Virus record (IMG/VR): IMGVR_UViG_3300042503_000983
Span: 8,943-72,942 of that record
DNA length: 64,000 nucleotides
Strand: one strand, 5' to 3'
Source: a virus
A program made the translations under genes and the position numbers. Shown piece by piece: positions 1 to 64,000 of this stretch; position 1 is the first letter of the stretch, and the number at the start of each line of letters is the position of its first letter. The notes under the pieces are model-generated. The model was not told the DNA's origin, made no database searches, and worked only from the letters and a program-made list of their open reading frames with translations.

Positions 1-1
1 T

Positions 2-589
2 AGACCAGAACAAATTATAAACCTTTATGTGTGGGAGCAGTTTAAAACTTATGCTCCAGAATTTCACAGAATGTATGCCCCTGTAGTTGGAAATCAAAAT
101 CTTGCAATAGTTCCTTTCTTTCCATCTCCTGCATCAAATCTTCCAACTCCAGTTCTTGAAAATGATTTGCCATATATTGTATTTGATAAGTTTAGTAGAG
201 TCCGTGGAGGCTATAAATATTTCTACCCTATAAAGACTGACCAGATGAGGTATACGATCCATGGTGGCTCTCTGTGGGGCATTAACAAGTTCGAACAGGA
301 CAGGTTTGAGACTACATACAATCTAACTTCTTTAATACAAAATATCTTAGATAGAGAAGACGATGCTGGAAGAGATATTAATGAATTTGCTAAGACTTTG
401 CCAGGATATGCAGAGTCTAAAAATGGCAAAGACTTAAATCAATACTATTTTCATTGTGTAAATGTATATCAATCTGGATTTACAGATAATCAGCAAGATG
501 TGGCTGACTTTATGGAATATAATCCCACAAGAGATCTAATTATTAAGTATGATTACCATTCTCCACAATTTGGAGAAAGGTCAGTTTAA
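2..589 (+). CDS. Probable tail completion/terminator protein, 5'-truncated by the window
   Basis: Frame is open back to the window edge; lies directly upstream of the major tail protein. Confidence 0.45.
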   Translation, partial: RPEQIINLYVWEQFKTYAPEFHRMYAPVVGNQNLAIVPFFPSPASNLPTPVLENDLPYIVFDKFSRVRGGYKYFYPIKTDQMRYTIHGGSLWGINKFEQDRFETTYNLTSLIQNILDREDDAGRDINEFAKTLPGYAESKNGKDLNQYYFHCVNVYQSGFTDNQQDVADFMEYNPTRDLIIKYDYHSPQFGERSV

Positions 590-672
590 TAACTTTCATA
601 AACATAGTATATAATTAAGTTAGGAAACGCCAATGCCCTACAAATTTAAGACTAAAATTGAGGTGAAAAAAT

Positions 673-1353
673 ATGGCTAATCGTGGAAATTCCAATCAAA
701 TTATCGTTGGTGCAGCACAGTTGTTCGTTTCAACACAAGGTCCTCTAGAATGGGACAGTGCTGAAGAATACTATGCATTTAACGGAAGTGCCTCAGCAGG
801 TGTTCTTGACTTTGTTCCAGGACAGAAGTTTGCAGACACTCTTGAGTTGAATGACTCAGCAAGATGGAGAAACGTAGGCTACACCATGAACGGTCTGGAA
901 GTACAATTCCAGCCAGATTTTGGTGAGGTACAGGTTGATCAGCTTCTTGACGTTGCTAAGCTTTACAAGCAAGGTATGCAGGTTAACATGGTAACAGCAT
1001 TTGCTGAAGCTACTCTTGAAAACCTTGTTGTTGCAGTTGCAACTTCAGATGCTAACTACAATGATGATGACGCAGACGAGCTAACTCTAAATCTATCTGC
1101 AGGTGATATCGGTGAGGTTCCTTTGGAACGTGCACTTATCGCTGTAGGTCCAGGTTCTGGTGATCCAAACGCAACTGGTGAAGATGCAGTAGAGCGTGTA
1201 TACGTTGCTAACCGTGCTCTATCTATTGATAGCGTAACAGTTTCAGCAAAGCGTGATACTCCTTCTATGTACGAAGTATCGTTCCGTTTGCTTCCAGCTG
1301 GTAATGGCTCATACGGCAAGATCGTTGATCGTGTTGTAGGAACTACAGTATAA
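673..1353 (+). CDS. Major tail (tube) protein
   Basis: IIVGAAQLF...NVGYTMNGLEVQFQPDFGEVQVDQLLD resembles actinophage tail tube proteins; precedes chaperones and tape measure; GAGGTG RBS. Confidence 0.8.
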   Translation: MANRGNSNQIIVGAAQLFVSTQGPLEWDSAEEYYAFNGSASAGVLDFVPGQKFADTLELNDSARWRNVGYTMNGLEVQFQPDFGEVQVDQLLDVAKLYKQGMQVNMVTAFAEATLENLVVAVATSDANYNDDDADELTLNLSAGDIGEVPLERALIAVGPGSGDPNATGEDAVERVYVANRALSIDSVTVSAKRDTPSMYEVSFRLLPAGNGSYGKIVDRVVGTTV

Positions 1354-1370
1354 TAACTGAATAATAGATC

Positions 1371-1410
1371 TTGCCCACTCTCATTAATTTGAGGGTGGGT
1401 AATTTCTTTT
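1371..1410 (+). terminator. Intrinsic terminator
   Basis: TTGCCCACTCTCA/TGAGGGTGGGTAA stem followed by TTTCTTTT. Confidence 0.7.
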
Positions 1411-1457
1411 AACAAGGCTTCTATGATATAATTGAGTATATTCTATAGGAGGAATAA

Positions 1458-1793
1458 ATGGCAACTAGCGTATATGAAGTTGTAGAAGTAGAACTATTAG
1501 ATGGTTCTGCTATTTCTATGAAACCCCTAAAAATCTCTTTACTTAGAGATTTTATGAAAGAGTTTCAAAAAATTAGTGATCCAAAAATTGCAGAAGACAA
1601 TGTAAAGTCTATGGATCTTTTATTAAACTGTGCTGTAATTGCTATGAAGCAATACAACCCAGAACTGGCAACCAAAGAGCAGCTAGAAGAGCTCATTGAC
1701 TTGCCAACAGTGTACAAGGTTATTGAAGTGGCTGCAGGAATTAAGCTGAATGACCCAAACGCACTGGCAGCGGCTCTAGTTGGGACGAACTAG
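1458..1793 (+). CDS. Tail assembly chaperone (gpG-like)
   Basis: Position between tail tube and tape measure; AGGAGG RBS. Confidence 0.75.
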   Translation: MATSVYEVVEVELLDGSAISMKPLKISLLRDFMKEFQKISDPKIAEDNVKSMDLLLNCAVIAMKQYNPELATKEQLEELIDLPTVYKVIEVAAGIKLNDPNALAAALVGTN

Positions 1794-2125
1794 ATCTTGC
1801 TGAGATAGAATCAAGAGTATTTCTTCTGGGATTCTGGAAGAACTATTCTGAACTGGAGGACTCTATATCAATGCCCGAACTGGTAGCAATACTAGAAGCT
1901 AAAAATAGTCAAGAATATGAAAGTAGAAAATTCATGGCAGCTTTACAGGGCGTTGATTTAGATAGTTCAGATACGTCTAAGAATAAATGGGAAGAGATAA
2001 AGGCTAGAGCTTTTAGCAAAGGTGCTACATCGAATCCTAGAGACATTCTTGCCCTTCAAGGCAAAGCTGCACAACGTGCTGGCTTTGGAATTGGAAATGG
2101 CTTGGATTATGAGGTGGTTAATTAA
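1754..2125 (+). CDS. Tail assembly chaperone -1 frameshift extension (gpGT-like)
   Basis: Slippery heptamer C-CCA-AAC at 1754-1760; the -1 frame is open from 1754 to TAA 2125 (WDELDLAEIESRVFLLGFWKNYSELEDSISMPEL...). Confidence 0.75.
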   Translation, partial: PKRTGSGSSWDELDLAEIESRVFLLGFWKNYSELEDSISMPELVAILEAKNSQEYESRKFMAALQGVDLDSSDTSKNKWEEIKARAFSKGATSNPRDILALQGKAAQRAGFGIGNGLDYEVVN

Positions 2126-5100
2126 TGGCTGGAGTAGCTAAAGGCATTATTGATATCCAGATAAACACTGGGTCTGCTGCTGCTGAGCTAAAAAAGCTCC
2201 AACTACAAATTAACTCCTTTAATTCAGCCCTTTCCAAGGGAAATCTAGCCCAAGCTAAATTTGCTACTGACTATACAAGAGATCTTTCAAAAGCAATAAA
2301 TTCAACTGGAGTTTTTACTTCAGAGTTTGTAAAGTTAAACTCCGCTGCTGCAAATCTTGACAACACTTTAAAAAGAGGAAGAGGAACTTTAGGTCAATTT
2401 TTTAGTTCTGCATTTAATAGAAATAGTGCAGCGTTTGCAGAAACAATGTCTCTTGCAGCTAGAAGAGCTTCTACCTTGCAAACACAATTTATTTCAACTG
2501 GTGCTTCTGCACAAGGTATGGGTGAAGCTCTTGCAATTAGACCTCTAGATGCCTATGCCTCTAAAGCAGCAATTGCAGCAGAAAGACAAGCCCTTCTAAA
2601 TACAATGTTTAGACAGGGAACAACCCACATGATTAACTTTGGTAAAAATGTTCAGTGGGCTGGTCGTCAGCTTATGGTTGGCTTTACCGTACCTTTAACT
2701 GTTTTAGGAACAGTCGCAGGTAAAACCTTTATGGATATTGAAAAAGAATTAGTTAATCTTAAAAAGGTTTATGGAGATGCTTTTACAACTCCAGAAGAAG
2801 TAAATCAAAATATTGCACAAGTTAGACAACTTGCTGAAGAATATACAAAATATGGAATTGCAGTAAAAGATACTATTGGAATGGCTGCAAATGCAGCAGC
2901 TTCTGGTGCAAGAAATGCAGACTTAATAGATGCAACAAGACAAGCAACAAGACTAGCAACTCTTGGTCAGATGGAGCAGCAAGAAGCTTTAAAGACTACA
3001 ATAGCCCTGCAATCTGCTTTTAGACTTTCTGGAGAAGACCTTGCAGATACAATTAACTTTTTAAATATGGTTGAAAATCAAACAGTAGTTTCTTTGCAAG
3101 ACTTGTCTGCAGCAATTCCAAGAGTTGCCCCAGTTATTAAAGGTCTTGGTGGAGATGTACGAGACATGTCAGTATTCCTTGCAGCAATGCAAGAAGGTGG
3201 TGTTAGTGCAGAACAGGGTGCTAACGCACTAAAGTCTGGTCTTGCATCTTTAATTAATCCAACAAAAGCAGCAACAGAAACTTTGGGAAGTTTTGGAATT
3301 AATCTAGATAAGATAATTTCTACAAATCGTGGAGATTTGATGGGAACAGTATTTGCTTTTGGTGAGGCACTTAAAGGCTTGGATGATTTTTCAAAGCAAC
3401 AGGCATTAGAAAAAGTTTTTGGAAAGTATCAGTATGCAAGACTTGGAGCTTTGTTTGAAAATATTGTTAGAGATGGATCTCAAGCAAGTCAAGTTTTACA
3501 ATTAATGGAGTATGATGTTGCAGCATTAAAAACTACAGCAGAAAAAGAACTTAGTGCTGTAGAAAATGCTTTAGGAACACAGCTTATTGGAGCAGTAGAA
3601 AGATTAAAGCTATCTCTTGAACCAATTGGAGAGATATTTGTTAAACTTGCTATTCCTTTTGTAAATTTTCTTACAACTATTGTTGAAAAATTTAATGGGC
3701 TATCTGATGGTCAAAAGAAATTTGCAGCAATAGCAGCAGTCCTTGTTGGTGTCGTAATTCCTGCTGGAACAATGTTTCTTGGTCTTTTAATTAACTTGCT
3801 TGGAACACTTGGAAAAATTAGTCATGGAATTGCAATTTTCGTAAAGTCACTTATTAAGGGTGGTCCAATAGCAGCAATAAGAACACTTACGCAATCTACC
3901 AAATATTTATCAATTGAAGAACTAGAAGCAGCAACTGCTGCAAAGCAATTGTCATCTGCTACACATATTGCTAAAGCAGCAATGCTAGAACAGGCTACTT
4001 CTACAGATATTGCAAGAATAGCTGTGGCAAAGCTTACTGCAGAGTACAGAACTCTTATATCAGCACAGGCACAGGCAGCAGCATTTAATCCAGCATTTAA
4101 AACTGCAGGTATGGCAGGAGCTGCAGCAGGTGCAGGTAAAACTGGTTCTGTTACAGTTAGAGCCCTTAGAAGAAATGCTGGTGGACCAATATTTGTATCT
4201 GGAGAAACACAGGTTCCAGGAGTTGGAAATACTGACACCGTTCCAGCAATGCTTACTCCAGGAGAGTTTGTTGTAAACAAAGAGGCAACTGCAAAAAATT
4301 ATGCACTTCTTGATGCAATCAATAGTGGAAATAAATTTAATAAGGGCGGAATGATTCCTGGATACAATCTTGGATCAATGGTTTTAAGAAATAGTCAAGC
4401 AAGAAATCAGGCTATTAAGGAAAGATATCTTAGAATGTTTGGACCTGAAGCTCAGGCTAAAGGGATAAGTCTTGAAGAAAGATTTGGAAATCTTTCACTG
4501 CTATCAAGACAAGATCGTATTAAAAACCAAAGAGCTTTAAAACCAAAAAATGTGACAGCAAGACGAACATCGCCCAACCAACAAAGAGCTCAACAAGATG
4601 TACAGGAAGGACCTATTCGAAATGTTCAAAGCGTTGGTAACGCACCACAGAGTGTTATAGATGAACTAACGGCAGACTTGGTAGCACTAGGAGCTCCAGC
4701 TAATGTTATGGGTGAAAAGGCAAGACTTATCACTCCAACACCAAGATATAAAAGAGAGGGTCCAGCACTTGAGGGTGATACCAGCTATGGAAAAGAGTTT
4801 GACTTTAATAATAGTCTGAGGCGTGGAGTGAGCAACCCTAATCTTGGCGTTGCTAGAAAAGAAATGGAAGATCTTTTTGCACTAAATCCTCAACTTCATG
4901 GAACCTCAACTCCAGTCTCTCCATTTAAACACATATTAGATGAAGCTAACCTTGATCCTGCTCATTATTCAAGAATTGACTCAGCACTAAGATCTAAGGC
5001 TATAGAAATTGTTAAAAGGTCTCCAGAATCTCATAAATTTTCAGATCCTGAATACGGAAGAATTATTGTTGACTCATTAAGGGCAGCAAATCTTTCAACT

Positions 5101-8100
5101 ATTCTTCAAGAAAGATTGTTGTCTACAGCAAGAATAATGAATACAGAAATTGGTTCAAGATCAATGAAAAGGTTTGAACCATACATTAAGGATTCTATTA
5201 GATTTAGTGATACTGGTGGCATACATCCAAAGTTTGAACCTGTTCCAAATGCTCCTAGAGGTGGTACATACATATATACTGCAAGTGATGGAACACGAGT
5301 TGAAATAAATGCAGGACAGTCACGACCTATACCTGGAAGATTATCGTATTCAAATCAAAGATATAATGCAGGTCGCACATATAACAATGCACATGCAGAA
5401 GTTCAAGATTTTAATGCTGGTGGAGCTGTTGGAGGTATGCAATATTTTGGCAGAATGATGCCAAATCGTGTTGTTGCAAAAAACCAATTTGAAAAGTTCT
5501 CTGGAACAAAGATTGCAGAGTCAGAAGGACATAGTAGTAGGTTTAGAAGCCTAGCTGGAGTTTATGAGGTTAATGGCAGAAAAATGTTTGTTAAGCCATT
5601 TCAAACTCTTCAAGAAGCTCAGGCAGAATTAATTGGAAATGCGGCAAGAAGAGCAATTGCAGGAACTGCAACCCCTGGATCAAGAATTGTAAGAATGGAC
5701 GGTCCTGAAGGAGAAATATTTGCAACAACTGCTCCAATGATTCCAGGAATGAAATCAGGATCAACTCTTTCTACTAAAGAACTTGTCAAGCAAATTCCTG
5801 CCTCATCAATGCTTGGAGATATGGATGCAACAGCTGGAAATATTATTTCAACTCGTGGAGGAAGACTTGCAACAATTGATCCTGGTGCTGCAGGTGTTAA
5901 GCTAATTAGAAATTCAAAAGGTGTATTTAGAAGAGCTACTGGATCTGAAATTAGTTTTGGAAATGAAGCAACAAATACTGGAGCATATACAGCAAAAGCA
6001 ATTACACAGGTTATTGAAAAAACAGGGGCATCAAAAGACTTTGTTAAAATGCTTGGAGATTCTATTGCTCGTGAAAAATTAACTAAAGCACAATTTACAA
6101 AAATGTATGATGATGCTGTTGAGTCAGCTATTGCAAGAGTGTCTTCCTTTAAACTACCTTCTAGAATTGGAGATAGATCAAAATTAGATGAGTTAGCAAG
6201 AGCATCTGGATATAAAAATGCAGATGAAGCATACTCTGCAATTATGCTTAGAGACCTTACTTCAATTAGAGGTTTAAGTGGAGAGATATATACAAGTGCT
6301 TCAAGATTCCAAGGAGTGCTAAAGGCAAATAGTGGAACTCTTGTTCCAGGTGTAGGAAATACTGATACAGTTCCTGCAATGCTAACTCCTGGAGAGTTTG
6401 TAATTAATAAAGATGCTACTGCAAAAAATCTTCCTTTGCTACAGGCAATTAATAACGGAGAAACAAGAAGGTATGGTCTTGGAGACTATGTTAACCCTCT
6501 TGGTTCATTGACAAATGCTCAAAGAATAAAAGGAATTAGACCTTCAGCATCATACCAGCAATCAAGATCCGCCACTGGATACAATGTCTTTAGTGGAATG
6601 GGTTCTGCTGAAAAAATTGCACCAGTCCAGGCAGCATTAAAAACAGGTCCAAAATATATATTAGACGCATATAAAGAATCTGGAAAAGCAATTTCAGATG
6701 CAGCCAAACCAATGTTAACTTCTTTTAAAGATACAAGTAAGTCTGTTGCAAATGGAGCAAATAATTTAAAAAATTCTATTAAAGATTATGGAAAATGGAA
6801 TGTTGTTCCAAGAATGCAAGATGCAAAACAGGCTGTGGCAAACACAAGGGCAGCTATGGGAACTCCTGAAGCAAAGGCTCTTAGAGCAGAAAGAATGCAA
6901 AAAGCTGGTCAAGGAATGATGATGGCTTCAATGATTCCAATGATGGCTTCAGGTTTTGTAGAAGATCCAAAGCAACAGCAAATGATGATGGCTGCTGGAG
7001 GTGCTATGGCTATTCTTCCAATGCTTCAACAGTTTGGTCCAATTTTAGGAGGACTAACCCTAGCAGTAGGAGCTGCTGCTGCAGGATTCTTAATGTTTAA
7101 AAAGGATATGGATAATACTGCTAAATCAGCTGCAGAATTTGGGTCAAACCTTGGTGGGGCAGCAAATAGAATGGAAACAATTAGTGCTGCAACTGGTTAT
7201 GGATTTGCGTCAACAAGATCTTCAGTACAAGACTTTAGATTTACAGAAGAGCAGTCACAAGGTGCTGCTGAAATGATGCCTTTCTTTGATACTGATGAGG
7301 GTAAAAAGCTTGTAGAAGACTTAAAGGGTGCTTCTTCTGAAGAAAGGTATGAGAAAGTTGCATCAATGCTAACATTTGCAATAGCAGATGGAATGGATCC
7401 TAAAAAAGCAGAGTCTTTTGGATCTGCAATAGCTTTTGCATTAGACGATTCATTATTAAAATCAAAAACAGTAGCTCTTATTAGATCTGGAAGGCTTCAA
7501 AGTGGATCTCAAGCAATGATTAGTGAAATTTCTAAAAGACAGGCAGCTGCAGACTCTTCAACGGTTTCAGATTTTGAAAAAGCAAAAGCTGAAGAGGCAA
7601 AAAGAAATAATACTGCTGGAACTAGTTCCAATGTAAAGTATGGAGGAATTGGGTTAGCTGCAGGTTTAGGTGCAGGAGTTGCAATCGCTGCATCAACTGC
7701 AAAGCTAGCAGCAATGGGTGGTGCAATAGGATCAGTAGTTCCAGTTGTTGGAACTGCTGTTGGTGCTGTAGCTGGTGCTGTAGTTGGATTAGTGGCTGGT
7801 ATAGCAGTTTACAATCTAGCAATAAAAAATCAACAAAAACAGGTTGCAGAGTCATCCAAATCATTTGGAGCAACTATTCAAACATTAAAAGAATTAAACA
7901 ATGCCGAATCTTTATTAAATGAAGAAAGGTCTAAAGGATTAATAACAGATACTCAGTTCGAATCTTCTTTAAAACAAATTAATGAAATGAGACAAGTTGA
8001 GTATGAAAGAGTTAAGAAGGCTATAGACATTGGAGCAAGTGCAGATGCACAGGCACAAGGAATTAAAGACCAGTTAGTGCTTTCTGGATTTAAGGGAGAT

Positions 8101-11100
8101 ACTGCTCAGGCAGTTGCATCTAATGTAACAACTGATAGTATTTCAAATAAGCTGTTCCAAAAAGATATGGACAAGCTAGATCAAGCTCAAAAAGATGTAG
8201 TAACTGGAATTATGGCAAGCACTTTGGATGGAATAACTGAAGAAAATGCTGGAGCAAAAATTGGAGACATAACAGACATCTATGCAAAAATAGCAGATGA
8301 ACTAGTTACAGCAGCAGCAGATGGCTTAACCTCAGAAGAAATTAGGGCTGAAGCAGAAAAGGAACAAATTAGAAAGTTTGCTGAATCTGCAGCATCTAAT
8401 CTTGTGAACCTAACTCCTGAACAACAGGCTGCAAGAGCAAATACTATGGCAAGCAATGTTAGTGCTGCACTTCCTAATGTAAATAAGATGGGTGTCACTA
8501 CTTCTCAACTAGTAAGTGGAATTTCAGGGGTAAGTGCAGAAGATCAAGCAAAGATAACAGAGTCAACTGCTAATGTTGAAAAATTTGCACAGCTTTTAAA
8601 TAGTCTTCCAGAAGGATATGACCTATCTCTAGCAATGGAATATTTCTCTGGAGATAATAAAGAACAAGATGTAGATGCATTCTATAAAACACAAAAAGAT
8701 GCTATTGATAAAATTGCAGAACTTATGCCAAAGGGAGCAGATGCTCAGGCAATCTATACCGCACTCAAAGGACCTGGAAAAGATCCAGTTAAAGAGTTAG
8801 AGGCTGCAAATAAAAAAGCTCAAGAAATGTTTGATTCTCTAGGTGGAGATGAAGCTAAAGTAAAGAGCGTTGTATTTGAAAGTACTGGGTACGACATGAC
8901 ACAGGCAGAAGTAGATGCCTTTGGTGCACTTCCTGCAAGTGAGCAAAAATCATATTTAGCATCATTTACCATTGCAACTATGTCAGTTGGAAATGCACCA
9001 ACTATTCCTCAGTCAGGAGCTCCTGCAGAAATGTCAGCCTACTACAAGAGACTAGAGGTTTGGAAAAAAGCTGTAGCAGATCAACAAAAAGCTATCCAGT
9101 CAGTAATTCCTCAGACAGTTGTTAATACTGATGACAACGGTAGTAGCTCTGGCGGAACAAAGCCTCCTAGCAAAAAGGCTCAAGCAAAAACTTTCTTAAA
9201 AGATGCTACTACGAATAACAAAGTTCTTAAAAATTACACAAACCTAGTTAAAGGTGCTGCAACAGCTAACAATATAGAAGCCCTTAGCATGATTCCTCAA
9301 GATGTATACATGAATCTTTCTACTGAAAATAGAAAGAAATTGATTAAAGAAATGCAAAAGCAAATTGCGTATCAACAAAGATTAAATGCAGTAACAGTTT
9401 TAGCAGAAACTCAAAAAGCTACAGCAGATATGAAAAAATATTCAAAAGCACTTAACTCTTTGGGTGTTGTAATAACTTCAGATATCGAAGGAATGATTGA
9501 CCAGAAAGCATTCCTTGCTATGACTACTGAAGAAAGAAAGGCATACATTGCAGAGCTGAATAAACAATCAGTAGCACAAGCTAAGCTAGCAGCAACTATG
9601 GCACTTGCAGATGCCAAAAAACAAACTAGCGATATGCAAAAATATTCTGCTGCACTAGGTGGACTAGGTGTTGCAATAAGCTCAGACATTGAAGGAATGA
9701 TTGATCAAAAAGCATTCCTTGCTATGAACACTGCTCAAAGAAAAGCATATATTGCAGAGCTAAATAAGCAGACTTTGGCACAGGCTAAGCTAGCAGCTGC
9801 AATGGAAATTACAGACATGCAACAACAAACTCAAGAAATGCAAAATTACTTTAATGCAATTTCTCCAATCGCTGCTGCTGCTGGGGCAGAAGTTTTGGGA
9901 ATGATAGATACAGAAAAGTATCTTGCAATGACTACTACACAAAGGGAGGAATATGTAAAACAGCTAACTTCTCAGCTAAATGTTCAAAGAGCACTTGATT
10001 ATTTAACACAGACTTCTCAAGAAAGAACAATGGATGCAATAGATGCAGAATCTTCAGCAATAAATATTAAGAATTCTGCATTACAAAACTCCCTTTCTGG
10101 AATGGAAAGAGAAAATGAGTTAATACAACGTCAAATAAGTTTAAGAAACCATGCTCTTGATTTGTTAGCAAAAGAAGAAGAAAAGATTAATACAACTTAT
10201 GATGATAGAGTAAAGGCTCTTGATAAGGTTGCTAATGCAAATGATAGAATTGCTCAAAAAGATCGTTCAAGATTAGACCTAGCTTCAGCACTTGCATCTG
10301 GAGATATTTCTGCTGCAGCAGGTGCAGCAAGTGCAATGCAACAAGAAGAGGCACAGTTTAGAATTGAGGACGCAAGGGCAGCACTTGAAGCAAAAAGACA
10401 AAAAGAACTTGAATCGTTAACAGTTTCTGTAAATGGTGTAATGATGACAAGAAAGCAAATTACAGAACAAATATCTCAGTTTGGTGAGACTATTTACAAA
10501 AATGAACAAGACATGATTTTAATTCAAGACCAACTTTATGCTAACTCTCTTGCACAAAAAGTACTAGATGATCAAAGAATGAAGTTAGAACAGCAAGTTT
10601 TGTTAATAAAAATGAGACAAAATATTGAAGCCTTAAGAGCACAGGGGTTAACTGGTCAAGCTTTAATAGATTTTCAAAATTATATTGATGCCTATAATAC
10701 CCTTCAGGCAGCAGCTGCAGCAGCTGACATTGGAAATCCTGGAGCTGCTGCAAATACAACATTGGGTGCTGGTGGCGGAGGAGGAGCTGCTGCAGTAATT
10801 GCTGCTCCAACTCCTGTAGCTGCTGTAACTCCAGTAACTCCACCACCACCGCCTCCTCCACCACCGCCTCCTCCACCACCTCCACCGCCACCACCTCCAC
10901 CGCCACCACCGCCACCACCACCTGTTTATAGCTATTATACAAAAGCTCAATTCAATGCTGGAATAAAAGACTCAAAAGTTTCTTATGGAAATGGAAGTGA
11001 GCAGCATTACATAGCCAGAAAGTTGGGCTATTCGAATCCAACTGCTAGAACAGTAAAAGCAGACGAGATGGACAATGTTTATTGGGCTCTTTCAGAAGCA

Positions 11101-11532
11101 AGAAGGCAAGAGATTACAGAGTTAGTAAAAGAAGCAAGAGCCTCTACATCAAAAGCATTTTCTGGATATAACAGTGGAGGTCTTGTTGCAGGACCTGGAA
11201 ATACTGACAGTATATCTGCAATGCTCACCCCTGGAGAATTTGTAGTAAGAAGATCTATGGTGGATAAATATGGAATGTCACTGCTTGAAGCAATAAATAT
11301 GGGTGCTTTTAAAATGCCAAACATGCAGGAGCCTAAGTTTAGCTTTAGTGATTCTGGAAGATATGATACTGGAATTAGTGATGCAAGAGTTACTGAAACA
11401 ATGTATAATAATGTATATAACTTAAATGTTAATGTTGCTGGAACAGATGCCTCACCAGACGATATTGCAAATGTAGTTATGGCAAAGCTTTCACAGCAAA
11501 ATAGAGGAAATTTAAGGAGCAATAGATACTAA
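2125..11532 (+). CDS. Tape measure protein (3135 aa) with inserted domains
   Basis: Very long Ala-rich helical ORF after the chaperones; TMP-type N-terminal region, hydrophobic segments, three NTDT/SxxAMLTPGEFVV motifs. Confidence 0.9.
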   Translation: MAGVAKGIIDIQINTGSAAAELKKLQLQINSFNSALSKGNLAQAKFATDYTRDLSKAINSTGVFTSEFVKLNSAAANLDNTLKRGRGTLGQFFSSAFNRNSAAFAETMSLAARRASTLQTQFISTGASAQGMGEALAIRPLDAYASKAAIAAERQALLNTMFRQGTTHMINFGKNVQWAGRQLMVGFTVPLTVLGTVAGKTFMDIEKELVNLKKVYGDAFTTPEEVNQNIAQVRQLAEEYTKYGIAVKDTIGMAANAAASGARNADLIDATRQATRLATLGQMEQQEALKTTIALQSAFRLSGEDLADTINFLNMVENQTVVSLQDLSAAIPRVAPVIKGLGGDVRDMSVFLAAMQEGGVSAEQGANALKSGLASLINPTKAATETLGSFGINLDKIISTNRGDLMGTVFAFGEALKGLDDFSKQQALEKVFGKYQYARLGALFENIVRDGSQASQVLQLMEYDVAALKTTAEKELSAVENALGTQLIGAVERLKLSLEPIGEIFVKLAIPFVNFLTTIVEKFNGLSDGQKKFAAIAAVLVGVVIPAGTMFLGLLINLLGTLGKISHGIAIFVKSLIKGGPIAAIRTLTQSTKYLSIEELEAATAAKQLSSATHIAKAAMLEQATSTDIARIAVAKLTAEYRTLISAQAQAAAFNPAFKTAGMAGAAAGAGKTGSVTVRALRRNAGGPIFVSGETQVPGVGNTDTVPAMLTPGEFVVNKEATAKNYALLDAINSGNKFNKGGMIPGYNLGSMVLRNSQARNQAIKERYLRMFGPEAQAKGISLEERFGNLSLLSRQDRIKNQRALKPKNVTARRTSPNQQRAQQDVQEGPIRNVQSVGNAPQSVIDELTADLVALGAPANVMGEKARLITPTPRYKREGPALEGDTSYGKEFDFNNSLRRGVSNPNLGVARKEMEDLFALNPQLHGTSTPVSPFKHILDEANLDPAHYSRIDSALRSKAIEIVKRSPESHKFSDPEYGRIIVDSLRAANLSTILQERLLSTARIMNTEIGSRSMKRFEPYIKDSIRFSDTGGIHPKFEPVPNAPRGGTYIYTASDGTRVEINAGQSRPIPGRLSYSNQRYNAGRTYNNAHAEVQDFNAGGAVGGMQYFGRMMPNRVVAKNQFEKFSGTKIAESEGHSSRFRSLAGVYEVNGRKMFVKPFQTLQEAQAELIGNAARRAIAGTATPGSRIVRMDGPEGEIFATTAPMIPGMKSGSTLSTKELVKQIPASSMLGDMDATAGNIISTRGGRLATIDPGAAGVKLIRNSKGVFRRATGSEISFGNEATNTGAYTAKAITQVIEKTGASKDFVKMLGDSIAREKLTKAQFTKMYDDAVESAIARVSSFKLPSRIGDRSKLDELARASGYKNADEAYSAIMLRDLTSIRGLSGEIYTSASRFQGVLKANSGTLVPGVGNTDTVPAMLTPGEFVINKDATAKNLPLLQAINNGETRRYGLGDYVNPLGSLTNAQRIKGIRPSASYQQSRSATGYNVFSGMGSAEKIAPVQAALKTGPKYILDAYKESGKAISDAAKPMLTSFKDTSKSVANGANNLKNSIKDYGKWNVVPRMQDAKQAVANTRAAMGTPEAKALRAERMQKAGQGMMMASMIPMMASGFVEDPKQQQMMMAAGGAMAILPMLQQFGPILGGLTLAVGAAAAGFLMFKKDMDNTAKSAAEFGSNLGGAANRMETISAATGYGFASTRSSVQDFRFTEEQSQGAAEMMPFFDTDEGKKLVEDLKGASSEERYEKVASMLTFAIADGMDPKKAESFGSAIAFALDDSLLKSKTVALIRSGRLQSGSQAMISEISKRQAAADSSTVSDFEKAKAEEAKRNNTAGTSSNVKYGGIGLAAGLGAGVAIAASTAKLAAMGGAIGSVVPVVGTAVGAVAGAVVGLVAGIAVYNLAIKNQQKQVAESSKSFGATIQTLKELNNAESLLNEERSKGLITDTQFESSLKQINEMRQVEYERVKKAIDIGASADAQAQGIKDQLVLSGFKGDTAQAVASNVTTDSISNKLFQKDMDKLDQAQKDVVTGIMASTLDGITEENAGAKIGDITDIYAKIADELVTAAADGLTSEEIRAEAEKEQIRKFAESAASNLVNLTPEQQAARANTMASNVSAALPNVNKMGVTTSQLVSGISGVSAEDQAKITESTANVEKFAQLLNSLPEGYDLSLAMEYFSGDNKEQDVDAFYKTQKDAIDKIAELMPKGADAQAIYTALKGPGKDPVKELEAANKKAQEMFDSLGGDEAKVKSVVFESTGYDMTQAEVDAFGALPASEQKSYLASFTIATMSVGNAPTIPQSGAPAEMSAYYKRLEVWKKAVADQQKAIQSVIPQTVVNTDDNGSSSGGTKPPSKKAQAKTFLKDATTNNKVLKNYTNLVKGAATANNIEALSMIPQDVYMNLSTENRKKLIKEMQKQIAYQQRLNAVTVLAETQKATADMKKYSKALNSLGVVITSDIEGMIDQKAFLAMTTEERKAYIAELNKQSVAQAKLAATMALADAKKQTSDMQKYSAALGGLGVAISSDIEGMIDQKAFLAMNTAQRKAYIAELNKQTLAQAKLAAAMEITDMQQQTQEMQNYFNAISPIAAAAGAEVLGMIDTEKYLAMTTTQREEYVKQLTSQLNVQRALDYLTQTSQERTMDAIDAESSAINIKNSALQNSLSGMERENELIQRQISLRNHALDLLAKEEEKINTTYDDRVKALDKVANANDRIAQKDRSRLDLASALASGDISAAAGAASAMQQEEAQFRIEDARAALEAKRQKELESLTVSVNGVMMTRKQITEQISQFGETIYKNEQDMILIQDQLYANSLAQKVLDDQRMKLEQQVLLIKMRQNIEALRAQGLTGQALIDFQNYIDAYNTLQAAAAAADIGNPGAAANTTLGAGGGGGAAAVIAAPTPVAAVTPVTPPPPPPPPPPPPPPPPPPPPPPPPPPPPVYSYYTKAQFNAGIKDSKVSYGNGSEQHYIARKLGYSNPTARTVKADEMDNVYWALSEARRQEITELVKEARASTSKAFSGYNSGGLVAGPGNTDSISAMLTPGEFVVRRSMVDKYGMSLLEAINMGAFKMPNMQEPKFSFSDSGRYDTGISDARVTETMYNNVYNLNVNVAGTDASPDDIANVVMAKLSQQNRGNLRSNRY
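10840..10923 (+). repeat. CCN repeat encoding 28 consecutive prolines
   Basis: Counted in frame: CCA/CCG/CCT codons x28. Confidence 0.95.
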
Positions 11533-12170
11533 TGGTTAGTAGTGCATATTTAAATTCTAGAAAAAAGTGGGAAAGACCACAAGCAATTATTTTTTCAAAT
11601 AACTCTGGAGGAATTTTAAATGGTGTTCCACAAATTTCTGGAGTTGAAGGACAAGACTTCTTAATACTTTCTGACCATAATAGAAGTGACATTTCTTTTA
11701 ATGCTAATAGAATTGAAAGTAAAAAAAGAATGGTAAATGGTCATATGCGTTCTTATCATATTGCAGATAAGATGGAGATATCTTTTTCTTATGACATGCT
11801 TCCTTCAAGATCTTACAGCAAAGATCCAGAGTTTGATGAAAATGGAATTCAAACATCAGACTCTTTGGTTCCAGATACTCCAAAAAATCCAAGACTATTT
11901 CCAGCAGAGCACACCTTGATAGAATATACAGCAGATGGCGGTGCTGGAGGATCAGAGCTATTAGAATGGTACAAAACAAATCCAGGATCATTTTATGCAT
12001 TTTTATCTTACGACAAGCCTCAAAGTTTTACTGTTGGAAAATATACTAGTTTAAATAAGTATTCAGAAGTGTTAGAAGTATTTTTCTCAGACTTTAGTTA
12101 CAACGTTGTCAAAAGAGGTGGGTCTAATCACGATCTATGGGACATATCTATTTCTATTGAGGAGGTATAA
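11532..12170 (+). CDS. Minor tail protein (distal-tail-like)
   Basis: Immediately follows the TMP with TAATG coupling; size fits a Dit-type protein. Confidence 0.55.
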   Translation: MVSSAYLNSRKKWERPQAIIFSNNSGGILNGVPQISGVEGQDFLILSDHNRSDISFNANRIESKKRMVNGHMRSYHIADKMEISFSYDMLPSRSYSKDPEFDENGIQTSDSLVPDTPKNPRLFPAEHTLIEYTADGGAGGSELLEWYKTNPGSFYAFLSYDKPQSFTVGKYTSLNKYSEVLEVFFSDFSYNVVKRGGSNHDLWDISISIEEV

Positions 12171-15100
12171 TGTTTTCAGATAATGATTTAATTAACCATC
12201 TTAAAACAAAGAATAGTGTATCCATAGATTCCTTGGTTATTGCAGAGTGGAATCAAAATGATTTTACTAACCTTGAAAACTATGGTAACTATAGGTTTAG
12301 ACCAGATGGATCAGATGTAGTATATAGAAATATTTATCCAGAATATGATCCACAAGATGTTGTAAATTCTTATACCAATGCCTTGGATTCAAACTACATT
12401 TCTGAATATAAAACAGAAGACCCAGATGAGCCAGTTACTTTTATTACAAAAGAAAGTGATAGAGAATCTTACTACTCTTTAAAGGATTGCATTAAGCCTT
12501 TTAGACCTAGATCTGGAATCAACAAGATGTTGTATTTTGGAGAGTCTAATATTAATAATACCAAGTTTGTTGACAGCTTTAGATCTGGAAGAAGACCAAG
12601 GTATTATTTTTCTTCAAGGTTTGACAACTTTAAATACTGGAACTCTTATAGAAAAGAATCTGGTCAAGAGTTTGGAATATCTAGTCAGGTTGCTACATTT
12701 TTTACCACTGATAATCCTTCTTACAAAATAAAAGACTGTGCCCCATTTGTTACTTACAAAAACAAGGTAGCTACAAATAGAATAGTCGTAAAGATGCAAA
12801 CTAATCTAGCTGATCCAGCAGCAGTTGGTGTTAATGGAGACTCTCTAGTTCCTGAAGAAATTAGAAGAAACAATTCTTTAATAGCAGATCCAATGAAAGA
12901 TATATCAAAATCTTCTGTTCCAAAAAAATGGAAAATACAATACCTTGATGAAAACAATAACTGGGCTGACGCAATACAGTTTGATGAAACGTCTACTAGA
13001 AGAGATGGGTCAAGAATTGTTCCTTGGGATGGATATGTAGAAGTATATTATGGAATAAAAATTCCAGAAAGATTTAGAACAAACTTTAACCTATATAGCT
13101 ATTTAGATTCTTTTGATCAATTACCAGACACTAGTTTGTACAATTTTTCTAACAATACAAGAGATGGAGATGCATATATAGTTGGAGCCTCATCAACTAA
13201 TGCAGGAACTCTTTATGTTTGGAGCCAGGAAGATGAAGAGTGGGCAGACTATGATGTAGAATATGGATTTTCACTATTAGAAGATGACGATACAAAAAGG
13301 CTTGGACTAGTTAAAAAAATATTAAATCCAGAATACTTTAACATTGAAGGTACTGACATCTATAGAGAATTTGCCTTTGTTAAGGGAATTAGGCTAGTTG
13401 TTGAAACTATGTATGCTCCAAATAAAACTTTTGATTTAATTGAAATATCTCCAAGACTAAAGGTTAACATAACTGATTATGTTTTAGATTATGAAATTAC
13501 TAAAAACATTATGGCAACAGACTATGGTCTTCCCGTTGGAGGTCTTGTTGCTTCAACTGGAAACGTATCCTTGTCAAACCATGACGGATCTTTTACAGAG
13601 TTAAATGTTTTTGACGAAGAGGATAAAACTGGGAGCATTATTGCAAACAATCTTAAGCCACAAATTAAATTTGACTTTTATGAAGCAGTTCTTAATGTTA
13701 ATGGATATGATAAATTTATTCCACTAAAAACATTTTACTCAGAAAATGCAGCTATTGCAACCAGTGGCATGGAAGATATATCTTTAGACTTAAGAGATGC
13801 ATATTTTATTCTAGAATCAAATAAAGCTGCACCAATATTTTTACAAAATTGTACCCTAACCATGGCAGCAGCACTTCTTCTTGATAACATAGGTTTTAGT
13901 AACTATGTCTTTAAAAATATAACCTCTGTAAACGATCCTGTAATACCTTTTTTCTTTGTTGAACCAGACACTTCAGTTTCAGAAATTTTACAAAGACTAG
14001 CACAGTCTACTCAAACTGCAATGTTTTTTGACGAGTACAATAACTTTGTTATCATGCCAAAAGAATATTTGATGCCAGACATCTCTATTAGAGATAATAA
14101 TTTAGCAATATCAGAAAGACTCACAAACTTATATGGTCAAAAAACTGATAACTTTGTTCCAAATATTGAGGCTATTGCAGGATTTGAAACAAACATTTTA
14201 AACGATGGTCAAATTAACTACACTACTAGATATATTCAAAGAGAAGTTTCAAGACTAGAGCAAGCAAGTCTTAGCCTAAGTGAAAGAACCTATGGATATA
14301 AGAGCTCTATCCTTTGGGAGCTTGGAGATCAAAAAGAATTAAGAACTATAAATCAGCCAACCGCTAATACAGGGTATGCACTTGGAGCTGTAACTTTAAA
14401 TACAAGCTTACCAGACTTTGCTCCGTATGTAAGAAATCATCAAATTGTAAACAACACAATTGATGTTGGAGAAAGTGCGTTTTGGCTACCAAGGTTTCAA
14501 GGATACTTGTATGCAAATGGAGAAATTATAAGATATGATGCTCAACAGTATCACGTTGATGCCCCGTCTGCTTCTGCTACAAATGGTCTTGTTTGGATAA
14601 CAAGTAATAATGAGTATCAAAAGTATTTTTCAAACTTGGTATTTAATGGAAAAATGACTCTTACAGGGCTGCTTAGAATCTATACAGAACCTTACTACGA
14701 GAATGCTTCTGGATCAAATTTTGAGAACCTTGAAGAAAATGTTAGATATAAAAACGGAGATGTTAGGTCTCATGGTAGAGGTCAGTTTGGTACTGGAATA
14801 GTAAATCACTTTGCAGGACTAAATCCTTACTGGGAAGATCCAGACAATAGAAGGTCTTTTAGAATGGACTCAGGAAATATTTATAGCACTATTCCTGCAA
14901 AATTTTTTCCCAACTTGGAACTTGAAGTGCCAATTACAACTATAATACCTTATGAATTTTATACAGACAGTGAGTTTGTTCAAGGTATTTTAAATCCTAG
15001 ACTATCCTATGGAAGAGGAAGTGAGCAGCACTATATTGCCAAAGCAATGGGATACACTGATCCATTAGCATACAGCGTAAGGGCTGCAGAAATGGTAGGG

Positions 15101-17026
15101 GTATATAGAAATTTAAGCCCTTATAGAAAAAATGTAATTACTGGAATGATAATAAGGGCTAATTCTAGTACACAAAATGTTTTTGGATACATGTCAGGAT
15201 TTAATATGACTCAAATTTCTGATGAGCCACCAAGGTACAACTACGCCATGCCACTTGGAGATGATCCAATTTCTAAAAGCCAATCCCTAGTTCATGGAAA
15301 AATTGCAAACTTTATGAAACAATCAACAAGAACAGAAGGATTTTCTAGCTATAGTCAGCAAGACACTGCTGGAATTCAGTCCTCAGCTTTAGTTTTTTCA
15401 GGACCATATCCAGTACCATCTTTAGCAAACCCAGTATTTAACAGAACAGAACTATCTGCTACTACTGAAACAGATTTAGTAAACTATGTTTATAAAAGTT
15501 TAGATACAGATTATACTCATGTTGGAACTAGAATGAGAATTATTGGAAAACAAAAAGATGACGATACTCAGTCTGCTTTAAATTCTATAAAACTATTTGA
15601 TATTGATCAAAATAGTTCCACAGGAGGATTAAATGTAAAAGAGCTTTCTGGTGGAGCTGGAGGAATTGGATACATGCTAGATCCAATAACAAACTCTGGA
15701 TACTACCTTGAAATTGCATCCCTTTCTTCAGATGTTTTAAAAGAGTTTACTAATAGTGGCTCAGTATCTTCTGGCTCAGTATCTTCTGGCTCAGTATCTT
15801 CTGGCTCAGTATCATATGAACCAGTTATTGAAAACATAATTTTTTATAAAGTTGAAAATAGACCATACCTTAGACAGAAAACTGGAAAAACAAATATTGC
15901 AGTTCCTAAAAAGCTTTGGGGGTCTCTTGCAAGAATTCTTGTAGATGAAGGAAAGTTTATAGGATCTGACAGGGCAACTTCTCAAGAAATTCCAGTGTAC
16001 GATCTATCTTTGGATGTACAAATTTCTAGAAATGGATCAAGAATATCAAGAATAGATTTTTCCATATACTTAAACAATGTATTAATTGGAATAGTAAGTG
16101 ACGAAACTCCATTACAAATGCCAGTTGATGGATTAAAAACTGGACTATTTACTAGAGGTTCAAGCAGATGTATGTTTGAAAATATTTATGCCCTAAAGAA
16201 TATAAAAGAAAACGACACCCCTTTGCTTGAAAAAATTGAAGGAGCATTTTCTGCAGAATCTCTGAGAAAGTATTCCCTTCCAGCAGCAATTCAAAGAACA
16301 TACATGTCTTCCATTGGAACAGAGACAAGACCAACTGTAGATTTTTATTTTGAAGAGTTTGGCACAATTTTAAGAGAATGTGCATATTTTAATATTAAGT
16401 ATGACCAAGCTTATCCAGCATTAATTGCAAAAATAGTTCCCCCATTTACTGTTGAAAAATCATATGAAATTTCTGGATTTTTGCCAGGATCATATGGAGC
16501 AGAGTTTTTATTATTCAATACAACAGACAAGGCAATAGACTTGAGTGAAAATTCTACCAATAGAATTATGATTCAAGGAATAACTTTTACTCAAAATATA
16601 TCAAATGTCCTTACTGTAGACGATTACTTTAAGGAACTATCGAACTTCTCTGATCCAGTTATTACAGAAAATAATTTAATAATTTCTCCAGAAAGGTCAG
16701 AAAAAATTTATGATAACATTAAGAACAGTAGGGCTATTTATGGAAACAAATCATTTTCTTTAGATTCTGTTTATATTCAAAATGAAGACTCTGCAAAAGA
16801 TGTTATGAAGTGGATTCTAGATAAAACTATTAAACCAAGAAAGGTTTTTGAAATAGATACTTTTGGAACTTCTCATATACAACTTGGAGATATCGTTAAG
16901 ATAGATTTTGACTTACCAGAAGGAGTTAAGCTAGTGGATGAGAACAAGAAGTTTGTAGTAATATCTGCTACATACAACAGATCTTCTTCGGATGTTCAAA
17001 GTCAATTAAGGTTGATGGAGGTTTAA
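12170..17026 (+). CDS. Large minor tail / baseplate hub protein (1618 aa)
   Basis: Position; C-terminal IQLGDIVKID...FVVISATYNR motif resembles tail hub proteins. Confidence 0.65.
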   Translation: MFSDNDLINHLKTKNSVSIDSLVIAEWNQNDFTNLENYGNYRFRPDGSDVVYRNIYPEYDPQDVVNSYTNALDSNYISEYKTEDPDEPVTFITKESDRESYYSLKDCIKPFRPRSGINKMLYFGESNINNTKFVDSFRSGRRPRYYFSSRFDNFKYWNSYRKESGQEFGISSQVATFFTTDNPSYKIKDCAPFVTYKNKVATNRIVVKMQTNLADPAAVGVNGDSLVPEEIRRNNSLIADPMKDISKSSVPKKWKIQYLDENNNWADAIQFDETSTRRDGSRIVPWDGYVEVYYGIKIPERFRTNFNLYSYLDSFDQLPDTSLYNFSNNTRDGDAYIVGASSTNAGTLYVWSQEDEEWADYDVEYGFSLLEDDDTKRLGLVKKILNPEYFNIEGTDIYREFAFVKGIRLVVETMYAPNKTFDLIEISPRLKVNITDYVLDYEITKNIMATDYGLPVGGLVASTGNVSLSNHDGSFTELNVFDEEDKTGSIIANNLKPQIKFDFYEAVLNVNGYDKFIPLKTFYSENAAIATSGMEDISLDLRDAYFILESNKAAPIFLQNCTLTMAAALLLDNIGFSNYVFKNITSVNDPVIPFFFVEPDTSVSEILQRLAQSTQTAMFFDEYNNFVIMPKEYLMPDISIRDNNLAISERLTNLYGQKTDNFVPNIEAIAGFETNILNDGQINYTTRYIQREVSRLEQASLSLSERTYGYKSSILWELGDQKELRTINQPTANTGYALGAVTLNTSLPDFAPYVRNHQIVNNTIDVGESAFWLPRFQGYLYANGEIIRYDAQQYHVDAPSASATNGLVWITSNNEYQKYFSNLVFNGKMTLTGLLRIYTEPYYENASGSNFENLEENVRYKNGDVRSHGRGQFGTGIVNHFAGLNPYWEDPDNRRSFRMDSGNIYSTIPAKFFPNLELEVPITTIIPYEFYTDSEFVQGILNPRLSYGRGSEQHYIAKAMGYTDPLAYSVRAAEMVGVYRNLSPYRKNVITGMIIRANSSTQNVFGYMSGFNMTQISDEPPRYNYAMPLGDDPISKSQSLVHGKIANFMKQSTRTEGFSSYSQQDTAGIQSSALVFSGPYPVPSLANPVFNRTELSATTETDLVNYVYKSLDTDYTHVGTRMRIIGKQKDDDTQSALNSIKLFDIDQNSSTGGLNVKELSGGAGGIGYMLDPITNSGYYLEIASLSSDVLKEFTNSGSVSSGSVSSGSVSSGSVSYEPVIENIIFYKVENRPYLRQKTGKTNIAVPKKLWGSLARILVDEGKFIGSDRATSQEIPVYDLSLDVQISRNGSRISRIDFSIYLNNVLIGIVSDETPLQMPVDGLKTGLFTRGSSRCMFENIYALKNIKENDTPLLEKIEGAFSAESLRKYSLPAAIQRTYMSSIGTETRPTVDFYFEEFGTILRECAYFNIKYDQAYPALIAKIVPPFTVEKSYEISGFLPGSYGAEFLLFNTTDKAIDLSENSTNRIMIQGITFTQNISNVLTVDDYFKELSNFSDPVITENNLIISPERSEKIYDNIKNSRAIYGNKSFSLDSVYIQNEDSAKDVMKWILDKTIKPRKVFEIDTFGTSHIQLGDIVKIDFDLPEGVKLVDENKKFVVISATYNRSSSDVQSQLRLMEV
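15757..15813 (+). repeat. 15-bp tandem repeat (TGGCTCAGTATCTTC x3.8) encoding (SGSVS)4
   Basis: Read directly from the sequence. Confidence 0.9.
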
Positions 17027-17028
17027 AC

Positions 17029-17595
17029 ATGTCAACTTCTGTAAACTCTGCATCCCCTATGTCAGCCAACCCTTCGCCAACAACTACAAGCTCAACATCT
17101 GGTCAAAATGCTGTAAAAACTCCAACTAGAAATATTACTGACATAGCTTCCTTAGTTCCACAATATGATGCAGAATATATACAACAAGTACTTTTTGAAA
17201 ATCTTTCAGCTATAGAATTGTCAAGAGTTGAAAGACACGACACTATTGAAGGAATTAATCAAAGATATTCAATTATTTCTAATCTATCTGAAATAAGAAA
17301 AAAGTACGAAGCAACAAAGCAGCTTACCATCATGGATAAGTTTCAGCCATTGACAGGAATTTATACAATAAATATTCAAGATAAAATTCCTCAAGAAGAT
17401 TATATAATTTTGCAAGATCTTAATGCAGAGTATCAATATTTAGACGAGAATAACCTAGTTGTTTCTCGTGAAAAAGGATACTATTACTTTGATAGGAATG
17501 GAGATCTTGTTATAGACCTTATAAATCTAGAAAAAAATCAACAGGTAGAAATTTTAATAGACACAAATGGTACAATATATAGGGTGGAATCATGA
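17029..17595 (+). CDS. Virion structural protein (hypothetical)
   Basis: ORF in tail module. Confidence 0.5.
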   Translation: MSTSVNSASPMSANPSPTTTSSTSGQNAVKTPTRNITDIASLVPQYDAEYIQQVLFENLSAIELSRVERHDTIEGINQRYSIISNLSEIRKKYEATKQLTIMDKFQPLTGIYTINIQDKIPQEDYIILQDLNAEYQYLDENNLVVSREKGYYYFDRNGDLVIDLINLEKNQQVEILIDTNGTIYRVES

Positions 17596-18758
17596 TTACA
17601 ACAGATGGAAAAAATATTGTAGCTAAATATCTTTTAAACCAGGCTCCAGAATTTGCAAGTCACATTGCGATAGGAGTTGGTGGAAATGCTATTGCTACAT
17701 CAGATACAGAGACTACTTTCTCTCCAACTGCAGAGTCTTTAGAATTTGAGGTTGCAAGAGTTCCAATTTTGTCAAAAGGTCTCTTAAGAGAAGATGGACA
17801 AGAAAAAATTGTTTTTAAAGCAGAGCTTCCTATTGAGCAAAGATATCAAATTACTGAAATTGGATTATATCCAGCAGCTAAAAATGCTGTGGCAGGAAAT
17901 TTTGACAGTAGAATTATTTCAACTTTTAACAACACTGAGCCATGGACATACTCTAATAGTGTTAATGACTCTGGAACTATTCTTTACATTGGACCAGTTC
18001 CCATTGATCCAGTAAATATTGGAGACATAAATGTTTCTAATGAGTCCTGGGATGACTTTGTTTTTATAAATAGCAACTCTTCAATATTTGAATACTCAGA
18101 TAGAATTAATAGAGGAGAGCAGCCAAGATATCTGAATAGAAGTATGATGGTTTCTGGAGACACCTCTACTGTTACAGGAACTTCAGGATCAGCTTCTTTA
18201 ATAAACGTTTCTAGCAGTACTTCTTATTATATTGAAAACAATTCCATTAACTTAAACTTGGGAAAAAATCTTCCTACTGATAAAATAAAATTAGCATTTT
18301 CAGTAGTAAGCATTGCAAGAGAAGAGGTAGAAGCTCTTCCTCCAAGCAATGTTAAAATTAGATTAGAATTTTTAAATAACTTAGGACCTTCTATAGCAAA
18401 GTCTTATGTAAATATTGTGCTAACAGATGAAGATTTAAAAGCTCTTGATGAAGATAGAGAAATGAGATATCAAGTTGTTACAAAAAATCTTTCCGAATTT
18501 ACTACTACTGAAAATTTCTCATGGTCATCAATAACTGGTATAAGAATATATACATGTATTCATGATGATGAAAATATTGAAACTGGAGAACACTACGTTT
18601 TATATGACGGTATAAGATTTGAAAATACTTCTAGTTACAACCCCCTTTACTCCTTGGTAGCTGCTGAATATATCAAAACATTGGATCAAAATCCAGTTTT
18701 AAAGAAAGAAAACTCTATAAGTTATATAGAGTATAGGTTTGGCATAGGAGTTTCCTAG
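17592..18758 (+). CDS. Minor tail/baseplate protein
   Basis: MITTDGKNIVAKYL...LEFEVARVPI...ITEIGLY resembles baseplate/fibre-attachment N-termini. Confidence 0.55.
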   Translation: MITTDGKNIVAKYLLNQAPEFASHIAIGVGGNAIATSDTETTFSPTAESLEFEVARVPILSKGLLREDGQEKIVFKAELPIEQRYQITEIGLYPAAKNAVAGNFDSRIISTFNNTEPWTYSNSVNDSGTILYIGPVPIDPVNIGDINVSNESWDDFVFINSNSSIFEYSDRINRGEQPRYLNRSMMVSGDTSTVTGTSGSASLINVSSSTSYYIENNSINLNLGKNLPTDKIKLAFSVVSIAREEVEALPPSNVKIRLEFLNNLGPSIAKSYVNIVLTDEDLKALDEDREMRYQVVTKNLSEFTTTENFSWSSITGIRIYTCIHDDENIETGEHYVLYDGIRFENTSSYNPLYSLVAAEYIKTLDQNPVLKKENSISYIEYRFGIGVS

Positions 18759-19372
18759 TGGCAGAAATAAGAATTCCTGTAGAAAAATTGCCTCCTCCAG
18801 ATAAGAATGGAGACCATGCAATTCAATTTAGAGTAATATCTGTAGATAAAAACCAGTGGTCAGCTTGGTCTCAACTTTATATTCTTAAAAGTATTGGGCA
18901 ATATAGACCTTTAGAGTCAGATATTGTTGCAATTATTTCTGATGATGAAGTTACTTTAACTTGGGATACTCCAACTATATATAATTACGATGGAACTTCA
19001 GATGCAGTTGTAATACAGGAAGACGAAAGCGTTCTTGTAAATTCTGCATCAGTTGTTGTTCACAATCATTCTCAAAACTATAAACAGCACGATACAGATG
19101 TTTTTGTTCAGTGGGGAGGATCAGCAATGGGTAATTTTCAATATCACGACAGAGTTTCTGCTGATACTACTAGCATTGTTATTCCAAACGAGTCTGCTTC
19201 TGTAAGAGTTTTTGGCGTAGTTGCTTTAAAAGATATACCTCAGCCATACACCTTTGAAGCATCTGCTAGTTATCAAGAAAGACTTGACGAGTATCTTGGA
19301 ATATCTGGATCAACTCAAGGAGTCTATGATTTGTTTAAAGTTTTTGATACAGGAGTTCAGTCACTAAGCTGA
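18758..19372 (+). CDS. Minor tail protein with FN3/Ig-like features
   Basis: FRVISVDKNQWSAWS and VTLTWDTP motifs. Confidence 0.5.
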   Translation: MAEIRIPVEKLPPPDKNGDHAIQFRVISVDKNQWSAWSQLYILKSIGQYRPLESDIVAIISDDEVTLTWDTPTIYNYDGTSDAVVIQEDESVLVNSASVVVHNHSQNYKQHDTDVFVQWGGSAMGNFQYHDRVSADTTSIVIPNESASVRVFGVVALKDIPQPYTFEASASYQERLDEYLGISGSTQGVYDLFKVFDTGVQSLS

Positions 19373-19394
19373 TATAATTAAGTAGGAGAAAAAA

Positions 19395-19829
19395 ATGGCA
19401 CAAATTGAAACACCAGATAGAGGTCAACCACTTGACATATCTTATCTATATAGAATAGTTAATGAAATAAACAATGTTTCTTCATTAATTGGCAGAACTA
19501 TTTCAAAAATTAAGTACAGAGATACGGCTACTCCATCTCTCGTACCAACATCAAGCTTAACTTTTTATGCAGAAACACAAAAAATTATTGATGCTAACCT
19601 GTCTGTTCAGCCAAATGCTCCAGCCTCATTTGACTACTCTGGAATATTTAGAACCACTCCAATCGTTATTTGTTCAGTAACCTCTGTACTTGGTGTTTCC
19701 AATCTTTATGCAGTTTTGAGTGGAGTTACACAAAACTCTTGCCAGGTAAATGTTTTCTCATCTTCAACAAGTGGTGCTTTTTCTGCAGATGTTTCCATCT
19801 TGGTAATTGGTGAAAGAATTAGTTCTTAG
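19395..19829 (+). CDS. Minor tail protein
   Basis: End of the tail module; FRTTPIVICS beta-rich C-terminus. Confidence 0.45.
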   Translation: MAQIETPDRGQPLDISYLYRIVNEINNVSSLIGRTISKIKYRDTATPSLVPTSSLTFYAETQKIIDANLSVQPNAPASFDYSGIFRTTPIVICSVTSVLGVSNLYAVLSGVTQNSCQVNVFSSSTSGAFSADVSILVIGERISS

Positions 19830-19838
19830 GCAGATAAA

Positions 19839-20351
19839 ATGTCACAGCCACAGGATAAAATAAATCCTTGTAAAAAAATATTCTTTTTAAATGGGGATCT
19901 AATAAAAGTATTTCATATTAATAAAAGTAGCAATATTGTAAACTTTTTTAATGTAACTCAGGATAAGGAACAAAGTATGCTATATTCTGATTTTAAGAAA
20001 CATAGAAAAAGGGCTTACACGATAGCAAATACTGCAAGACTTTTAAATAGATCAAGAGTTCAGTTTCAAAGAATTATTGCTAATGGCTTGATTCCTGAAC
20101 CTATAGGTGATAGTATTGGTGGAGAAAGAGGTTTTCAAATTAATGCTTATTATTCTGAAGACCATGTGTTTGAAATTAGAGAAATTATGACAACAGTTCA
20201 TGGTGGTAGACCTAGAAAAGATGGTAGGATTACCCCTAGAAACGTACTAACAGAGCAAGACTTGCGTTCCAGAATGGGAGATGCTATAATGCTTTATACG
20301 AAGACATCGGATGGGCGTTTCATTCCGACTTGGCAAGAAGAGACATGGTAG
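19839..20351 (+). CDS. HTH (MerR-like) DNA-binding protein
   Basis: YTIANTARLLNRSRVQFQRIIANGLIP helix-turn-helix pattern. Confidence 0.55.
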   Translation: MSQPQDKINPCKKIFFLNGDLIKVFHINKSSNIVNFFNVTQDKEQSMLYSDFKKHRKRAYTIANTARLLNRSRVQFQRIIANGLIPEPIGDSIGGERGFQINAYYSEDHVFEIREIMTTVHGGRPRKDGRITPRNVLTEQDLRSRMGDAIMLYTKTSDGRFIPTWQEETW

Positions 20352-20360
20352 GAGACCAAA

Positions 20361-20564
20361 ATGTCAGAAACAACAAATGTTTCAGTAACACTAGGATATA
20401 CACTTAATCTTGGAAATTTTCAAAGTCTAAGAATTGATATTGGAATTACAGATTTTGTTCGTAGTGGAGAAAATACAGATCAGGCTCTTGATAGAGTATA
20501 TGAGTTTGTAGAAAATAAAGTAATTCAAAAGGTTGAAGAAGCTAAGAAAGAACTAGAGGACTAG
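20361..20564 (+). CDS. Hypothetical phage protein
   Basis: TLNLGNFQSLRIDIG motif; AGGAG RBS. Confidence 0.6.
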   Translation: MSETTNVSVTLGYTLNLGNFQSLRIDIGITDFVRSGENTDQALDRVYEFVENKVIQKVEEAKKELED

Positions 20565-20872
20565 TGGCGGATAAGAAAGATCGCTTTGCACTAATATCTA
20601 GATATAAGAAATTACTTAAAGAAAAAAACTTAAACGAAGAAAACATCAACATTCACATCCAGCAGTGGGCTGCAGACTCGTTGATCGAATCATACGGTAT
20701 AGAGCAAAGTTATGATCTGATTGAATACTATGTCAGTGTGTCTGCATCCCCAACTTGGAAATGGTTAGTAAATAATGCTGATAAAGTTTATGATGCAAAA
20801 AGAATTAAAGAAGAGGATCTTGCAACAAGAAAGTTGTTAAGAGAACAAGCAAAGGAATGGCTAAATAGGTAA
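20564..20872 (+). CDS. Hypothetical protein (possible helicase partner)
   Basis: Translationally coupled to dnaB. Confidence 0.5.
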   Translation: MADKKDRFALISRYKKLLKEKNLNEENINIHIQQWAADSLIESYGIEQSYDLIEYYVSVSASPTWKWLVNNADKVYDAKRIKEEDLATRKLLREQAKEWLNR

Positions 20873-22086
20873 TGTCTGATTTAGAAGCAAAGGTACTATC
20901 TGCAGTTTTAAATGATAAGCAAATTCATGTGCTGTTTCAGGCAAACCCAGATACTTTGTTTAGAACTCATAAAGACGTATGGGACTTTATAAAAAATTAT
21001 TATGAGCAAAACTCTACAGTTCCAACACAGTCCCTTTTGGTAGAAAAGTTTAGAGACTTTCATCCTGTAGGAGAAATTGGCACAACAAAGCATCACCTAG
21101 AAGAGTTAAGAACTCAATTTTTAGAAGACCATTTAAGAAATGCACTAATGACCAGTGCAAAGCAATTGAATGAGCATCAGCCAATCGAAGCTCTTAATTC
21201 AATAATTTCAAAAACATCAGACCTTAAAAGAATCAGCTCTGATGTAAGAGATATTGATGCAACAGATGTAGAAGATGCTTCTGCACACTTTATACACATT
21301 AAGGAGTTAAGTGAAAAAGGCATACATGGTGTTAGAACAAATCTTGCAGGTTTTGATAACTACTTACCTGGTGGTATTGCTCCTGGTCAGTTTGGTATTC
21401 TCCTTGCTTATCCTGCCATTGGTAAGTCTTGGCTCGCTATTTTTATGGCTGTACAGGCGTGGAAGGCTGGGAAAAAGCCACTAATAGTTTCTCTTGAAAT
21501 GACAGAAAAAGAAGTAAGAAATCGTGTCTATACAATTATGGCTGAAGGATATTTTTCACACAGAAAATTAAGTGCAGGTATGATTGATATTGAAGGATTT
21601 GAAAATTGGGCTAAGCAAAATTTAAAAGACAAGCCACCATTCTATATTATTTCTAATGATGGTCTTGCAGACGTTTCTCCCTCTGTTATTAGAGGAAAGA
21701 TAGATCAGTATTCCCCAGATGTAGTATTTGTTGATTACATTCAGCTAATGAATTCAAATCAAGGAAATGATAATGAGGTTGTAAAGATTAAGAATATCTC
21801 TAGAGAGTTAAAGGTTCTTGCAATTTCTTCTCAAGTTCCAATTGTTGCAATTGCCTCTGCTACACCTGACGATGCAACTGACATGAATAGCGTTCCCTCA
21901 CTTGGTCAAGTTGCCTGGTCAAAGCAGTTAGCATATGATGCTGACTGGGTTTTGGCACTTGGTCGTGCTACTGGAAGCACAATTCTAGAATGCATCTTTA
22001 GAAAAAATCGCCATGGATTCTGTGGAGAATTTATGGTAGATATTGACTTTGACTCAGGTCGCTTTATTTACAAGGATTTTGAATAA
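20872..22086 (+). CDS. dnaB: Replicative DnaB-like helicase
   Basis: Walker A AYPAIGKS, SLEM, VFVDYIQLM, KNRHG. Confidence 0.92.
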   Translation: MSDLEAKVLSAVLNDKQIHVLFQANPDTLFRTHKDVWDFIKNYYEQNSTVPTQSLLVEKFRDFHPVGEIGTTKHHLEELRTQFLEDHLRNALMTSAKQLNEHQPIEALNSIISKTSDLKRISSDVRDIDATDVEDASAHFIHIKELSEKGIHGVRTNLAGFDNYLPGGIAPGQFGILLAYPAIGKSWLAIFMAVQAWKAGKKPLIVSLEMTEKEVRNRVYTIMAEGYFSHRKLSAGMIDIEGFENWAKQNLKDKPPFYIISNDGLADVSPSVIRGKIDQYSPDVVFVDYIQLMNSNQGNDNEVVKIKNISRELKVLAISSQVPIVAIASATPDDATDMNSVPSLGQVAWSKQLAYDADWVLALGRATGSTILECIFRKNRHGFCGEFMVDIDFDSGRFIYKDFE

Positions 22087-22118
22087 AAGTAGTTAATTTC
22101 ATTGATATAATTGATAGT

Positions 22119-22430
22119 ATGTACGCTCATAAGTCAATAAAAAGATTTAGCCTTGATGGTGAAATTTATGATGATTCCCATATTGTAAGGCTAAAAGAGC
22201 AGTACTACAACATGATTGTTGCTGGAATGAAATCTGATGGATATGTTCCAAGATATGACATTGACACAGACTTTACAATTAGTTATAATGGTAAGACGTT
22301 TAATTTTGAGATATCAATATATGGCGTATATGTAGGAAAGAGAACAGCAGAGTGTATATCAGGGATAGACAAAAACAAGCCAGTGATGGCTTCCTCTACT
22401 CAGAGGATCAAGTCAGAAGAAGTCTGCTAG
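22119..22430 (+). CDS. Hypothetical protein
   Basis: ORF starts 7 nt after a TGATATAAT -10 element (leaderless). Confidence 0.6.
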   Translation: MYAHKSIKRFSLDGEIYDDSHIVRLKEQYYNMIVAGMKSDGYVPRYDIDTDFTISYNGKTFNFEISIYGVYVGKRTAECISGIDKNKPVMASSTQRIKSEEVC

Positions 22431-23305
22431 CTGCAGGTATTGATGTAGTCTATGAAGTAGAATCTGACTTCATAATCTTTTGTCCCTATCATAATAATTA
22501 TAGATCTCCTGCTGCAGAAATTTCAAAAGAAAGCGGATTGTTTTATTGCTTTGGATGTCAAGAATCTCATTCTTTAATTGAAGTAGTTATGCATGTAACT
22601 AAAAGATCATATTTTGAATCTGCAAGAATGATTGATTCTAAATCAGAAAATGTTAATTTTATTGAAAGCATAGAAGCAAAGCTTAATAAGAAACCAGACT
22701 TTGTTGAATTTGATATTGAATTAGTTAAGAGGCTAAACACATCTGCACTTAATTCACAAAGAGCTGCAAGCTACTATCTTGGTAGGGGAATTACGAAAGA
22801 TAGTGTTGAAAAGTATCTGCTTGGATACTCTGAGTCTCAGGATATGGTTACTATTCCAGTACACTCTCCAGATGGAATGTGTCTGGGATTTGTTGGCAGG
22901 TCTATAGAAGGAAAAGAGTTTAAGAATACTCCAGGACTTCCAAAAGCTAAAACAATGTTTAATTTATTTAGAGCAAAAAGATTTGATAAGGTTTTTGTTG
23001 TAGAGTCATCCTTTGATGCAATACGCCTAGAACAGGCAGGAGCACACGCTGTAGCCACTTTGGGAGCTTCTGTGTCAGGTAAACAGAGGGAACTTTTAAA
23101 GCAGTATTTTAATAATGTAATTATTTTAGGAGATAACGATGATGCTGGAAGAGAGATGGCTAAAAAACTATCAAACATTTTGGGATCAAGTGCAATTAAT
23201 GCAAGTCTTCCAGAGTCAGTAAAAGATGTATCAGATTTATCAGATGAAGATCTAAAAAAGTTTGTGTCACAATTTGACGATCTAGTAGCAAATGTGTTAC
23301 AATAG
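22352..23305 (+). CDS. dnaG: DNA primase (CHC2 zinc finger + TOPRIM)
   Basis: CPYH...FYCFGC; VVESSFD; LGDNDDAG. Confidence 0.9.
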   Translation: MYIRDRQKQASDGFLYSEDQVRRSLLAAGIDVVYEVESDFIIFCPYHNNYRSPAAEISKESGLFYCFGCQESHSLIEVVMHVTKRSYFESARMIDSKSENVNFIESIEAKLNKKPDFVEFDIELVKRLNTSALNSQRAASYYLGRGITKDSVEKYLLGYSESQDMVTIPVHSPDGMCLGFVGRSIEGKEFKNTPGLPKAKTMFNLFRAKRFDKVFVVESSFDAIRLEQAGAHAVATLGASVSGKQRELLKQYFNNVIILGDNDDAGREMAKKLSNILGSSAINASLPESVKDVSDLSDEDLKKFVSQFDDLVANVLQ

Positions 23306-23347
23306 TAAAACTGTCCATGTATAGGACAAAATATTAGGAGAAATAGT

Positions 23348-23998
23348 ATGGCAATTGTAAAAGGGCTAAAGAATATCGAAGCAATGCTAGATAAGCCAAA
23401 ATTTGAAAATAACGGTCCACGAGTAACGTGGCTAAAACTAGAAGATAATCAGAGTGTATCCGTTCGTTTTGTTAACGAACTTGATGCAGACTCCCCAAGC
23501 TATGACGAAAAGAATGGTCTTGCCATTGTCGTTTCTGAGCACACAAATCCAAAGGACTATAAGCGTAAGGCAGCTTGTTCTGCTGAAAGTGAAGGTCGTT
23601 GCTTTGGTTGCGAAATGCACAGAAAAGACATGAAGGCTGGCTGGAGAGCACGTCTACGATTCTACATTAATGTTTTAGTTGATGATGGAGTTAACGATCC
23701 TTACATCGCTGTATGGAGCATGGGTGTGGCAAAGTCTGCAACTTTTGATACAATTCGTGAATACGTTCAAGACTCGCAAAGTCTTTCAAGCATGACATGG
23801 AAGCTAAAGCGAAATGGTAAGGGAACTGAAACAACCTATATTCTAATTCCAATTAAGCAGGATGAAGAAAAGTTTGATTGGTCTAAGCAAGAAATCCCAG
23901 ACCTTGAGGCAGTAGTAAGAGAAGTTCCTTACGCTGAGCAAGAGTCTTTCTATCTTGGCTTTGACAATCCATCCGTATCTACTTCTGTAGATTGGTAA
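23348..23998 (+). CDS. Phage single-stranded DNA-binding protein (gp32-like)
   Basis: Cys cluster, KRNGKGTETTY motif, acidic/aromatic tail, position between primase and polymerase. Confidence 0.6.
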   Translation: MAIVKGLKNIEAMLDKPKFENNGPRVTWLKLEDNQSVSVRFVNELDADSPSYDEKNGLAIVVSEHTNPKDYKRKAACSAESEGRCFGCEMHRKDMKAGWRARLRFYINVLVDDGVNDPYIAVWSMGVAKSATFDTIREYVQDSQSLSSMTWKLKRNGKGTETTYILIPIKQDEEKFDWSKQEIPDLEAVVREVPYAEQESFYLGFDNPSVSTSVDW

Positions 23999-24002
23999 TT
24001 GT

Positions 24003-24033
24003 GGTGGGGGAGAAGTACTCCCCCACCCTTTAT
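24003..24033 (+). terminator. Hairpin terminator
   Basis: GGTGGGGGAG-AAGTA-CTCCCCCACC followed by a T-rich tail. Confidence 0.65.
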
Positions 24034-24048
24034 AACTGAAAGGTTAAA

Positions 24049-27000
24049 ATGACTTACGTTCCACTACACGTTCACACACACTACTCTCTAATGGATGGTG
24101 TTGCAACTCCAGAAGAGTATGCAAAACGTGCTTCTGAAATTGGGCTATCAGCAATAGCAATAACTGACCATGGCGTTCTGTCTGGTCATAGACCTATGTA
24201 CAGGGCTGCAAAAGCAAATGGCATTAAACCAATTTTAGGAATTGAAGGATACATAACTGCAGACAGATTTGATAACAGAGATAAGTCTGAAAGAACAGAT
24301 CCCCTAGACATGGTATATAACCATATTGTTCTTCTTGCAAAAAATGACAAGGGTTTAGAAAATTTAAATAAACTTAATGAACTTGCTTGGACTGAAGGAT
24401 ATTATAGAAAGCCAAGAATTGACTTTGAAATCCTATCAAAGTATAAAGAGGGAATTATAGTTTTATCAGCATGTATGAGTGGACTTCTTGCAAAAGCAAT
24501 TGAGCATAAAGAATATGCTGCTGCTAAAAAACACATGACCTGGTTTAAAGAAACTTTTGGTGAAGATTTTTATGTAGAAGTTATGCCACATAACTCTGCA
24601 GAATTAAATAAAGAACTTCTTGAAATGGCTGATATCTATGATGTAAAGCCAGTAGTAACTCCTGACTGCCACCACTCTGATAAAAGCCAAAAGGTCATTC
24701 AAGAAATGATGCTACTTTTAAATACACACGCAAAGATTAATAAAGAATCTACTTTTGATAAGGCTTCAAAGATTGAAGACCCAATGAAAAGACTTGACTA
24801 TTTGTACGGTGAAGATAGAATAATGTCTTTTAGAAGTTTTGACATTCACTTACTTTCTTATGAAGAGATTAAATCAGCAATGCAACAACAAGGTATTAAG
24901 CGTGAAGACATTTATGAAAATACTGTTGAGATTTCAAATAAGGTAGAAGAGTATACTATTAAGAGTGGCTTAGACCTGCTTCCAATAAACGTTGAAGATC
25001 CAGATAACGAGCTGCTCGCACTTGCATCTAGAGGACTAGTCTTAAAAGGTTTGTCTGAAAACAAGGAGTACTTAGATAGATTAAATCTAGAACTTGATGT
25101 TATCAAGAGTAAAAACTTTTCACCATACTTTTTAGTTGTTCATAATATGCTTAACTGGGCAAAAGATCAGGGTATCATGGTGGGTCCAGGTCGTGGTTCA
25201 GCAGCAGGTTCTTTGGTTTGTTATGCGTTGGGAATTACAGAAATTGATCCAATTGAATACGGTCTTTTGTTTTTCCGTTTTATTAATCCAGATAGAGATG
25301 ACTTCCCTGATATTGATTCTGATATTGCAGATGATAGAAGAGATGAAGTAAAAGCATATCTTGAACGTGAATATAAAAACGTTGCATCCATTGCTACATT
25401 CCTTGCATTTAAAGATAAAGGTGTTGTTAGAGATGTTGCTAGAGCTTTCAACATTCCCCTTAATGATGTTAACAAGGTTCTTAAGGGTGTAGACAGTTGG
25501 GATGATTTTACAAGGTCAACCAATGCTCAATGGTTTAGAATGAAGTATCCTGAAATTGTTAAGTATGGAGAGCAACTGCGTGGAAGAATTCGTGGAACTG
25601 GAATTCATGCTGCAGGTGTGGTTACTGCAAAAGATTCAATCTTTAAATATGCCCCACTTGAAACAAGAATTGCACCAGGAAGCAAGGAAAGAATCCCTGT
25701 TGTTGCAGTTGATATGGAAGAGGCTGCAGAGATTGGACTAATTAAGCTTGATGTTTTGGGTCTCAAAACCCTAACTGTAATTGACCAAACTATTAAAACA
25801 ATTAAAGAACGTCACGGAATTGATATTGACTTAAAGAAAATACCCCTGAATGACAAGAAAGTCTTTGAGATGCTCTCTGAGGGTCGTACAAAGGGTGTCT
25901 TTCAATGTGAAGCAACTCCTTACACAAATCTATTAGTTAAAATGAGAGTTAATAATTTTGACGAACTAGTTGCATCAAATGCACTGGTTAGACCAGGTGC
26001 TATGAATACAATTGGAAAATCATATATTGCTCGTAAGCATGGCAGAGAGATGGTTGAATACATTCATCCCTCTATGAATGATTATCTAAAAGATACTTAT
26101 GGATGTGTTTTGTATCAAGAGCAAGTTATGCAAGCCTGTGTAGTTCTTGGTGAAATGACAATGGTTGAAGCTGACAAAGTTAGAAAAATTATTGGTAAGA
26201 AAAAAGATGCTAAAGAGTTTGACATATTTAAAGATAAGTTTGTTAAGAATGCAGAAAAGCATATTGGAATTAGAGCAAGTGATCTTTGGCACGACTTTGA
26301 AGCACACGCTGGGTATTCTTTTAATAAGTCTCACGCTGTTGCCTATTCCACACTTTCTTATTGGACTGCTTGGCTGAAGTATCATTACCCTATTGAGTTT
26401 ATGTTTTCATTGTTAAAGAGTGAAAAAGATAGTGACACCCGTACTGAATATTTAATTGAATCTAAACGCATGGGGCTATCTTTAAAACTTCCTCACATTA
26501 ATGAGTCTGACTCAGATTTTAAAATTGAAGGTAAGGGTATTAGATTTGGACTTGCTGCAATTAAGTGGCTTTCTGAAGGAGTAGCAACTAAGATTATTTC
26601 AGGCAGACCCTTTGAATCTAAAGAGCAGTTTAAAAAATTTGCAATGCAAAAAGGTAGTGGAATTAATTCAAGAGCAGTAGAGGCACTAGATCTTATTGGT
26701 GCTTTAACATTTGAAGATAACCCTAGAAATGAAGTTAAGGTAAGAGAAAATCTTTATGAATATCTAAATCTTCCAGAACTAAATACAAGTGTTCCACAAC
26801 ATTATTATGCATACATAGATCTTGTAGAAGACTTTGATGAGCAAGGTGTTTTTGTTTTGCTTGGTATTGCAAAGAACATTAAGCGTGGCAAGGGTTGGTC
26901 AAGAGTAGAGATCATGGACTCTACTGGTGTAATTGGAATATTTGATGATGAAGAGACTAAGATTGAGCCAGGAAGAACTTATCTAATCCTTGCAGGTGCA

Positions 27001-27318
27001 AATAGAATTTCTGAAGCTATTCCAATTGATGAATTAAAAGACCATAAGGAAAGTCCTCTTATAAAGTTTTTAAACTATAAGCAGATTCCATTTGCAAACG
27101 ATGAGCACTTTGTGCTATCATTTACTCCTAGAGTTACTAAGGCTGGAAAAAGAATGGCTAACATGATTGTTGCTGACAGTTCAAGAGAGATGACTGCTGC
27201 AATGGTGTTCCCAACAATGTTCTCTACTGGATATATGAAGTGTCAGCCTGGAAAAGTAGCAAAGATTAATTTTGGTGAAACAAAAGAAGGAACTATTACA
27301 TTGAAGGAAGTATTATAA
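24049..27318 (+). CDS. dnaE: DNA polymerase III alpha subunit
   Basis: PHP HVHTHYS/TDHG, GRGSAAGS, PDIDSD, KLDVLGL, FNKSH. Confidence 0.95.
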   Translation: MTYVPLHVHTHYSLMDGVATPEEYAKRASEIGLSAIAITDHGVLSGHRPMYRAAKANGIKPILGIEGYITADRFDNRDKSERTDPLDMVYNHIVLLAKNDKGLENLNKLNELAWTEGYYRKPRIDFEILSKYKEGIIVLSACMSGLLAKAIEHKEYAAAKKHMTWFKETFGEDFYVEVMPHNSAELNKELLEMADIYDVKPVVTPDCHHSDKSQKVIQEMMLLLNTHAKINKESTFDKASKIEDPMKRLDYLYGEDRIMSFRSFDIHLLSYEEIKSAMQQQGIKREDIYENTVEISNKVEEYTIKSGLDLLPINVEDPDNELLALASRGLVLKGLSENKEYLDRLNLELDVIKSKNFSPYFLVVHNMLNWAKDQGIMVGPGRGSAAGSLVCYALGITEIDPIEYGLLFFRFINPDRDDFPDIDSDIADDRRDEVKAYLEREYKNVASIATFLAFKDKGVVRDVARAFNIPLNDVNKVLKGVDSWDDFTRSTNAQWFRMKYPEIVKYGEQLRGRIRGTGIHAAGVVTAKDSIFKYAPLETRIAPGSKERIPVVAVDMEEAAEIGLIKLDVLGLKTLTVIDQTIKTIKERHGIDIDLKKIPLNDKKVFEMLSEGRTKGVFQCEATPYTNLLVKMRVNNFDELVASNALVRPGAMNTIGKSYIARKHGREMVEYIHPSMNDYLKDTYGCVLYQEQVMQACVVLGEMTMVEADKVRKIIGKKKDAKEFDIFKDKFVKNAEKHIGIRASDLWHDFEAHAGYSFNKSHAVAYSTLSYWTAWLKYHYPIEFMFSLLKSEKDSDTRTEYLIESKRMGLSLKLPHINESDSDFKIEGKGIRFGLAAIKWLSEGVATKIISGRPFESKEQFKKFAMQKGSGINSRAVEALDLIGALTFEDNPRNEVKVRENLYEYLNLPELNTSVPQHYYAYIDLVEDFDEQGVFVLLGIAKNIKRGKGWSRVEIMDSTGVIGIFDDEETKIEPGRTYLILAGANRISEAIPIDELKDHKESPLIKFLNYKQIPFANDEHFVLSFTPRVTKAGKRMANMIVADSSREMTAAMVFPTMFSTGYMKCQPGKVAKINFGETKEGTITLKEVL

Positions 27319-27645
27319 ATGGCTATCGTAATTGATGAATTTGCAGCAGTACTACATGCAAATGCAAGGGACAAGGGTTTTTGGGATGATAACAATGGAA
27401 CTATATTTTATCTAAAGCAACTTGCAATGGTGCACTCAGAAGTGTCTGAGGTGCTTGAGGCAATACGCAAGGAGAAGGGTGATGATCAAGTGGTAGAAGA
27501 ACTAGCTGACATCATTATTAGAGTCTTAGACTTGTATGCTGGTTTAGTTAGAGACGGATATACAGAATTGTCTCTCGAAGAGTCTTTAAAGAATAAGGCT
27601 AAAATAAATACAGAACGCCCAAAGATGCACGGTGTGCTAGCATGA
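27319..27645 (+). CDS. MazG-like NTP pyrophosphohydrolase
   Basis: HSEVSEVLEA...EELADIIIR. Confidence 0.8.
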   Translation: MAIVIDEFAAVLHANARDKGFWDDNNGTIFYLKQLAMVHSEVSEVLEAIRKEKGDDQVVEELADIIIRVLDLYAGLVRDGYTELSLEESLKNKAKINTERPKMHGVLA

Positions 27646-28655
27646 GTAAAATAGACCTAGATGATTTCTTATCTCAATTAGATCCAAAGTTGCGTAAAAA
27701 AATTACAAGTGGTAACACCATTGAAATAACTAAACAAAAGACCCCCAGTATTAGTTTAAACAATGCCCTTAAAGGTGGCTTTGGATATGGTCGTCAGGTT
27801 CTTATTTGGGGAAATAAGTCTGCAGGTAAATCTTCGTTCTGTTTGCAAATGATTGCTGATGCACAAAAGGATGGAAAGGTATGTGCCTGGATTGATGCAG
27901 AAGCATCCTTTGATCCAGAGTGGGCAAGAAAACTTGGAGTAGATGTTGACCAACTTATTTATTCAAATGCTAGAAGTATGAATGAAATGGTAGATGTTGG
28001 AGTCCAGTTAATGAAAGCTGGGGTAGACATTTTAATTGTTGATTCTATTTCTGCACTTCTTCCTGCTATATATTTTGAAAAAGATTCAGAAGAATTGAAA
28101 CAGTTAGAAAACACTAAGCAAATTGGTGCAGAGGCAAGAGACATGACGAATGCAGTAAAGATGCTAAACTATGCTAATAACAATGATAAGCCCACTCTTC
28201 TTGTTTTAATTTCTCAACAAAGAAATAACATTGGTGCAATGTTTGCATCACACCAGCCAACTGGAGGTCATGCCGTTAAATTCTTTAGTAGCACAATTGT
28301 TAAATTGTGGTCAAGTGAGTCTGACAATCAAGCGATCAAGGGAAAGATAGTTTCAGGAGATAAGGTTATCGAATCTAAGATTGGTCGTGTAGTTAACTGG
28401 CATGTTGATTTTAACAAAACTGGTCCAGCATTTGTTGCAGGTTCTTATGACTTCTATTTTGATGGAGAAGGTTCTATGGGGGTTGATAAGGTTGCAGACC
28501 TTGTTGATACTGCAGAGCTTGTGGGTGCAATTCAAAAGGGTGGTGCTTGGTATACTGTTGGAGAAGAAAGACTTCAGGGTAGGGCAAAAGTTATTGAATG
28601 GCTAAAAGAAGATCCCCAAAGAGTTTTAGACTTAGAAGCAAAACTAAATGTATAA
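27642..28655 (+). CDS. recA: RecA-like recombinase
   Basis: GNKSAGKS, WIDAE, IVDSISAL, GGHAVKF, GGAWY. Confidence 0.92.
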   Translation: MSKIDLDDFLSQLDPKLRKKITSGNTIEITKQKTPSISLNNALKGGFGYGRQVLIWGNKSAGKSSFCLQMIADAQKDGKVCAWIDAEASFDPEWARKLGVDVDQLIYSNARSMNEMVDVGVQLMKAGVDILIVDSISALLPAIYFEKDSEELKQLENTKQIGAEARDMTNAVKMLNYANNNDKPTLLVLISQQRNNIGAMFASHQPTGGHAVKFFSSTIVKLWSSESDNQAIKGKIVSGDKVIESKIGRVVNWHVDFNKTGPAFVAGSYDFYFDGEGSMGVDKVADLVDTAELVGAIQKGGAWYTVGEERLQGRAKVIEWLKEDPQRVLDLEAKLNV

Positions 28656-28803
28656 AAACTTTTCTGAATACAGGGGAAAATTCTCTTGCCACTCATGCAA
28701 ACAATTAGTGCTGATTGCAAGATTTTATAGCGAAGATATGAAGCTAACTTGGCTTTGTTCAAATAGACACATGTCTGAAGTTATTTTAACAAGGGGGGCA
28801 TAG
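28648..28803 (+). CDS. Small Cys/His protein (51 aa, not in ORF track)
   Basis: MYKNFSEYRGKFSCHSC...WLCSNRH; fills the gap and is coupled to both neighbours. Confidence 0.6.
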   Translation: MYKNFSEYRGKFSCHSCKQLVLIARFYSEDMKLTWLCSNRHMSEVILTRGA

Positions 28804-29102
28804 TGAGTGAACGTGCTGAGCTTAAAAGAGCAGGGCTAAAAGCTCACAAGAATTCTGGTAGAGGTGCTGTCAAAGCTGACGGTAGTGATGATGAATTTGT
28901 TGTAGATGTAAAAGAGTATAGTAAATCATTTTCTATTAGCCAAGATAACTGGGCTAAGATTGTTACTGATACTTTAAAAGTAGATAGATCAAAAAATCCA
29001 GCACTAATGTTAGTAATTGGTGAAGGTAATAAAAAAGTTAGACTTGCTGTTATTGAATGGGAAGTGTTTGAAGAATTGAGGAATAATGGAAACAACAGTT
29101 GA
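28803..29102 (+). CDS. Holliday junction resolvase-like PD-(D/E)xK nuclease
   Basis: NSGRG..KADG...VDVKE. Confidence 0.7.
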   Translation: MSERAELKRAGLKAHKNSGRGAVKADGSDDEFVVDVKEYSKSFSISQDNWAKIVTDTLKVDRSKNPALMLVIGEGNKKVRLAVIEWEVFEELRNNGNNS

Positions 29103-29403
29103 ATTATTAAATCAGGTAAATGGATTTAATGAAATATCTGAGCATATGCAAGATGAGGAATTAACTCAGACTCTTGCTCTTGTTGCAAAGCTTATTTCCA
29201 AGCCAGATGTTCCAGCATCAATTGGAGTAGAACTAATTGTAAAACTGCAAGCATACTCTGCTAAATTTGCAATGCTCGCTTCCTGGTATACTAATGTTAA
29301 GAAAGATGAAAGAGCAAAAAAGAATATATACTATTCAGCTAAAGAAGCAACGGATAGACTAGTGGATGCATTAAAATATGCAGTTAGGATTAACAATGGC
29401 TAA
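29086..29403 (+). CDS. Hypothetical helical protein
   Basis: ORF coupled within the operon. Confidence 0.55.
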   Translation: METTVELLNQVNGFNEISEHMQDEELTQTLALVAKLISKPDVPASIGVELIVKLQAYSAKFAMLASWYTNVKKDERAKKNIYYSAKEATDRLVDALKYAVRINNG

Positions 29404-30175
29404 AAGCCTTATTAACAAGTTGGTTGAAAAACCAAAGAAGAGTGAAGAGAATTTAATTGATAGTCAAGCAATTGTTGACAAGATTAAAGAAGGATATGCT
29501 TTACAAAGAAAGTCATCTTTTAAAAAGAGAGATAGCTTTACCCCATCAACGCTTACTTATGGTGCAGGTAAGTGTCCTAGATTTTGGTATTTATGGTTTG
29601 AAGGAAATGAATCTGATGTAAAGACAGACTGGTACTCAGTTGCAAACATGGACAGTGGTACGGATCGTCATGGTCGTATTGAAAAAGCCATGGAGTCTGC
29701 AGGTATCTTGGTAACAAATGAAGAGCGTTTGACTTATCAAGATCCTCCAATTTCTGGTAGAACAGATGCAATTATTAAGTGGAATGACATGGACATTCTT
29801 ACTGAAATTAAAACACTTAACGAAGATTCTTTTCATTATCTAAATGTAAAGGGGGAGGCAAGAAAGTATCACGTTGAACAGCTTCTTATCTATATGAAGA
29901 TTTTAAAGAAGAGCTTTGCTTTCCTTGTTTATGAATCAAAGAATAGCCATGAGCTTTCCATGTTCCCTGTTAAACTAAGTGAGCATTACAAAAACTTTAT
30001 AAACTACTTCTTTGATTGGATGAGAGAAGTTAAGAAAGCTTCTGACGATGGTCTTCTTCCTGAAAATCCTTATCGTTCTAACTCCAAGGTGTGCAAGGGT
30101 TGTGATTTTGAAACAGTTTGTCGCACAAAGCCAAAGGGTGATATTAAGATAGCTCCAAGGAAAGACCTTGAATAA
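29396..30175 (+). CDS. Cas4-like/PD-(D/E)xK exonuclease
   Basis: CPR, GRTD, EIKT, QLLIY, CKGCDFETVC Fe-S cysteines. Confidence 0.8.
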   Translation: MAKSLINKLVEKPKKSEENLIDSQAIVDKIKEGYALQRKSSFKKRDSFTPSTLTYGAGKCPRFWYLWFEGNESDVKTDWYSVANMDSGTDRHGRIEKAMESAGILVTNEERLTYQDPPISGRTDAIIKWNDMDILTEIKTLNEDSFHYLNVKGEARKYHVEQLLIYMKILKKSFAFLVYESKNSHELSMFPVKLSEHYKNFINYFFDWMREVKKASDDGLLPENPYRSNSKVCKGCDFETVCRTKPKGDIKIAPRKDLE

Positions 30176-30461
30176 ATTTTGTAAACTATGCGATAAACAA
30201 TTTGAAACAAATAATAAGAATCAAATATATTGCTGCTCTGATTGTAGATCTAATGCTACTAAGGAAAAAATTTTACAAAGGTATAAGGTTTCTAAAGTAA
30301 AGTCTCGTGCAAACAAATCAAGGAAATGTGCTGGTGGATGCGGTATTGATATTAGCATTTACAATGATGTTGGTTTTTGCAACATCTGCATGATGAGTAA
30401 GAAAAAACTTGATCAAGCTTTAAAAGATATAAAAGGACTTTTTGATTATGAGCAAAAGTAG
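30168..30461 (+). CDS. Cys-rich zinc-finger protein
   Basis: CKLC, YCCSDC, CAGGC, CNIC. Confidence 0.6.
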   Translation: MNKFCKLCDKQFETNNKNQIYCCSDCRSNATKEKILQRYKVSKVKSRANKSRKCAGGCGIDISIYNDVGFCNICMMSKKKLDQALKDIKGLFDYEQK

Positions 30462-31035
30462 TTGGAAAGATATTGGTAAGCCAAAAAGATTTATGTCAAT
30501 AGACGCTTCCTCTACTTCTGCTGCCTTTGCAATATTTGAAAACAGTGAATTGGTAAAGTTTGGAAAGATTAATTTTACTGGAAACGATCATTATAAAAAA
30601 GCTGGAGATGCTTGTAAAAAGCTAACTCCATTGTTTAAAACATTTGATGTTGAGGCAGTTGTAATAGAAAATACTATTTTTGCAAACTCTCCAAAGACAT
30701 CTATGCAATTAGCACTTGCACAGGGTGCTATTGTTAGTGCAGCATACATTAATGGGGTGAAGGAAATATATCCATGCGTACCAGTTGCTTGGCAAAACTG
30801 GATTGGAAACAAGGTTCTAACAAAAGAAGAAAAGTTTGAACTAAGAAAGAAGACTCCTGGAAAATCAGAATCTTGGTACAAAGGCAAGGAAAGAGAGTTC
30901 AGAAAGAATAGGACTATTAGACTTGTTAATATAGAATTTATGACTGATGTAGATGACAACGATGTTGCTGATGCAATTGCAATTGGATGGTACTCTACAA
31001 ACAACTGGAATAAAATAACTAAACTTGACTCATAA
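30448..31035 (+). CDS. RuvC-like resolvase
   Basis: MSIDASS, VVIEN, DNDVADAIAI. Confidence 0.75.
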   Translation: MSKSSWKDIGKPKRFMSIDASSTSAAFAIFENSELVKFGKINFTGNDHYKKAGDACKKLTPLFKTFDVEAVVIENTIFANSPKTSMQLALAQGAIVSAAYINGVKEIYPCVPVAWQNWIGNKVLTKEEKFELRKKTPGKSESWYKGKEREFRKNRTIRLVNIEFMTDVDDNDVADAIAIGWYSTNNWNKITKLDS

Positions 31036-31051
31036 AGGATATAATGATATT

Positions 31052-31204
31052 ATGAAAATGTACACTAATGAAAATTGGCTTAGAAAAAGATTCTTAATGG
31101 ATAAAAAAACTCCAGAAGAGATTGCAAAAGAATGTGGAGTTTCACTTGAAACTATATATGTTTATCTTGGTAAGTTTGGATTGAGAAAGAGTAGAAGGAA
31201 GTAA
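31052..31204 (+). CDS. Small HTH DNA-binding protein (50 aa, not in ORF track)
   Basis: KKTPEEIAKECGVSLETIYVYL; ATG 6 nt after TATAAT. Confidence 0.7.
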   Translation: MKMYTNENWLRKRFLMDKKTPEEIAKECGVSLETIYVYLGKFGLRKSRRK

Positions 31205-31539
31205 TGGCTGAATACCCATCAGAAGCATTCTTTGTAAATAAGAATGAAGAAAAGATTAAAAAGATTTTTGAACTTTCTAAAACTGCACCAGCTGGATACA
31301 GTATCCTTGCTGCCTGTTTAGATATTACAGAAATGTTGCTAGAAAAGAATGTAGCATACGGAAACTCTGCTCTTAATCCTATTCGCATCTTTAGCAACGC
31401 AGACGATATGGAGCAGTTAAATGTTCGTATTGATGATAAGTTAAATAGAATTAAAAATAAAAAGCTGTATGCAGGTGACAATGACGAAGATGATTTAATT
31501 GGATACCTATTGCTAAAGAAGGCTAAAAAGCGTGGCTAA
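31204..31539 (+). CDS. DUF1599/nucleotide-modification-associated domain protein
   Basis: KNVAYGNS...RIDDKLNRI...DLIGY. Confidence 0.6.
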   Translation: MAEYPSEAFFVNKNEEKIKKIFELSKTAPAGYSILAACLDITEMLLEKNVAYGNSALNPIRIFSNADDMEQLNVRIDDKLNRIKNKKLYAGDNDEDDLIGYLLLKKAKKRG

Positions 31540-31819
31540 AAGAAAAATTACTTACATAGATCGTTTTGAAAGAAAGTTTTCTATGGTAACTGAAACTGGT
31601 CACGAAGTAAACAAGGGTGACTTAATAAAGATTGTTGGGGAACATGGAGCTACTTTTAAGTTTCAATGCCTAGTCAAAAATCCTGAAAATGGTGTAGAAT
31701 GGATAGACTGCTTTCAAATGCTAAAGGATATGTCTGGACCAACTAGGTCTTTTTATCCTGACAGAGTTAAGGCAGTAAAGAAGAGAGGTAAACGTGTCAA
31801 GCGAAGCAGCACTAGTTGA
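31532..31819 (+). CDS. Hypothetical protein (SH3-like)
   Basis: GDLIKIVGE...EWIDC...RSFYPDRV. Confidence 0.5.
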   Translation: MAKRKITYIDRFERKFSMVTETGHEVNKGDLIKIVGEHGATFKFQCLVKNPENGVEWIDCFQMLKDMSGPTRSFYPDRVKAVKKRGKRVKRSSTS

Positions 31820-32318
31820 TCATTTAGATCTTGTTAATAAGGTTGCATCAGAATACCTAAAAGGTTCAGATGCTTCAGAGATTGCAAAAACTTTAAGTCT
31901 TCCAAGAGCAAAGGTAACAGAGTTACTTACTGACTGGAGAGTAATGGCTGCAAACAATCAAGCTATTCATGCTCGTGCAAAAGAGGCTCTTGCAGGTGCA
32001 GACCAGCACTACTCTTCGCTAATTAAAAAGGCTTATGAAGTTATTGACTCTGCAGATCAAACTGCAAATCTAACAGCCAAAACAACATCTATTAAACTTA
32101 TTGCTGACATTGAAAGCAAAAGGCTTGAGATGCTACAAAAGGCAGGTCTGTTAGATAACCAAGAGTTGGCAGATGAACTTTTAGAAACAGAAAGAAAGCA
32201 AGAAATTCTTATATCTATTCTAAAAGAAGTAACATCTTCTTGCGAAACCTGTAGACCAAAGGTTCTTAAAAAGCTTTCTCAGGTTAATGAGGGTGGAGTT
32301 GTTATAATTGACAATTGA
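31794..32318 (+). CDS. HTH protein, candidate terminase small subunit
   Basis: N-terminal HTH plus coiled coil; overlaps terL start. Confidence 0.5.
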   Translation: MSSEAALVDHLDLVNKVASEYLKGSDASEIAKTLSLPRAKVTELLTDWRVMAANNQAIHARAKEALAGADQHYSSLIKKAYEVIDSADQTANLTAKTTSIKLIADIESKRLEMLQKAGLLDNQELADELLETERKQEILISILKEVTSSCETCRPKVLKKLSQVNEGGVVIIDN

Positions 32319-34092
32319 TATTAGTGACTTTATGGAGGCTCTTGATGAGTCACCTTTTGCAGAAACTCCTGTTGATGTTGTAACTTTTGTTACTGGAGAA
32401 AAGTTTTTAAATCAGCCAGACCTATCTGAGTATCAATACACCCTTGTTGAATGTATGAGTCAAATTTTTGAAGAAAAAGATTTGATTAGATTTATGGGAG
32501 AAGAGGCTGGTAAAGAACATTATAAAAAATATACCAAGAGCGAGATTATCATGCAGCTTGGAAAAGGTAGCGGAAAAGACTACACCTCTACAGTAGGATG
32601 TTCTTATTTAGTTTATAAGCTACTATGCTTAAAAGATCCATCAAGATATTTTGGCAAACCATCTAATGATGCTATTGATATTATGAATGTTGCTATCAAT
32701 GCTCAACAGGCTAAGAATGTTTTCTTCAAAGGATTTAGAAGTAAGATAGAAGGATCTCCGTGGTTTGCGGGAAAGTTTTCTGCTCCAAAAATTGATAGTA
32801 TTGAGTTTGACAAAGCAATTACCGTTTACTCTGGTCACTCTGAAAGAGAGTCTGCTGAAGGTTTGAACTTAATGCTTGCAATCCTTGATGAGATTTCTGG
32901 CTTTGCAATGGAGTCTGCAAGTGGAAACGATCATGCTAAGACGGCTGATAATATTTATAAAGCATTTCGTGGATCTGTTGACTCACGTTTTCCAGACTTT
33001 GGAAAAGTTGTTCTATTGTCATTCCCTCGTTTTAAAGGTGACTTTATTTCAACAAGGTATGAAGATGTTATTGCAGAAAAAGAAACTGTGGTTAGGTCAC
33101 ATGAATTTATTTTAAACCCTGCCCTATCAGAAGATGATCCTCAAAATAAGTTTACTGTAGAGTGGGACGAGGATCATATCAACTCATACAAGCTCCCTGG
33201 AGTTTTTGCACTTAAGAGACCAACTTGGGAAATTAATCCAACAAGAAAAATTGAAGATTTTAAGTTAGCATTTTTTACAGATATGGCTGATGCACTAATG
33301 CGTTTTGCCTGTATGCCAACTACATCATCTGATGCATTTTTTAAGAACAGGGAAAAGCTAGGGATGGCTTTTAAAAAGAATAATCCAATTGATAGTGCAA
33401 AAAGAATAGAAGAATCTTTTGTTCCAGATGCAGAGACAACATACTATGTTCATGCTGACCTTGCTCAAAAACATGATAAGTGTGCTGTAGCAATATCCCA
33501 TGTTGACAAGTGGGTAAGCGTACAGTCTTTTAATGGATATGAACAAGTAGTTCCATTCGTTGTTGTTGATGCGATAGTTTATTGGGAGCCAAGGAAAGAA
33601 GGTCCAGTAGATTTATCAGAAGTAAAAAACTGGATCATTAATCTTAGAAGACTTGGATTTAATTTAGGAATGGTTACTTTTGACCGTTGGAATTCTTTTG
33701 ACATTCAAAGAGACTTGACAAGTGTTGGAATTAAAACAGAAACTCTTTCGGTAGCTAAAAAGCACTACGAAGATCTTTCTATGCTGGTTTATGAAGAAAG
33801 AGTTGTTCTTCCTCAAATAGATTTATTACTTGAAGAAATGCAGGAACTTAGAATTATGAATAATAATAGAGTAGATCACCCTAGAAAGAAGTCTAAGGAC
33901 CTTGCAGATGCTATGTGTGGCTCAGTATATAATGCAATTAGTCATACAAGAAGAGAAAAAATTCAGGAAGTAGAAGTTCATACTTATAAGTCTCGTCCAA
34001 AGGTTGACAAGGACGATGAAAAAATGGTACAATCGAAACCTGAAATGACAGAAGATATTAAAGAATATCTTATGAACTTTAATTTAATTTAG
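32308..34092 (+). CDS. terL: Terminase large subunit
   Basis: GKGSGKD Walker A, ILDE Walker B, HADLA, DHP..KSKDLADA nuclease motifs. Confidence 0.9.
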   Translation: MTIDISDFMEALDESPFAETPVDVVTFVTGEKFLNQPDLSEYQYTLVECMSQIFEEKDLIRFMGEEAGKEHYKKYTKSEIIMQLGKGSGKDYTSTVGCSYLVYKLLCLKDPSRYFGKPSNDAIDIMNVAINAQQAKNVFFKGFRSKIEGSPWFAGKFSAPKIDSIEFDKAITVYSGHSERESAEGLNLMLAILDEISGFAMESASGNDHAKTADNIYKAFRGSVDSRFPDFGKVVLLSFPRFKGDFISTRYEDVIAEKETVVRSHEFILNPALSEDDPQNKFTVEWDEDHINSYKLPGVFALKRPTWEINPTRKIEDFKLAFFTDMADALMRFACMPTTSSDAFFKNREKLGMAFKKNNPIDSAKRIEESFVPDAETTYYVHADLAQKHDKCAVAISHVDKWVSVQSFNGYEQVVPFVVVDAIVYWEPRKEGPVDLSEVKNWIINLRRLGFNLGMVTFDRWNSFDIQRDLTSVGIKTETLSVAKKHYEDLSMLVYEERVVLPQIDLLLEEMQELRIMNNNRVDHPRKKSKDLADAMCGSVYNAISHTRREKIQEVEVHTYKSRPKVDKDDEKMVQSKPEMTEDIKEYLMNFNLI

Positions 34093-34107
34093 TAGAAATG
34101 GAAAATA

Positions 34108-35121
34108 ATGAGTAAGAGAGTTCTTTTAACTGGTGCTAGTGGTTTTGTTGGAAGCCATGTATTGAGACACCTATTGGTTAACACAGATTGGTTTATTGTT
34201 TGTCCAACTACATTTACACACAAAGGTTTGACAGATAGAATTAACGTTGCTTGTGACGATTTTCCAGATGCTTACAAACGTATCAAGGTAATTAAGACAG
34301 ACTTAACAGCTCCAATTTCTCCAGTAACTTATCATGCATTTGGAGAAATTGATTATGTTATAAATGTTGCTAGTGAAAGTCATGTTGATAGAAGTATTGA
34401 AGAGCCTACTCCTTTTATCTTAAACAATGTTTCTTTAATATGTAATCTGCTTGATTGGGCAAGAGTTTCAAAACCAGAAAAGTTTTTGCATATATCAACT
34501 GATGAAGTTTATGGTCCAGCTCCAAAGGGACACGCTCACAAAGAATGGGTAGATCAATACTTCCCAAGCAATCCATACTCTGCTTCTAAAGCAGCACAAG
34601 AAAGCATTGCGTTTTCATACTGGAGAACATACGGTGTTCCAGTTGCAATTACAAACACAATGAATATTATTGGAGAAACTCAGGATACCGAAAAGTTTAT
34701 GCCAATGGTAATTAAAAAGGTTCTTAATGGCGATACAATGAAGATACATGCATCTCCAGAGGGAGAAGTTGGAAGTCGCTTTTATCTACATGCTAGAAAT
34801 CAAGCAGATGGTCTTTTGCACGTTCTTAAGCAGCACTTCCCAGCCTACGGAGAATCTGATGTTCCAGCAAAGTTTCACATTGTTGGTGAAAGAGAAGTTG
34901 ACAATTTAGAAATGGCTCAGTTAATTGCTTCAGCAGTAGGAAAGCCTTTACGCTATGAGTTAGAAGACTTTCATTCATCACGTCCAGGACACGATCTAAG
35001 GTACGCCTTGGATGGAAAAAAGATAGCTGACACAGGATGGGTATCACCAATGCCACTAGAAGAATCTATTAGAAAGACAGTTGAGTGGACTCTTAAGCAT
35101 CCAGAATGGCTTAATTTGTGA
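34108..35121 (+). CDS. rmlB: dTDP-glucose 4,6-dehydratase-like NAD-dependent epimerase/dehydratase
   Basis: TGASGFVG, ASESHVDRSI, STDEVYG, YSASK, RPGHDLRYA. Confidence 0.88.
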   Translation: MSKRVLLTGASGFVGSHVLRHLLVNTDWFIVCPTTFTHKGLTDRINVACDDFPDAYKRIKVIKTDLTAPISPVTYHAFGEIDYVINVASESHVDRSIEEPTPFILNNVSLICNLLDWARVSKPEKFLHISTDEVYGPAPKGHAHKEWVDQYFPSNPYSASKAAQESIAFSYWRTYGVPVAITNTMNIIGETQDTEKFMPMVIKKVLNGDTMKIHASPEGEVGSRFYLHARNQADGLLHVLKQHFPAYGESDVPAKFHIVGEREVDNLEMAQLIASAVGKPLRYELEDFHSSRPGHDLRYALDGKKIADTGWVSPMPLEESIRKTVEWTLKHPEWLNL

Positions 35122-36149
35122 AAGAGTACTTAGTTAACAACGACATTTGTTTTGATGATATCTTAATGGTTCCACAGTACTCAGAGGTAATAAGTAGATC
35201 TTTGGTGGACTTAAAAATGCATACTGGTGGATACACATGGTTAGACCTACCAGTAATTGCTTCTCCTATGGATACTGTTTGTGAAAAAGATATGGCAATT
35301 GCAATTGCTGAATCTGGTGGTATTGGAATTATTCATAGATTTATGTCAGTAAAAAATCAGATAAAAATGGTTGAACAGGTTTTTAGCCATAAGAATCTTG
35401 GACTTCCTGTTGGTGCAGCTTTGTCAACTAACTTTATTGAAGAGCATGTTGATAAGTTAATTAAAGCAGGAGCTTCAATGCTTTTAATTGATACTGCTAA
35501 TGGTCATAGTAAAGTAGCAATTGATGCAGTTGCTAGGCTTAAAAACCTTGTTGAAGATTCTGTTCATATTATGGCTGGAAATGTTGCTACCGTTGAAGGT
35601 TATATTGCATTAGATTCTGCAGGTGCTGATTCTATTAGAGTTGGCATTGGTGGAGGTAGCATGTGCACAACAAGGATTGTATCTGGTCATGGTATTCCAA
35701 CACTATCTTCAATTATAAACGTGCGAGAGGCAAAAGATAAGTTTGGCTTAAATGCTGCTATTGTAGCAGATGGTGGCATTAGAAATACTGGAGACATGGT
35801 TAAAGCATTTGCAGCAGGAGCAGACTCCGTGATGCTTGGCTCAATGTTGGCTGGTACTGATGAATCTCCAGGATCTTTACATTTTAAAGGTGATAAAAAA
35901 TTTAAAGTATTTAGGGGAATGGCTAGTAAAGAAGCTAATAAAGATAAAGACATTGCAGTTGCAGAAGGAATCTCTACAATGATTCCATACAAAGGATCTG
36001 TAAAAGATATTTTTAAAGATATTAAGGGTGGCATTGGAAGTGGATGCTCCTATAGTGGAGTAGACTATCTTTGCAATTTATATCAAGAATCTATGTATGT
36101 TAGGGTATCGCCACTAACTGTAAAGGAGTCAATGCCACATGGAAAATAA
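35118..36149 (+). CDS. IMP dehydrogenase/GMP reductase family protein without CBS domains
   Basis: [29 protein letters not shown]. Confidence 0.88.
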
Positions 36150-36498
36150 TGAAGAAATAAATGAGCAAGAACTTTCAGAAATGATTGAGTACCTTATTGA
36201 ACTAGGTGCTATGGAAATTATGGGGTACGACTCTGTATCAGATAATTTTACATACAGAATTACTTCAAAGTGTAAAGAGATATATCCAGAACTATATTAC
36301 TCACACTATGAGGCTGTTGGAGAGCTAGCACAAAGCCTTTGGATGCAAGATATTATTGACATAGTATTTACTGAGGGTGAAACAATTGTTGGCGTTACTC
36401 AAGAACAGATAGATTTTATAAAAGAAACCATGCACACTTTTACTGATGATGAAAGATTTTTTCTTGAAACAATTTTATCCCACTACGATCAAAAATAA
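36139..36498 (+). CDS. Hypothetical acidic protein
   Basis: ORF with RBS. Confidence 0.55.
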   Translation: MENNEEINEQELSEMIEYLIELGAMEIMGYDSVSDNFTYRITSKCKEIYPELYYSHYEAVGELAQSLWMQDIIDIVFTEGETIVGVTQEQIDFIKETMHTFTDDERFFLETILSHYDQK

Positions 36499-36512
36499 GA
36501 TATAATGTAGTT

Positions 36513-37718
36513 ATGAGTATTATCAAGGCTGATGAGTGGGAGGGTGAACCCCTTTACAATATGCTTTCAGAAGATGAAAAGGCTTTTGCAGACTCATTAC
36601 TAAAATTAACAGAAGACGTTGGACCACTAGATCAATCAGAGGGTATCTGGATTGGATATGAAGATGGTGCTAATAATGAAAATCTTTCAATTGGTGTTAA
36701 GTGTGGAAACTGTGCTCTTCACAAATCTGCTATTGCTTGTGCAATAATTTCACAACAGATTGAAGAAAATGGTATTTGTAGACTTGCAGTAATTCCAGAC
36801 GGATATGTAAATTCTGATATGAAAAATTCTGGAGAAGAGTTTGAAGAAATGAATCCTGAAATGTATAAGTCTGATAATGAAGATGAAGATAAGTGGGACA
36901 ACCTAGAAAAGAAATGCTGGGTTGGATACAGACAAGATGGAATGAAAGAAAAGAATGGAAGAATGGTTCCAAACTGTGTACCAGTTAAAAAATCAGAAGA
37001 TGGCGTTCTTGGAAATGATGACACTCCAAATAAAAATCCTCACAGCATGGAAGATTGTACAGATAAAAATTGTCCAGAGCATCATATGGGAAAGAAAGAT
37101 TACTCTGATAAAGAAAGACAGATGCTAGCTCGTAGAGACATGGCTTTACCTGATGGATCTTTTCCAATTGTTACGGTGGCAGATTTAAGTAATGCAATTC
37201 AAGCAGTTGGACGTGCCTCAAATTACTCAAGGGCTCGTAATCATATCATTAGAAGAGCCAAAGCCCTTAACAGAGAAGACTTACTTCCAGAAGATTGGAA
37301 GCCAAAGTCTGCAAGAAAGTCTTTTGAAATTGAAAAAAGAGATGTATCAGATATTGATTTAAAGCCAACTGAAACAATGGCTAACAATGCAAAAAGAGGT
37401 CTTGAGCTTAGAGCTAAGTTTGGTAGAGGTGGAACTGCAGTTGGAGTTGCTCGTGCTCGTGATCTAAGTAACCGTACAAATCTAAGCCCAGAAACTGTTG
37501 CAAGAATGTATTCTTTTTTCTCAAGACATGAGGTAGATAAAAAGGGTAAAGATTGGGACAATGCAGAGCGTCCATCAAATGGTAAGATAGCCTGGCTACT
37601 CTGGGGTGGAGATGCTGGATATGCTTGGTCAACACAAAAATGGAAAGCTATTCAAAATGCAAGAGCATCTAAATCAGATGACACTTGGAAAGACTCACCA
37701 TTTTCTTTTTATAAATAA
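36513..37718 (+). CDS. Multi-module protein, probably head-associated
   Basis: Modules CGNC..C, CWVGY..MVPNCVP, ALPDGSFPI (DUF6582-like), GRGGTAVG..AWLLWGG. Confidence 0.55.
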   Translation: MSIIKADEWEGEPLYNMLSEDEKAFADSLLKLTEDVGPLDQSEGIWIGYEDGANNENLSIGVKCGNCALHKSAIACAIISQQIEENGICRLAVIPDGYVNSDMKNSGEEFEEMNPEMYKSDNEDEDKWDNLEKKCWVGYRQDGMKEKNGRMVPNCVPVKKSEDGVLGNDDTPNKNPHSMEDCTDKNCPEHHMGKKDYSDKERQMLARRDMALPDGSFPIVTVADLSNAIQAVGRASNYSRARNHIIRRAKALNREDLLPEDWKPKSARKSFEIEKRDVSDIDLKPTETMANNAKRGLELRAKFGRGGTAVGVARARDLSNRTNLSPETVARMYSFFSRHEVDKKGKDWDNAERPSNGKIAWLLWGGDAGYAWSTQKWKAIQNARASKSDDTWKDSPFSFYK

Positions 37719-38093
37719 TTGGAGGCAGTTATGAAAAAAATATCCCCCTTTAGAACTTTTTCAGGATGCCTAGTTGCCATAAACTTTTTTGCAGTAAATG
37801 TATTTGTTCTAATAGAATCTTTTTATAGAAAAGATGAGTTAGAAATATTCTTCACCAAATCCTTGCCAAACTCTACAAAGAGCCAGCTAGACAAGGTTCT
37901 AGATGAAGAGACTGTAAGGGTAGCCATTCAAGATAATAGTGCCTATTGGGTGGTAGACAACATACTTTACAAGTGTGACATAAATGAAGAAGGAAGAATT
38001 GATAATGAAAATGCTGAAAAGGTTGACGTTTTTAACTTATCAGAAAAAGAAATAAGTAATTTAATTTCTATAATAGATAGCATAAATAGCTAA
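37719..38093 (+). CDS. Hypothetical membrane-anchored protein
   Basis: N-terminal hydrophobic segment. Confidence 0.5.
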   Translation: MEAVMKKISPFRTFSGCLVAINFFAVNVFVLIESFYRKDELEIFFTKSLPNSTKSQLDKVLDEETVRVAIQDNSAYWVVDNILYKCDINEEGRIDNENAEKVDVFNLSEKEISNLISIIDSINS

Positions 38094-38099
38094 ATAAAG

Positions 38100-38128
38100 T
38101 TGACAAAGGTCAAATAAAAATGTATAAT
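38100..38128 (+). promoter_or_regulatory. Canonical sigma-A promoter
   Basis: TTGACA-N17-TATAAT. Confidence 0.8.
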
Positions 38129-38154
38129 AGTGTTTTAAGAGAAAAGGTATAGCC

Positions 38155-38505
38155 ATGGTTATTGTAGTTGAGGGAACAAAAGCGTTCTCTGATTATGAAA
38201 TATTTATGAGAGCAATGACAGTAGCTTTGTCAACTCCAAATGATAACAATCAAATTCAGGTATGGAGTCTTGGACCTCATAAGATTAATAATTTTACTGC
38301 ATCTTTTTGTAACTCTTCAGAAAATTATTTAAAGCAAAAAGGTTTTAAGGTTTCTTTTTCCAAGGTTGCTGAACAATGGGTTAGACAAAATATTGAGCAT
38401 ATAACATATTATGCATATTTTAGTTTGCCAAAAGAACCGTTGTCAAAATTTGCAACACACATGGAACATCAAGAAGATATTGAGATGGGAATATTTAGAT
38501 ACTAA
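38155..38505 (+). CDS. Hypothetical protein (SLOG/YspA-like start)
   Basis: MVIVVEGTKAFSDY. Confidence 0.5.
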   Translation: MVIVVEGTKAFSDYEIFMRAMTVALSTPNDNNQIQVWSLGPHKINNFTASFCNSSENYLKQKGFKVSFSKVAEQWVRQNIEHITYYAYFSLPKEPLSKFATHMEHQEDIEMGIFRY

Positions 38506-38768
38506 TGAGTCTTTCAACCTGGTCACTAATAGTTTTTACAGCACACTGTTTATTTTATTCTTCAATGTTTATTGCAGTTACATTTAAAGCAAGTGTAACT
38601 AAAATATCTTTGATGATTATTTTTTGGATTATAAATCAAGTAGTAATTCTTTGGTATGGCATTGCAACAAATCAAATAGGGTTCATTTTAATATTTATAT
38701 TGCAATTTATTGTCACCCTATTAACATTAATCATTACTACAGAAAGATCTATTAGTGAAAATATCTGA
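38505..38768 (+). CDS. Small membrane protein
   Basis: Three hydrophobic segments. Confidence 0.55.
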   Translation: MSLSTWSLIVFTAHCLFYSSMFIAVTFKASVTKISLMIIFWIINQVVILWYGIATNQIGFILIFILQFIVTLLTLIITTERSISENI

Positions 38769-38982
38769 TCTAAATAAAATGGAATCAATAGTAGGTAACA
38801 ACCCTTCTTTAAAATGGGAAGGTTGGAGCGTAGTATTTATTGAAGAGGATGGAGATGCTAACTTGAAAAAGAATGCAGCCTTCATTGACTCTAAGTGGCA
38901 CAAGAAGATTGTGTTTGAAAATATTGATGGGGTATGGGATATTCCAGACTCTATATTAAGGAAGGGCGATGTACAAGTTTGA
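38755..38982 (+). CDS. Hypothetical protein
   Basis: Coupled ORF. Confidence 0.55.
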   Translation: MKISDLNKMESIVGNNPSLKWEGWSVVFIEEDGDANLKKNAAFIDSKWHKKIVFENIDGVWDIPDSILRKGDVQV

Positions 38983-39250
38983 TGAAAAAGCTTTATGCCT
39001 TAATATGGATACAAATCTTTTCTTTGATCAATATGAAGAAAATCCAGAAGTTTCAAAAAAAGTAGATCTTTTATGTATAAAATGTCCAGCACAAAGACAG
39101 TGCCTAGCTTATGGAGTCAGTAATTCTGAGTGGGGTGTTTGGGGCGGTGTTTACCTAGAAGGTGGAAAGATATCTAAAGAGTTTAACAGTCATAAAGAAA
39201 AGACTGACTGGTTTAATGTTTGGTCTGGAATAACTTTGGAAAATAGCTAA
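38969..39250 (+). CDS. whiB: WhiB-family Fe-S transcription factor
   Basis: C-x25-C-x2-C-x5-C with LFF and GVWGG turn. Confidence 0.9.
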   Translation: MYKFDEKALCLNMDTNLFFDQYEENPEVSKKVDLLCIKCPAQRQCLAYGVSNSEWGVWGGVYLEGGKISKEFNSHKEKTDWFNVWSGITLENS

Positions 39251-39498
39251 TGTACACAGCACAAATGAAAAAGGCTGTACACTCAGTAAAGCCTCCAAAT
39301 GATTTTCACATGGACATAGTTGACTACAAACACTTCCTTGCTATACAATTTTATGAGAGTCATTGGAGACATATGAACGACTCAGAAAGACTTCGTTGTA
39401 TAAAGTATATGACGAAAATAAAAACAATGCTGGAGAGTCTTGGAGCACAGGTAGCCCTGGATCCAATTCTTGACATAACACACCCAGGTAAGGGTTAA
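39250..39498 (+). CDS. Hypothetical protein
   Basis: Coupled to whiB. Confidence 0.55.
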   Translation: MYTAQMKKAVHSVKPPNDFHMDIVDYKHFLAIQFYESHWRHMNDSERLRCIKYMTKIKTMLESLGAQVALDPILDITHPGKG

Positions 39499-39508
39499 GG
39501 AGAAAAAA

Positions 39509-39919
39509 ATGGCTACACTAATTACAGTAGTTGGAAATCTAGTAAAAGATCCAGAAATTAAGGATCTTGGCTCTGGAAAAGTTCTTGCAAAGCTTAGAGT
39601 TGCAAGTACTGAAAGGTTTCAAGATTCTGATGGATCTTGGAAAGATGGGGACACAGCATTCTATGATGTTGTATGTTGGAGAACGTTAGCAGAAAATGTC
39701 TCATCAAATCTTTCAAAGGGCAATAAGGTAATTGTTCATGGTAAATTAAAGTATCGTGAATTTGATCGCAAAGATGGAACAAGAGGAAATGCTTTTGAAA
39801 TTGATGCCACAGATGTTGGTGCATCTTTATCAATCAAGTCTGGAACATTTAATAAAACTAGTAATGTTTCAAACTCAACAGTTTCAGTTGGAGCAGAAGA
39901 GCCTGATCCCTGGGCTTAG
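39509..39919 (+). CDS. ssb: Single-stranded DNA-binding protein
   Basis: VGNLVKDPE, CWRTLAENV, VIVHGKLK, acidic DPW tail. Confidence 0.9.
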   Translation: MATLITVVGNLVKDPEIKDLGSGKVLAKLRVASTERFQDSDGSWKDGDTAFYDVVCWRTLAENVSSNLSKGNKVIVHGKLKYREFDRKDGTRGNAFEIDATDVGASLSIKSGTFNKTSNVSNSTVSVGAEEPDPWA

Positions 39920-39926
39920 TTTAATT

Positions 39927-39965
39927 GGTACTCCCTCATTATAAACATGGGGGAGTATCTTTTAT
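39927..39965 (+). terminator. Intrinsic terminator
   Basis: GGTACTCCCTCAT/ATGGGGGAGTATC stem followed by TTTTAT. Confidence 0.7.
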
Positions 39966-39982
39966 AAAAGAATGAGAGTATT

Positions 39983-40492
39983 GTGAATAAAGTTTGTTAT
40001 AAATGTAAAGAAGAAAAGTCTATAGATCTTTTTTATAAGAAAAGCTCTACTAAAGATGGACTTACGTCTCATTGTAAAAAATGTATAAATTTATATAACT
40101 CTGAAAAGAAAGAACAAAAAAGAGAGTATGACTATTACTATCGTATAAGAAATAGAAAACGAATTAAAAAAGTTAAAGACCTTTATTATTTAAATAATCA
40201 TGAGTTGTATAGAGATAAAGCTCATGGTCGCAGAGCTAAAGTAAATCAAAATGGAGTTTTTAAAATACTTAGAAAAGAACTAAAAAGGTTGTATAGCTCA
40301 CCATGTTTTTATTGTGGATCATTAAATAAAATTACTATAGATCATGTTATTCCAATCAGCCGTGGTGGAACTCATGGAATAGGAAATTTGGTTGCAGCCT
40401 GTGCTTTTTGCAACAGAAGTAAAAATAAAAAGTTTTTAATTGAATGGAAGAGAGATTTGACATTTTTAAAGAATTCTGGTAAAGTAGATTAA
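39983..40492 (+). CDS. Free-standing HNH endonuclease
   Basis: CFYCG, IDHVIPISRGG, NLVAACAFCNRSK. Confidence 0.88.
   Translation: MNKVCYKCKEEKSIDLFYKKSSTKDGLTSHCKKCINLYNSEKKEQKREYDYYYRIRNRKRIKKVKDLYYLNNHELYRDKAHGRRAKVNQNGVFKILRKELKRLYSSPCFYCGSLNKITIDHVIPISRGGTHGIGNLVAACAFCNRSKNKKFLIEWKRDLTFLKNSGKVD
40457..40485 (+). promoter_or_regulatory. Sigma-A promoter, leaderless transcript
   Basis: TTGACA-N17-TAAAGT, ATG 6 nt downstream. Confidence 0.65.
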
Positions 40493-40665
40493 TGCCAGTA
40501 TATTTATATGCATGTGAAAAATGCGAGGATAACAAAGAGTTGGTAAAGGGTATGAATGACCCTGATCCAATAATTTGTCCAGATTGTAGTAGTAACATTA
40601 AAAGAATTTTTGGTGTAGGTGGAATTCAATTTAAAGGAAAAGGCTTTTATAGCACAGGAGGATAG
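40492..40665 (+). CDS. FmdB-family zinc-ribbon protein (57 aa, not in ORF track)
   Basis: MPVYLYACEKC...CPDC...IQFKGKGFYST. Confidence 0.85.
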   Translation: MPVYLYACEKCEDNKELVKGMNDPDPIICPDCSSNIKRIFGVGGIQFKGKGFYSTGG

Positions 40666-40666
40666 T

Positions 40667-42460
40667 ATGTTAAAGAATAGAGGATTTCAATACGACTTCT
40701 TTGCAGAAGAGTGGTCATTTGATTGTAGTGCATGTGGAGAAAAACTTTATGCTCCAACCAAAAAACACATGGAAGGTAATTTCTGGATTCATACTCACTC
40801 AGATGATTGTTTAGGTGGATGGTAATGAATAAAGAAGAACTTGAAGAAGCACTTTCATATATAGATGAAGAAGTTATGGTAATGGATGGTTTTGAAGAAG
40901 CATTTATAGGACTATCCTTAAGATGTGGTCAGCCAACTCTTGCAACATACTCGTGGCAAAAAATGGTAGATGTTTTAATGGACAGAGATGACATGGAATA
41001 TGAAGAGGCAGTAGAATACATTTCTTACAACTGCCTTGGTGCTTGGATGGGAGAACTTACCCCAGTTGTAGTTCTACCTTTGGAGTTTTAATGTCTGATA
41101 AAAAAGAAGTATTTAATCAATGCTATATGTGTGAAGAAATGTTTATAGACATACTAGATTTAATCAATCACATTAAGACAGTACACAAAAATGAAACAGG
41201 AGTTTTTTAATGTCATTAGTTGCAAAAATTAAACAAATGTTGAAAGAGTACCAAGAAGAAAATGGAACTCTTGATGATAAAGAATATGAAAAGTTATTTG
41301 TGCATTTTTATTTACAGCATGAAGATGAGTACTTAAAGAAAAGAATTAGCTCTATTAGATCAGATGGAAAAAGTAGGAACTTTAGATGAAAGTTAGAATA
41401 AGCAAGAGAGAGTATTCAGACTATATCGAAAACGATACAGACATTGCCCTTGCAGCAGAGATGGCTGTTATAGTTGCAAAGTCAAACCCGATGGTTATTG
41501 GAGAGCCTGTTGCTGAAATTAGTCCAGGATGTCCTATGGGATATGCCAGACCAAAAGTAATTCTGAACTATGATATTATTAACCCTAGTGCCTTTGATAA
41601 ATTAAAAATGATTTTAACAGGAAAATCTTTAAATGATATTGTCAAAGAAATCAAGGGAGAAGTTTAAATGGATTTTGAATTACATCATGAAAAAGATGCT
41701 GGACCAATAGTTCGTTGGTTTGCAAATAAAATGTTAATCCTGTTGCATAAGGTTGAAAAGCCTTTGTATGACTATGCAGATATGTATACAGCAGTATGGG
41801 ATGACTATGAAGAAGATGTGGATCTTTATACTCCTCATAATCAAATGGCATTCTTTGATAACCTTGAACCACTGCCTCAGTTTGAGCACTTAACAGATGA
41901 CCTACTATAATGTGCGATGAAGTTTATTATTATAAAGATCAGGTAAGAGAGCTTCAAGCTATTAATGGTTTTGTTAAAAGAAACACCTTGCTTTCTGTGC
42001 AAAGTAGAATAGAATATGTTAGAGACGAACGAGTCAAATTAGGATTACCAGTTCATGGTGTCGCTATGGCTCTTGAAATAGTTAGGACAATGTTGAATGA
42101 AAAATAAAAAAGAAGTAAAAGATGCAAGAACAATAATTTATGAAAACAATTTATACACAGTAGATGAGTTTGTTAATAAATATTCTCAAGCTTTAAAGTC
42201 ATATTTACTTACAAGACAACTTGGAGATAAGAGCAAGAAGTCTCACATAGTTGATCTTGCGGTAGAAAATGCATCCTTTGCAGAATCTCTTTATATTTCA
42301 GTGGATAGTTTTAGATAATGTTTCTTACAAAGATGATTAGGTTTGCAGAAAAAATTGGCATGGACGTAGACGAACTTATGGAAATGACAGTCCTTGATGC
42401 CATAATGAAAATAGAAGATACAAGAACAATGTGGGCAGAATTAAAAAAGGATATTGGTTA
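40667..42460 (+). CDS. Run of about 9 small hypothetical genes
   Basis: Tightly packed ORFs, e.g. 40667-40825, 40807-41091, 41386-41667, 41668-41910, 41910-42107, 42097-42318. Confidence 0.55.
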
Positions 42461-42475
42461 AGGTATAATACTTAT

Positions 42476-43414
42476 ATGAATAAAATAATTGACATAAAGG
42501 TAATAGGATGCGGTGGCGGTGGAGTAAATGCCGTTAATAGCATGATCACTTCTGGTCTGTCTGGAGTAGAGTTTATTGGAATAAATACAGATGCTCAAGC
42601 ACTTCTACCAAGCTTAGCAGATGTAAAAATTGATATTGGAAAAGATAGAACTCGTGGTCTTGGTGCAGGTGCAGATCCAAACATTGGTAGGCTTTCTGCA
42701 AAAGACAGTGTAAATGAAATATCCGAAGTTGTTCATGGTGCAGACGTTGTTTTTGTAACTGCTGGAATGGGTGGTGGAACTGGAACTGGTTCTGCTCCAA
42801 TAGTTGCTAACTGTGCTAAAAAGGCTGGTGCATTAACTGTAGGCGTTGTAACTACCCCATTTGCATTTGAGGGAAAGAAAAGAATGAACAATGCCTTAGA
42901 AGGAATTAATAGTTTTAGTAAGGAAGTTGACACCCTTATAGTTATTCCAAATGAAAATTTAATTCAGATGCTTGATCCAAATATTTCTATGGAAGATGCA
43001 TTTAAAGAGGCTGATGACGTTCTTCTTAAAGCAGTAGCAGGTATTTCAGATCTAATTACTACACCTGGTCAAATTAATATTGACTTTGCAGATATAAAAA
43101 GGGTAATGAAAGATGCTGGTTCTGCTTTTATGGGAATTGGATACGCAGAGGGAGAGGATCGTGCTGAAGTTGCAGGTAATAAAGCAATTACTAGCCCTAT
43201 TCTTAATGTTGATTTGCATGGTGCTACTGGTGTCCTAATTTCAATCGCATCCTCTGGTCAAATAAAGATGCAAGAAGTAAATAAAATTGCATCCCTTGTA
43301 GGAGATAAGGCACACGAAGATGCTGATATTATTTTTGGAACAGTTTTAGATGAAGATTTAGAAGACGGAATTTTAGTAACGGTAGTAGCTACAGGATTTG
43401 TTGGCAGTGAATAA
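42476..43414 (+). CDS. ftsZ: FtsZ (GTPase core only, 312 aa)
   Basis: GGGGVNAVN, NTDAQAL, GLGAGA, GGGTGTG, PFAFEG, NIDFADIK, VVATGF; ATG 6 nt after TATAAT. Confidence 0.93.
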   Translation: MNKIIDIKVIGCGGGGVNAVNSMITSGLSGVEFIGINTDAQALLPSLADVKIDIGKDRTRGLGAGADPNIGRLSAKDSVNEISEVVHGADVVFVTAGMGGGTGTGSAPIVANCAKKAGALTVGVVTTPFAFEGKKRMNNALEGINSFSKEVDTLIVIPNENLIQMLDPNISMEDAFKEADDVLLKAVAGISDLITTPGQINIDFADIKRVMKDAGSAFMGIGYAEGEDRAEVAGNKAITSPILNVDLHGATGVLISIASSGQIKMQEVNKIASLVGDKAHEDADIIFGTVLDEDLEDGILVTVVATGFVGSE

Positions 43415-44144
43415 TTTAGTAGAAAAAAATACTCAATACGGATACATGTCTTATTTTAAAAATGATATGGCATTTGCAGATAGCCTAAATGCTGGACAAG
43501 TTTATGAACAAGACTTTGTAATGGAATTTTTGCAGGACGTAGTTAAGTCTAGTAAAACTATTTTAGATATAGGATCCCACGCTGGATCTCATACAGTATT
43601 ATATAAGCATATAAATCCAGATTGTAAAATATACTGCTTTGAACCTCAGTCAGAAATGTTCAAACTACTTGAGCATAATATTTCTAAAAACTCTTTTAAA
43701 GATGTTATTGCTCATAACAAAGGGGTAGCCAATGTAGCAATTAAATCAAGCATGAGCAAGTCCGTTCTTGATGGTGATAATGTTGGAAAAGCTATTGAGT
43801 ATGGGACTGGTAAAAGATTTAATTTAGGTGGGCTACAGGTAGGAAATGGTGGAGAAGAAATTGAAACCCTTACTGTTGATAGTTTAAATCTTACTGAGTG
43901 TGACTATATTAAAATTGACGTTGAAGGCTTTGAACCACTTGTTTTGATGGGGGCAGAACAAACAATAAAAAAGTTTAAGCCAACTATATTGTTTGAGTCT
44001 AATCACAAGGTTATTTCAAAAGAAATGGCTGAAAGTTTTGGACTTTCTTATCCAGTAGCAAGTTCATTTGACATCTTAAAATCGTATGGGTATAAAGACA
44101 TAGTTTTAATTGACGGTCTTTGGAATTATTTAGCTAGGTATTAG
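43398..44144 (+). CDS. FkbM-family methyltransferase
   Basis: LDIGSHAG, FEP, IKIDVEGFE. Confidence 0.85.
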   Translation: MLAVNNLVEKNTQYGYMSYFKNDMAFADSLNAGQVYEQDFVMEFLQDVVKSSKTILDIGSHAGSHTVLYKHINPDCKIYCFEPQSEMFKLLEHNISKNSFKDVIAHNKGVANVAIKSSMSKSVLDGDNVGKAIEYGTGKRFNLGGLQVGNGGEEIETLTVDSLNLTECDYIKIDVEGFEPLVLMGAEQTIKKFKPTILFESNHKVISKEMAESFGLSYPVASSFDILKSYGYKDIVLIDGLWNYLARY

Positions 44145-44152
44145 GTTAATAT

Positions 44153-45055
44153 ATGCTATTTGATAATACAGGAAAAAATGTTGTAAACAATTTAAATGAA
44201 AACTATATTAGAAAAACCCTTGTTCCGTTAAAACACCACTTTAATTTTTCTGAAACCAAACTATTGTACGATGAAAAAGATTTATATTTTAACATGAGCT
44301 TAATCTCTTTTGAAAATGAACTTCACTATGCTGTTAGAGGAGGTCACAAACATATTGGAAAAATGTATTTACATCCAGAGTTTACTAGCACTGTTCATGT
44401 TGGAGTAGTTGACGAAGCTATAAAAAATAGAAGGCAGATAAATGTTACATTCCCTAAAGTAAAAAATGGAACACTTGGAATGGAAGACCCTAGAATATTT
44501 GAATGGAAAAACAAACTATTCTTTTCTGGAGACATTCCTTTTAACTTAAGAGGCAGAAGTCAAAAAAATGCTTTTGTAAATATTGAAACTAATGAGTGTG
44601 AAGTTTTTGTAGACCCACTCAATAGAAAGATGAGTAAAAATTGGATGCCATATGTAAATGAAGATAATCTTTATTTTGTTATTGATGTTTTACCAACAAG
44701 AATTTTAGACACAAAAACAAGGAAGGCTCAGGCTTATAATGATAAGGTTGTTACAAACACACCAGTCTATGGTGGTCCAAGAATTATAAACATAGATGGG
44801 ATTAAAACTTCAATCGTTCATGGAAGAGCTAACAATGCTTACTGGCACTCTATAGCTCAGTGGGATGATAATTGGAATTTAAAAATTTCTGATCCTTTTT
44901 ATTTTACCAAGCCTGGAGTTGAATTTTGCACAGGATACGAAGTTCATAATGGAAAACTATATTTTACATATTCAGAGTATGATGATGGAGTTGTGTTGTG
45001 CAGCATAGATCTTGATTCATTTTTAAATAGTGCTATTTGGAGCAGAAATGTTTAA
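44153..45055 (+). CDS. Beta-propeller glycoside hydrolase/phosphorylase-like protein
   Basis: EDPRIF and KNWMPY motifs as in GH130-like folds. Confidence 0.55.
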   Translation: MLFDNTGKNVVNNLNENYIRKTLVPLKHHFNFSETKLLYDEKDLYFNMSLISFENELHYAVRGGHKHIGKMYLHPEFTSTVHVGVVDEAIKNRRQINVTFPKVKNGTLGMEDPRIFEWKNKLFFSGDIPFNLRGRSQKNAFVNIETNECEVFVDPLNRKMSKNWMPYVNEDNLYFVIDVLPTRILDTKTRKAQAYNDKVVTNTPVYGGPRIINIDGIKTSIVHGRANNAYWHSIAQWDDNWNLKISDPFYFTKPGVEFCTGYEVHNGKLYFTYSEYDDGVVLCSIDLDSFLNSAIWSRNV

Positions 45056-45812
45056 AGAAATAGATTATAACAAGCACTTTGTTATTGGTACACCGCTCGT
45101 TGGATGGAAAGTTGACAGAAAAGAACACCTTGCCTGGATTCAAGATAGTAAAGAAATATTGGAAAGGTTTCCAAATGCAAAATTTTTTGCTGCTCTTGAG
45201 TTAGACTCTAGAGGAGAACAAGTTTTTTATGAAATTATAGATAGACTAAAAGATATAGATGGAGAGTATTGGACGTACTCAATAAATGATAAGGAAAGTA
45301 TAGTTACCTCTTATAATAGATGGATAAGAATTGAAACTGGTAGAAATCTTATTAGAGAGTTTGCACAAAGACATAGAAAAATGTCAGGACATCATTGGGG
45401 AGAAAATTCTTCAAAAGAAAATAAGGGTGCAATAAACTATGATGCAATTTTATATGTTGATTCAGATACAATAGTTAATGTAGAAATTATTGAAAAAATG
45501 ATGGAAATAGATCATCCAGTTGTAAGCGTAAACGTACCAGCTTATGGTTTAAAAGGTAAAGTTATAAATGAAAATCCAAGAATAGAAGAGCATTGGAATA
45601 CTGCTGGAATGTTATTAGTAAATTCTCCAGCTTTTTATGACCTTTCTTGGGGGTATAATGCTATAGAAAATTTGAGTGACGATCCAACTTTTCAAAACCA
45701 TGCAGAAAGACTTGGATATGGGCAAACTTGGGTTAGGAAAGACATCAATGCAAAGCATATTGGAAAATTACTTCCAGTAGAAAATAGAAGAATTCCTCCT
45801 AGAGATCTATAG
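45048..45812 (+). CDS. GT-A fold glycosyltransferase-like protein
   Basis: GRNLIRE, ILYVDSD (DxD), SDDP. Confidence 0.55.
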   Translation: MFKEIDYNKHFVIGTPLVGWKVDRKEHLAWIQDSKEILERFPNAKFFAALELDSRGEQVFYEIIDRLKDIDGEYWTYSINDKESIVTSYNRWIRIETGRNLIREFAQRHRKMSGHHWGENSSKENKGAINYDAILYVDSDTIVNVEIIEKMMEIDHPVVSVNVPAYGLKGKVINENPRIEEHWNTAGMLLVNSPAFYDLSWGYNAIENLSDDPTFQNHAERLGYGQTWVRKDINAKHIGKLLPVENRRIPPRDL

Positions 45813-45830
45813 ATTTCCTTAGGATGGGAA

Positions 45831-45859
45831 ACGACCTAGACAAGTCGTAAAACTGTCTA
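45831..45859 (+). ncRNA. Compact H-type pseudoknot, copy A
   Basis: ACGAC-C-TAGACA-A-GTCGT-AAAAC-TGTCTA. Confidence 0.55.
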
Positions 45860-45885
45860 ATTTTTATTTATGATAAACTAGATAG

Positions 45886-46395
45886 ATGCACAAAAAGTTT
45901 TTAGCCTTTATATTTTCAATAGTCTTAGTTTTTTCTTATATTCCACCAGCAAATGCTTCTTCAGATTCTATAAGATACAAGACGGAAAGTAATCAAACAA
46001 TTAAAAAGGGTAAGTGGACAACTTTAAGATTTGATGGTGGAAAAACAGCAATTCAGGGTAATGGAAAAAGATCTTTGTTTTGTTATCAAGCTGGTATTGA
46101 TACAAAGGGAAAGAAAAAGCCTTCATATATTAAGTTAAGAATAACTAGAATAGTTCCAGGACCAAATGATCCTAGTGCAACAAATACATACTTCTTTACA
46201 GATAAGCCAGGAAGTAAGTTTGTTGCATCTAATTGTTGGAACATTGTAACTAAGCATCCAGTAGTTGTTCAAATAAGAATTGTTGGCGGAAGTAAAACAT
46301 ATAACTCTGACATAAGACAATTTAAAATGTGGACACCTAATGCAGAATATCCATCAGACTTTTCTGACTTTATGCCTGAAACAACCATTAATTAG
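45886..46395 (+). CDS. Secreted basic protein
   Basis: Signal peptide ending ANA; leaderless start. Confidence 0.6.
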   Translation: MHKKFLAFIFSIVLVFSYIPPANASSDSIRYKTESNQTIKKGKWTTLRFDGGKTAIQGNGKRSLFCYQAGIDTKGKKKPSYIKLRITRIVPGPNDPSATNTYFFTDKPGSKFVASNCWNIVTKHPVVVQIRIVGGSKTYNSDIRQFKMWTPNAEYPSDFSDFMPETTIN

Positions 46396-46456
46396 TTTAT
46401 TAGTAATGATATAATAGATTTGTTAGATACGTCTAACGAGGAGTCTATGCAATAAA

Positions 46457-48019
46457 TTGAAGAAAATCTTTTCCTACCTACTATTAATTCCAATGATTTT
46501 AATTGGTACGATGTTTTTAGCATCTCCAATTACACAAGCAAATACTCCTCTTACTTGTAATATGTCTACTATTACTGGTGATGACGATGGATCATTTGAA
46601 ATGCTATTGCCTTTTTCTTTAAAGCTTGGACCAACAGAATATAATAGAATTTATTACAGTACTAATGCAACTGTAACCTTTGGTCAGCCAGATGGAACTT
46701 TTCACGACTACCCTCAGACCCCTTCTGTTTCTGTAGCAGGTAGAGACTGGGTATCTTTTGGAGAAGGTGCATATACTTCATACGGATATAATCAAAACTC
46801 TTTTTGTATAGAATGGTCAGTTCGCCCATTTCCACAATCAAGTGGTCCACTAACTCAAATTAGATTGGTTGTAAATAAATTTACTAATGGTAACTGGCAT
46901 GGTGAAATTACTACAATGACAGACCTTCCAGGAGATGCAAGAAGAGGAATTAGGTACGAGTATGGTCAGCCAGTTGTAACTATGGAAGCAGCCTTTGACG
47001 TTGGCAACGGAGGAATTCCAGTTGAAGTTGAACCTGCACCAACCCCATCAAGTTTTACAGAACCACCTGCAATTCCAACTCAATGTTGGGATGGTAGTAC
47101 GGTTTATTCTCCTACCACTTGCCCTACAGAACCAGCCCCTACTGAATGTTGGGACGGGTCTTCTGTTACTTGGAGAGATACTTGCCCTCCTACACCACCA
47201 GATGTAGTTTGCTGGAACGATGAGGTGGTTCCTTGGAATCAATCCTGTCCACAAGTTCCACCATTAGTTGAGTGTTGGAATGGAACATCTGTAAACTGGA
47301 ACGAACAATGTCCAGTTCAGCCAACACCTACGCCCAGCCCTGAGCCACAGCAGTCAGAATCACCAGAGCCAACAGTAGAACCGTCACCCCAGCCATCAGA
47401 GCCAAGCCCAGAGCCGTCAGAACCTGTTGTGCAACCTTCAGAAACTTCTTCACCTACTCCAACTCCTTCTTTAAGTCCCTCAGAATCTCCGTTGCAGCCT
47501 GTAGCACCTGTTGTAACTCCATCCCCAACTCCTGAGCCAGAGACTTCATCTCCAGAACCATCAGTTCCAGACTCAGATGAGAGTCCATCTCCTGATCCAA
47601 GTCCTTCATCCACTGATCTTCCATCTAATAATAATATCATAGATGGTCTAACAGCAGAGGAATCAGCTGCTTTAAATGAACTACTTACAGAGTATGGTCC
47701 AATGGATGCAATATCTTTTGAAGACTTTGAAGCATCAGGTCTTGACTATGAAGATTTGCCACCAGATCAGCCAGTTATGTTAGATAACGGAGTTATTCTT
47801 ACAGCAGAAGTTGCGGATGCAATTGAGATGTTTGAAAATCCCTCTGAATTACTACTAACAGTTTTAACTGATCCAGGTAAGGCATTAAAAGCTTTTGCTA
47901 ATGTTGGTGCAGACATGACACCAGAACAACGCAAAGAATCGCAAGCTGTAGTTGTTGCTTCTGTAATTGTTGGACAATTAATAGCATCAACTAATTTAAT
48001 AACAGGGAGGATAAGATAA
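46457..48019 (+). CDS. Exported/membrane protein with four CW(D/N)x repeats and Pro/Ser/Thr linker
   Basis: Signal peptide, repeats, C-terminal hydrophobic segment. Confidence 0.7.
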   Translation: MKKIFSYLLLIPMILIGTMFLASPITQANTPLTCNMSTITGDDDGSFEMLLPFSLKLGPTEYNRIYYSTNATVTFGQPDGTFHDYPQTPSVSVAGRDWVSFGEGAYTSYGYNQNSFCIEWSVRPFPQSSGPLTQIRLVVNKFTNGNWHGEITTMTDLPGDARRGIRYEYGQPVVTMEAAFDVGNGGIPVEVEPAPTPSSFTEPPAIPTQCWDGSTVYSPTTCPTEPAPTECWDGSSVTWRDTCPPTPPDVVCWNDEVVPWNQSCPQVPPLVECWNGTSVNWNEQCPVQPTPTPSPEPQQSESPEPTVEPSPQPSEPSPEPSEPVVQPSETSSPTPTPSLSPSESPLQPVAPVVTPSPTPEPETSSPEPSVPDSDESPSPDPSPSSTDLPSNNNIIDGLTAEESAALNELLTEYGPMDAISFEDFEASGLDYEDLPPDQPVMLDNGVILTAEVADAIEMFENPSELLLTVLTDPGKALKAFANVGADMTPEQRKESQAVVVASVIVGQLIASTNLITGRIR

Positions 48020-48216
48020 TGAAGAAATGGTTAAAAGATAAGTTTCGTGAAACACTAAACCAAACATTTACCCTTCTTGGTATGTTCGTAGCATGGGCAG
48101 TCCTTGATGGGTCTGCTAAAACAGTAGTAGGATGGGCAATTGTAGTATGCGTAATCATATGGTTATTTTCAATGAAATTCAGAGAACAAGAGGAGGAAAA
48201 AAATGACAAAGAATAA
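48019..48216 (+). CDS. Small 2-TM membrane protein
   Basis: Hydropathy by eye; coupled ORF. Confidence 0.6.
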   Translation: MKKWLKDKFRETLNQTFTLLGMFVAWAVLDGSAKTVVGWAIVVCVIIWLFSMKFREQEEEKNDKE

Positions 48217-48481
48217 AGAAGAAGTTATTGGATCAACATCAGTAACAAATGTCTGGAACATATTTTTTAGAATAGTTGCAGTATTTGCTGCATCTGGACT
48301 TTCAATCATTGGTGCAGGTTCTTTAGTTGGAATTGATACACTAACAGCCGTAATTATGGCTGGAACTCTTGGAGTTGCAACGGTAGTAGAAAAACTTGCT
48401 AGAGCTTTTCTAGATGATGGCAAGTTAAGTGCTAAAGAAATTAATTCAGCATTTAGTTCAGTAGACAAGAAAGCAGAATAG
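48203..48481 (+). CDS. Holin-like 2-TM protein
   Basis: Two TM segments directly upstream of the M23 peptidase. Confidence 0.5.
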   Translation: MTKNKEEVIGSTSVTNVWNIFFRIVAVFAASGLSIIGAGSLVGIDTLTAVIMAGTLGVATVVEKLARAFLDDGKLSAKEINSAFSSVDKKAE

Positions 48482-48544
48482 TAAGTAGGCTATAATAGAG
48501 TAGGGGAGTCCTCCAAAGGGCTCCCTTATTTTATAAAAAAGGAA

Positions 48545-48943
48545 ATGATTCAAATGGGTTCACCAATTGTTGGAGGTAAGGTTACAACACCTTACAAGAA
48601 GCTTGGAAAAATGTGGAGCAAAGGCTATCACACAGGCGTAGACTATGCTTGCAAAGTTGGAACAGACATTGTTGCTGTTGCTGATGGCAAGATTGAAAAT
48701 GCTACCTGGGGAGCCAGCTATGGCACTCAGTTAGTCCAGAAAGTTGAGGGTGGATGGGTAATCTATGCACACCTTTCAAAGGCTCTAGTTAAGGCTGGAG
48801 ACACAGTAAAGAAGGGGCAGCATATTGCTGAGTCTGGTAATACAGGCAACTCTTCAGGTCCTCATCTTCACTTTGAAATGAGAGATAATATTAGATGGAG
48901 TGCAGGTAAAGACATTGATCCTGCTAAGATTCTTGCATCTTAA
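48545..48943 (+). CDS. M23 peptidase (endolysin-like)
   Basis: HTGVD, YAHL, GNTGNSSGPHLHFE. Confidence 0.9.
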   Translation: MIQMGSPIVGGKVTTPYKKLGKMWSKGYHTGVDYACKVGTDIVAVADGKIENATWGASYGTQLVQKVEGGWVIYAHLSKALVKAGDTVKKGQHIAESGNTGNSSGPHLHFEMRDNIRWSAGKDIDPAKILAS

Positions 48944-48961
48944 TATATCAAATTAACAATT

Positions 48962-48984
48962 GCCCCTAGAAATAGGGGCTTTTG
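48962..48984 (+). terminator. Intrinsic terminator
   Basis: GCCCCTA-GAAA-TAGGGGC-TTTT. Confidence 0.8.
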
Positions 48985-49059
48985 TATTTAATAAAACTAT
49001 TTATCATTTTGTTATAATAAAAACTTGATTTTATTAAGTATTAGTGGTATTCTAGAATA

Positions 49060-49599
49060 ATGCGTATCAGAACCTTGGTTCCGATTGCCCTTGTTGCGGT
49101 TCTTGCAATTGCATCCCTACCAACAAGCCACAGTCAGACCAGTGCTAATGCACCGCAAAATGTAGCAAGTATAATAAATCAAGATAGAAGTATCAGGATT
49201 GCTGAACTTGCAACATATGATAAAGAAAAGAAGAAAGAAAAAACTAGAGGTAATGAAAAAGCTTCTAGATCCAAGAGAGCTAACTCTCTTGCTGCTAAAG
49301 CTAATCAAGCTTTTGCAAAGTCCTATATGGAGTCTAAATACTCTTGGGGCGAAGACCAGCACTCTTGCCTTGTGAATCTATGGAATCGTGAAAGTGGGTG
49401 GAGGCATACTGCTGACAACCCAACTTCAAGTGCCTATGGAATTCCACAAGCCTTGCCTGGAAAGAAAATGGCAAGTGCAGGGGCAGATTGGAGAACAAAT
49501 CCAGAAACACAAATCAAATGGGGTCTAAAGTATATTAAGCATAGATACGAGACCCCCTGTGGAGCATGGGGTGCATTCAAGAAAAAGGGCTGGTATTAA
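49060..49599 (+). CDS. Secreted lytic transglycosylase (SLT-like)
   Basis: Signal peptide; LWNRESGW, AYGIPQALP, QIKWGLKYI..RY. Confidence 0.85.
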   Translation: MRIRTLVPIALVAVLAIASLPTSHSQTSANAPQNVASIINQDRSIRIAELATYDKEKKKEKTRGNEKASRSKRANSLAAKANQAFAKSYMESKYSWGEDQHSCLVNLWNRESGWRHTADNPTSSAYGIPQALPGKKMASAGADWRTNPETQIKWGLKYIKHRYETPCGAWGAFKKKGWY

Positions 49600-49616
49600 T
49601 TTACTAGTTTAATTAG

Positions 49617-49646
49617 ATGTCCTGAGCAAAGACATTAAACTGCTCA
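49617..49646 (+). ncRNA. Compact H-type pseudoknot, copy B
   Basis: ATGTC-C-TGAGCA-AA-GACAT-TAAAC-TGCTCA. Confidence 0.55.
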
Positions 49647-49653
49647 TTTAAAC

Positions 49654-49682
49654 TTGACAAAGCAAAGGATATGGTGTAAAAT
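49654..49682 (+). promoter_or_regulatory. Sigma-A promoter, leaderless transcript
   Basis: TTGACA-N17-TAAAAT, ATG at 49689. Confidence 0.7.
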
Positions 49683-49858
49683 CTAGGTATGGATAAATTA
49701 AAAATTATTATTGAAGAACCAAGTGGGTCAAGACGATCATTTTTTTATAACGTAAAAGATGAGGCAGAAGCAAAAGATATTGTAAAAGGTATTAAAAAAG
49801 ACCTTAAGCCAAACTTTAGCCTAGCCTCTTGGAGCTATAAAGAAGACAAGGATAAGAA

Positions 49859-50125
49859 GTGAAGACGGAAGTAATTGACTTTTGGGCTACATGGTGTGGT
49901 CCTTGTAAACTTATGAATCCAATTCTTGACGAGGTAGAAAAAGAATATTCTGATTTAACCATTACAAGAGTTGATATTGATTCTGACAAAGATATGGTTG
50001 AGCAGTATAAAATTCAGTCAGTTCCTACATATGTTATTCTAAAAGATGGCAAAGAAGTAGATCGTATTATTGGTGCAAAGCCTAAGTTTGCTTTCTTAAA
50101 GAGGGTGTTCCCAGAAAATGGCTGA
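49859..50125 (+). CDS. trxA: Thioredoxin
   Basis: DFWATWCGPCK, SVPT. Confidence 0.9.
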   Translation: MKTEVIDFWATWCGPCKLMNPILDEVEKEYSDLTITRVDIDSDKDMVEQYKIQSVPTYVILKDGKEVDRIIGAKPKFAFLKRVFPENG

Positions 50126-50248
50126 GATTATTTTATTAGCAATATTGGTAACAAATATATTTATTCTTAATGAGATTAAGGAATATGTATTAGATCAAAA
50201 GTCTAAAGAAAAAGAAAAAGATTCTATCCTTAGAAAGGGATTAATGTA

Positions 50249-50446
50249 ATGTCAAATACACTAGAGATGTTGGTTCAAGAATTGCAAAATCGTATTGGTC
50301 AAATTACAAGCCAGTATGAAACCCAGTTAGCACTGCTAAAGGTACAGGCAAATGAAGCCCTTCAATCAAAAGATGCTGAAATTACTCAACTAAAGCAGTT
50401 AAATGAAAGTAAACTTCACGTTGAATCATCAAAGAAAGAAAAGTAA
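50249..50446 (+). CDS. Small coiled-coil protein
   Basis: Heptad pattern. Confidence 0.5.
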   Translation: MSNTLEMLVQELQNRIGQITSQYETQLALLKVQANEALQSKDAEITQLKQLNESKLHVESSKKEK

Positions 50447-50585
50447 ATGGGAAAACATCACGATAAAGTTGCAAAAGCTTTAGAGATTCGTATTAAGAAT
50501 GTTCCTAATAGAGGTGGGTATAATACTCCTGGATCTATGAACAAGAAAAAAACTGGTTACGCCAAGAATCGTTAATCCAGTCCAA

Positions 50586-50658
50586 TCCCCAATAGCTCAA
50601 TCGGCAGAGCGTCAAACTGTTAATTTGAATGTTCCTAGTTCAAGTCTAGGTTGGGGAG
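50586..50658 (+). tRNA. tRNA-Asn(GTT)
   Basis: Cloverleaf: TCCCCAA/TTGGGGA, anticodon loop CT-GTT-AA, TTCAA T-loop; CCA not encoded. Confidence 0.92.
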
Positions 50659-50722
50659 CAGCAGTATATGTTTGTCAGTTGCATATACTCCCACATGTTA
50701 GATGGCATGGCAAACTGACTTC

Positions 50723-50795
50723 CCCCGATTAGCTCAGTGGATAGAGCGATAGGTTTCTACCCTACAGGTCAGGAGTTCGAATCTCTTATCGGGGA
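50723..50795 (+). tRNA. tRNA-Arg(TCT)
   Basis: CCCCGAT/ATCGGGG, anticodon loop TT-TCT-AC, TTCGAAT; AGA is a frequent Arg codon in this window. Confidence 0.88.
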
Positions 50796-50824
50796 CTCAA
50801 AAATAGATATATAATAGAATTACT

Positions 50825-51223
50825 ATGTATGAATATCGTGTTAAAAAAGTATTAAAAATAGTTGATGGTGATACCATTGATGTTGATATTGATCTTGGTT
50901 TTAGTGTATCTTTTACTCAAAGAGTAAGGCTTGCTGGTATTGATACCCCTGAATCTAGAACAACTGATCTTAAAGAAAAGGCACTTGGTTTAGAAGTAAA
51001 AGAATATCTAAAGAATCTATTAGATGGTGCTGAAGACATTGTTATTCAAACAGAGAAGCCAGATAGTTCTGAAAAATATGGTCGTATTTTAGGATGGCTA
51101 TTTATTAATGATGAAGATATTTCTCTTAATGAAAAGATGATTTCTGAAGGCTATGCCTGGGAATATGATGGGGGAACAAAGAAGAAAGACTTTGATTCCC
51201 TACTTGCTAAAAGATCCAAATAA
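50825..51223 (+). CDS. Thermonuclease (SNase-like)
   Basis: VDGDTI, RLAGIDTPE, KYGRILG. Confidence 0.88.
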   Translation: MYEYRVKKVLKIVDGDTIDVDIDLGFSVSFTQRVRLAGIDTPESRTTDLKEKALGLEVKEYLKNLLDGAEDIVIQTEKPDSSEKYGRILGWLFINDEDISLNEKMISEGYAWEYDGGTKKKDFDSLLAKRSK

Positions 51224-51806
51224 TGCTATACTAATTATTCGGAGGCAGACGCTCGTTTATAAGAAAGAATACAATGTTTGAAAAACTAATAGAATATAAA
51301 GAAATGCGAGAAGCGATCCATCGTGTTCGTGAGTTAGCAAAGAAGTTTGAAAGCGAATCAGCAGAAGAAAAGGTTTCCTATAATTTAATTGCTGATCGTA
51401 TCTATACAGCATTAGGACAGGGAAATAAATGAAACTATATAATAAACTAAACAATGCATACTACTATGGCTTGGTCCATGCATATAAGCTAATGTCTAAA
51501 TTTAAGCATACCTGCTCGTTCAGAGTAGGGGATGGCATTGATGGAAAGTGCAAATGTGGAATATCATTCAGGGAATCAGTTTGAAATTCTCACACTCAAT
51601 AGCTGAAATGCTAATCCTATTCTTTGTGGCATTAAATTGCTATGTAAATGTAAAGAGATATTCCTGGGATAAGAAGAAAAAAATTTCCTATATAAATTCT
51701 ATTGGCAGCGATTACGATAAATAAAACTAATAGATAAGATATAATATAACTAATGCTCATTATAATAATGGGTAAATTCAATTAATTAAAATGAGGTATA
51801 ACAAGT

Positions 51807-52541
51807 ATGAGCAATAAAAGAGTAGATAGGCTAGAGGTTGGTGTAGAATTACCAAAAGCACCAAACAATGAAGTAGTTTGGATTGATACAGAAGAGAATA
51901 CAATTAATAGATACAATGAGTCAAATGATTCTTGGGTGTCTGTAGGTGGCTCAGGTGGGGCAGCAGACACTGGAGATATTACATTTGATGGTGTTAAAAT
52001 TGTTGGTGCTGGTACAGCATCAGGCGATGGTGCTAACTTGGGAACTATTGAGCTTGTTCCAGACGGAAGCCTTACCTCAGACCAGTATCTAATTATTGAC
52101 CCTACTGCACCCAACCACATTCACATTCGTGCTGGTGGAGAACAGGATGCTTCAACTGCAGATTTAATTATTGGTGCAGAAAACACCAATGTTCTTGTTT
52201 CTGACACTGGAGATTATGTAGATATTAGAACTACTTCAGATGATTTAAATACATACATATGGCGTTTTACTTCAGATGGATATCTAAGTGGACCTGCAAT
52301 GGGTGGACTATTTGTTTCAGGTATCCTAAATGGAGATAATGATCTTTGGCTATCATCAGGTTCTAATGTTGTTATCAGCAGTGGTGAGGGTATGGGGGTA
52401 TTCTTAGAAAATCAAGATGTTCCAGATAATCAAATTGCAACTATTGGAGACCTTCCAACTGGGGCTACAGGATCATTTACAACTGCTTCACACACAGTGA
52501 CTGTAACTAATGGAATCATTACAGATATTACAGCACTATAA
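51807..52541 (+). CDS. Tail-fibre-like/virion protein outside the tail module
   Basis: WIDT...W N-terminus, Gly-rich, TGSFTT..TVTVTNGIIT C-terminus. Confidence 0.45.
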   Translation: MSNKRVDRLEVGVELPKAPNNEVVWIDTEENTINRYNESNDSWVSVGGSGGAADTGDITFDGVKIVGAGTASGDGANLGTIELVPDGSLTSDQYLIIDPTAPNHIHIRAGGEQDASTADLIIGAENTNVLVSDTGDYVDIRTTSDDLNTYIWRFTSDGYLSGPAMGGLFVSGILNGDNDLWLSSGSNVVISSGEGMGVFLENQDVPDNQIATIGDLPTGATGSFTTASHTVTVTNGIITDITAL

Positions 52542-52689
52542 AAATCGCAAAAAATAAGTCGAAAAAATCGGCGGAAATTAGTATACATATGCTCAACATG
52601 AGCAACTATATGATATAATAAATAAGTCTTGTTCTCCCCCTCTGTGTACGATCTACACAAGGGGAGAATTTCTTTGTAAAGGAATAATT

Positions 52690-52905
52690 ATGGAATATTG
52701 GTCTTGGATATTGGCTGTCATTGGGGTAGCTGGAATCTATTTTGTTGGTAGAAAAACTATCTGGGGATGGTTTGTATTGCTATTTAATGAAACTATTTGG
52801 ATTGCTTATGCTATTGCAACACAGCAATATGGATTCATTGTTTCAGCTATTGCCTATGGAGCAGTCTATATAAGATCCTATTTGCATTGGAAAGCAGACG
52901 TTTAA
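52690..52905 (+). CDS. Small PnuC-like membrane protein
   Basis: WSW...GRK.IWGW...WIAYA pattern. Confidence 0.5.
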   Translation: MEYWSWILAVIGVAGIYFVGRKTIWGWFVLLFNETIWIAYAIATQQYGFIVSAIAYGAVYIRSYLHWKADV

Positions 52906-53348
52906 TTTTTGCGGGGGAAGTAAATGATATACCCTTATTACCTATATAACAATAACTATATATACAACTAATAGACTATATAAACATAATAAATGATGCT
53001 TCGCATATGATTATATAAACCAGAAGAAAGTCTCTTAGAATGGCTTATAGAGCCTTTAAATAGCATAATATAACTATGTCTGGCTAATCTATATGATATA
53101 TATTGGATTAAAATGGATAGAAATGGAGTATAGTGGAGATATATGGGTGAGGGGGCATACCACATCTTAATCGTAATGTCAAATTTGTATATATGGTGTG
53201 TTTATATTCTGGCAAATTCTATATACATTTTAAAAGATAATCATATATTTTGGGCATTTTTTAAGCCCTTTCGTAATCTTTTTTAAAGATTCTTATATAT
53301 AGTTATATAGGTAATATTGATGCCAGGAATATTTATCCCCCGCAAAAA
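52906..53348. repeat. AT-rich non-coding block bounded by a perfect 13-bp inverted repeat
   Basis: TTTTTGCGGGGGA 52906-52918 / TCCCCCGCAAAAA 53336-53348. Confidence 0.75.
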
Positions 53349-53381
53349 CTGGGGGCATATTTAGGGGGTTCGTAATCCTTT

Positions 53382-53909
53382 TTAAGAATGTAAAATATCT
53401 ATTGGATAATCACATTGAGGAGAATTCTTTATAGCACTATCTAAAGCTGTCTTTATTTTCTTTATAGGATCTTTCCAGGTATATGAAGTATCTAATGATC
53501 CTATTGCAAAACTATTACCAGATCCAATAGCTGTATATTTATCATATTCATTTACTTGCCAGTCATTAGTAGATATATTAAATAATCTTCCATGAATTCC
53601 CACCAAAAAATCTGCAGCAGCTTTGTCATCATCTGATATATCAATACCATATGGATCTATAGCTTTTTTCAGGGTAAGAATAAAATCTGTTCTCATATAT
53701 TTATCTACATCCTTTTTAACTACATTAGGAAAATCAATATAATGAGCTACTTGTCCAGATCCCCTTGAAGAAGCATAACCAATTAAGAATTGTCCATTCT
53801 TTTTTATTTTCGGGGTAATAGGAGAAGATATAGAATATTCATCAGACATACCTCTATCTGATCCCATATAGACAATACCATTATCTATGAGTCCAATTAC
53901 TATAGTCAT
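53382..53909 (-). CDS. Ntn-hydrolase, proteasome-beta/HslV-like protease
   Basis: N-terminal M-T nucleophile, GSD, KI, AIGSG motifs. Confidence 0.75.
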   Translation of the reverse strand: MTIVIGLIDNGIVYMGSDRGMSDEYSISSPITPKIKKNGQFLIGYASSRGSGQVAHYIDFPNVVKKDVDKYMRTDFILTLKKAIDPYGIDISDDDKAAADFLVGIHGRLFNISTNDWQVNEYDKYTAIGSGNSFAIGSLDTSYTWKDPIKKIKTALDSAIKNSPQCDYPIDILHS

Positions 53910-54017
53910 AATACTATTATACTCTCTCTTCCTTGATTTTAAAAATATTGAAAAATGGGCGATTTAAAAGGTCGTTCTTAATCTTATTTGACAAAATTAA
54001 ATTTGTGTGCGCCCACT

Positions 54018-54094
54018 TGGTGGGGTGGGTCAGGCTCGAACTGACGACTACTGAATTATGAGTTCAGGGCTCTAACCAACTGAGCTACCACCCC
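54018..54094 (-). tRNA. tRNA with CAT anticodon (elongator Met or Ile2)
   Basis: GGGGTGG/CCACCCC-ACCA, CTGAA-CTCATAA-TTCAG; lacks initiator features. Confidence 0.9.
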
Positions 54095-54200
54095 AACAAT
54101 TTAAAAAATTGCTGATATCAAAATAAAGAATAATAAGATAGACATAAATCCACCAATTATTCCAGTTCCAACATTTGTGTATGGTTCTCTGCTATCCCAT

Positions 54201-57130
54201 TTACTCATCTTCTAAGTCTGCTTGATCTTCAAAAGGAACAGCCATTTCAATTAGTTCATCAAGGTCTTGGTAGTCATAGTTTGGGTCAGCATTATTTAGA
54301 ACCGAACAAAGTTCCAACCAGGTCTCATCAATTACTTGTAGACCCTTGTCTGTTAGAATAACTAATTCATTTACAATCATTACTGACATTGGTACGCCTA
54401 AATCATTGTATGAAAAGAAATCTTCAAAGGCTTCATCACTTCTATACCCATTGATAAACTCAAAAATGATTTCTGCTTTTTCTCTTGTGTCTAACATTAT
54501 TTTCCTAACTGTTCTTTGCTTAGCCCGATTTCATTGTCAGCAAGTTGTTCATTTATTCCGTCTGCCAGATTTTTAGCATTTGCAATAACGTGATAGTTTT
54601 GCTGTGTGATGTAAAATGGAATGTAGTGTTGCCAATCTACGATTCCGATTCTACTGTCTGAAAATAGGGCAATCAACTTATCTGCTATTTTCTCGTTTGG
54701 TGTTTTTCCCATAGTGTTCCCATTCTATCATTGAGGTCTGACAAAAAGGGGCAAGGACCTTCCCTGCCCCCTTCCAGCCAGCCTTAACGGGACTTTACTA
54801 CCTTGTTACGGCGTAGTGATGTTAGATTGACGTTGTGGATAAAATGTCCTAGACCGTCACGAATTACTACACGTTCTGTGTCTCCCCACTTTTCAAGTGA
54901 TGTGAAACGTTGCTTCTTCAGAGTACGCATTTGCTCTCTTGTCATTGTTCTCTCCTTAAGAGTTACCTTGTATTTATCTTACCATTTTTTGACAGGGTTG
55001 TCAAATCTATTCTTCTAATAAGGCTATTACTTCACCGTCTGGAACAAATAAATCTATTTGATCTTCCATACGATCTAATACCTCTAGGATCCAACCATCT
55101 TCTGTTGGTTCTATTTCTAACACTCTAAAGTCTCCACCTGCAAAATTAATTAAATCTCCAGGCTCTACAAAGTTAACTATTACATAGTCATATATTTCAT
55201 AGTCGCTCAAGTTCAATCGCCTCCACATAGGATTCTATCACACTTGATAGATTCTTTAGAACAGCCCACGTTAGTTGCGGCTCATCTTTTTCCAAAGCCC
55301 CCTCAAGGTTGGCTATGGTATGTTTAATAAATCTATTAATTGCTGTATCCATTAGTTCCACCATTGGTCGTCTATAATGTGGTCAATACCAGCATCAATT
55401 GCTTCGTAGAATGTGTCATACACTTCACCCATATCTTCATTGTGTGCAAACACTTCCCACCAAGGATTCATACGATAAACTTCAAATCCACTATTGCTAA
55501 TAGTTTTAATAAACTGCATCAACTGAATGTCATCGTTGATACCTGCAGCCTCTAAGTCGTCAGAGTATCTCACAATAGTGACACCTTCATCAGATAGTTC
55601 ACCATTAACTAAGTTTGGTAGTGATAGACTCATCTCACCATTACGTTCAATCTCTACCACACGGTCCAAGTATGTGATAGTTGCATAAGACTCTGCACCC
55701 TCCTGCCACACATAAAACTCTGGCATCTGCTTACTTGTAGGGATTGTCTGTGTGTATTCTACCGTTACGCCTTCTAATGTTTTCATAGTCGTATCCTACT
55801 AAACTTTCTTTGGAATGTCAAGTCTTGTTAGTTGATATGCCAAGACTTCTTCTAGCCTCTGGTATTCAGTTTCTAGTTCTGAACCCTCTTTTAGATCATC
55901 TTCCCAACGTCCACTAGTTTTATTATAAATAAGACCAGGGTGGTCTGCCATATTTATCATTGTTGTTTCTACATCAACCATGAAAGCTCCCCAATCCTCA
56001 TCATAAACAACTACCCAATGATATTCGTAACTCATACTTCTACTTCCTGTTCTATGTCCATAAGATAACCAGTTTTATTACATTCTGGACAATCATCAGC
56101 CCATAAGTCTACAAACGATACAGCCTCACACATACAGCATTTTACTTTATCCATTAACATTACTGTAACCTATCTTCCAGTTCGTCAAGGGTAGGATTAT
56201 GATAATTACCCTCATCTTTCATTTGATTAATAACATCTAATACTTCATCAAGAGTTAATTCATTAGTCATTACTATACCTCGTGTACGATTACATCTTGT
56301 AGATACATAATTTCGGGGTCAATCTTATAATAGTCCATTAAGGTATTCTTTGCTTCCTCAATAATAAACTCATCAGATAAGTCTGGCTCATTTAGTTGAA
56401 CACTTGTAATAATTACCATACGTTCTAATACAAACTCTACACTATAATTATACAAATCCATTAGTTAATCTCCACTTCTACTCCATAGGTTTCTATACCT
56501 GTCATTACTACATCTGTGTCTACTGTGTCGTCAATCTCATCATAACAACCCTCACTCTTAAAATGCTCCCACATCTCCTGAATGTCGTCACGGTCATTTT
56601 CGTCAAAGTCAGGGTTGTGTAGTAAATACAAATTCCATAGTTGATCAGGTACGTCCATACTCCATACTGATTCAAAAGTTCCCTCAAAGATTCCTCTTAG
56701 TTTCATTACACTATCTCCAGTCTGTTCTTGGCAAAGAATAAATCTGTACCGTCCTCATCTTTAATGCTAATCTGTGCAGGTACATCAAATTTGTCAAGGA
56801 ATAAATTATGTTCTATCTGCCATTCTTGATCTTTAACAAATTCAATCATAGCCTCATGACTAATAGGATAACCATGAATACCATACTCACCTGTTGCTAA
56901 CATCATTTTAATTAATGCTTCTTCTGAATAAATAATCTCTGTTGTTGCTACTAGATAAGTCATACCTTTTTCTCCCTAATAACTATTTGAACCATTTCTT
57001 CTGTGTTATAAAAATGTTTTACAAACTGATAGGCGGTATCCCATTGTTCTAATTCAATACCACCAACATTATGTAATTCAACAAAGTGGTCTGCTAACTC
57101 ACTTAGTCGTGGGTCTGTTGTGTCAATCAT
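54201..57130 (-). CDS. Array of small acidic hypothetical genes
   Basis: ORFs 54201-54497, 54497-54712, 55007-55228, 55352-55786, 55799-56035, 56273-56461, 56461-56706, 56706-56963 plus shorter ones, tightly coupled. Confidence 0.6.
54722..54743 (-). promoter_or_regulatory. TGTCAG-N10-TAnnnT promoter 1
   Basis: TGTCAG ACCTCAATGA TAGAAT. Confidence 0.8.
54976..55004 (-). promoter_or_regulatory. Sigma-A promoter
   Basis: TTGACA-N17-TAAGAT. Confidence 0.7.
55793..55821 (-). promoter_or_regulatory. Sigma-A promoter, leaderless transcript
   Basis: TTGACA-N17-TAGGAT, ATG 6 nt downstream. Confidence 0.7.
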
Positions 57131-57160
57131 TTTTTGTCCTTTTGTAGGTTGATACTTTGT

Positions 57161-57182
57161 ATCCTACCACAGAGGTCTGACA
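57161..57182 (-). promoter_or_regulatory. TGTCAG-N10-TAnnnT promoter 2
   Basis: TGTCAG ACCTCTGTGG TAGGAT. Confidence 0.8.
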
Positions 57183-57268
57183 TTTTTGCACGGCTTGGGG
57201 GTGTTTTTAAGTCTTCTTAATCATGTTCTAAGACTAATAGACTTATTAAATGGGGGCGCAGCTTGAAG

Positions 57269-57294
57269 GAGCAGTTTAACGTGATGCTCAGCAC
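57269..57294 (-). ncRNA. Compact H-type pseudoknot, copy C
   Basis: GTG-CT-GAGCA-T-CAC-GTTAAAC-TGCTC. Confidence 0.5.
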
Positions 57295-57317
57295 TTTTAC
57301 CTACCTACTAGATAAAC

Positions 57318-57812
57318 CTAGTATCTTTCATCTATTGAATCAATGTCTGCATCAAACTCTTGAATCTCATACTTAGATTCATTTGATTCGATTGTGATGT
57401 CAAAGTCATAGACACTTAAATCAGAAGCATCTTCATTGACAGGAATAGAAACTGTTGCCTTAATTGTTACATTGAATTCAACTTCAACTTCTTTAGACAA
57501 GTCAATACCAAAGATGTTTGCAATTTCAGTTGCGTGTTCTTCGCCAATCTCATCAAAGTTCTCAACAAGATAATCTTTTAACTTGTCTTGTGCCCTTGAG
57601 TTACGGTTGTTAGTTTCTTGTAGTGCATCTAGCCTCCAGTAAGTTCTGGAAATGTCGTCTGCATTTTCTAAGTCAAACTTTGAATCTGATGGTGTGCCAT
57701 AGTAGTAACCCTTTCGGACAACAATGGTTGCCTTTGGGTCATAGATAGGCTTGATGTCCCCTGCTTCTATTAGTTCTTTAGCAAATGTTGGTTCGCTTCT
57801 TGTGAATTCCAT
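57318..57812 (-). CDS. Hypothetical acidic protein
   Basis: AAGGAG RBS and its own promoter. Confidence 0.65.
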   Translation of the reverse strand: MEFTRSEPTFAKELIEAGDIKPIYDPKATIVVRKGYYYGTPSDSKFDLENADDISRTYWRLDALQETNNRNSRAQDKLKDYLVENFDEIGEEHATEIANIFGIDLSKEVEVEFNVTIKATVSIPVNEDASDLSVYDFDITIESNESKYEIQEFDADIDSIDERY

Positions 57813-57813
57813 T

Positions 57814-58587
57814 TTATTCTCCTTGTAGGTTGGTTGTTGAAACTAGTGTATCAGAGAGGTCTGACAATTCTACCCATTCCTCTAGTTCTGAATCCCACTT
57901 AAATTTAGTGGTATCCATTGGGCAATCTTCAAAAGCATACTCAACGTCATTGTATTCACATTGGCACTCTCTTTCTAGTGCCTTGTAGTCAGCGTGAGAC
58001 ATTGGAGTGTCATACTCATTAGAGGCAATCTCTTTTCCACCCAAGAATGTGCAACTGCCACCCCAGCCTTGCTCTTCCTCATACTCATAGTCAAATTCAA
58101 GAGTTGGATACATCTCTGATAGTTTAATTAAAACCTCGCCAACAGGAGACCAAGCAGTATTGAAATGATACATAACAGAGCCATCATCATTAAGAGTGAT
58201 ACGAGTTTCTGACCATTCAGACTTATCATCTACTGCTACGTCCCACTTAGTTCCCCAGTTACGACAGTTCCAGTGATACCAGTCTTGGTCTTCTTTCATA
58301 GAGCGAACAAACTCTGTCATAAATTCTTCAGGGGCAAGATTAGTTTTCTTAAACACTTCTTCACCATAGTATGACTTAAGGTCTGTTGGTTTTACAATGT
58401 TCCAAAAAGCAAAGACAGGATTAGAATAAATTTGGGTATCTGGAAAGTGTTCCCACTTTTCTAATTCTTTATTGTATTCTGCATTAGGAAAATGCTTTTC
58501 AAAAGGTTGATTTAATTGTTCAACCATCTTATCTAATTCTGATTGTTCACCAGATACAACTAAACTATTAAATACCCAGTTTGGCAT
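57814..58587 (-). CDS. DUF1281/YubB ferredoxin-like domain protein
   Basis: MPNW, WYHWNCRNWGTKWD, FNTAWSP. Confidence 0.75.
   Translation of the reverse strand: MPNWVFNSLVVSGEQSELDKMVEQLNQPFEKHFPNAEYNKELEKWEHFPDTQIYSNPVFAFWNIVKPTDLKSYYGEEVFKKTNLAPEEFMTEFVRSMKEDQDWYHWNCRNWGTKWDVAVDDKSEWSETRITLNDDGSVMYHFNTAWSPVGEVLIKLSEMYPTLEFDYEYEEEQGWGGSCTFLGGKEIASNEYDTPMSHADYKALERECQCEYNDVEYAFEDCPMDTTKFKWDSELEEWVELSDLSDTLVSTTNLQGE
57845..57866 (-). promoter_or_regulatory. TGTCAG-N10-TAnnnT promoter 3
   Basis: TGTCAG ACCTCTCTGA TACACT, inside the 3' end of the upstream CDS. Confidence 0.75.
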
Positions 58588-58618
58588 TGTGTCTCATTTC
58601 TTAGTAGGTTATGATTAC

Positions 58619-58640
58619 ATCATAGCACAGAGGTCTGACA
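58619..58640 (-). promoter_or_regulatory. TGTCAG-N10-TAnnnT promoter 4
   Basis: TGTCAG ACCTCTGTGC TATGAT. Confidence 0.8.
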
Positions 58641-58711
58641 ATTTTGGGGGTATTTCTACCCCACCTTAATCGTAAACGAGGAGCTGGGATCCAGGCTGCG
58701 CCCAGAATGGG

Positions 58712-58741
58712 GAGCAGTTTATTTAGACATGCTCAGGTCTA
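58712..58741 (-). ncRNA. Compact H-type pseudoknot, copy D
   Basis: TAGAC-CT-GAGCA-T-GTCTA-AATAAAC-TGCTC. Confidence 0.55.
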
Positions 58742-58799
58742 TTTCACCTATTTTTATACTCTGTGTGATGAGAGTCTCTTCCGTTCAGATTTTATCCTA

Positions 58800-59789
58800 C
58801 TAGGCGAAGGCAACCTCTTTCACAATGGAAAGTAGTTTGTTTTTTTCTGCTGTGATAACTGGGTCAAAGCCTGATGCACTTGCAAGGATTCCCTCGTTGT
58901 TGCCATTACGGGCAGAGCGATACCAATCAAGGCGTTCAGTCAATGTGTTGAAAGCACCCCAAGCGGTATTGTTAATCATTGAATTAGTATCTGATGCAAA
59001 AATCTCATCTAACAATTCAATTTTGGTTTCCCACTTAGTCATAGCACCCTTAGCATCTTTGCTTGGCATTGGATAAGCCTTTTCAACAATCTTATTAAAA
59101 GTATCTTTTGTGATTTCCTTTTCAATAAGTTCTTGAGCCATTTTGTCAAAAGCATCCATGTAAGTATTAGCAAGACCCAATGCTTCACGAGCAACCAGAA
59201 TACGACCCTCAAGTGTTGATGTGTGTCGCATCTTGAAAGACTGCTTAACACCACGAAGAGCCATGTCAAGAGTATTAGCACACACAACACGAACAGGTGT
59301 AACAGATGCACGAACAGCAAGAGAACCGTCATGTGATGTGTTTACAAGTAAGTAAGACTTCACAACATCTGCAACTCCACTTGGGTCAAGTACGGTTTCA
59401 CGCTCAAGAGCAAGAGAACCAAATACAACACGACCATTCTTTAGAGAACCAGCAGTTTCCCAACGAGCACCGTCAAGAAGATTATCTGCAAAAGCAAATA
59501 GTTCTTCATTCTGTAAAGTTTGGTATCGTTCACCAACAACTGCTAGAACATCTGGGTGTCCGTCTTCTGGGTGGTCACGAACAACAAGAAAGTTAGATTT
59601 GCTTGATGTGTAATCTTCAGGTAGTTGAACATCTTCAAGACGTACATTCCAATTTGATAAGTGTGCTATGTCCATAACTTCACTTGTAGTGTGTTCTTCT
59701 GTAACAACAGTTCCTAGACCATGCCAAGCAGGTTCACGAAATGAATACATAGAGCCCACACCGTTAATAACTTCAACTGCATCTGCCAT
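58800..59789 (-). CDS. DUF932 family (phage/plasmid-like) protein
   Basis: REPAWHGLG, ETAGSLKNG, NTSHDGS, PVRVVCANTL, TAWGAFN. Confidence 0.85.
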   Translation of the reverse strand: MADAVEVINGVGSMYSFREPAWHGLGTVVTEEHTTSEVMDIAHLSNWNVRLEDVQLPEDYTSSKSNFLVVRDHPEDGHPDVLAVVGERYQTLQNEELFAFADNLLDGARWETAGSLKNGRVVFGSLALERETVLDPSGVADVVKSYLLVNTSHDGSLAVRASVTPVRVVCANTLDMALRGVKQSFKMRHTSTLEGRILVAREALGLANTYMDAFDKMAQELIEKEITKDTFNKIVEKAYPMPSKDAKGAMTKWETKIELLDEIFASDTNSMINNTAWGAFNTLTERLDWYRSARNGNNEGILASASGFDPVITAEKNKLLSIVKEVAFA

Positions 59790-59822
59790 TTTGTTTCCTT
59801 TGTTTGTTTGTTTAATAGTCTT

Positions 59823-59844
59823 ATCTTAGCACAAGGGTCTGACA
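59823..59844 (-). promoter_or_regulatory. TGTCAG-N10-TAnnnT promoter 5
   Basis: TGTCAG ACCCTTGTGC TAAGAT. Confidence 0.8.
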
Positions 59845-59919
59845 ATTTCAACTTAAACTGGCAGATATCTGTGTGTCTCTTAATAGCTTTATATAACGAT
59901 TTGATAACAGGGCGCAGCT

Positions 59920-59996
59920 TGGCGATCTGGATGGGACTTGAACCCACGACCTCCGCCGTGACAGGGCGGTGCTCTAACCAACTGAGCCACCAGACC
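59920..59996 (-). tRNA. tRNA-Asp(GTC)
   Basis: GGTCTGG/CCAGATC-GCCA, CCGCC-CTGTCAC-GGCGG. Confidence 0.92.
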
Positions 59997-60078
59997 AAGC
60001 TTGTGCCAGGATTTATATCTTTTCATTCAATCACCAACAACCTGGCGGTATTGGCTACCTTTTAATTATTGAGTTACC

Positions 60079-60555
60079 TTACCAAGAGGCTTGGTACTCA
60101 AAATAGTCGAACTTACTATCAAGGCATCTAGTGATGATACCAACAGTATCGTTCAAATCTCCAAAGTAATACTTATCATACTCTGTTGAACCAAAGAAGA
60201 ATCCACTACCTGTTGGCAATAATTCTTCTGCTGATTCTGGATTAGCAATTACTTCAATACAGGTTTCTTTCAACTGTTCTAAATCTTCTCTACGAACAAT
60301 GATTGGCTGACATTCATCAACACCATCTGCTAAGTTATTTACAAACCAATGATGAATCATATTTGATTTACGCCAATAGCCCATTGGTACATCAACAGTA
60401 ATTCCAGCAAAGCCAGAACTATCAATAACATTTTCTAATTCAAGATTCTTAACAATCTCATTAAAGATTGGGTTAATTGTGTCCTCATCCGTCTGACGAT
60501 TAAAGTTGTGACGGTACACATATTCACTTGCACGAAGGTACATATCTAAGCCCAT
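60079..60555 (-). CDS. Phage hypothetical protein
   Basis: MGLDMYL...YWRKSNMIHHWF...GFFFGS...YQASW pattern. Confidence 0.7.
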   Translation of the reverse strand: MGLDMYLRASEYVYRHNFNRQTDEDTINPIFNEIVKNLELENVIDSSGFAGITVDVPMGYWRKSNMIHHWFVNNLADGVDECQPIIVRREDLEQLKETCIEVIANPESAEELLPTGSGFFFGSTEYDKYYFGDLNDTVGIITRCLDSKFDYFEYQASW

Positions 60556-60587
60556 TGGGGACTCCATTCTTTTGTAGGTATAAAGTA

Positions 60588-60609
60588 ATCTTAGCATAGG
60601 GGTCTGACA
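60588..60609 (-). promoter_or_regulatory. TGTCAG-N10-TAnnnT promoter 6
   Basis: TGTCAG ACCCCTATGC TAAGAT; overlaps a GGGGTCTG/CAGACCCC hairpin. Confidence 0.8.
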
Positions 60610-60635
60610 GTTTTAGCCAGACCCCCTAACTAAAA

Positions 60636-60794
60636 CTACTTAGTTAAAGTAGTCCAGCGTGGCTGACCGTCAATGTCAAGACGAACTCGGTATGAACCGT
60701 TTGCGTTCTTAACTACTTCCTGAACTTCGCCAGTAACCTTGCTTTTTGCTGTGGTGAACTGTGAGCCAACAGTTGGGGCTGTGATTTTTGCCAT
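60636..60794 (-). CDS. Small SH3-like basic protein (52 aa)
   Basis: MAKITAPTVGSQFTT...RWTT. Confidence 0.6.
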   Translation of the reverse strand: MAKITAPTVGSQFTTAKSKVTGEVQEVVKNANGSYRVRLDIDGQPRWTTLTK

Positions 60795-60840
60795 TTGCTT
60801 CTCTTTTCTTTTGTGGGATTGTTCCCTTGTTGTAGTACCT

Positions 60841-60862
60841 ACTATACCAGAAATGACTGACA
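60841..60862 (-). promoter_or_regulatory. TGTCAG-N10-TAnnnT promoter 7 (variant spacer)
   Basis: TGTCAG TCATTTCTGG TATAGT. Confidence 0.75.
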
Positions 60863-61251
60863 TTTCCAAATCCGACACGCTATAATCTCACTATGTGGAC
60901 ACTTTTCGGTGTGTCCTTAATCACTTCGTAAATACTTGACAAGTGGATCAAAATGGGGCGCAGCTTTTTCAAGCCTTTTCCCTTTCTCGCAGGTATTCAA
61001 TGTAAATTTCAGTAGATGCCATTTCACTCATCAACTTATCTAAGTAACTAAATGTATCAGCATAGATTACATTTCTTTCTTTTGGTTTTCTATTAAATAA
61101 TTTCATAGCCATTCCGCCAAATCTCCATCTGCAATTTCTGAATAGTCCATACCAGTTGCTTCTGCAATGGCTTCCCATACATCATCTTCATTATAAATTC
61201 CATTGGGATGATTTTCCATTAGAATCATTTCAATTGTTTTCATTTGTCCCA

Positions 61252-61590
61252 TTATACTAACACCTCCGAATAAAATGGAATTGAATTGCTATTGTCTAAA
61301 TCAGTAACTAGATTATTAACTAAATCTATTACAACTACTTTATCCCACATCTCTGAAATCTCATCACGCTTAATTGCATAGATACCAAAACCTGTTGGGG
61401 CTAGGATAGCATCTTGAATCAAGTGTGAGATAACCATACGGGTAAAGTATGAATGGTCTCCGTGACGTGGTTTAGCGTGGTCTAATGCACCTGCTAAATC
61501 ATCTTGCCAAGTGTATTCCCCATAGTGTGAATACAAAACGGTCAATGCTTCTGTTCCGTCATCAAATACGAAATTAATTCTTGCACCCAT
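61252..61590 (-). CDS. Hypothetical protein
   Basis: MGARINF...LYSHYG. Confidence 0.65.
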   Translation of the reverse strand: MGARINFVFDDGTEALTVLYSHYGEYTWQDDLAGALDHAKPRHGDHSYFTRMVISHLIQDAILAPTGFGIYAIKRDEISEMWDKVVVIDLVNNLVTDLDNSNSIPFYSEVLV

Positions 61591-61591
61591 T

Positions 61592-61714
61592 TTAGTAACC
61601 TGCTTCCGTTAGCATTTTGTTAATTGCATCTAATTCTTCTTTAGATAATTTTGCAAGGGCATTATCATCAATGACACCCTCAAACAAATCTTTGATTAAT
61701 TCTGTATCTGACAT
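61592..61714 (-). CDS. Small hypothetical protein (40 aa)
   Basis: Follows promoter 8 and an RBS. Confidence 0.55.
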   Translation of the reverse strand: MSDTELIKDLFEGVIDDNALAKLSKEELDAINKMLTEAGY

Positions 61715-61742
61715 TTGGTTCTCTTTCTTTGTAGGTAGATTT

Positions 61743-61764
61743 ATCTTATCACAAGGGTCTGACA
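61743..61764 (-). promoter_or_regulatory. TGTCAG-N10-TAnnnT promoter 8
   Basis: TGTCAG ACCCTTGTGA TAAGAT. Confidence 0.8.
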
Positions 61765-61767
61765 TTT

Positions 61768-61908
61768 TTACCATTCCTTGTGCTTAGTCTTTCGTGTGTA
61801 AGCCTTTTTATTTCTGTGAGGTACGGCTGCATTGCTTCTACGCAACTCAAGTCTAGCCCTCAACTGTTCAGGGCTTGCAGGTAGTTTGTAGTTCTCACTT
61901 TGTTTCAT
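61768..61908 (-). CDS. 46-aa basic protein (not in ORF track)
   Basis: MKQSENY...ELRRSNAAVPHRNKKAYTRKTKHKEW; leaderless from promoter 9. Confidence 0.7.
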   Translation of the reverse strand: MKQSENYKLPASPEQLRARLELRRSNAAVPHRNKKAYTRKTKHKEW

Positions 61909-61914
61909 AAGATA

Positions 61915-61936
61915 AACTTACCATAAAGGTCTGACA
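61915..61936 (-). promoter_or_regulatory. TGTCAG-N10-TAnnnT promoter 9
   Basis: TGTCAG ACCTTTATGG TAAGTT, ATG 6 nt downstream. Confidence 0.8.
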
Positions 61937-61983
61937 ATTTGGTGGTTTTTTCAAGTCATCTTAATAACAATTAGATAACAAGG

Positions 61984-61992
61984 TTATCCACA
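61984..61992 (+). promoter_or_regulatory. DnaA box
   Basis: TTATCCACA. Confidence 0.55.
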
Positions 61993-62140
61993 GGGCGCAG
62001 CTTTCGCTGGGCTTGTCAAGCCTTATTACCATTTAGGATCACCATCATCATTAGAAGTCATCATTCCAATTATGAATCCTAACAACGGAACTATTATGAA
62101 TGGTGCAAGAATAATTATAGAAATTATTTCAAACAATTAT

Positions 62141-62446
62141 TTACTCCATATCCTGATATTCATATTCTTCATAGTAGTCATCAGTATCCAACCAAGGATC
62201 CAAACGATGTTGCTCAACGATAGCGTGAGCAGGTGCATAGTTACTACCACGATAAGAAACTCCTTGTGGCATTTCTATTTCAGCATAGATATCTTCATTC
62301 CAATAAGCATTGATAGCATCTATGCAAGGTTGTACCATTGACGATGGTACTGGAGGGTAGAAGTTATACTGCAAGTGGATATTAATTTGTTGCTCAATTG
62401 GCATAGTATCCGTTGTTGATAATTCAGTTGCAAAGTTTAGTCCCAT
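62141..62446 (-). CDS. Hypothetical protein
   Basis: GAGGA RBS; HLQYNFYPPVP. Confidence 0.6.
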   Translation of the reverse strand: MGLNFATELSTTDTMPIEQQINIHLQYNFYPPVPSSMVQPCIDAINAYWNEDIYAEIEMPQGVSYRGSNYAPAHAIVEQHRLDPWLDTDDYYEEYEYQDME

Positions 62447-62448
62447 TT

Positions 62449-62700
62449 TTATTCCTCATTCCAGTTAGCAAAATTAGTCATAGTGCAAAAACAATCGTCA
62501 CACATTCCAGAAATGAAACGTTCACGAATACCTGCATCATAGTCTTTCAATACATCTTGACAATAAGCACCTTGATTATATGCAAATAATTGTTGTGATG
62601 AGATAGAAACTGTTTTGGTTGTGCCACAATCAGGGCAAGGTAATGATGTAACGACATAACGGTCATTCATCACTTTCATTGGATTAGTCAAAGTGAACAT
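62449..62700 (-). CDS. Zinc-binding hypothetical protein
   Basis: CPDCG...RERFISGMCDDC. Confidence 0.65.
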   Translation of the reverse strand: MFTLTNPMKVMNDRYVVTSLPCPDCGTTKTVSISSQQLFAYNQGAYCQDVLKDYDAGIRERFISGMCDDCFCTMTNFANWNEE

Positions 62701-62730
62701 AGTGTCCCTTTCGTTTGTAGGTATAGGATT

Positions 62731-62752
62731 ATCTTAGCATAGAGGTCTGACA
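62731..62752 (-). promoter_or_regulatory. TGTCAG-N10-TAnnnT promoter 10
   Basis: TGTCAG ACCTCTATGC TAAGAT. Confidence 0.8.
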
Positions 62753-62918
62753 ATTTTACTCATCATCAAATTCAAATTCTTGTTCAGATTCATTATCGCA
62801 AAGAATGCAAAGTCTAGTTTCCCAAGGGGTTAGTTTATCATTGCAAGATTCACACTTTAGTTTGGTTACGTTTTCAAATGCTAATTCAGTCATCTTTTTC
62901 CTCTTTCGTTATAGTTAT

Positions 62919-62940
62919 AACCTATCATAGGGGTCTGACA
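62919..62940 (-). promoter_or_regulatory. TGTCAG-N10-TAnnnT promoter 11
   Basis: TGTCAG ACCCCTATGA TAGGTT. Confidence 0.8.
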
Positions 62941-62996
62941 ATTTTGGTATTTAAGGGCGTGTCTTATGTAACAAACTTATAACAAAACTTGGGGAC

Positions 62997-63039
62997 TTAT
63001 CCACACCTTCTTAAAGACCTGTGGACAAGCTGTGGAAAA
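62997..63039. promoter_or_regulatory. Cluster of three DnaA boxes
   Basis: TTATCCACA (+, 62997), TTGTCCACA (-, 63020-63028), TTTTCCACA (-, 63031-63039). Confidence 0.65.
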
Positions 63040-63378
63040 CGGGGCGCAGGAAAAATCCTGGAATGAAAAACACCCCAGGAGATTTCTAATCTGTAAAACT
63101 CCAAACCAAAACTAGAATTAAACTAATTGCAATAATTAAAATTGCTTCCAATTTATTTTTCCTGTCCTGCTAAAAAAAATAGAGTTGCAATAGATAAAAT
63201 AAATACCCAAGAATAAAAACTATTCATTAGTGTTCACCTCTAAAAATAAATGCTACTGAATGTTTTCCTAAGTCAAAAATCAGGGAAGTATTTTTGTAAC
63301 CTAGTTTTGAATTGTAGTAATTTGAAAAACTAATTCCAATTACGAAAGTACCGTCAATTTTGCTATGTGCAAATCTCA

Positions 63379-63561
63379 TTACACACCTACCGCATCTAGA
63401 AATCTTTGCTCATCAAAGTTTGGATTATCATTTGCGAATAAGTCTGCAAAATCTTCTACCATACTTTTTACAAGTGAAGAAATCAAAAGGTTGTCTTGTC
63501 CTGCTTCTGCATAAGAATTAAAAATCTTTGCAGTTGCTATGTAGTCTTTGCGTGTCATCAT
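63379..63561 (-). CDS. Small hypothetical protein
   Basis: MMTRKDYIATA...DNPNFDEQRF. Confidence 0.65.
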   Translation of the reverse strand: MMTRKDYIATAKIFNSYAEAGQDNLLISSLVKSMVEDFADLFANDNPNFDEQRFLDAVGV

Positions 63562-63562
63562 T

Positions 63563-63787
63563 TTATTTTCCTGCCTTTGCATTTTGGAAGAATTGTAGTT
63601 CAAGATTTTGTTCTTGAGTTTTCTTGTCTAGTAATTTCTGAACCTCATCAAGTGACTTTGACCACTCAATAGAAACGGTTAGAATTGTTGCAAGAACAAG
63701 ATGCTCATTTGCATTTAGTGTTGAATACTTTGCATTGTGCAAAGCCTTGTAAGACTCTAGAAAGTCTTTGGTGTTTAGTGTAGTCAT
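63563..63787 (-). CDS. Hypothetical protein
   Basis: GAAAGGTGG RBS after promoter 12. Confidence 0.6.
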   Translation of the reverse strand: MTTLNTKDFLESYKALHNAKYSTLNANEHLVLATILTVSIEWSKSLDEVQKLLDKKTQEQNLELQFFQNAKAGK

Positions 63788-63822
63788 TGTGACCACCTTT
63801 CGTTTGTTTGTTTGTTAAGTTG

Positions 63823-63844
63823 ATACTATCAGAGAGGTCTGACA
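63823..63844 (-). promoter_or_regulatory. TGTCAG-N10-TAnnnT promoter 12
   Basis: TGTCAG ACCTCTCTGA TAGTAT. Confidence 0.8.
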
Positions 63845-64000
63845 GTTTTTAGTGACCTAATCTGTCGCAACTAGTTAGGTCTTGCTCTACATAGTAGACA
63901 CAATAGCCACAGATAGATTCATCACAGGCAGGGCAGGATTTCCACTCTGACCACTCATCACAGTTTTCGCATCTATTCATTAGTAGCAACTCCCTGCGGT

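What the first reader, a model, noticed from the sequence alone, without database searches (positions are those of the whole stretch)
42476..43414. Phage-encoded bacterial-type FtsZ lacking the C-terminal linker and anchor peptide
Seen: a close match to the cellular FtsZ core with intact GGGTGTG and T7 loop (NIDFAD), ending four residues after VVATGF, with its own leaderless promoter. Known: the missing C-terminal peptide is what binds SepF/FtsA, tail-less FtsZ is dominant-negative, and phage PhuZ/TubZ proteins are far more divergent than this. Inference: a co-polymerising inhibitor of host division, or an early stage of repurposing FtsZ as a phage cytoskeleton.
Basis: partly seen in the sequence, partly recalled or inferred. 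Interest (0 to 1): 0.72.

Follow-up and report, generated by a model that had tools for sequence, protein, structure and literature searches.

The report
Tail-less FtsZ gene in freshwater actinophages
An uncultured phage of actinobacteria carries a well-preserved copy of the bacterial cell-division protein FtsZ that lacks the tail tying it to the membrane, most likely so that it joins the host's division filaments and stops the infected cell from dividing.

Summary
Window 42476-43414 (+) encodes a 312-aa FtsZ core: Pfam Tubulin plus FtsZ_C, and NCBIfam ftsZ equivalog at 390.6 bits against a 295.2 cut-off. The GGGTGTG box and T7 loop NIDFAD are intact, and the protein ends four residues after ATGF.

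The contig is a tailed phage, 72.9 kb and about 68% complete. A WhiB gene and 12 TGTCAG-N10-TAnnnT sites point to an Actinomycetota host.

In IMG/VR, 68 of 68 loci of two related low-GC clades stop 2-5 residues after ATGF (A: 78-93% identity; B: 63-65%). In contrast, 77 of 77 complete cellular relatives carry a 39-203-aa tail. Pairwise dN/dS has a median of 0.10. GGTATAAT lies 5-7 nt before the start codon in 40 of 40 clade A copies, but clade B lacks it.

The lineage is old. It sits on a long branch on the actinobacterial side of the tree and lacks the actinobacterial AGEGGG signature. One relative (G008) has the syntenic slot without FtsZ, so the gene is accessory.

The best reading, untested, is a polymerising subunit that co-assembles with host FtsZ off the membrane and blocks division. 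I found no paper describing it. This scan had already noted the same family on three other genomes.

The parts
42476..43414 (+). Phage ftsZ coding sequence: 312 aa plus TAA stop. It is the FtsZ globular core only, with no C-terminal linker and no C-terminal peptide.
   Evidence: ORF and translation. Pfam Tubulin plus FtsZ_C. TIGR00065 at 390.6 bits against a 295.2 cut-off. AlphaFold2 model with pLDDT 92.2 and pTM 0.90.
42462..42469 (+). GGTATAAT, a -10-type element 6 nt upstream of the ATG. It is the candidate promoter of a leaderless ftsZ transcript.
   Evidence: Sequence. This exact configuration is unique in the window. It is present 5-7 nt before the start in 40 of 40 clade A copies, including four loci whose upstream gene differs. 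TATAAT-N6/7-ATG is enriched, 9 against 3.0 expected. The transcription start itself is inferred.
42494..42973 (+). GTPase (Tubulin/FtsZ) domain, residues 7-166. It includes GGGTGTG at 42770-42790.
   Evidence: Pfam PF00091 at 2.1e-46. Invariant G-box columns in alignments A1 and A2.
43076..43093 (+). T7 synergy loop N201-I-D203-F-A-D206. In the FtsZ family this loop completes the GTPase site of the neighbouring subunit in a filament (established knowledge of the family).
   Evidence: Sequence. N201, D203 and D206 are invariant in 64 aligned FtsZ sequences.
43118..43399 (+). FtsZ C-terminal globular subdomain, residues 215-308, ending in ATGF. Only VGSE follows before the stop.
   Evidence: Pfam PF12327 at 3.3e-29, profile positions 1-94 of 95. 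The end point is the same in 68 of 68 clade A and B loci.
38960..39220 (+). WhiB-type transcription factor gene. It is context, used as a marker of an Actinomycetota host.
   Evidence: Cys motif and GVWGG found by script. Pfam PF02467 at 45.4 bits against a 23.6 cut-off. A homologue is present in 27 of 40 related loci.

Best explanation
This is a functional, selected phage gene for an FtsZ polymerisation core. It was taken long ago from the actinobacterial side of the FtsZ family and has been kept without the linker and C-terminal peptide.

Proposed mechanism (inferred):
1. During infection the protein is made from its own promoter. In clade A this is probably a leaderless mRNA.
2. It binds GTP and enters filaments through the conserved top face (GTP pocket) and bottom face (T7 loop). 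It does so alone and together with host FtsZ.
3. It cannot bind the membrane anchor SepF or any other partner of the C-terminal peptide. Mixed filaments are therefore poorly tethered and tend to bundle in the cytoplasm.
4. Z-ring function fails, and the infected cell keeps growing without dividing, to the phage's benefit.

Shown here: identity, domain integrity, conserved truncation, purifying selection, phage and host context. Inferred: polymerisation, co-assembly, the division block and the benefit.
For: (1) It is a bona fide FtsZ core. It scores above the cut-off of the ftsZ equivalog model and matches both Pfam domains. The model is confident, with pLDDT 92.2. The best solved matches are FtsZ chains 6ym9, 6ym1 and 1rlu at about 380 bits.

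(2) The polymerisation machinery is kept. Of 147 columns conserved in at least 90% of 72 distinct cellular cores, 119 are identical and fixed in the phage clade. Thirteen carry a fixed change, mostly conservative. The G-box and T7 loop are unchanged.

(3) The protein is under purifying selection. Nei-Gojobori dN/dS has a median of 0.10 and a range of 0.03-0.21 over 745 usable of 780 pairs.

(4) The tail-less state is the selected state. All 39 full-length clade A ORFs are 310-312 aa, with three different stop codons. In IMG/VR, 68 of 68 clade A and B loci stop 2-5 residues after ATGF. In contrast, 77 of 77 complete cellular relatives carry 39-203 further residues, which by eye end in the D-[IV]-P-x-F-type peptide. 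No such peptide motif occurs anywhere else in the 72.9-kb record.

(5) The host phylum uses the missing peptide. The phage has WhiB and its best cellular matches are Actinomycetota. In Actinobacteria the canonical anchors are absent and SepF is the anchor (abstract of 10.1101/732925, seen in the listing).

(6) There is experimental precedent for the mechanism. Caulobacter FtsZ reduced to the GTPase domain (delta-CTLC) polymerises, forms large bundles in vitro, and makes elongated cytoplasmic structures instead of Z-rings. Delta-CTL co-polymerises with wild type and is dominant (10.1101/171280, passages). Agrobacterium FtsZ1, a natural paralogue without linker and peptide, co-polymerises with the full-length FtsZ and is recruited by it (10.1101/412759, passages).

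(7) It has its own conserved promoter-like element in clade A.
Against: There is no functional test of any kind, and no RNA data.

Agrobacterium FtsZ1 shows that a tail-less co-polymerising FtsZ need not disturb division.

The phage core is only 56-57% identical to the FtsZ of the freshwater actinobacteria sampled (Rhodoluna, Planktophila). It is no closer to them than to soil genera. Co-assembly with the unknown real host's FtsZ is therefore an assumption.

All 11 phage sequences examined have M where 60 of the 65 rows labelled Actinomycetota have E, in AG-E-GGGTGTG. Of the other five, 2 have K and 3 were not matched.

A 312-aa GTPase kept under strong constraint is an expensive way to block division compared with the small peptide inhibitors that other phages use. 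That cost would fit a role as the phage's own filament equally well.

One relative (G008) lacks the gene at the syntenic place, so it is not essential to this phage type.
Confidence: 0.5

Rival explanations
1. It is an autonomous phage cytoskeleton. The tail-less FtsZ forms its own cytoplasmic filaments or bundles, independent of host FtsZ. These organise phage replication, DNA or virion assembly, as PhuZ and TubZ do.
For: The whole core, including GTPase residues, is under strong constraint. The stem branch is long (about 1.1 changes per site) and is followed by slow evolution, which is the pattern of a change of function. GTPase-domain-only FtsZ polymerises and forms long bundles unaided (10.1101/171280). 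The gene is old and is kept in two clades under different expression arrangements.
Against: No partner of a TubZ-type system (a TubR-like DNA adaptor) was recognised among 49 ORFs scanned with Pfam, though small ORFs are mostly unannotated. PhuZ and TubZ use C-terminal extensions for filament contacts (recalled, not tested); this protein has none. At about 60% identity to host-type FtsZ with unchanged interfaces, it would be hard for it to avoid host FtsZ. One relative does without it.
Confidence: 0.25
2. It is a benign modulator of the Z-ring. It co-polymerises with host FtsZ, like Agrobacterium FtsZ1 or Magnetospirillum FtsZm, and tunes ring dynamics, cell size or septal wall synthesis without a full division block.
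For: Natural tail-less paralogues co-assemble with the main FtsZ and are dispensable, with no division phenotype (10.1101/412759). The phage gene is accessory (G008). It sits at the edge of a variable island: the downstream methyltransferase and GH130-like genes are shared by 1 of 40 loci.
Against: A phage in a lytic cycle gains little from subtle tuning. The constitutive-looking consensus -10 element suggests strong expression, though this is inferred. No lysogeny genes were noticed among the ORFs scanned, but not all ORFs were scanned.
Confidence: 0.12
3. It is a decoy. The free FtsZ core soaks up host factors that bind the globular domain, such as division regulators, proteases, or a defence system that monitors FtsZ.
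For: Phage-FtsZ conflicts can be sensed by host immunity. A CapRel defence protein senses T7 Gp0.4 together with FtsZ (PMC13423816; I saw only the title and the start of the abstract in the listing). The core surface is largely host-like, with 119 of 147 conserved columns kept. Its charge is like actinobacterial cores, at pI about 4.4.
Against: A decoy would not need intact GTPase and T7 residues under such strong constraint. No known core-binding factor of the unknown host can be named.
Confidence: 0.08
4. It is a decaying or non-functional captured host gene fragment, or host contamination of the contig.
For: In the GenBank phage collection, FtsZ hits are host DNA. The best one, MT835570.1, is a high-GC actinobacterial dcw fragment with MurG, MurC, FtsQ, a tailed FtsZ, SepF and DivIVA-like ORFs.
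Against: Here the gene has the phage's own 34-35% GC. It lies between phage genes in conserved order. It is intact in all 39 full-length clade A copies and ends at the same point in 68 of 68 clade A and B loci. Its dN/dS is about 0.1.
Confidence: 0.02

Closest known systems
Cellular FtsZ of Actinomycetota. The best solved matches are chains 6ym9, 6ym1, 6y1u and 1rlu; that these are Mycobacterium tuberculosis FtsZ is my recollection, since the tool gives only 'Cell division protein FtsZ'.
   Same: Same two-domain core, aligned end to end (residues 4-308) at about 380 bits. It is 57-62% identical to actinobacterial cores, with the same G-box, T7 loop and acidic charge. It passes the ftsZ equivalog cut-off.
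   Different: It has no linker and no C-terminal peptide. It is encoded by a phage outside any dcw cluster. It has M, not E, before GGGTGTG. It sits on a long separate branch, and neither a position nested in cellular Actinomycetota nor one beside them is rejected.
Natural tail-less cellular FtsZ paralogues: Agrobacterium tumefaciens FtsZ1 (Atu_4673), the truncated second FtsZ of Rhizobium meliloti, and Magnetospirillum gryphiswaldense FtsZm
   Same: They are truncated right after the GTPase core and coexist in the cell with a full-length FtsZ. FtsZ1 co-polymerises with the main FtsZ and depends on it for localisation (10.1101/412759, passages). This is the closest model for how the phage protein would behave.
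   Different: They are chromosomal genes of Alphaproteobacteria and are dispensable under the conditions tested (10.1101/412759). The phage protein is viral and lies on the actinobacterial side of the tree. I had no sequence of these paralogues, so direct relatedness was not tested.
Engineered FtsZ lacking linker and peptide (Caulobacter crescentus delta-CTLC and delta-CTL)
   Same: The same architecture, made in the laboratory. The GTPase domain alone polymerises, bundles, has slower GTP turnover, and forms elongated cytoplasmic structures instead of rings. Delta-CTL co-polymerises with wild type and is dominant lethal (10.1101/171280, passages).
   Different: It is an artificial construct in a Gram-negative host with FtsA, FzlC and ZipA-type anchors. 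The lytic phenotype belongs to delta-CTL, which keeps the peptide, and not to the fully tail-less form.
Phage tubulins PhuZ and TubZ (phiKZ-like jumbo phages, Clostridium phage c-st)
   Same: They are phage-encoded members of the tubulin/FtsZ superfamily and share the fold. The BFVD matches have TM 0.60-0.77 normalised to the query.
   Different: They are only 11-21% identical and belong to different families. PhuZ and TubZ serve DNA or nucleus positioning, as said in passages of PMC7824862 and the abstract of PMC3678025. The present protein is an orthodox FtsZ by every sequence test.
Small phage inhibitors of FtsZ (lambda Kil, Rac KilR, T7 Gp0.4)
   Same: They have the same proposed outcome, a block of host division during infection. 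They are listed as known FtsZ inhibitors in PMC11895373 (passage).
   Different: They are unrelated small proteins that bind FtsZ. Here the proposed inhibitor is itself an FtsZ subunit.

Membership tests
FtsZ (NCBIfam TIGR00065; Pfam PF00091 + PF12327) | Whole-protein score above the curated cut-off of the ftsZ equivalog model | tested here: met
   390.6 bits against a 295.2 cut-off, covering profile positions 18-324 of 353. A six-frame search of the record gave 399.6 bits.
FtsZ (NCBIfam TIGR00065; Pfam PF00091 + PF12327) | N-terminal GTPase domain with the GGGTGTG nucleotide-binding box | tested here: met
   PF00091 at 2.1e-46 over residues 7-166. G99-G105 lie in invariant or near-invariant columns.
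FtsZ (NCBIfam TIGR00065; Pfam PF00091 + PF12327) | C-terminal globular subdomain and T7 loop N-x-D-F-A-D | tested here: met
   PF12327 at 3.3e-29 over residues 215-308. NIDFAD is at residues 201-206, and N201, D203 and D206 are invariant in 64 sequences.
FtsZ (NCBIfam TIGR00065; Pfam PF00091 + PF12327) | Disordered C-terminal linker plus conserved C-terminal peptide that binds membrane anchors | tested here: not met
   The protein ends 4 residues after ATGF. The same holds in 68 of 68 phage loci. It is present in 77 of 77 complete cellular relatives. There is no peptide-like motif elsewhere in the record. The protein is therefore an FtsZ-family member by its core, but not a complete division FtsZ.
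FtsZ (NCBIfam TIGR00065; Pfam PF00091 + PF12327) | GTP-dependent head-to-tail polymerisation and GTP hydrolysis | not testable with these tools
   Only the residues needed are seen to be conserved.
Phage tubulins PhuZ/TubZ | Sequence membership in the PhuZ/TubZ lineages | tested here: not met
   The best BFVD matches are 11-21% identical. The protein instead matches the ftsZ equivalog model.
Phage tubulins PhuZ/TubZ | Partner DNA adaptor (TubR plus centromere) or phage-nucleus gene set | tested here: inconclusive
   Nothing of the kind appeared among 49 ORFs scanned with Pfam and 10 with PHROGs. Many small ORFs have no family, and the record is about 68% complete.
Tail-less cellular FtsZ paralogues (FtsZ1/FtsZm type) | Truncation directly after the GTPase core, coexisting with a full-length FtsZ | tested here: met
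   The truncation is shown. Coexistence with host FtsZ during infection follows from the phage life style and is inferred.
Tail-less cellular FtsZ paralogues (FtsZ1/FtsZm type) | Common descent with the alphaproteobacterial paralogues | not tested
   No sequence of those paralogues was at hand. The phage clade groups with Actinomycetota against Bacillota plus Chloroflexota at SH-aLRT 96, which makes common descent unlikely.

The most novel reading that the evidence does not exclude
These actinophages build a membrane-free FtsZ filament system of their own inside the host. It is a living intermediate between cellular FtsZ and the phage tubulins (PhuZ, TubZ). It both captures host FtsZ and serves as a phage cytoskeleton, for example to elongate or organise very small host cells for the assembly of a phage whose tape measure protein is 3135 aa long.
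Probability: 0.2. Interest if true: 0.85.

Novelty: new variant of a known kind. Interest (0 to 1): 0.6.

Why it matters
Phages are known to stop host division with small inhibitor peptides, and to build cytoskeletons from very divergent tubulins. A phage that carries an orthodox FtsZ core with the membrane-binding tail removed would be a third strategy. The tail has stayed removed across two clades and at least 68 metagenomic contigs, so nature has run the 'delta-CTLC' experiment and kept the result.

It would give a natural dominant-interfering FtsZ for Actinobacteria, a phylum whose division machinery (SepF-anchored, without FtsA) is still poorly understood. It would also offer a possible glimpse of how cellular FtsZ can be recruited into a viral filament system.

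The phages appear common in lake metagenomes, judging by the many IMG/VR contigs and protein clusters. The gene may therefore affect cell size and division of abundant freshwater bacteria.

Tried and rejected
Host contamination was rejected. The gene has the phage's GC and conserved phage neighbours. The FtsZ hits in the GenBank phage collection, by contrast, are host DNA: MT835570.1 is a high-GC dcw fragment. Megablast of window 30000-50000 against that collection found nothing.

A pseudogene or remnant was rejected.

A hidden tail was not found. Reading past the TAA by eye in the sequence meets another stop after about 14 codons, with no peptide motif. A regular-expression scan of all six frames of the 72.9-kb record for D/E-[ILV]-P-x-F-type peptides found none.

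A phage-encoded anchor or adaptor was not found. No SepF, FtsA or ZipA-type family appeared among 49 ORFs scanned with Pfam. The conserved 47-aa and 73-aa upstream ORFs (36 and 34 of 40 loci) have no family. The 47-aa ORF also occurs in G008 without FtsZ, and clade B has a different upstream gene. I therefore do not propose them as partners.

Recent capture from the present host was not supported. There is no closer match to freshwater actinobacteria than to soil ones. The stem branch is long, and the residue before the G-box is M, not E.

Tree artefacts:
- In the first tree the phage clade joined two other long branches, L109 and L112. I dropped those two rows, one partial row (L117) and seven identical Streptomyces rows for the second tree.
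- The AU rejection (p = 7e-33) was my error. I had left two mislabelled rows that nest among actinobacteria (L090, L083) out of the constrained group. With them included, no test was needed.
- Holding cellular Actinomycetota together without the phages costs 0.09 log-likelihood units, p-AU 0.485. Sister and nested positions therefore cannot be told apart.
- Both trees are 'quick' trees with SH-aLRT support only. Outgroups are limited to what the best 80 of a 600-row-capped scan contained.

Expression: no RNA holder was listed for window 41600-44200, and I did not lay reads.

Complex prediction was not used. A phage-FtsZ/host-FtsZ pair would pass by likeness to solved FtsZ filaments, and no neighbour had a good enough case.

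Literature: seven full-text searches found no paper describing a bona fide or tail-less FtsZ in a phage. The terms 'viral FtsZ' and 'phage FtsZ' had no occurrence in any paper listed. 'Phage-encoded FtsZ' occurred once, in PMC13423816, a paper on T7 Gp0.4. Phage G is reported to carry an 'FtsZ/tubulin-like GTPase' with a CetZ-type KEGG match (10.1101/2024.12.16.628780, passages). An 'FtsZ homolog' is mentioned on a circular contig that the authors compare with Pseudomonas jumbo phages (PMC7452251, passage). I could not compare either sequence. Subscription journals and supplementary files were not searched, so a prior mention, for example in a table of viral auxiliary genes, cannot be excluded.
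Full report
**1. The observation.** Window 42476-43414 (+) is an open frame of 312 codons plus TAA.
- It matches Pfam Tubulin/FtsZ GTPase (residues 7-166, 2.1e-46) and FtsZ_C (residues 215-308, 3.3e-29).
- It scores 390.6 bits on NCBIfam TIGR00065, the ftsZ equivalog model, whose cut-off is 295.2.
- GGGTGTG (residues 99-105) and the T7 loop NIDFAD (residues 201-206) are intact.
- The protein ends VVATGF-VGSE.
- A GTG 45 nt upstream would give 327 aa but overlaps the preceding ORF. All relatives start at the position of the ATG.
- AlphaFold2 with a 64-sequence alignment gives a confident model, pLDDT 92.2 and pTM 0.90.
- The best solved relatives by sequence are FtsZ chains 6ym9, 6ym1, 6y1u and 1rlu at about 380 bits, aligned over residues 4-308. 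I recall these as M. tuberculosis FtsZ. Crystallographic 'core' constructs are almost exactly as long as this natural protein.

**2. Phage and host.** The window is bases 8943-72942 of a 72,942-base IMG/VR virus record, linear, with CheckV completeness of 68%.
- It carries tail proteins, a DnaB-type helicase, a large DNA polymerase, a UvsX-like recombinase and a large terminase.
- It also carries primase, MazG, RuvC, an M23 peptidase and an SLT domain, and four tRNAs.
- GC is 31-41% in 2-kb windows and 34.7% around ftsZ.
- A WhiB gene lies at 38960-39220, at 45.4 bits on Pfam against a 23.6 cut-off. WhiB is, to my knowledge, confined to Actinomycetota and their phages.
- Twelve minus-strand TGTCAG-N10-TAnnnT sites lie between 54743 and 63844. 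I confirmed the sites, not the reading.
- The host is therefore very probably an actinobacterium. The low GC and the lake-type metagenome numbers of the relatives suggest a freshwater one, but the host species is unknown.

**3. Relatives and the truncation.**
- A peptide-pattern scan of IMG/VR found 40 loci at 78-93% identity. The 39 full-length ORFs are 310-312 aa, use TGA, TAG or TAA, and stop 2-4 residues after ATGF.
- The protein database returned 8000 scored candidates. The best 120 shown are all 307-314 aa and 83-99% identical.
- Through the terminase I reached more distant phages. I handed 13 long contigs of the 80 loci kept to a six-frame search, and 2 had FtsZ: G007 at 84% and G013 at 64%.
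- G013 founds a second clade B, and a scan with its protein added loci.
- A survey of IMG/VR with two degenerate FtsZ patterns returned 78 loci. I sorted them by script:
  - 48 in clade A.
  - 20 in clade B (63-65% identity).
  - 2 short fragments.
  - 8 others at 44-54% identity with 24-332 further residues. Two of these end in canonical IPTFLRKK- or LPPFLRKKK-type peptides, and several have high GC. They are probably host DNA or other elements.
- All 68 of 68 clade A and B loci stop 2-5 residues after ATGF.
- Among the 80 best cellular loci from GTDB genomes, 77 are complete and all 77 carry 39-203 further residues. The remaining three are cut by the contig end.
- No C-terminal-peptide motif exists elsewhere in the phage record.

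**4. Selection.**
- Nei-Gojobori estimates over the window and 39 clade A genes give median dN 0.061, dS 0.57 and omega 0.10. The range is 0.03-0.21 over 745 usable of 780 pairs.
- Of 147 alignment columns conserved in at least 90% of 72 distinct cellular cores, 119 are identical and fixed in 25 distinct clade A proteins.
- Thirteen columns carry a fixed change: A74S, M91V, L147F, G186A, V207I, A234G, L242I, G259S, L263I, L265M, A271I, I291L and E298G. Most are conservative, and eight lie in the C-terminal subdomain.
- Both filament faces look orthodox, so this is not a one-sided capping subunit.

**5. Origin.**
- The closest representatives in a 1.8-billion-protein library are 57-61% identical, 429-619 aa long, and look actinobacterial, with a DLDVPDFLK end.
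- The best named genomes are Actinomycetota at 59-62%. Bacillota reach 55-58%. Planktophila is at 57% and Rhodoluna at 56%.
- In a quick maximum-likelihood tree of 90 rows, the phage clade (support 100) sat on a stem of about 1.2 changes per site, next to two other long branches.
- I then removed those two rows, a partial row and seven identical rows, and added clade B. Clades A and B are sisters (support 100). Phages plus Actinomycetota, including two rows with misleading labels that nest among them, stand against Bacillota plus Chloroflexota with SH-aLRT 96.
- A tree that keeps cellular Actinomycetota together without the phages is only 0.09 log-likelihood units worse, p-AU 0.485.
- All 11 phage sequences examined have M before GGGTGTG, as do 12 of 13 non-actinobacterial rows. 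Of 65 rows labelled Actinomycetota, 60 have E, 2 have K and 3 were not matched. The clade B protein also reads AGMGGGTGTG.
- The core's charge (pI about 4.4, net -18 to -19) is like actinobacterial cores and unlike Bacillota.
- My reading is an old acquisition from the actinobacterial stem or a deep lineage, or a fast-evolving early phase. It is not a recent capture from the present host and not an 'early stage'.

**6. Expression signals and neighbourhood.**
- In clade A, GGTATAAT lies 6 nt (38 copies), 5 nt (1 copy) or 7 nt (1 copy) before the ATG or GTG. This is 40 of 40 copies, including four loci with a different upstream gene.
- No Shine-Dalgarno sequence lies at a working distance.
- TATAAT-N6/7-ATG is enriched in the window, 9 against 3.0 +/- 1.8 expected. 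Most other genes have GGAGG-type sites, 31 of 52 starts by a loose pattern.
- This fits a leaderless transcript, which is common in Actinobacteria (recalled). No RNA data could be had.
- Clade B has no such element. There ftsZ follows a nuclease-like gene directly, and in several loci an AAGAGG sequence precedes it.
- Upstream small ORFs are conserved (47 aa in 36 of 40 loci, 73 aa in 34 of 40). The downstream FkbM-type methyltransferase and GH130-like gene are shared by 1 of 40 loci. ftsZ therefore sits at the edge of a variable island.

**7. Not universal.** Fourteen contigs hold both the terminase relative and ftsZ (names compared across). One contig, G008, has a terminase 83% identical. 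It keeps the gene order up to the 47-aa ORF homologue, but then has a 60-aa ORF and paralogous ORFs of about 240 aa where ftsZ should be. The other ten long contigs searched end before the expected position, by my reading of the coordinates, and say nothing. The gene is thus accessory: widely kept, never seen decayed, but replaceable.

**8. Mechanism.** The following is established from papers I read in passages.
- Caulobacter FtsZ reduced to its GTPase domain still polymerises, bundles strongly, turns over GTP more slowly, and forms elongated cytoplasmic structures instead of Z-rings. Linker-less FtsZ co-polymerises with wild type and acts dominantly (10.1101/171280).
- Agrobacterium FtsZ1 is a natural protein without linker and peptide. 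It cannot polymerise alone, co-polymerises with the full-length FtsZ, and follows it to mid-cell. Similar truncated paralogues exist in Rhizobium meliloti and Magnetospirillum (10.1101/412759).
- Actinobacteria lack the canonical anchors and depend on SepF (abstract of 10.1101/732925).

From this I infer the following chain. The phage protein enters host filaments, or nucleates mixed ones. It lowers the density of SepF-binding tails and favours untethered bundles. This disables the Z-ring while growth and phage production go on.

I put this at 0.5. The alternatives are an autonomous phage filament system (0.25), a mild modulator like FtsZ1 (0.12), a decoy (0.08) and a dead remnant (0.02). The fully intact GTPase under strong constraint and the long stem branch keep the cytoskeleton reading alive. 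The cost argument against a mere inhibitor cuts the same way.

**9. Novelty.**
- In BFVD the nearest viral structures are tubulin-like proteins of 11-21% identity.
- The GenBank phage collection holds no true relative.
- Seven literature searches found no description of an orthodox or tail-less FtsZ in a phage. Supplements and subscription journals were not covered.
- This scan has already reported the same family on three other genomes (e1-5999437, e1-6021763, e1-6311119), with the same main reading.
- New here:
  - the second clade B and the 68-of-68 survey;
  - the relative without the gene;
  - the clade-specific promoter;
  - the missing actinobacterial E signature;
  - the finding that sister and nested positions cannot be told apart.
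- I class it as a new variant of a known kind: an FtsZ-family protein in a new carrier, with a naturally fixed truncation.

Noticed in passing
window 54743-63844, minus strand: Twelve sites read TGTCAG-N10-TAnnnT, and 11 of them begin TGTCAGACC. Each lies upstream of a minus-strand gene, and none is on the + strand. I confirmed only that the sites exist.
   Followed up: partly
window 22106, 31040, 36501, 42464, 51740 (+ strand); 53921, 61195, 61256 (- strand); 60881 (+ strand): TATAAT-N6/7-ATG occurs 9 times against 3.0 expected, and 0 of 100 shuffles reach 9. At least four sites coincide with ORF starts I had listed (22119, 36513, 42476, 53909). This suggests a class of leaderless transcription units beside the many genes with GGAGG-type ribosome-binding sites.
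   Followed up: partly
L212 (G008) 10675-12797: A relative lacks ftsZ. In its place are three paralogous ORFs (232 aa, 243 aa and at least 125 aa) that share a PYPAK..P.WYK..P start, plus a 60-aa ORF. I did not scan them for a family.
   Followed up: no
window 2125-11532 (+): A 3135-aa ORF is taken as the tape measure protein in earlier notes of this scan (e1-6181317, e1-6200795), which report inserted modules. If much of it acts as a ruler, the tail would be several hundred nanometres long, which is comparable to a small freshwater host cell. I use this only as a speculative motive for blocking division.
   Followed up: no
window 43398-45055 (+): An FkbM-type methyltransferase (PF05050, 9.7e-14) and a weak GH130-like ORF lie directly after ftsZ. 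They are shared by only 1 of 40 related loci, so this is a variable island. Nucleotide-sugar epimerase and dehydrogenase genes at 34108-36149 also hint at sugar modification.
   Followed up: partly
L286 (IMGVR_UViG_3300009163_000101, 34.5 kb, GC 0.35): This is a further low-GC viral contig. Its FtsZ is 52% identical to the window's and carries only 24 residues after the core, ending ...DFRDLFKK. It could be a third short-tailed viral FtsZ or host DNA.
   Followed up: no
P0122 (840 aa): The top-scoring representative is a tandem of two FtsZ cores (48% identical to the query), joined and followed by proline-rich linkers. It may be a natural fusion or an assembly or gene-calling artefact.
   Followed up: no
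window 57814-59789 (-): In the minus-strand block there is a DUF932 protein (171 bits) and an ORF with the ferredoxin-like domain of Api92-like proteins (PF18406). Their function is unknown.
   Followed up: no
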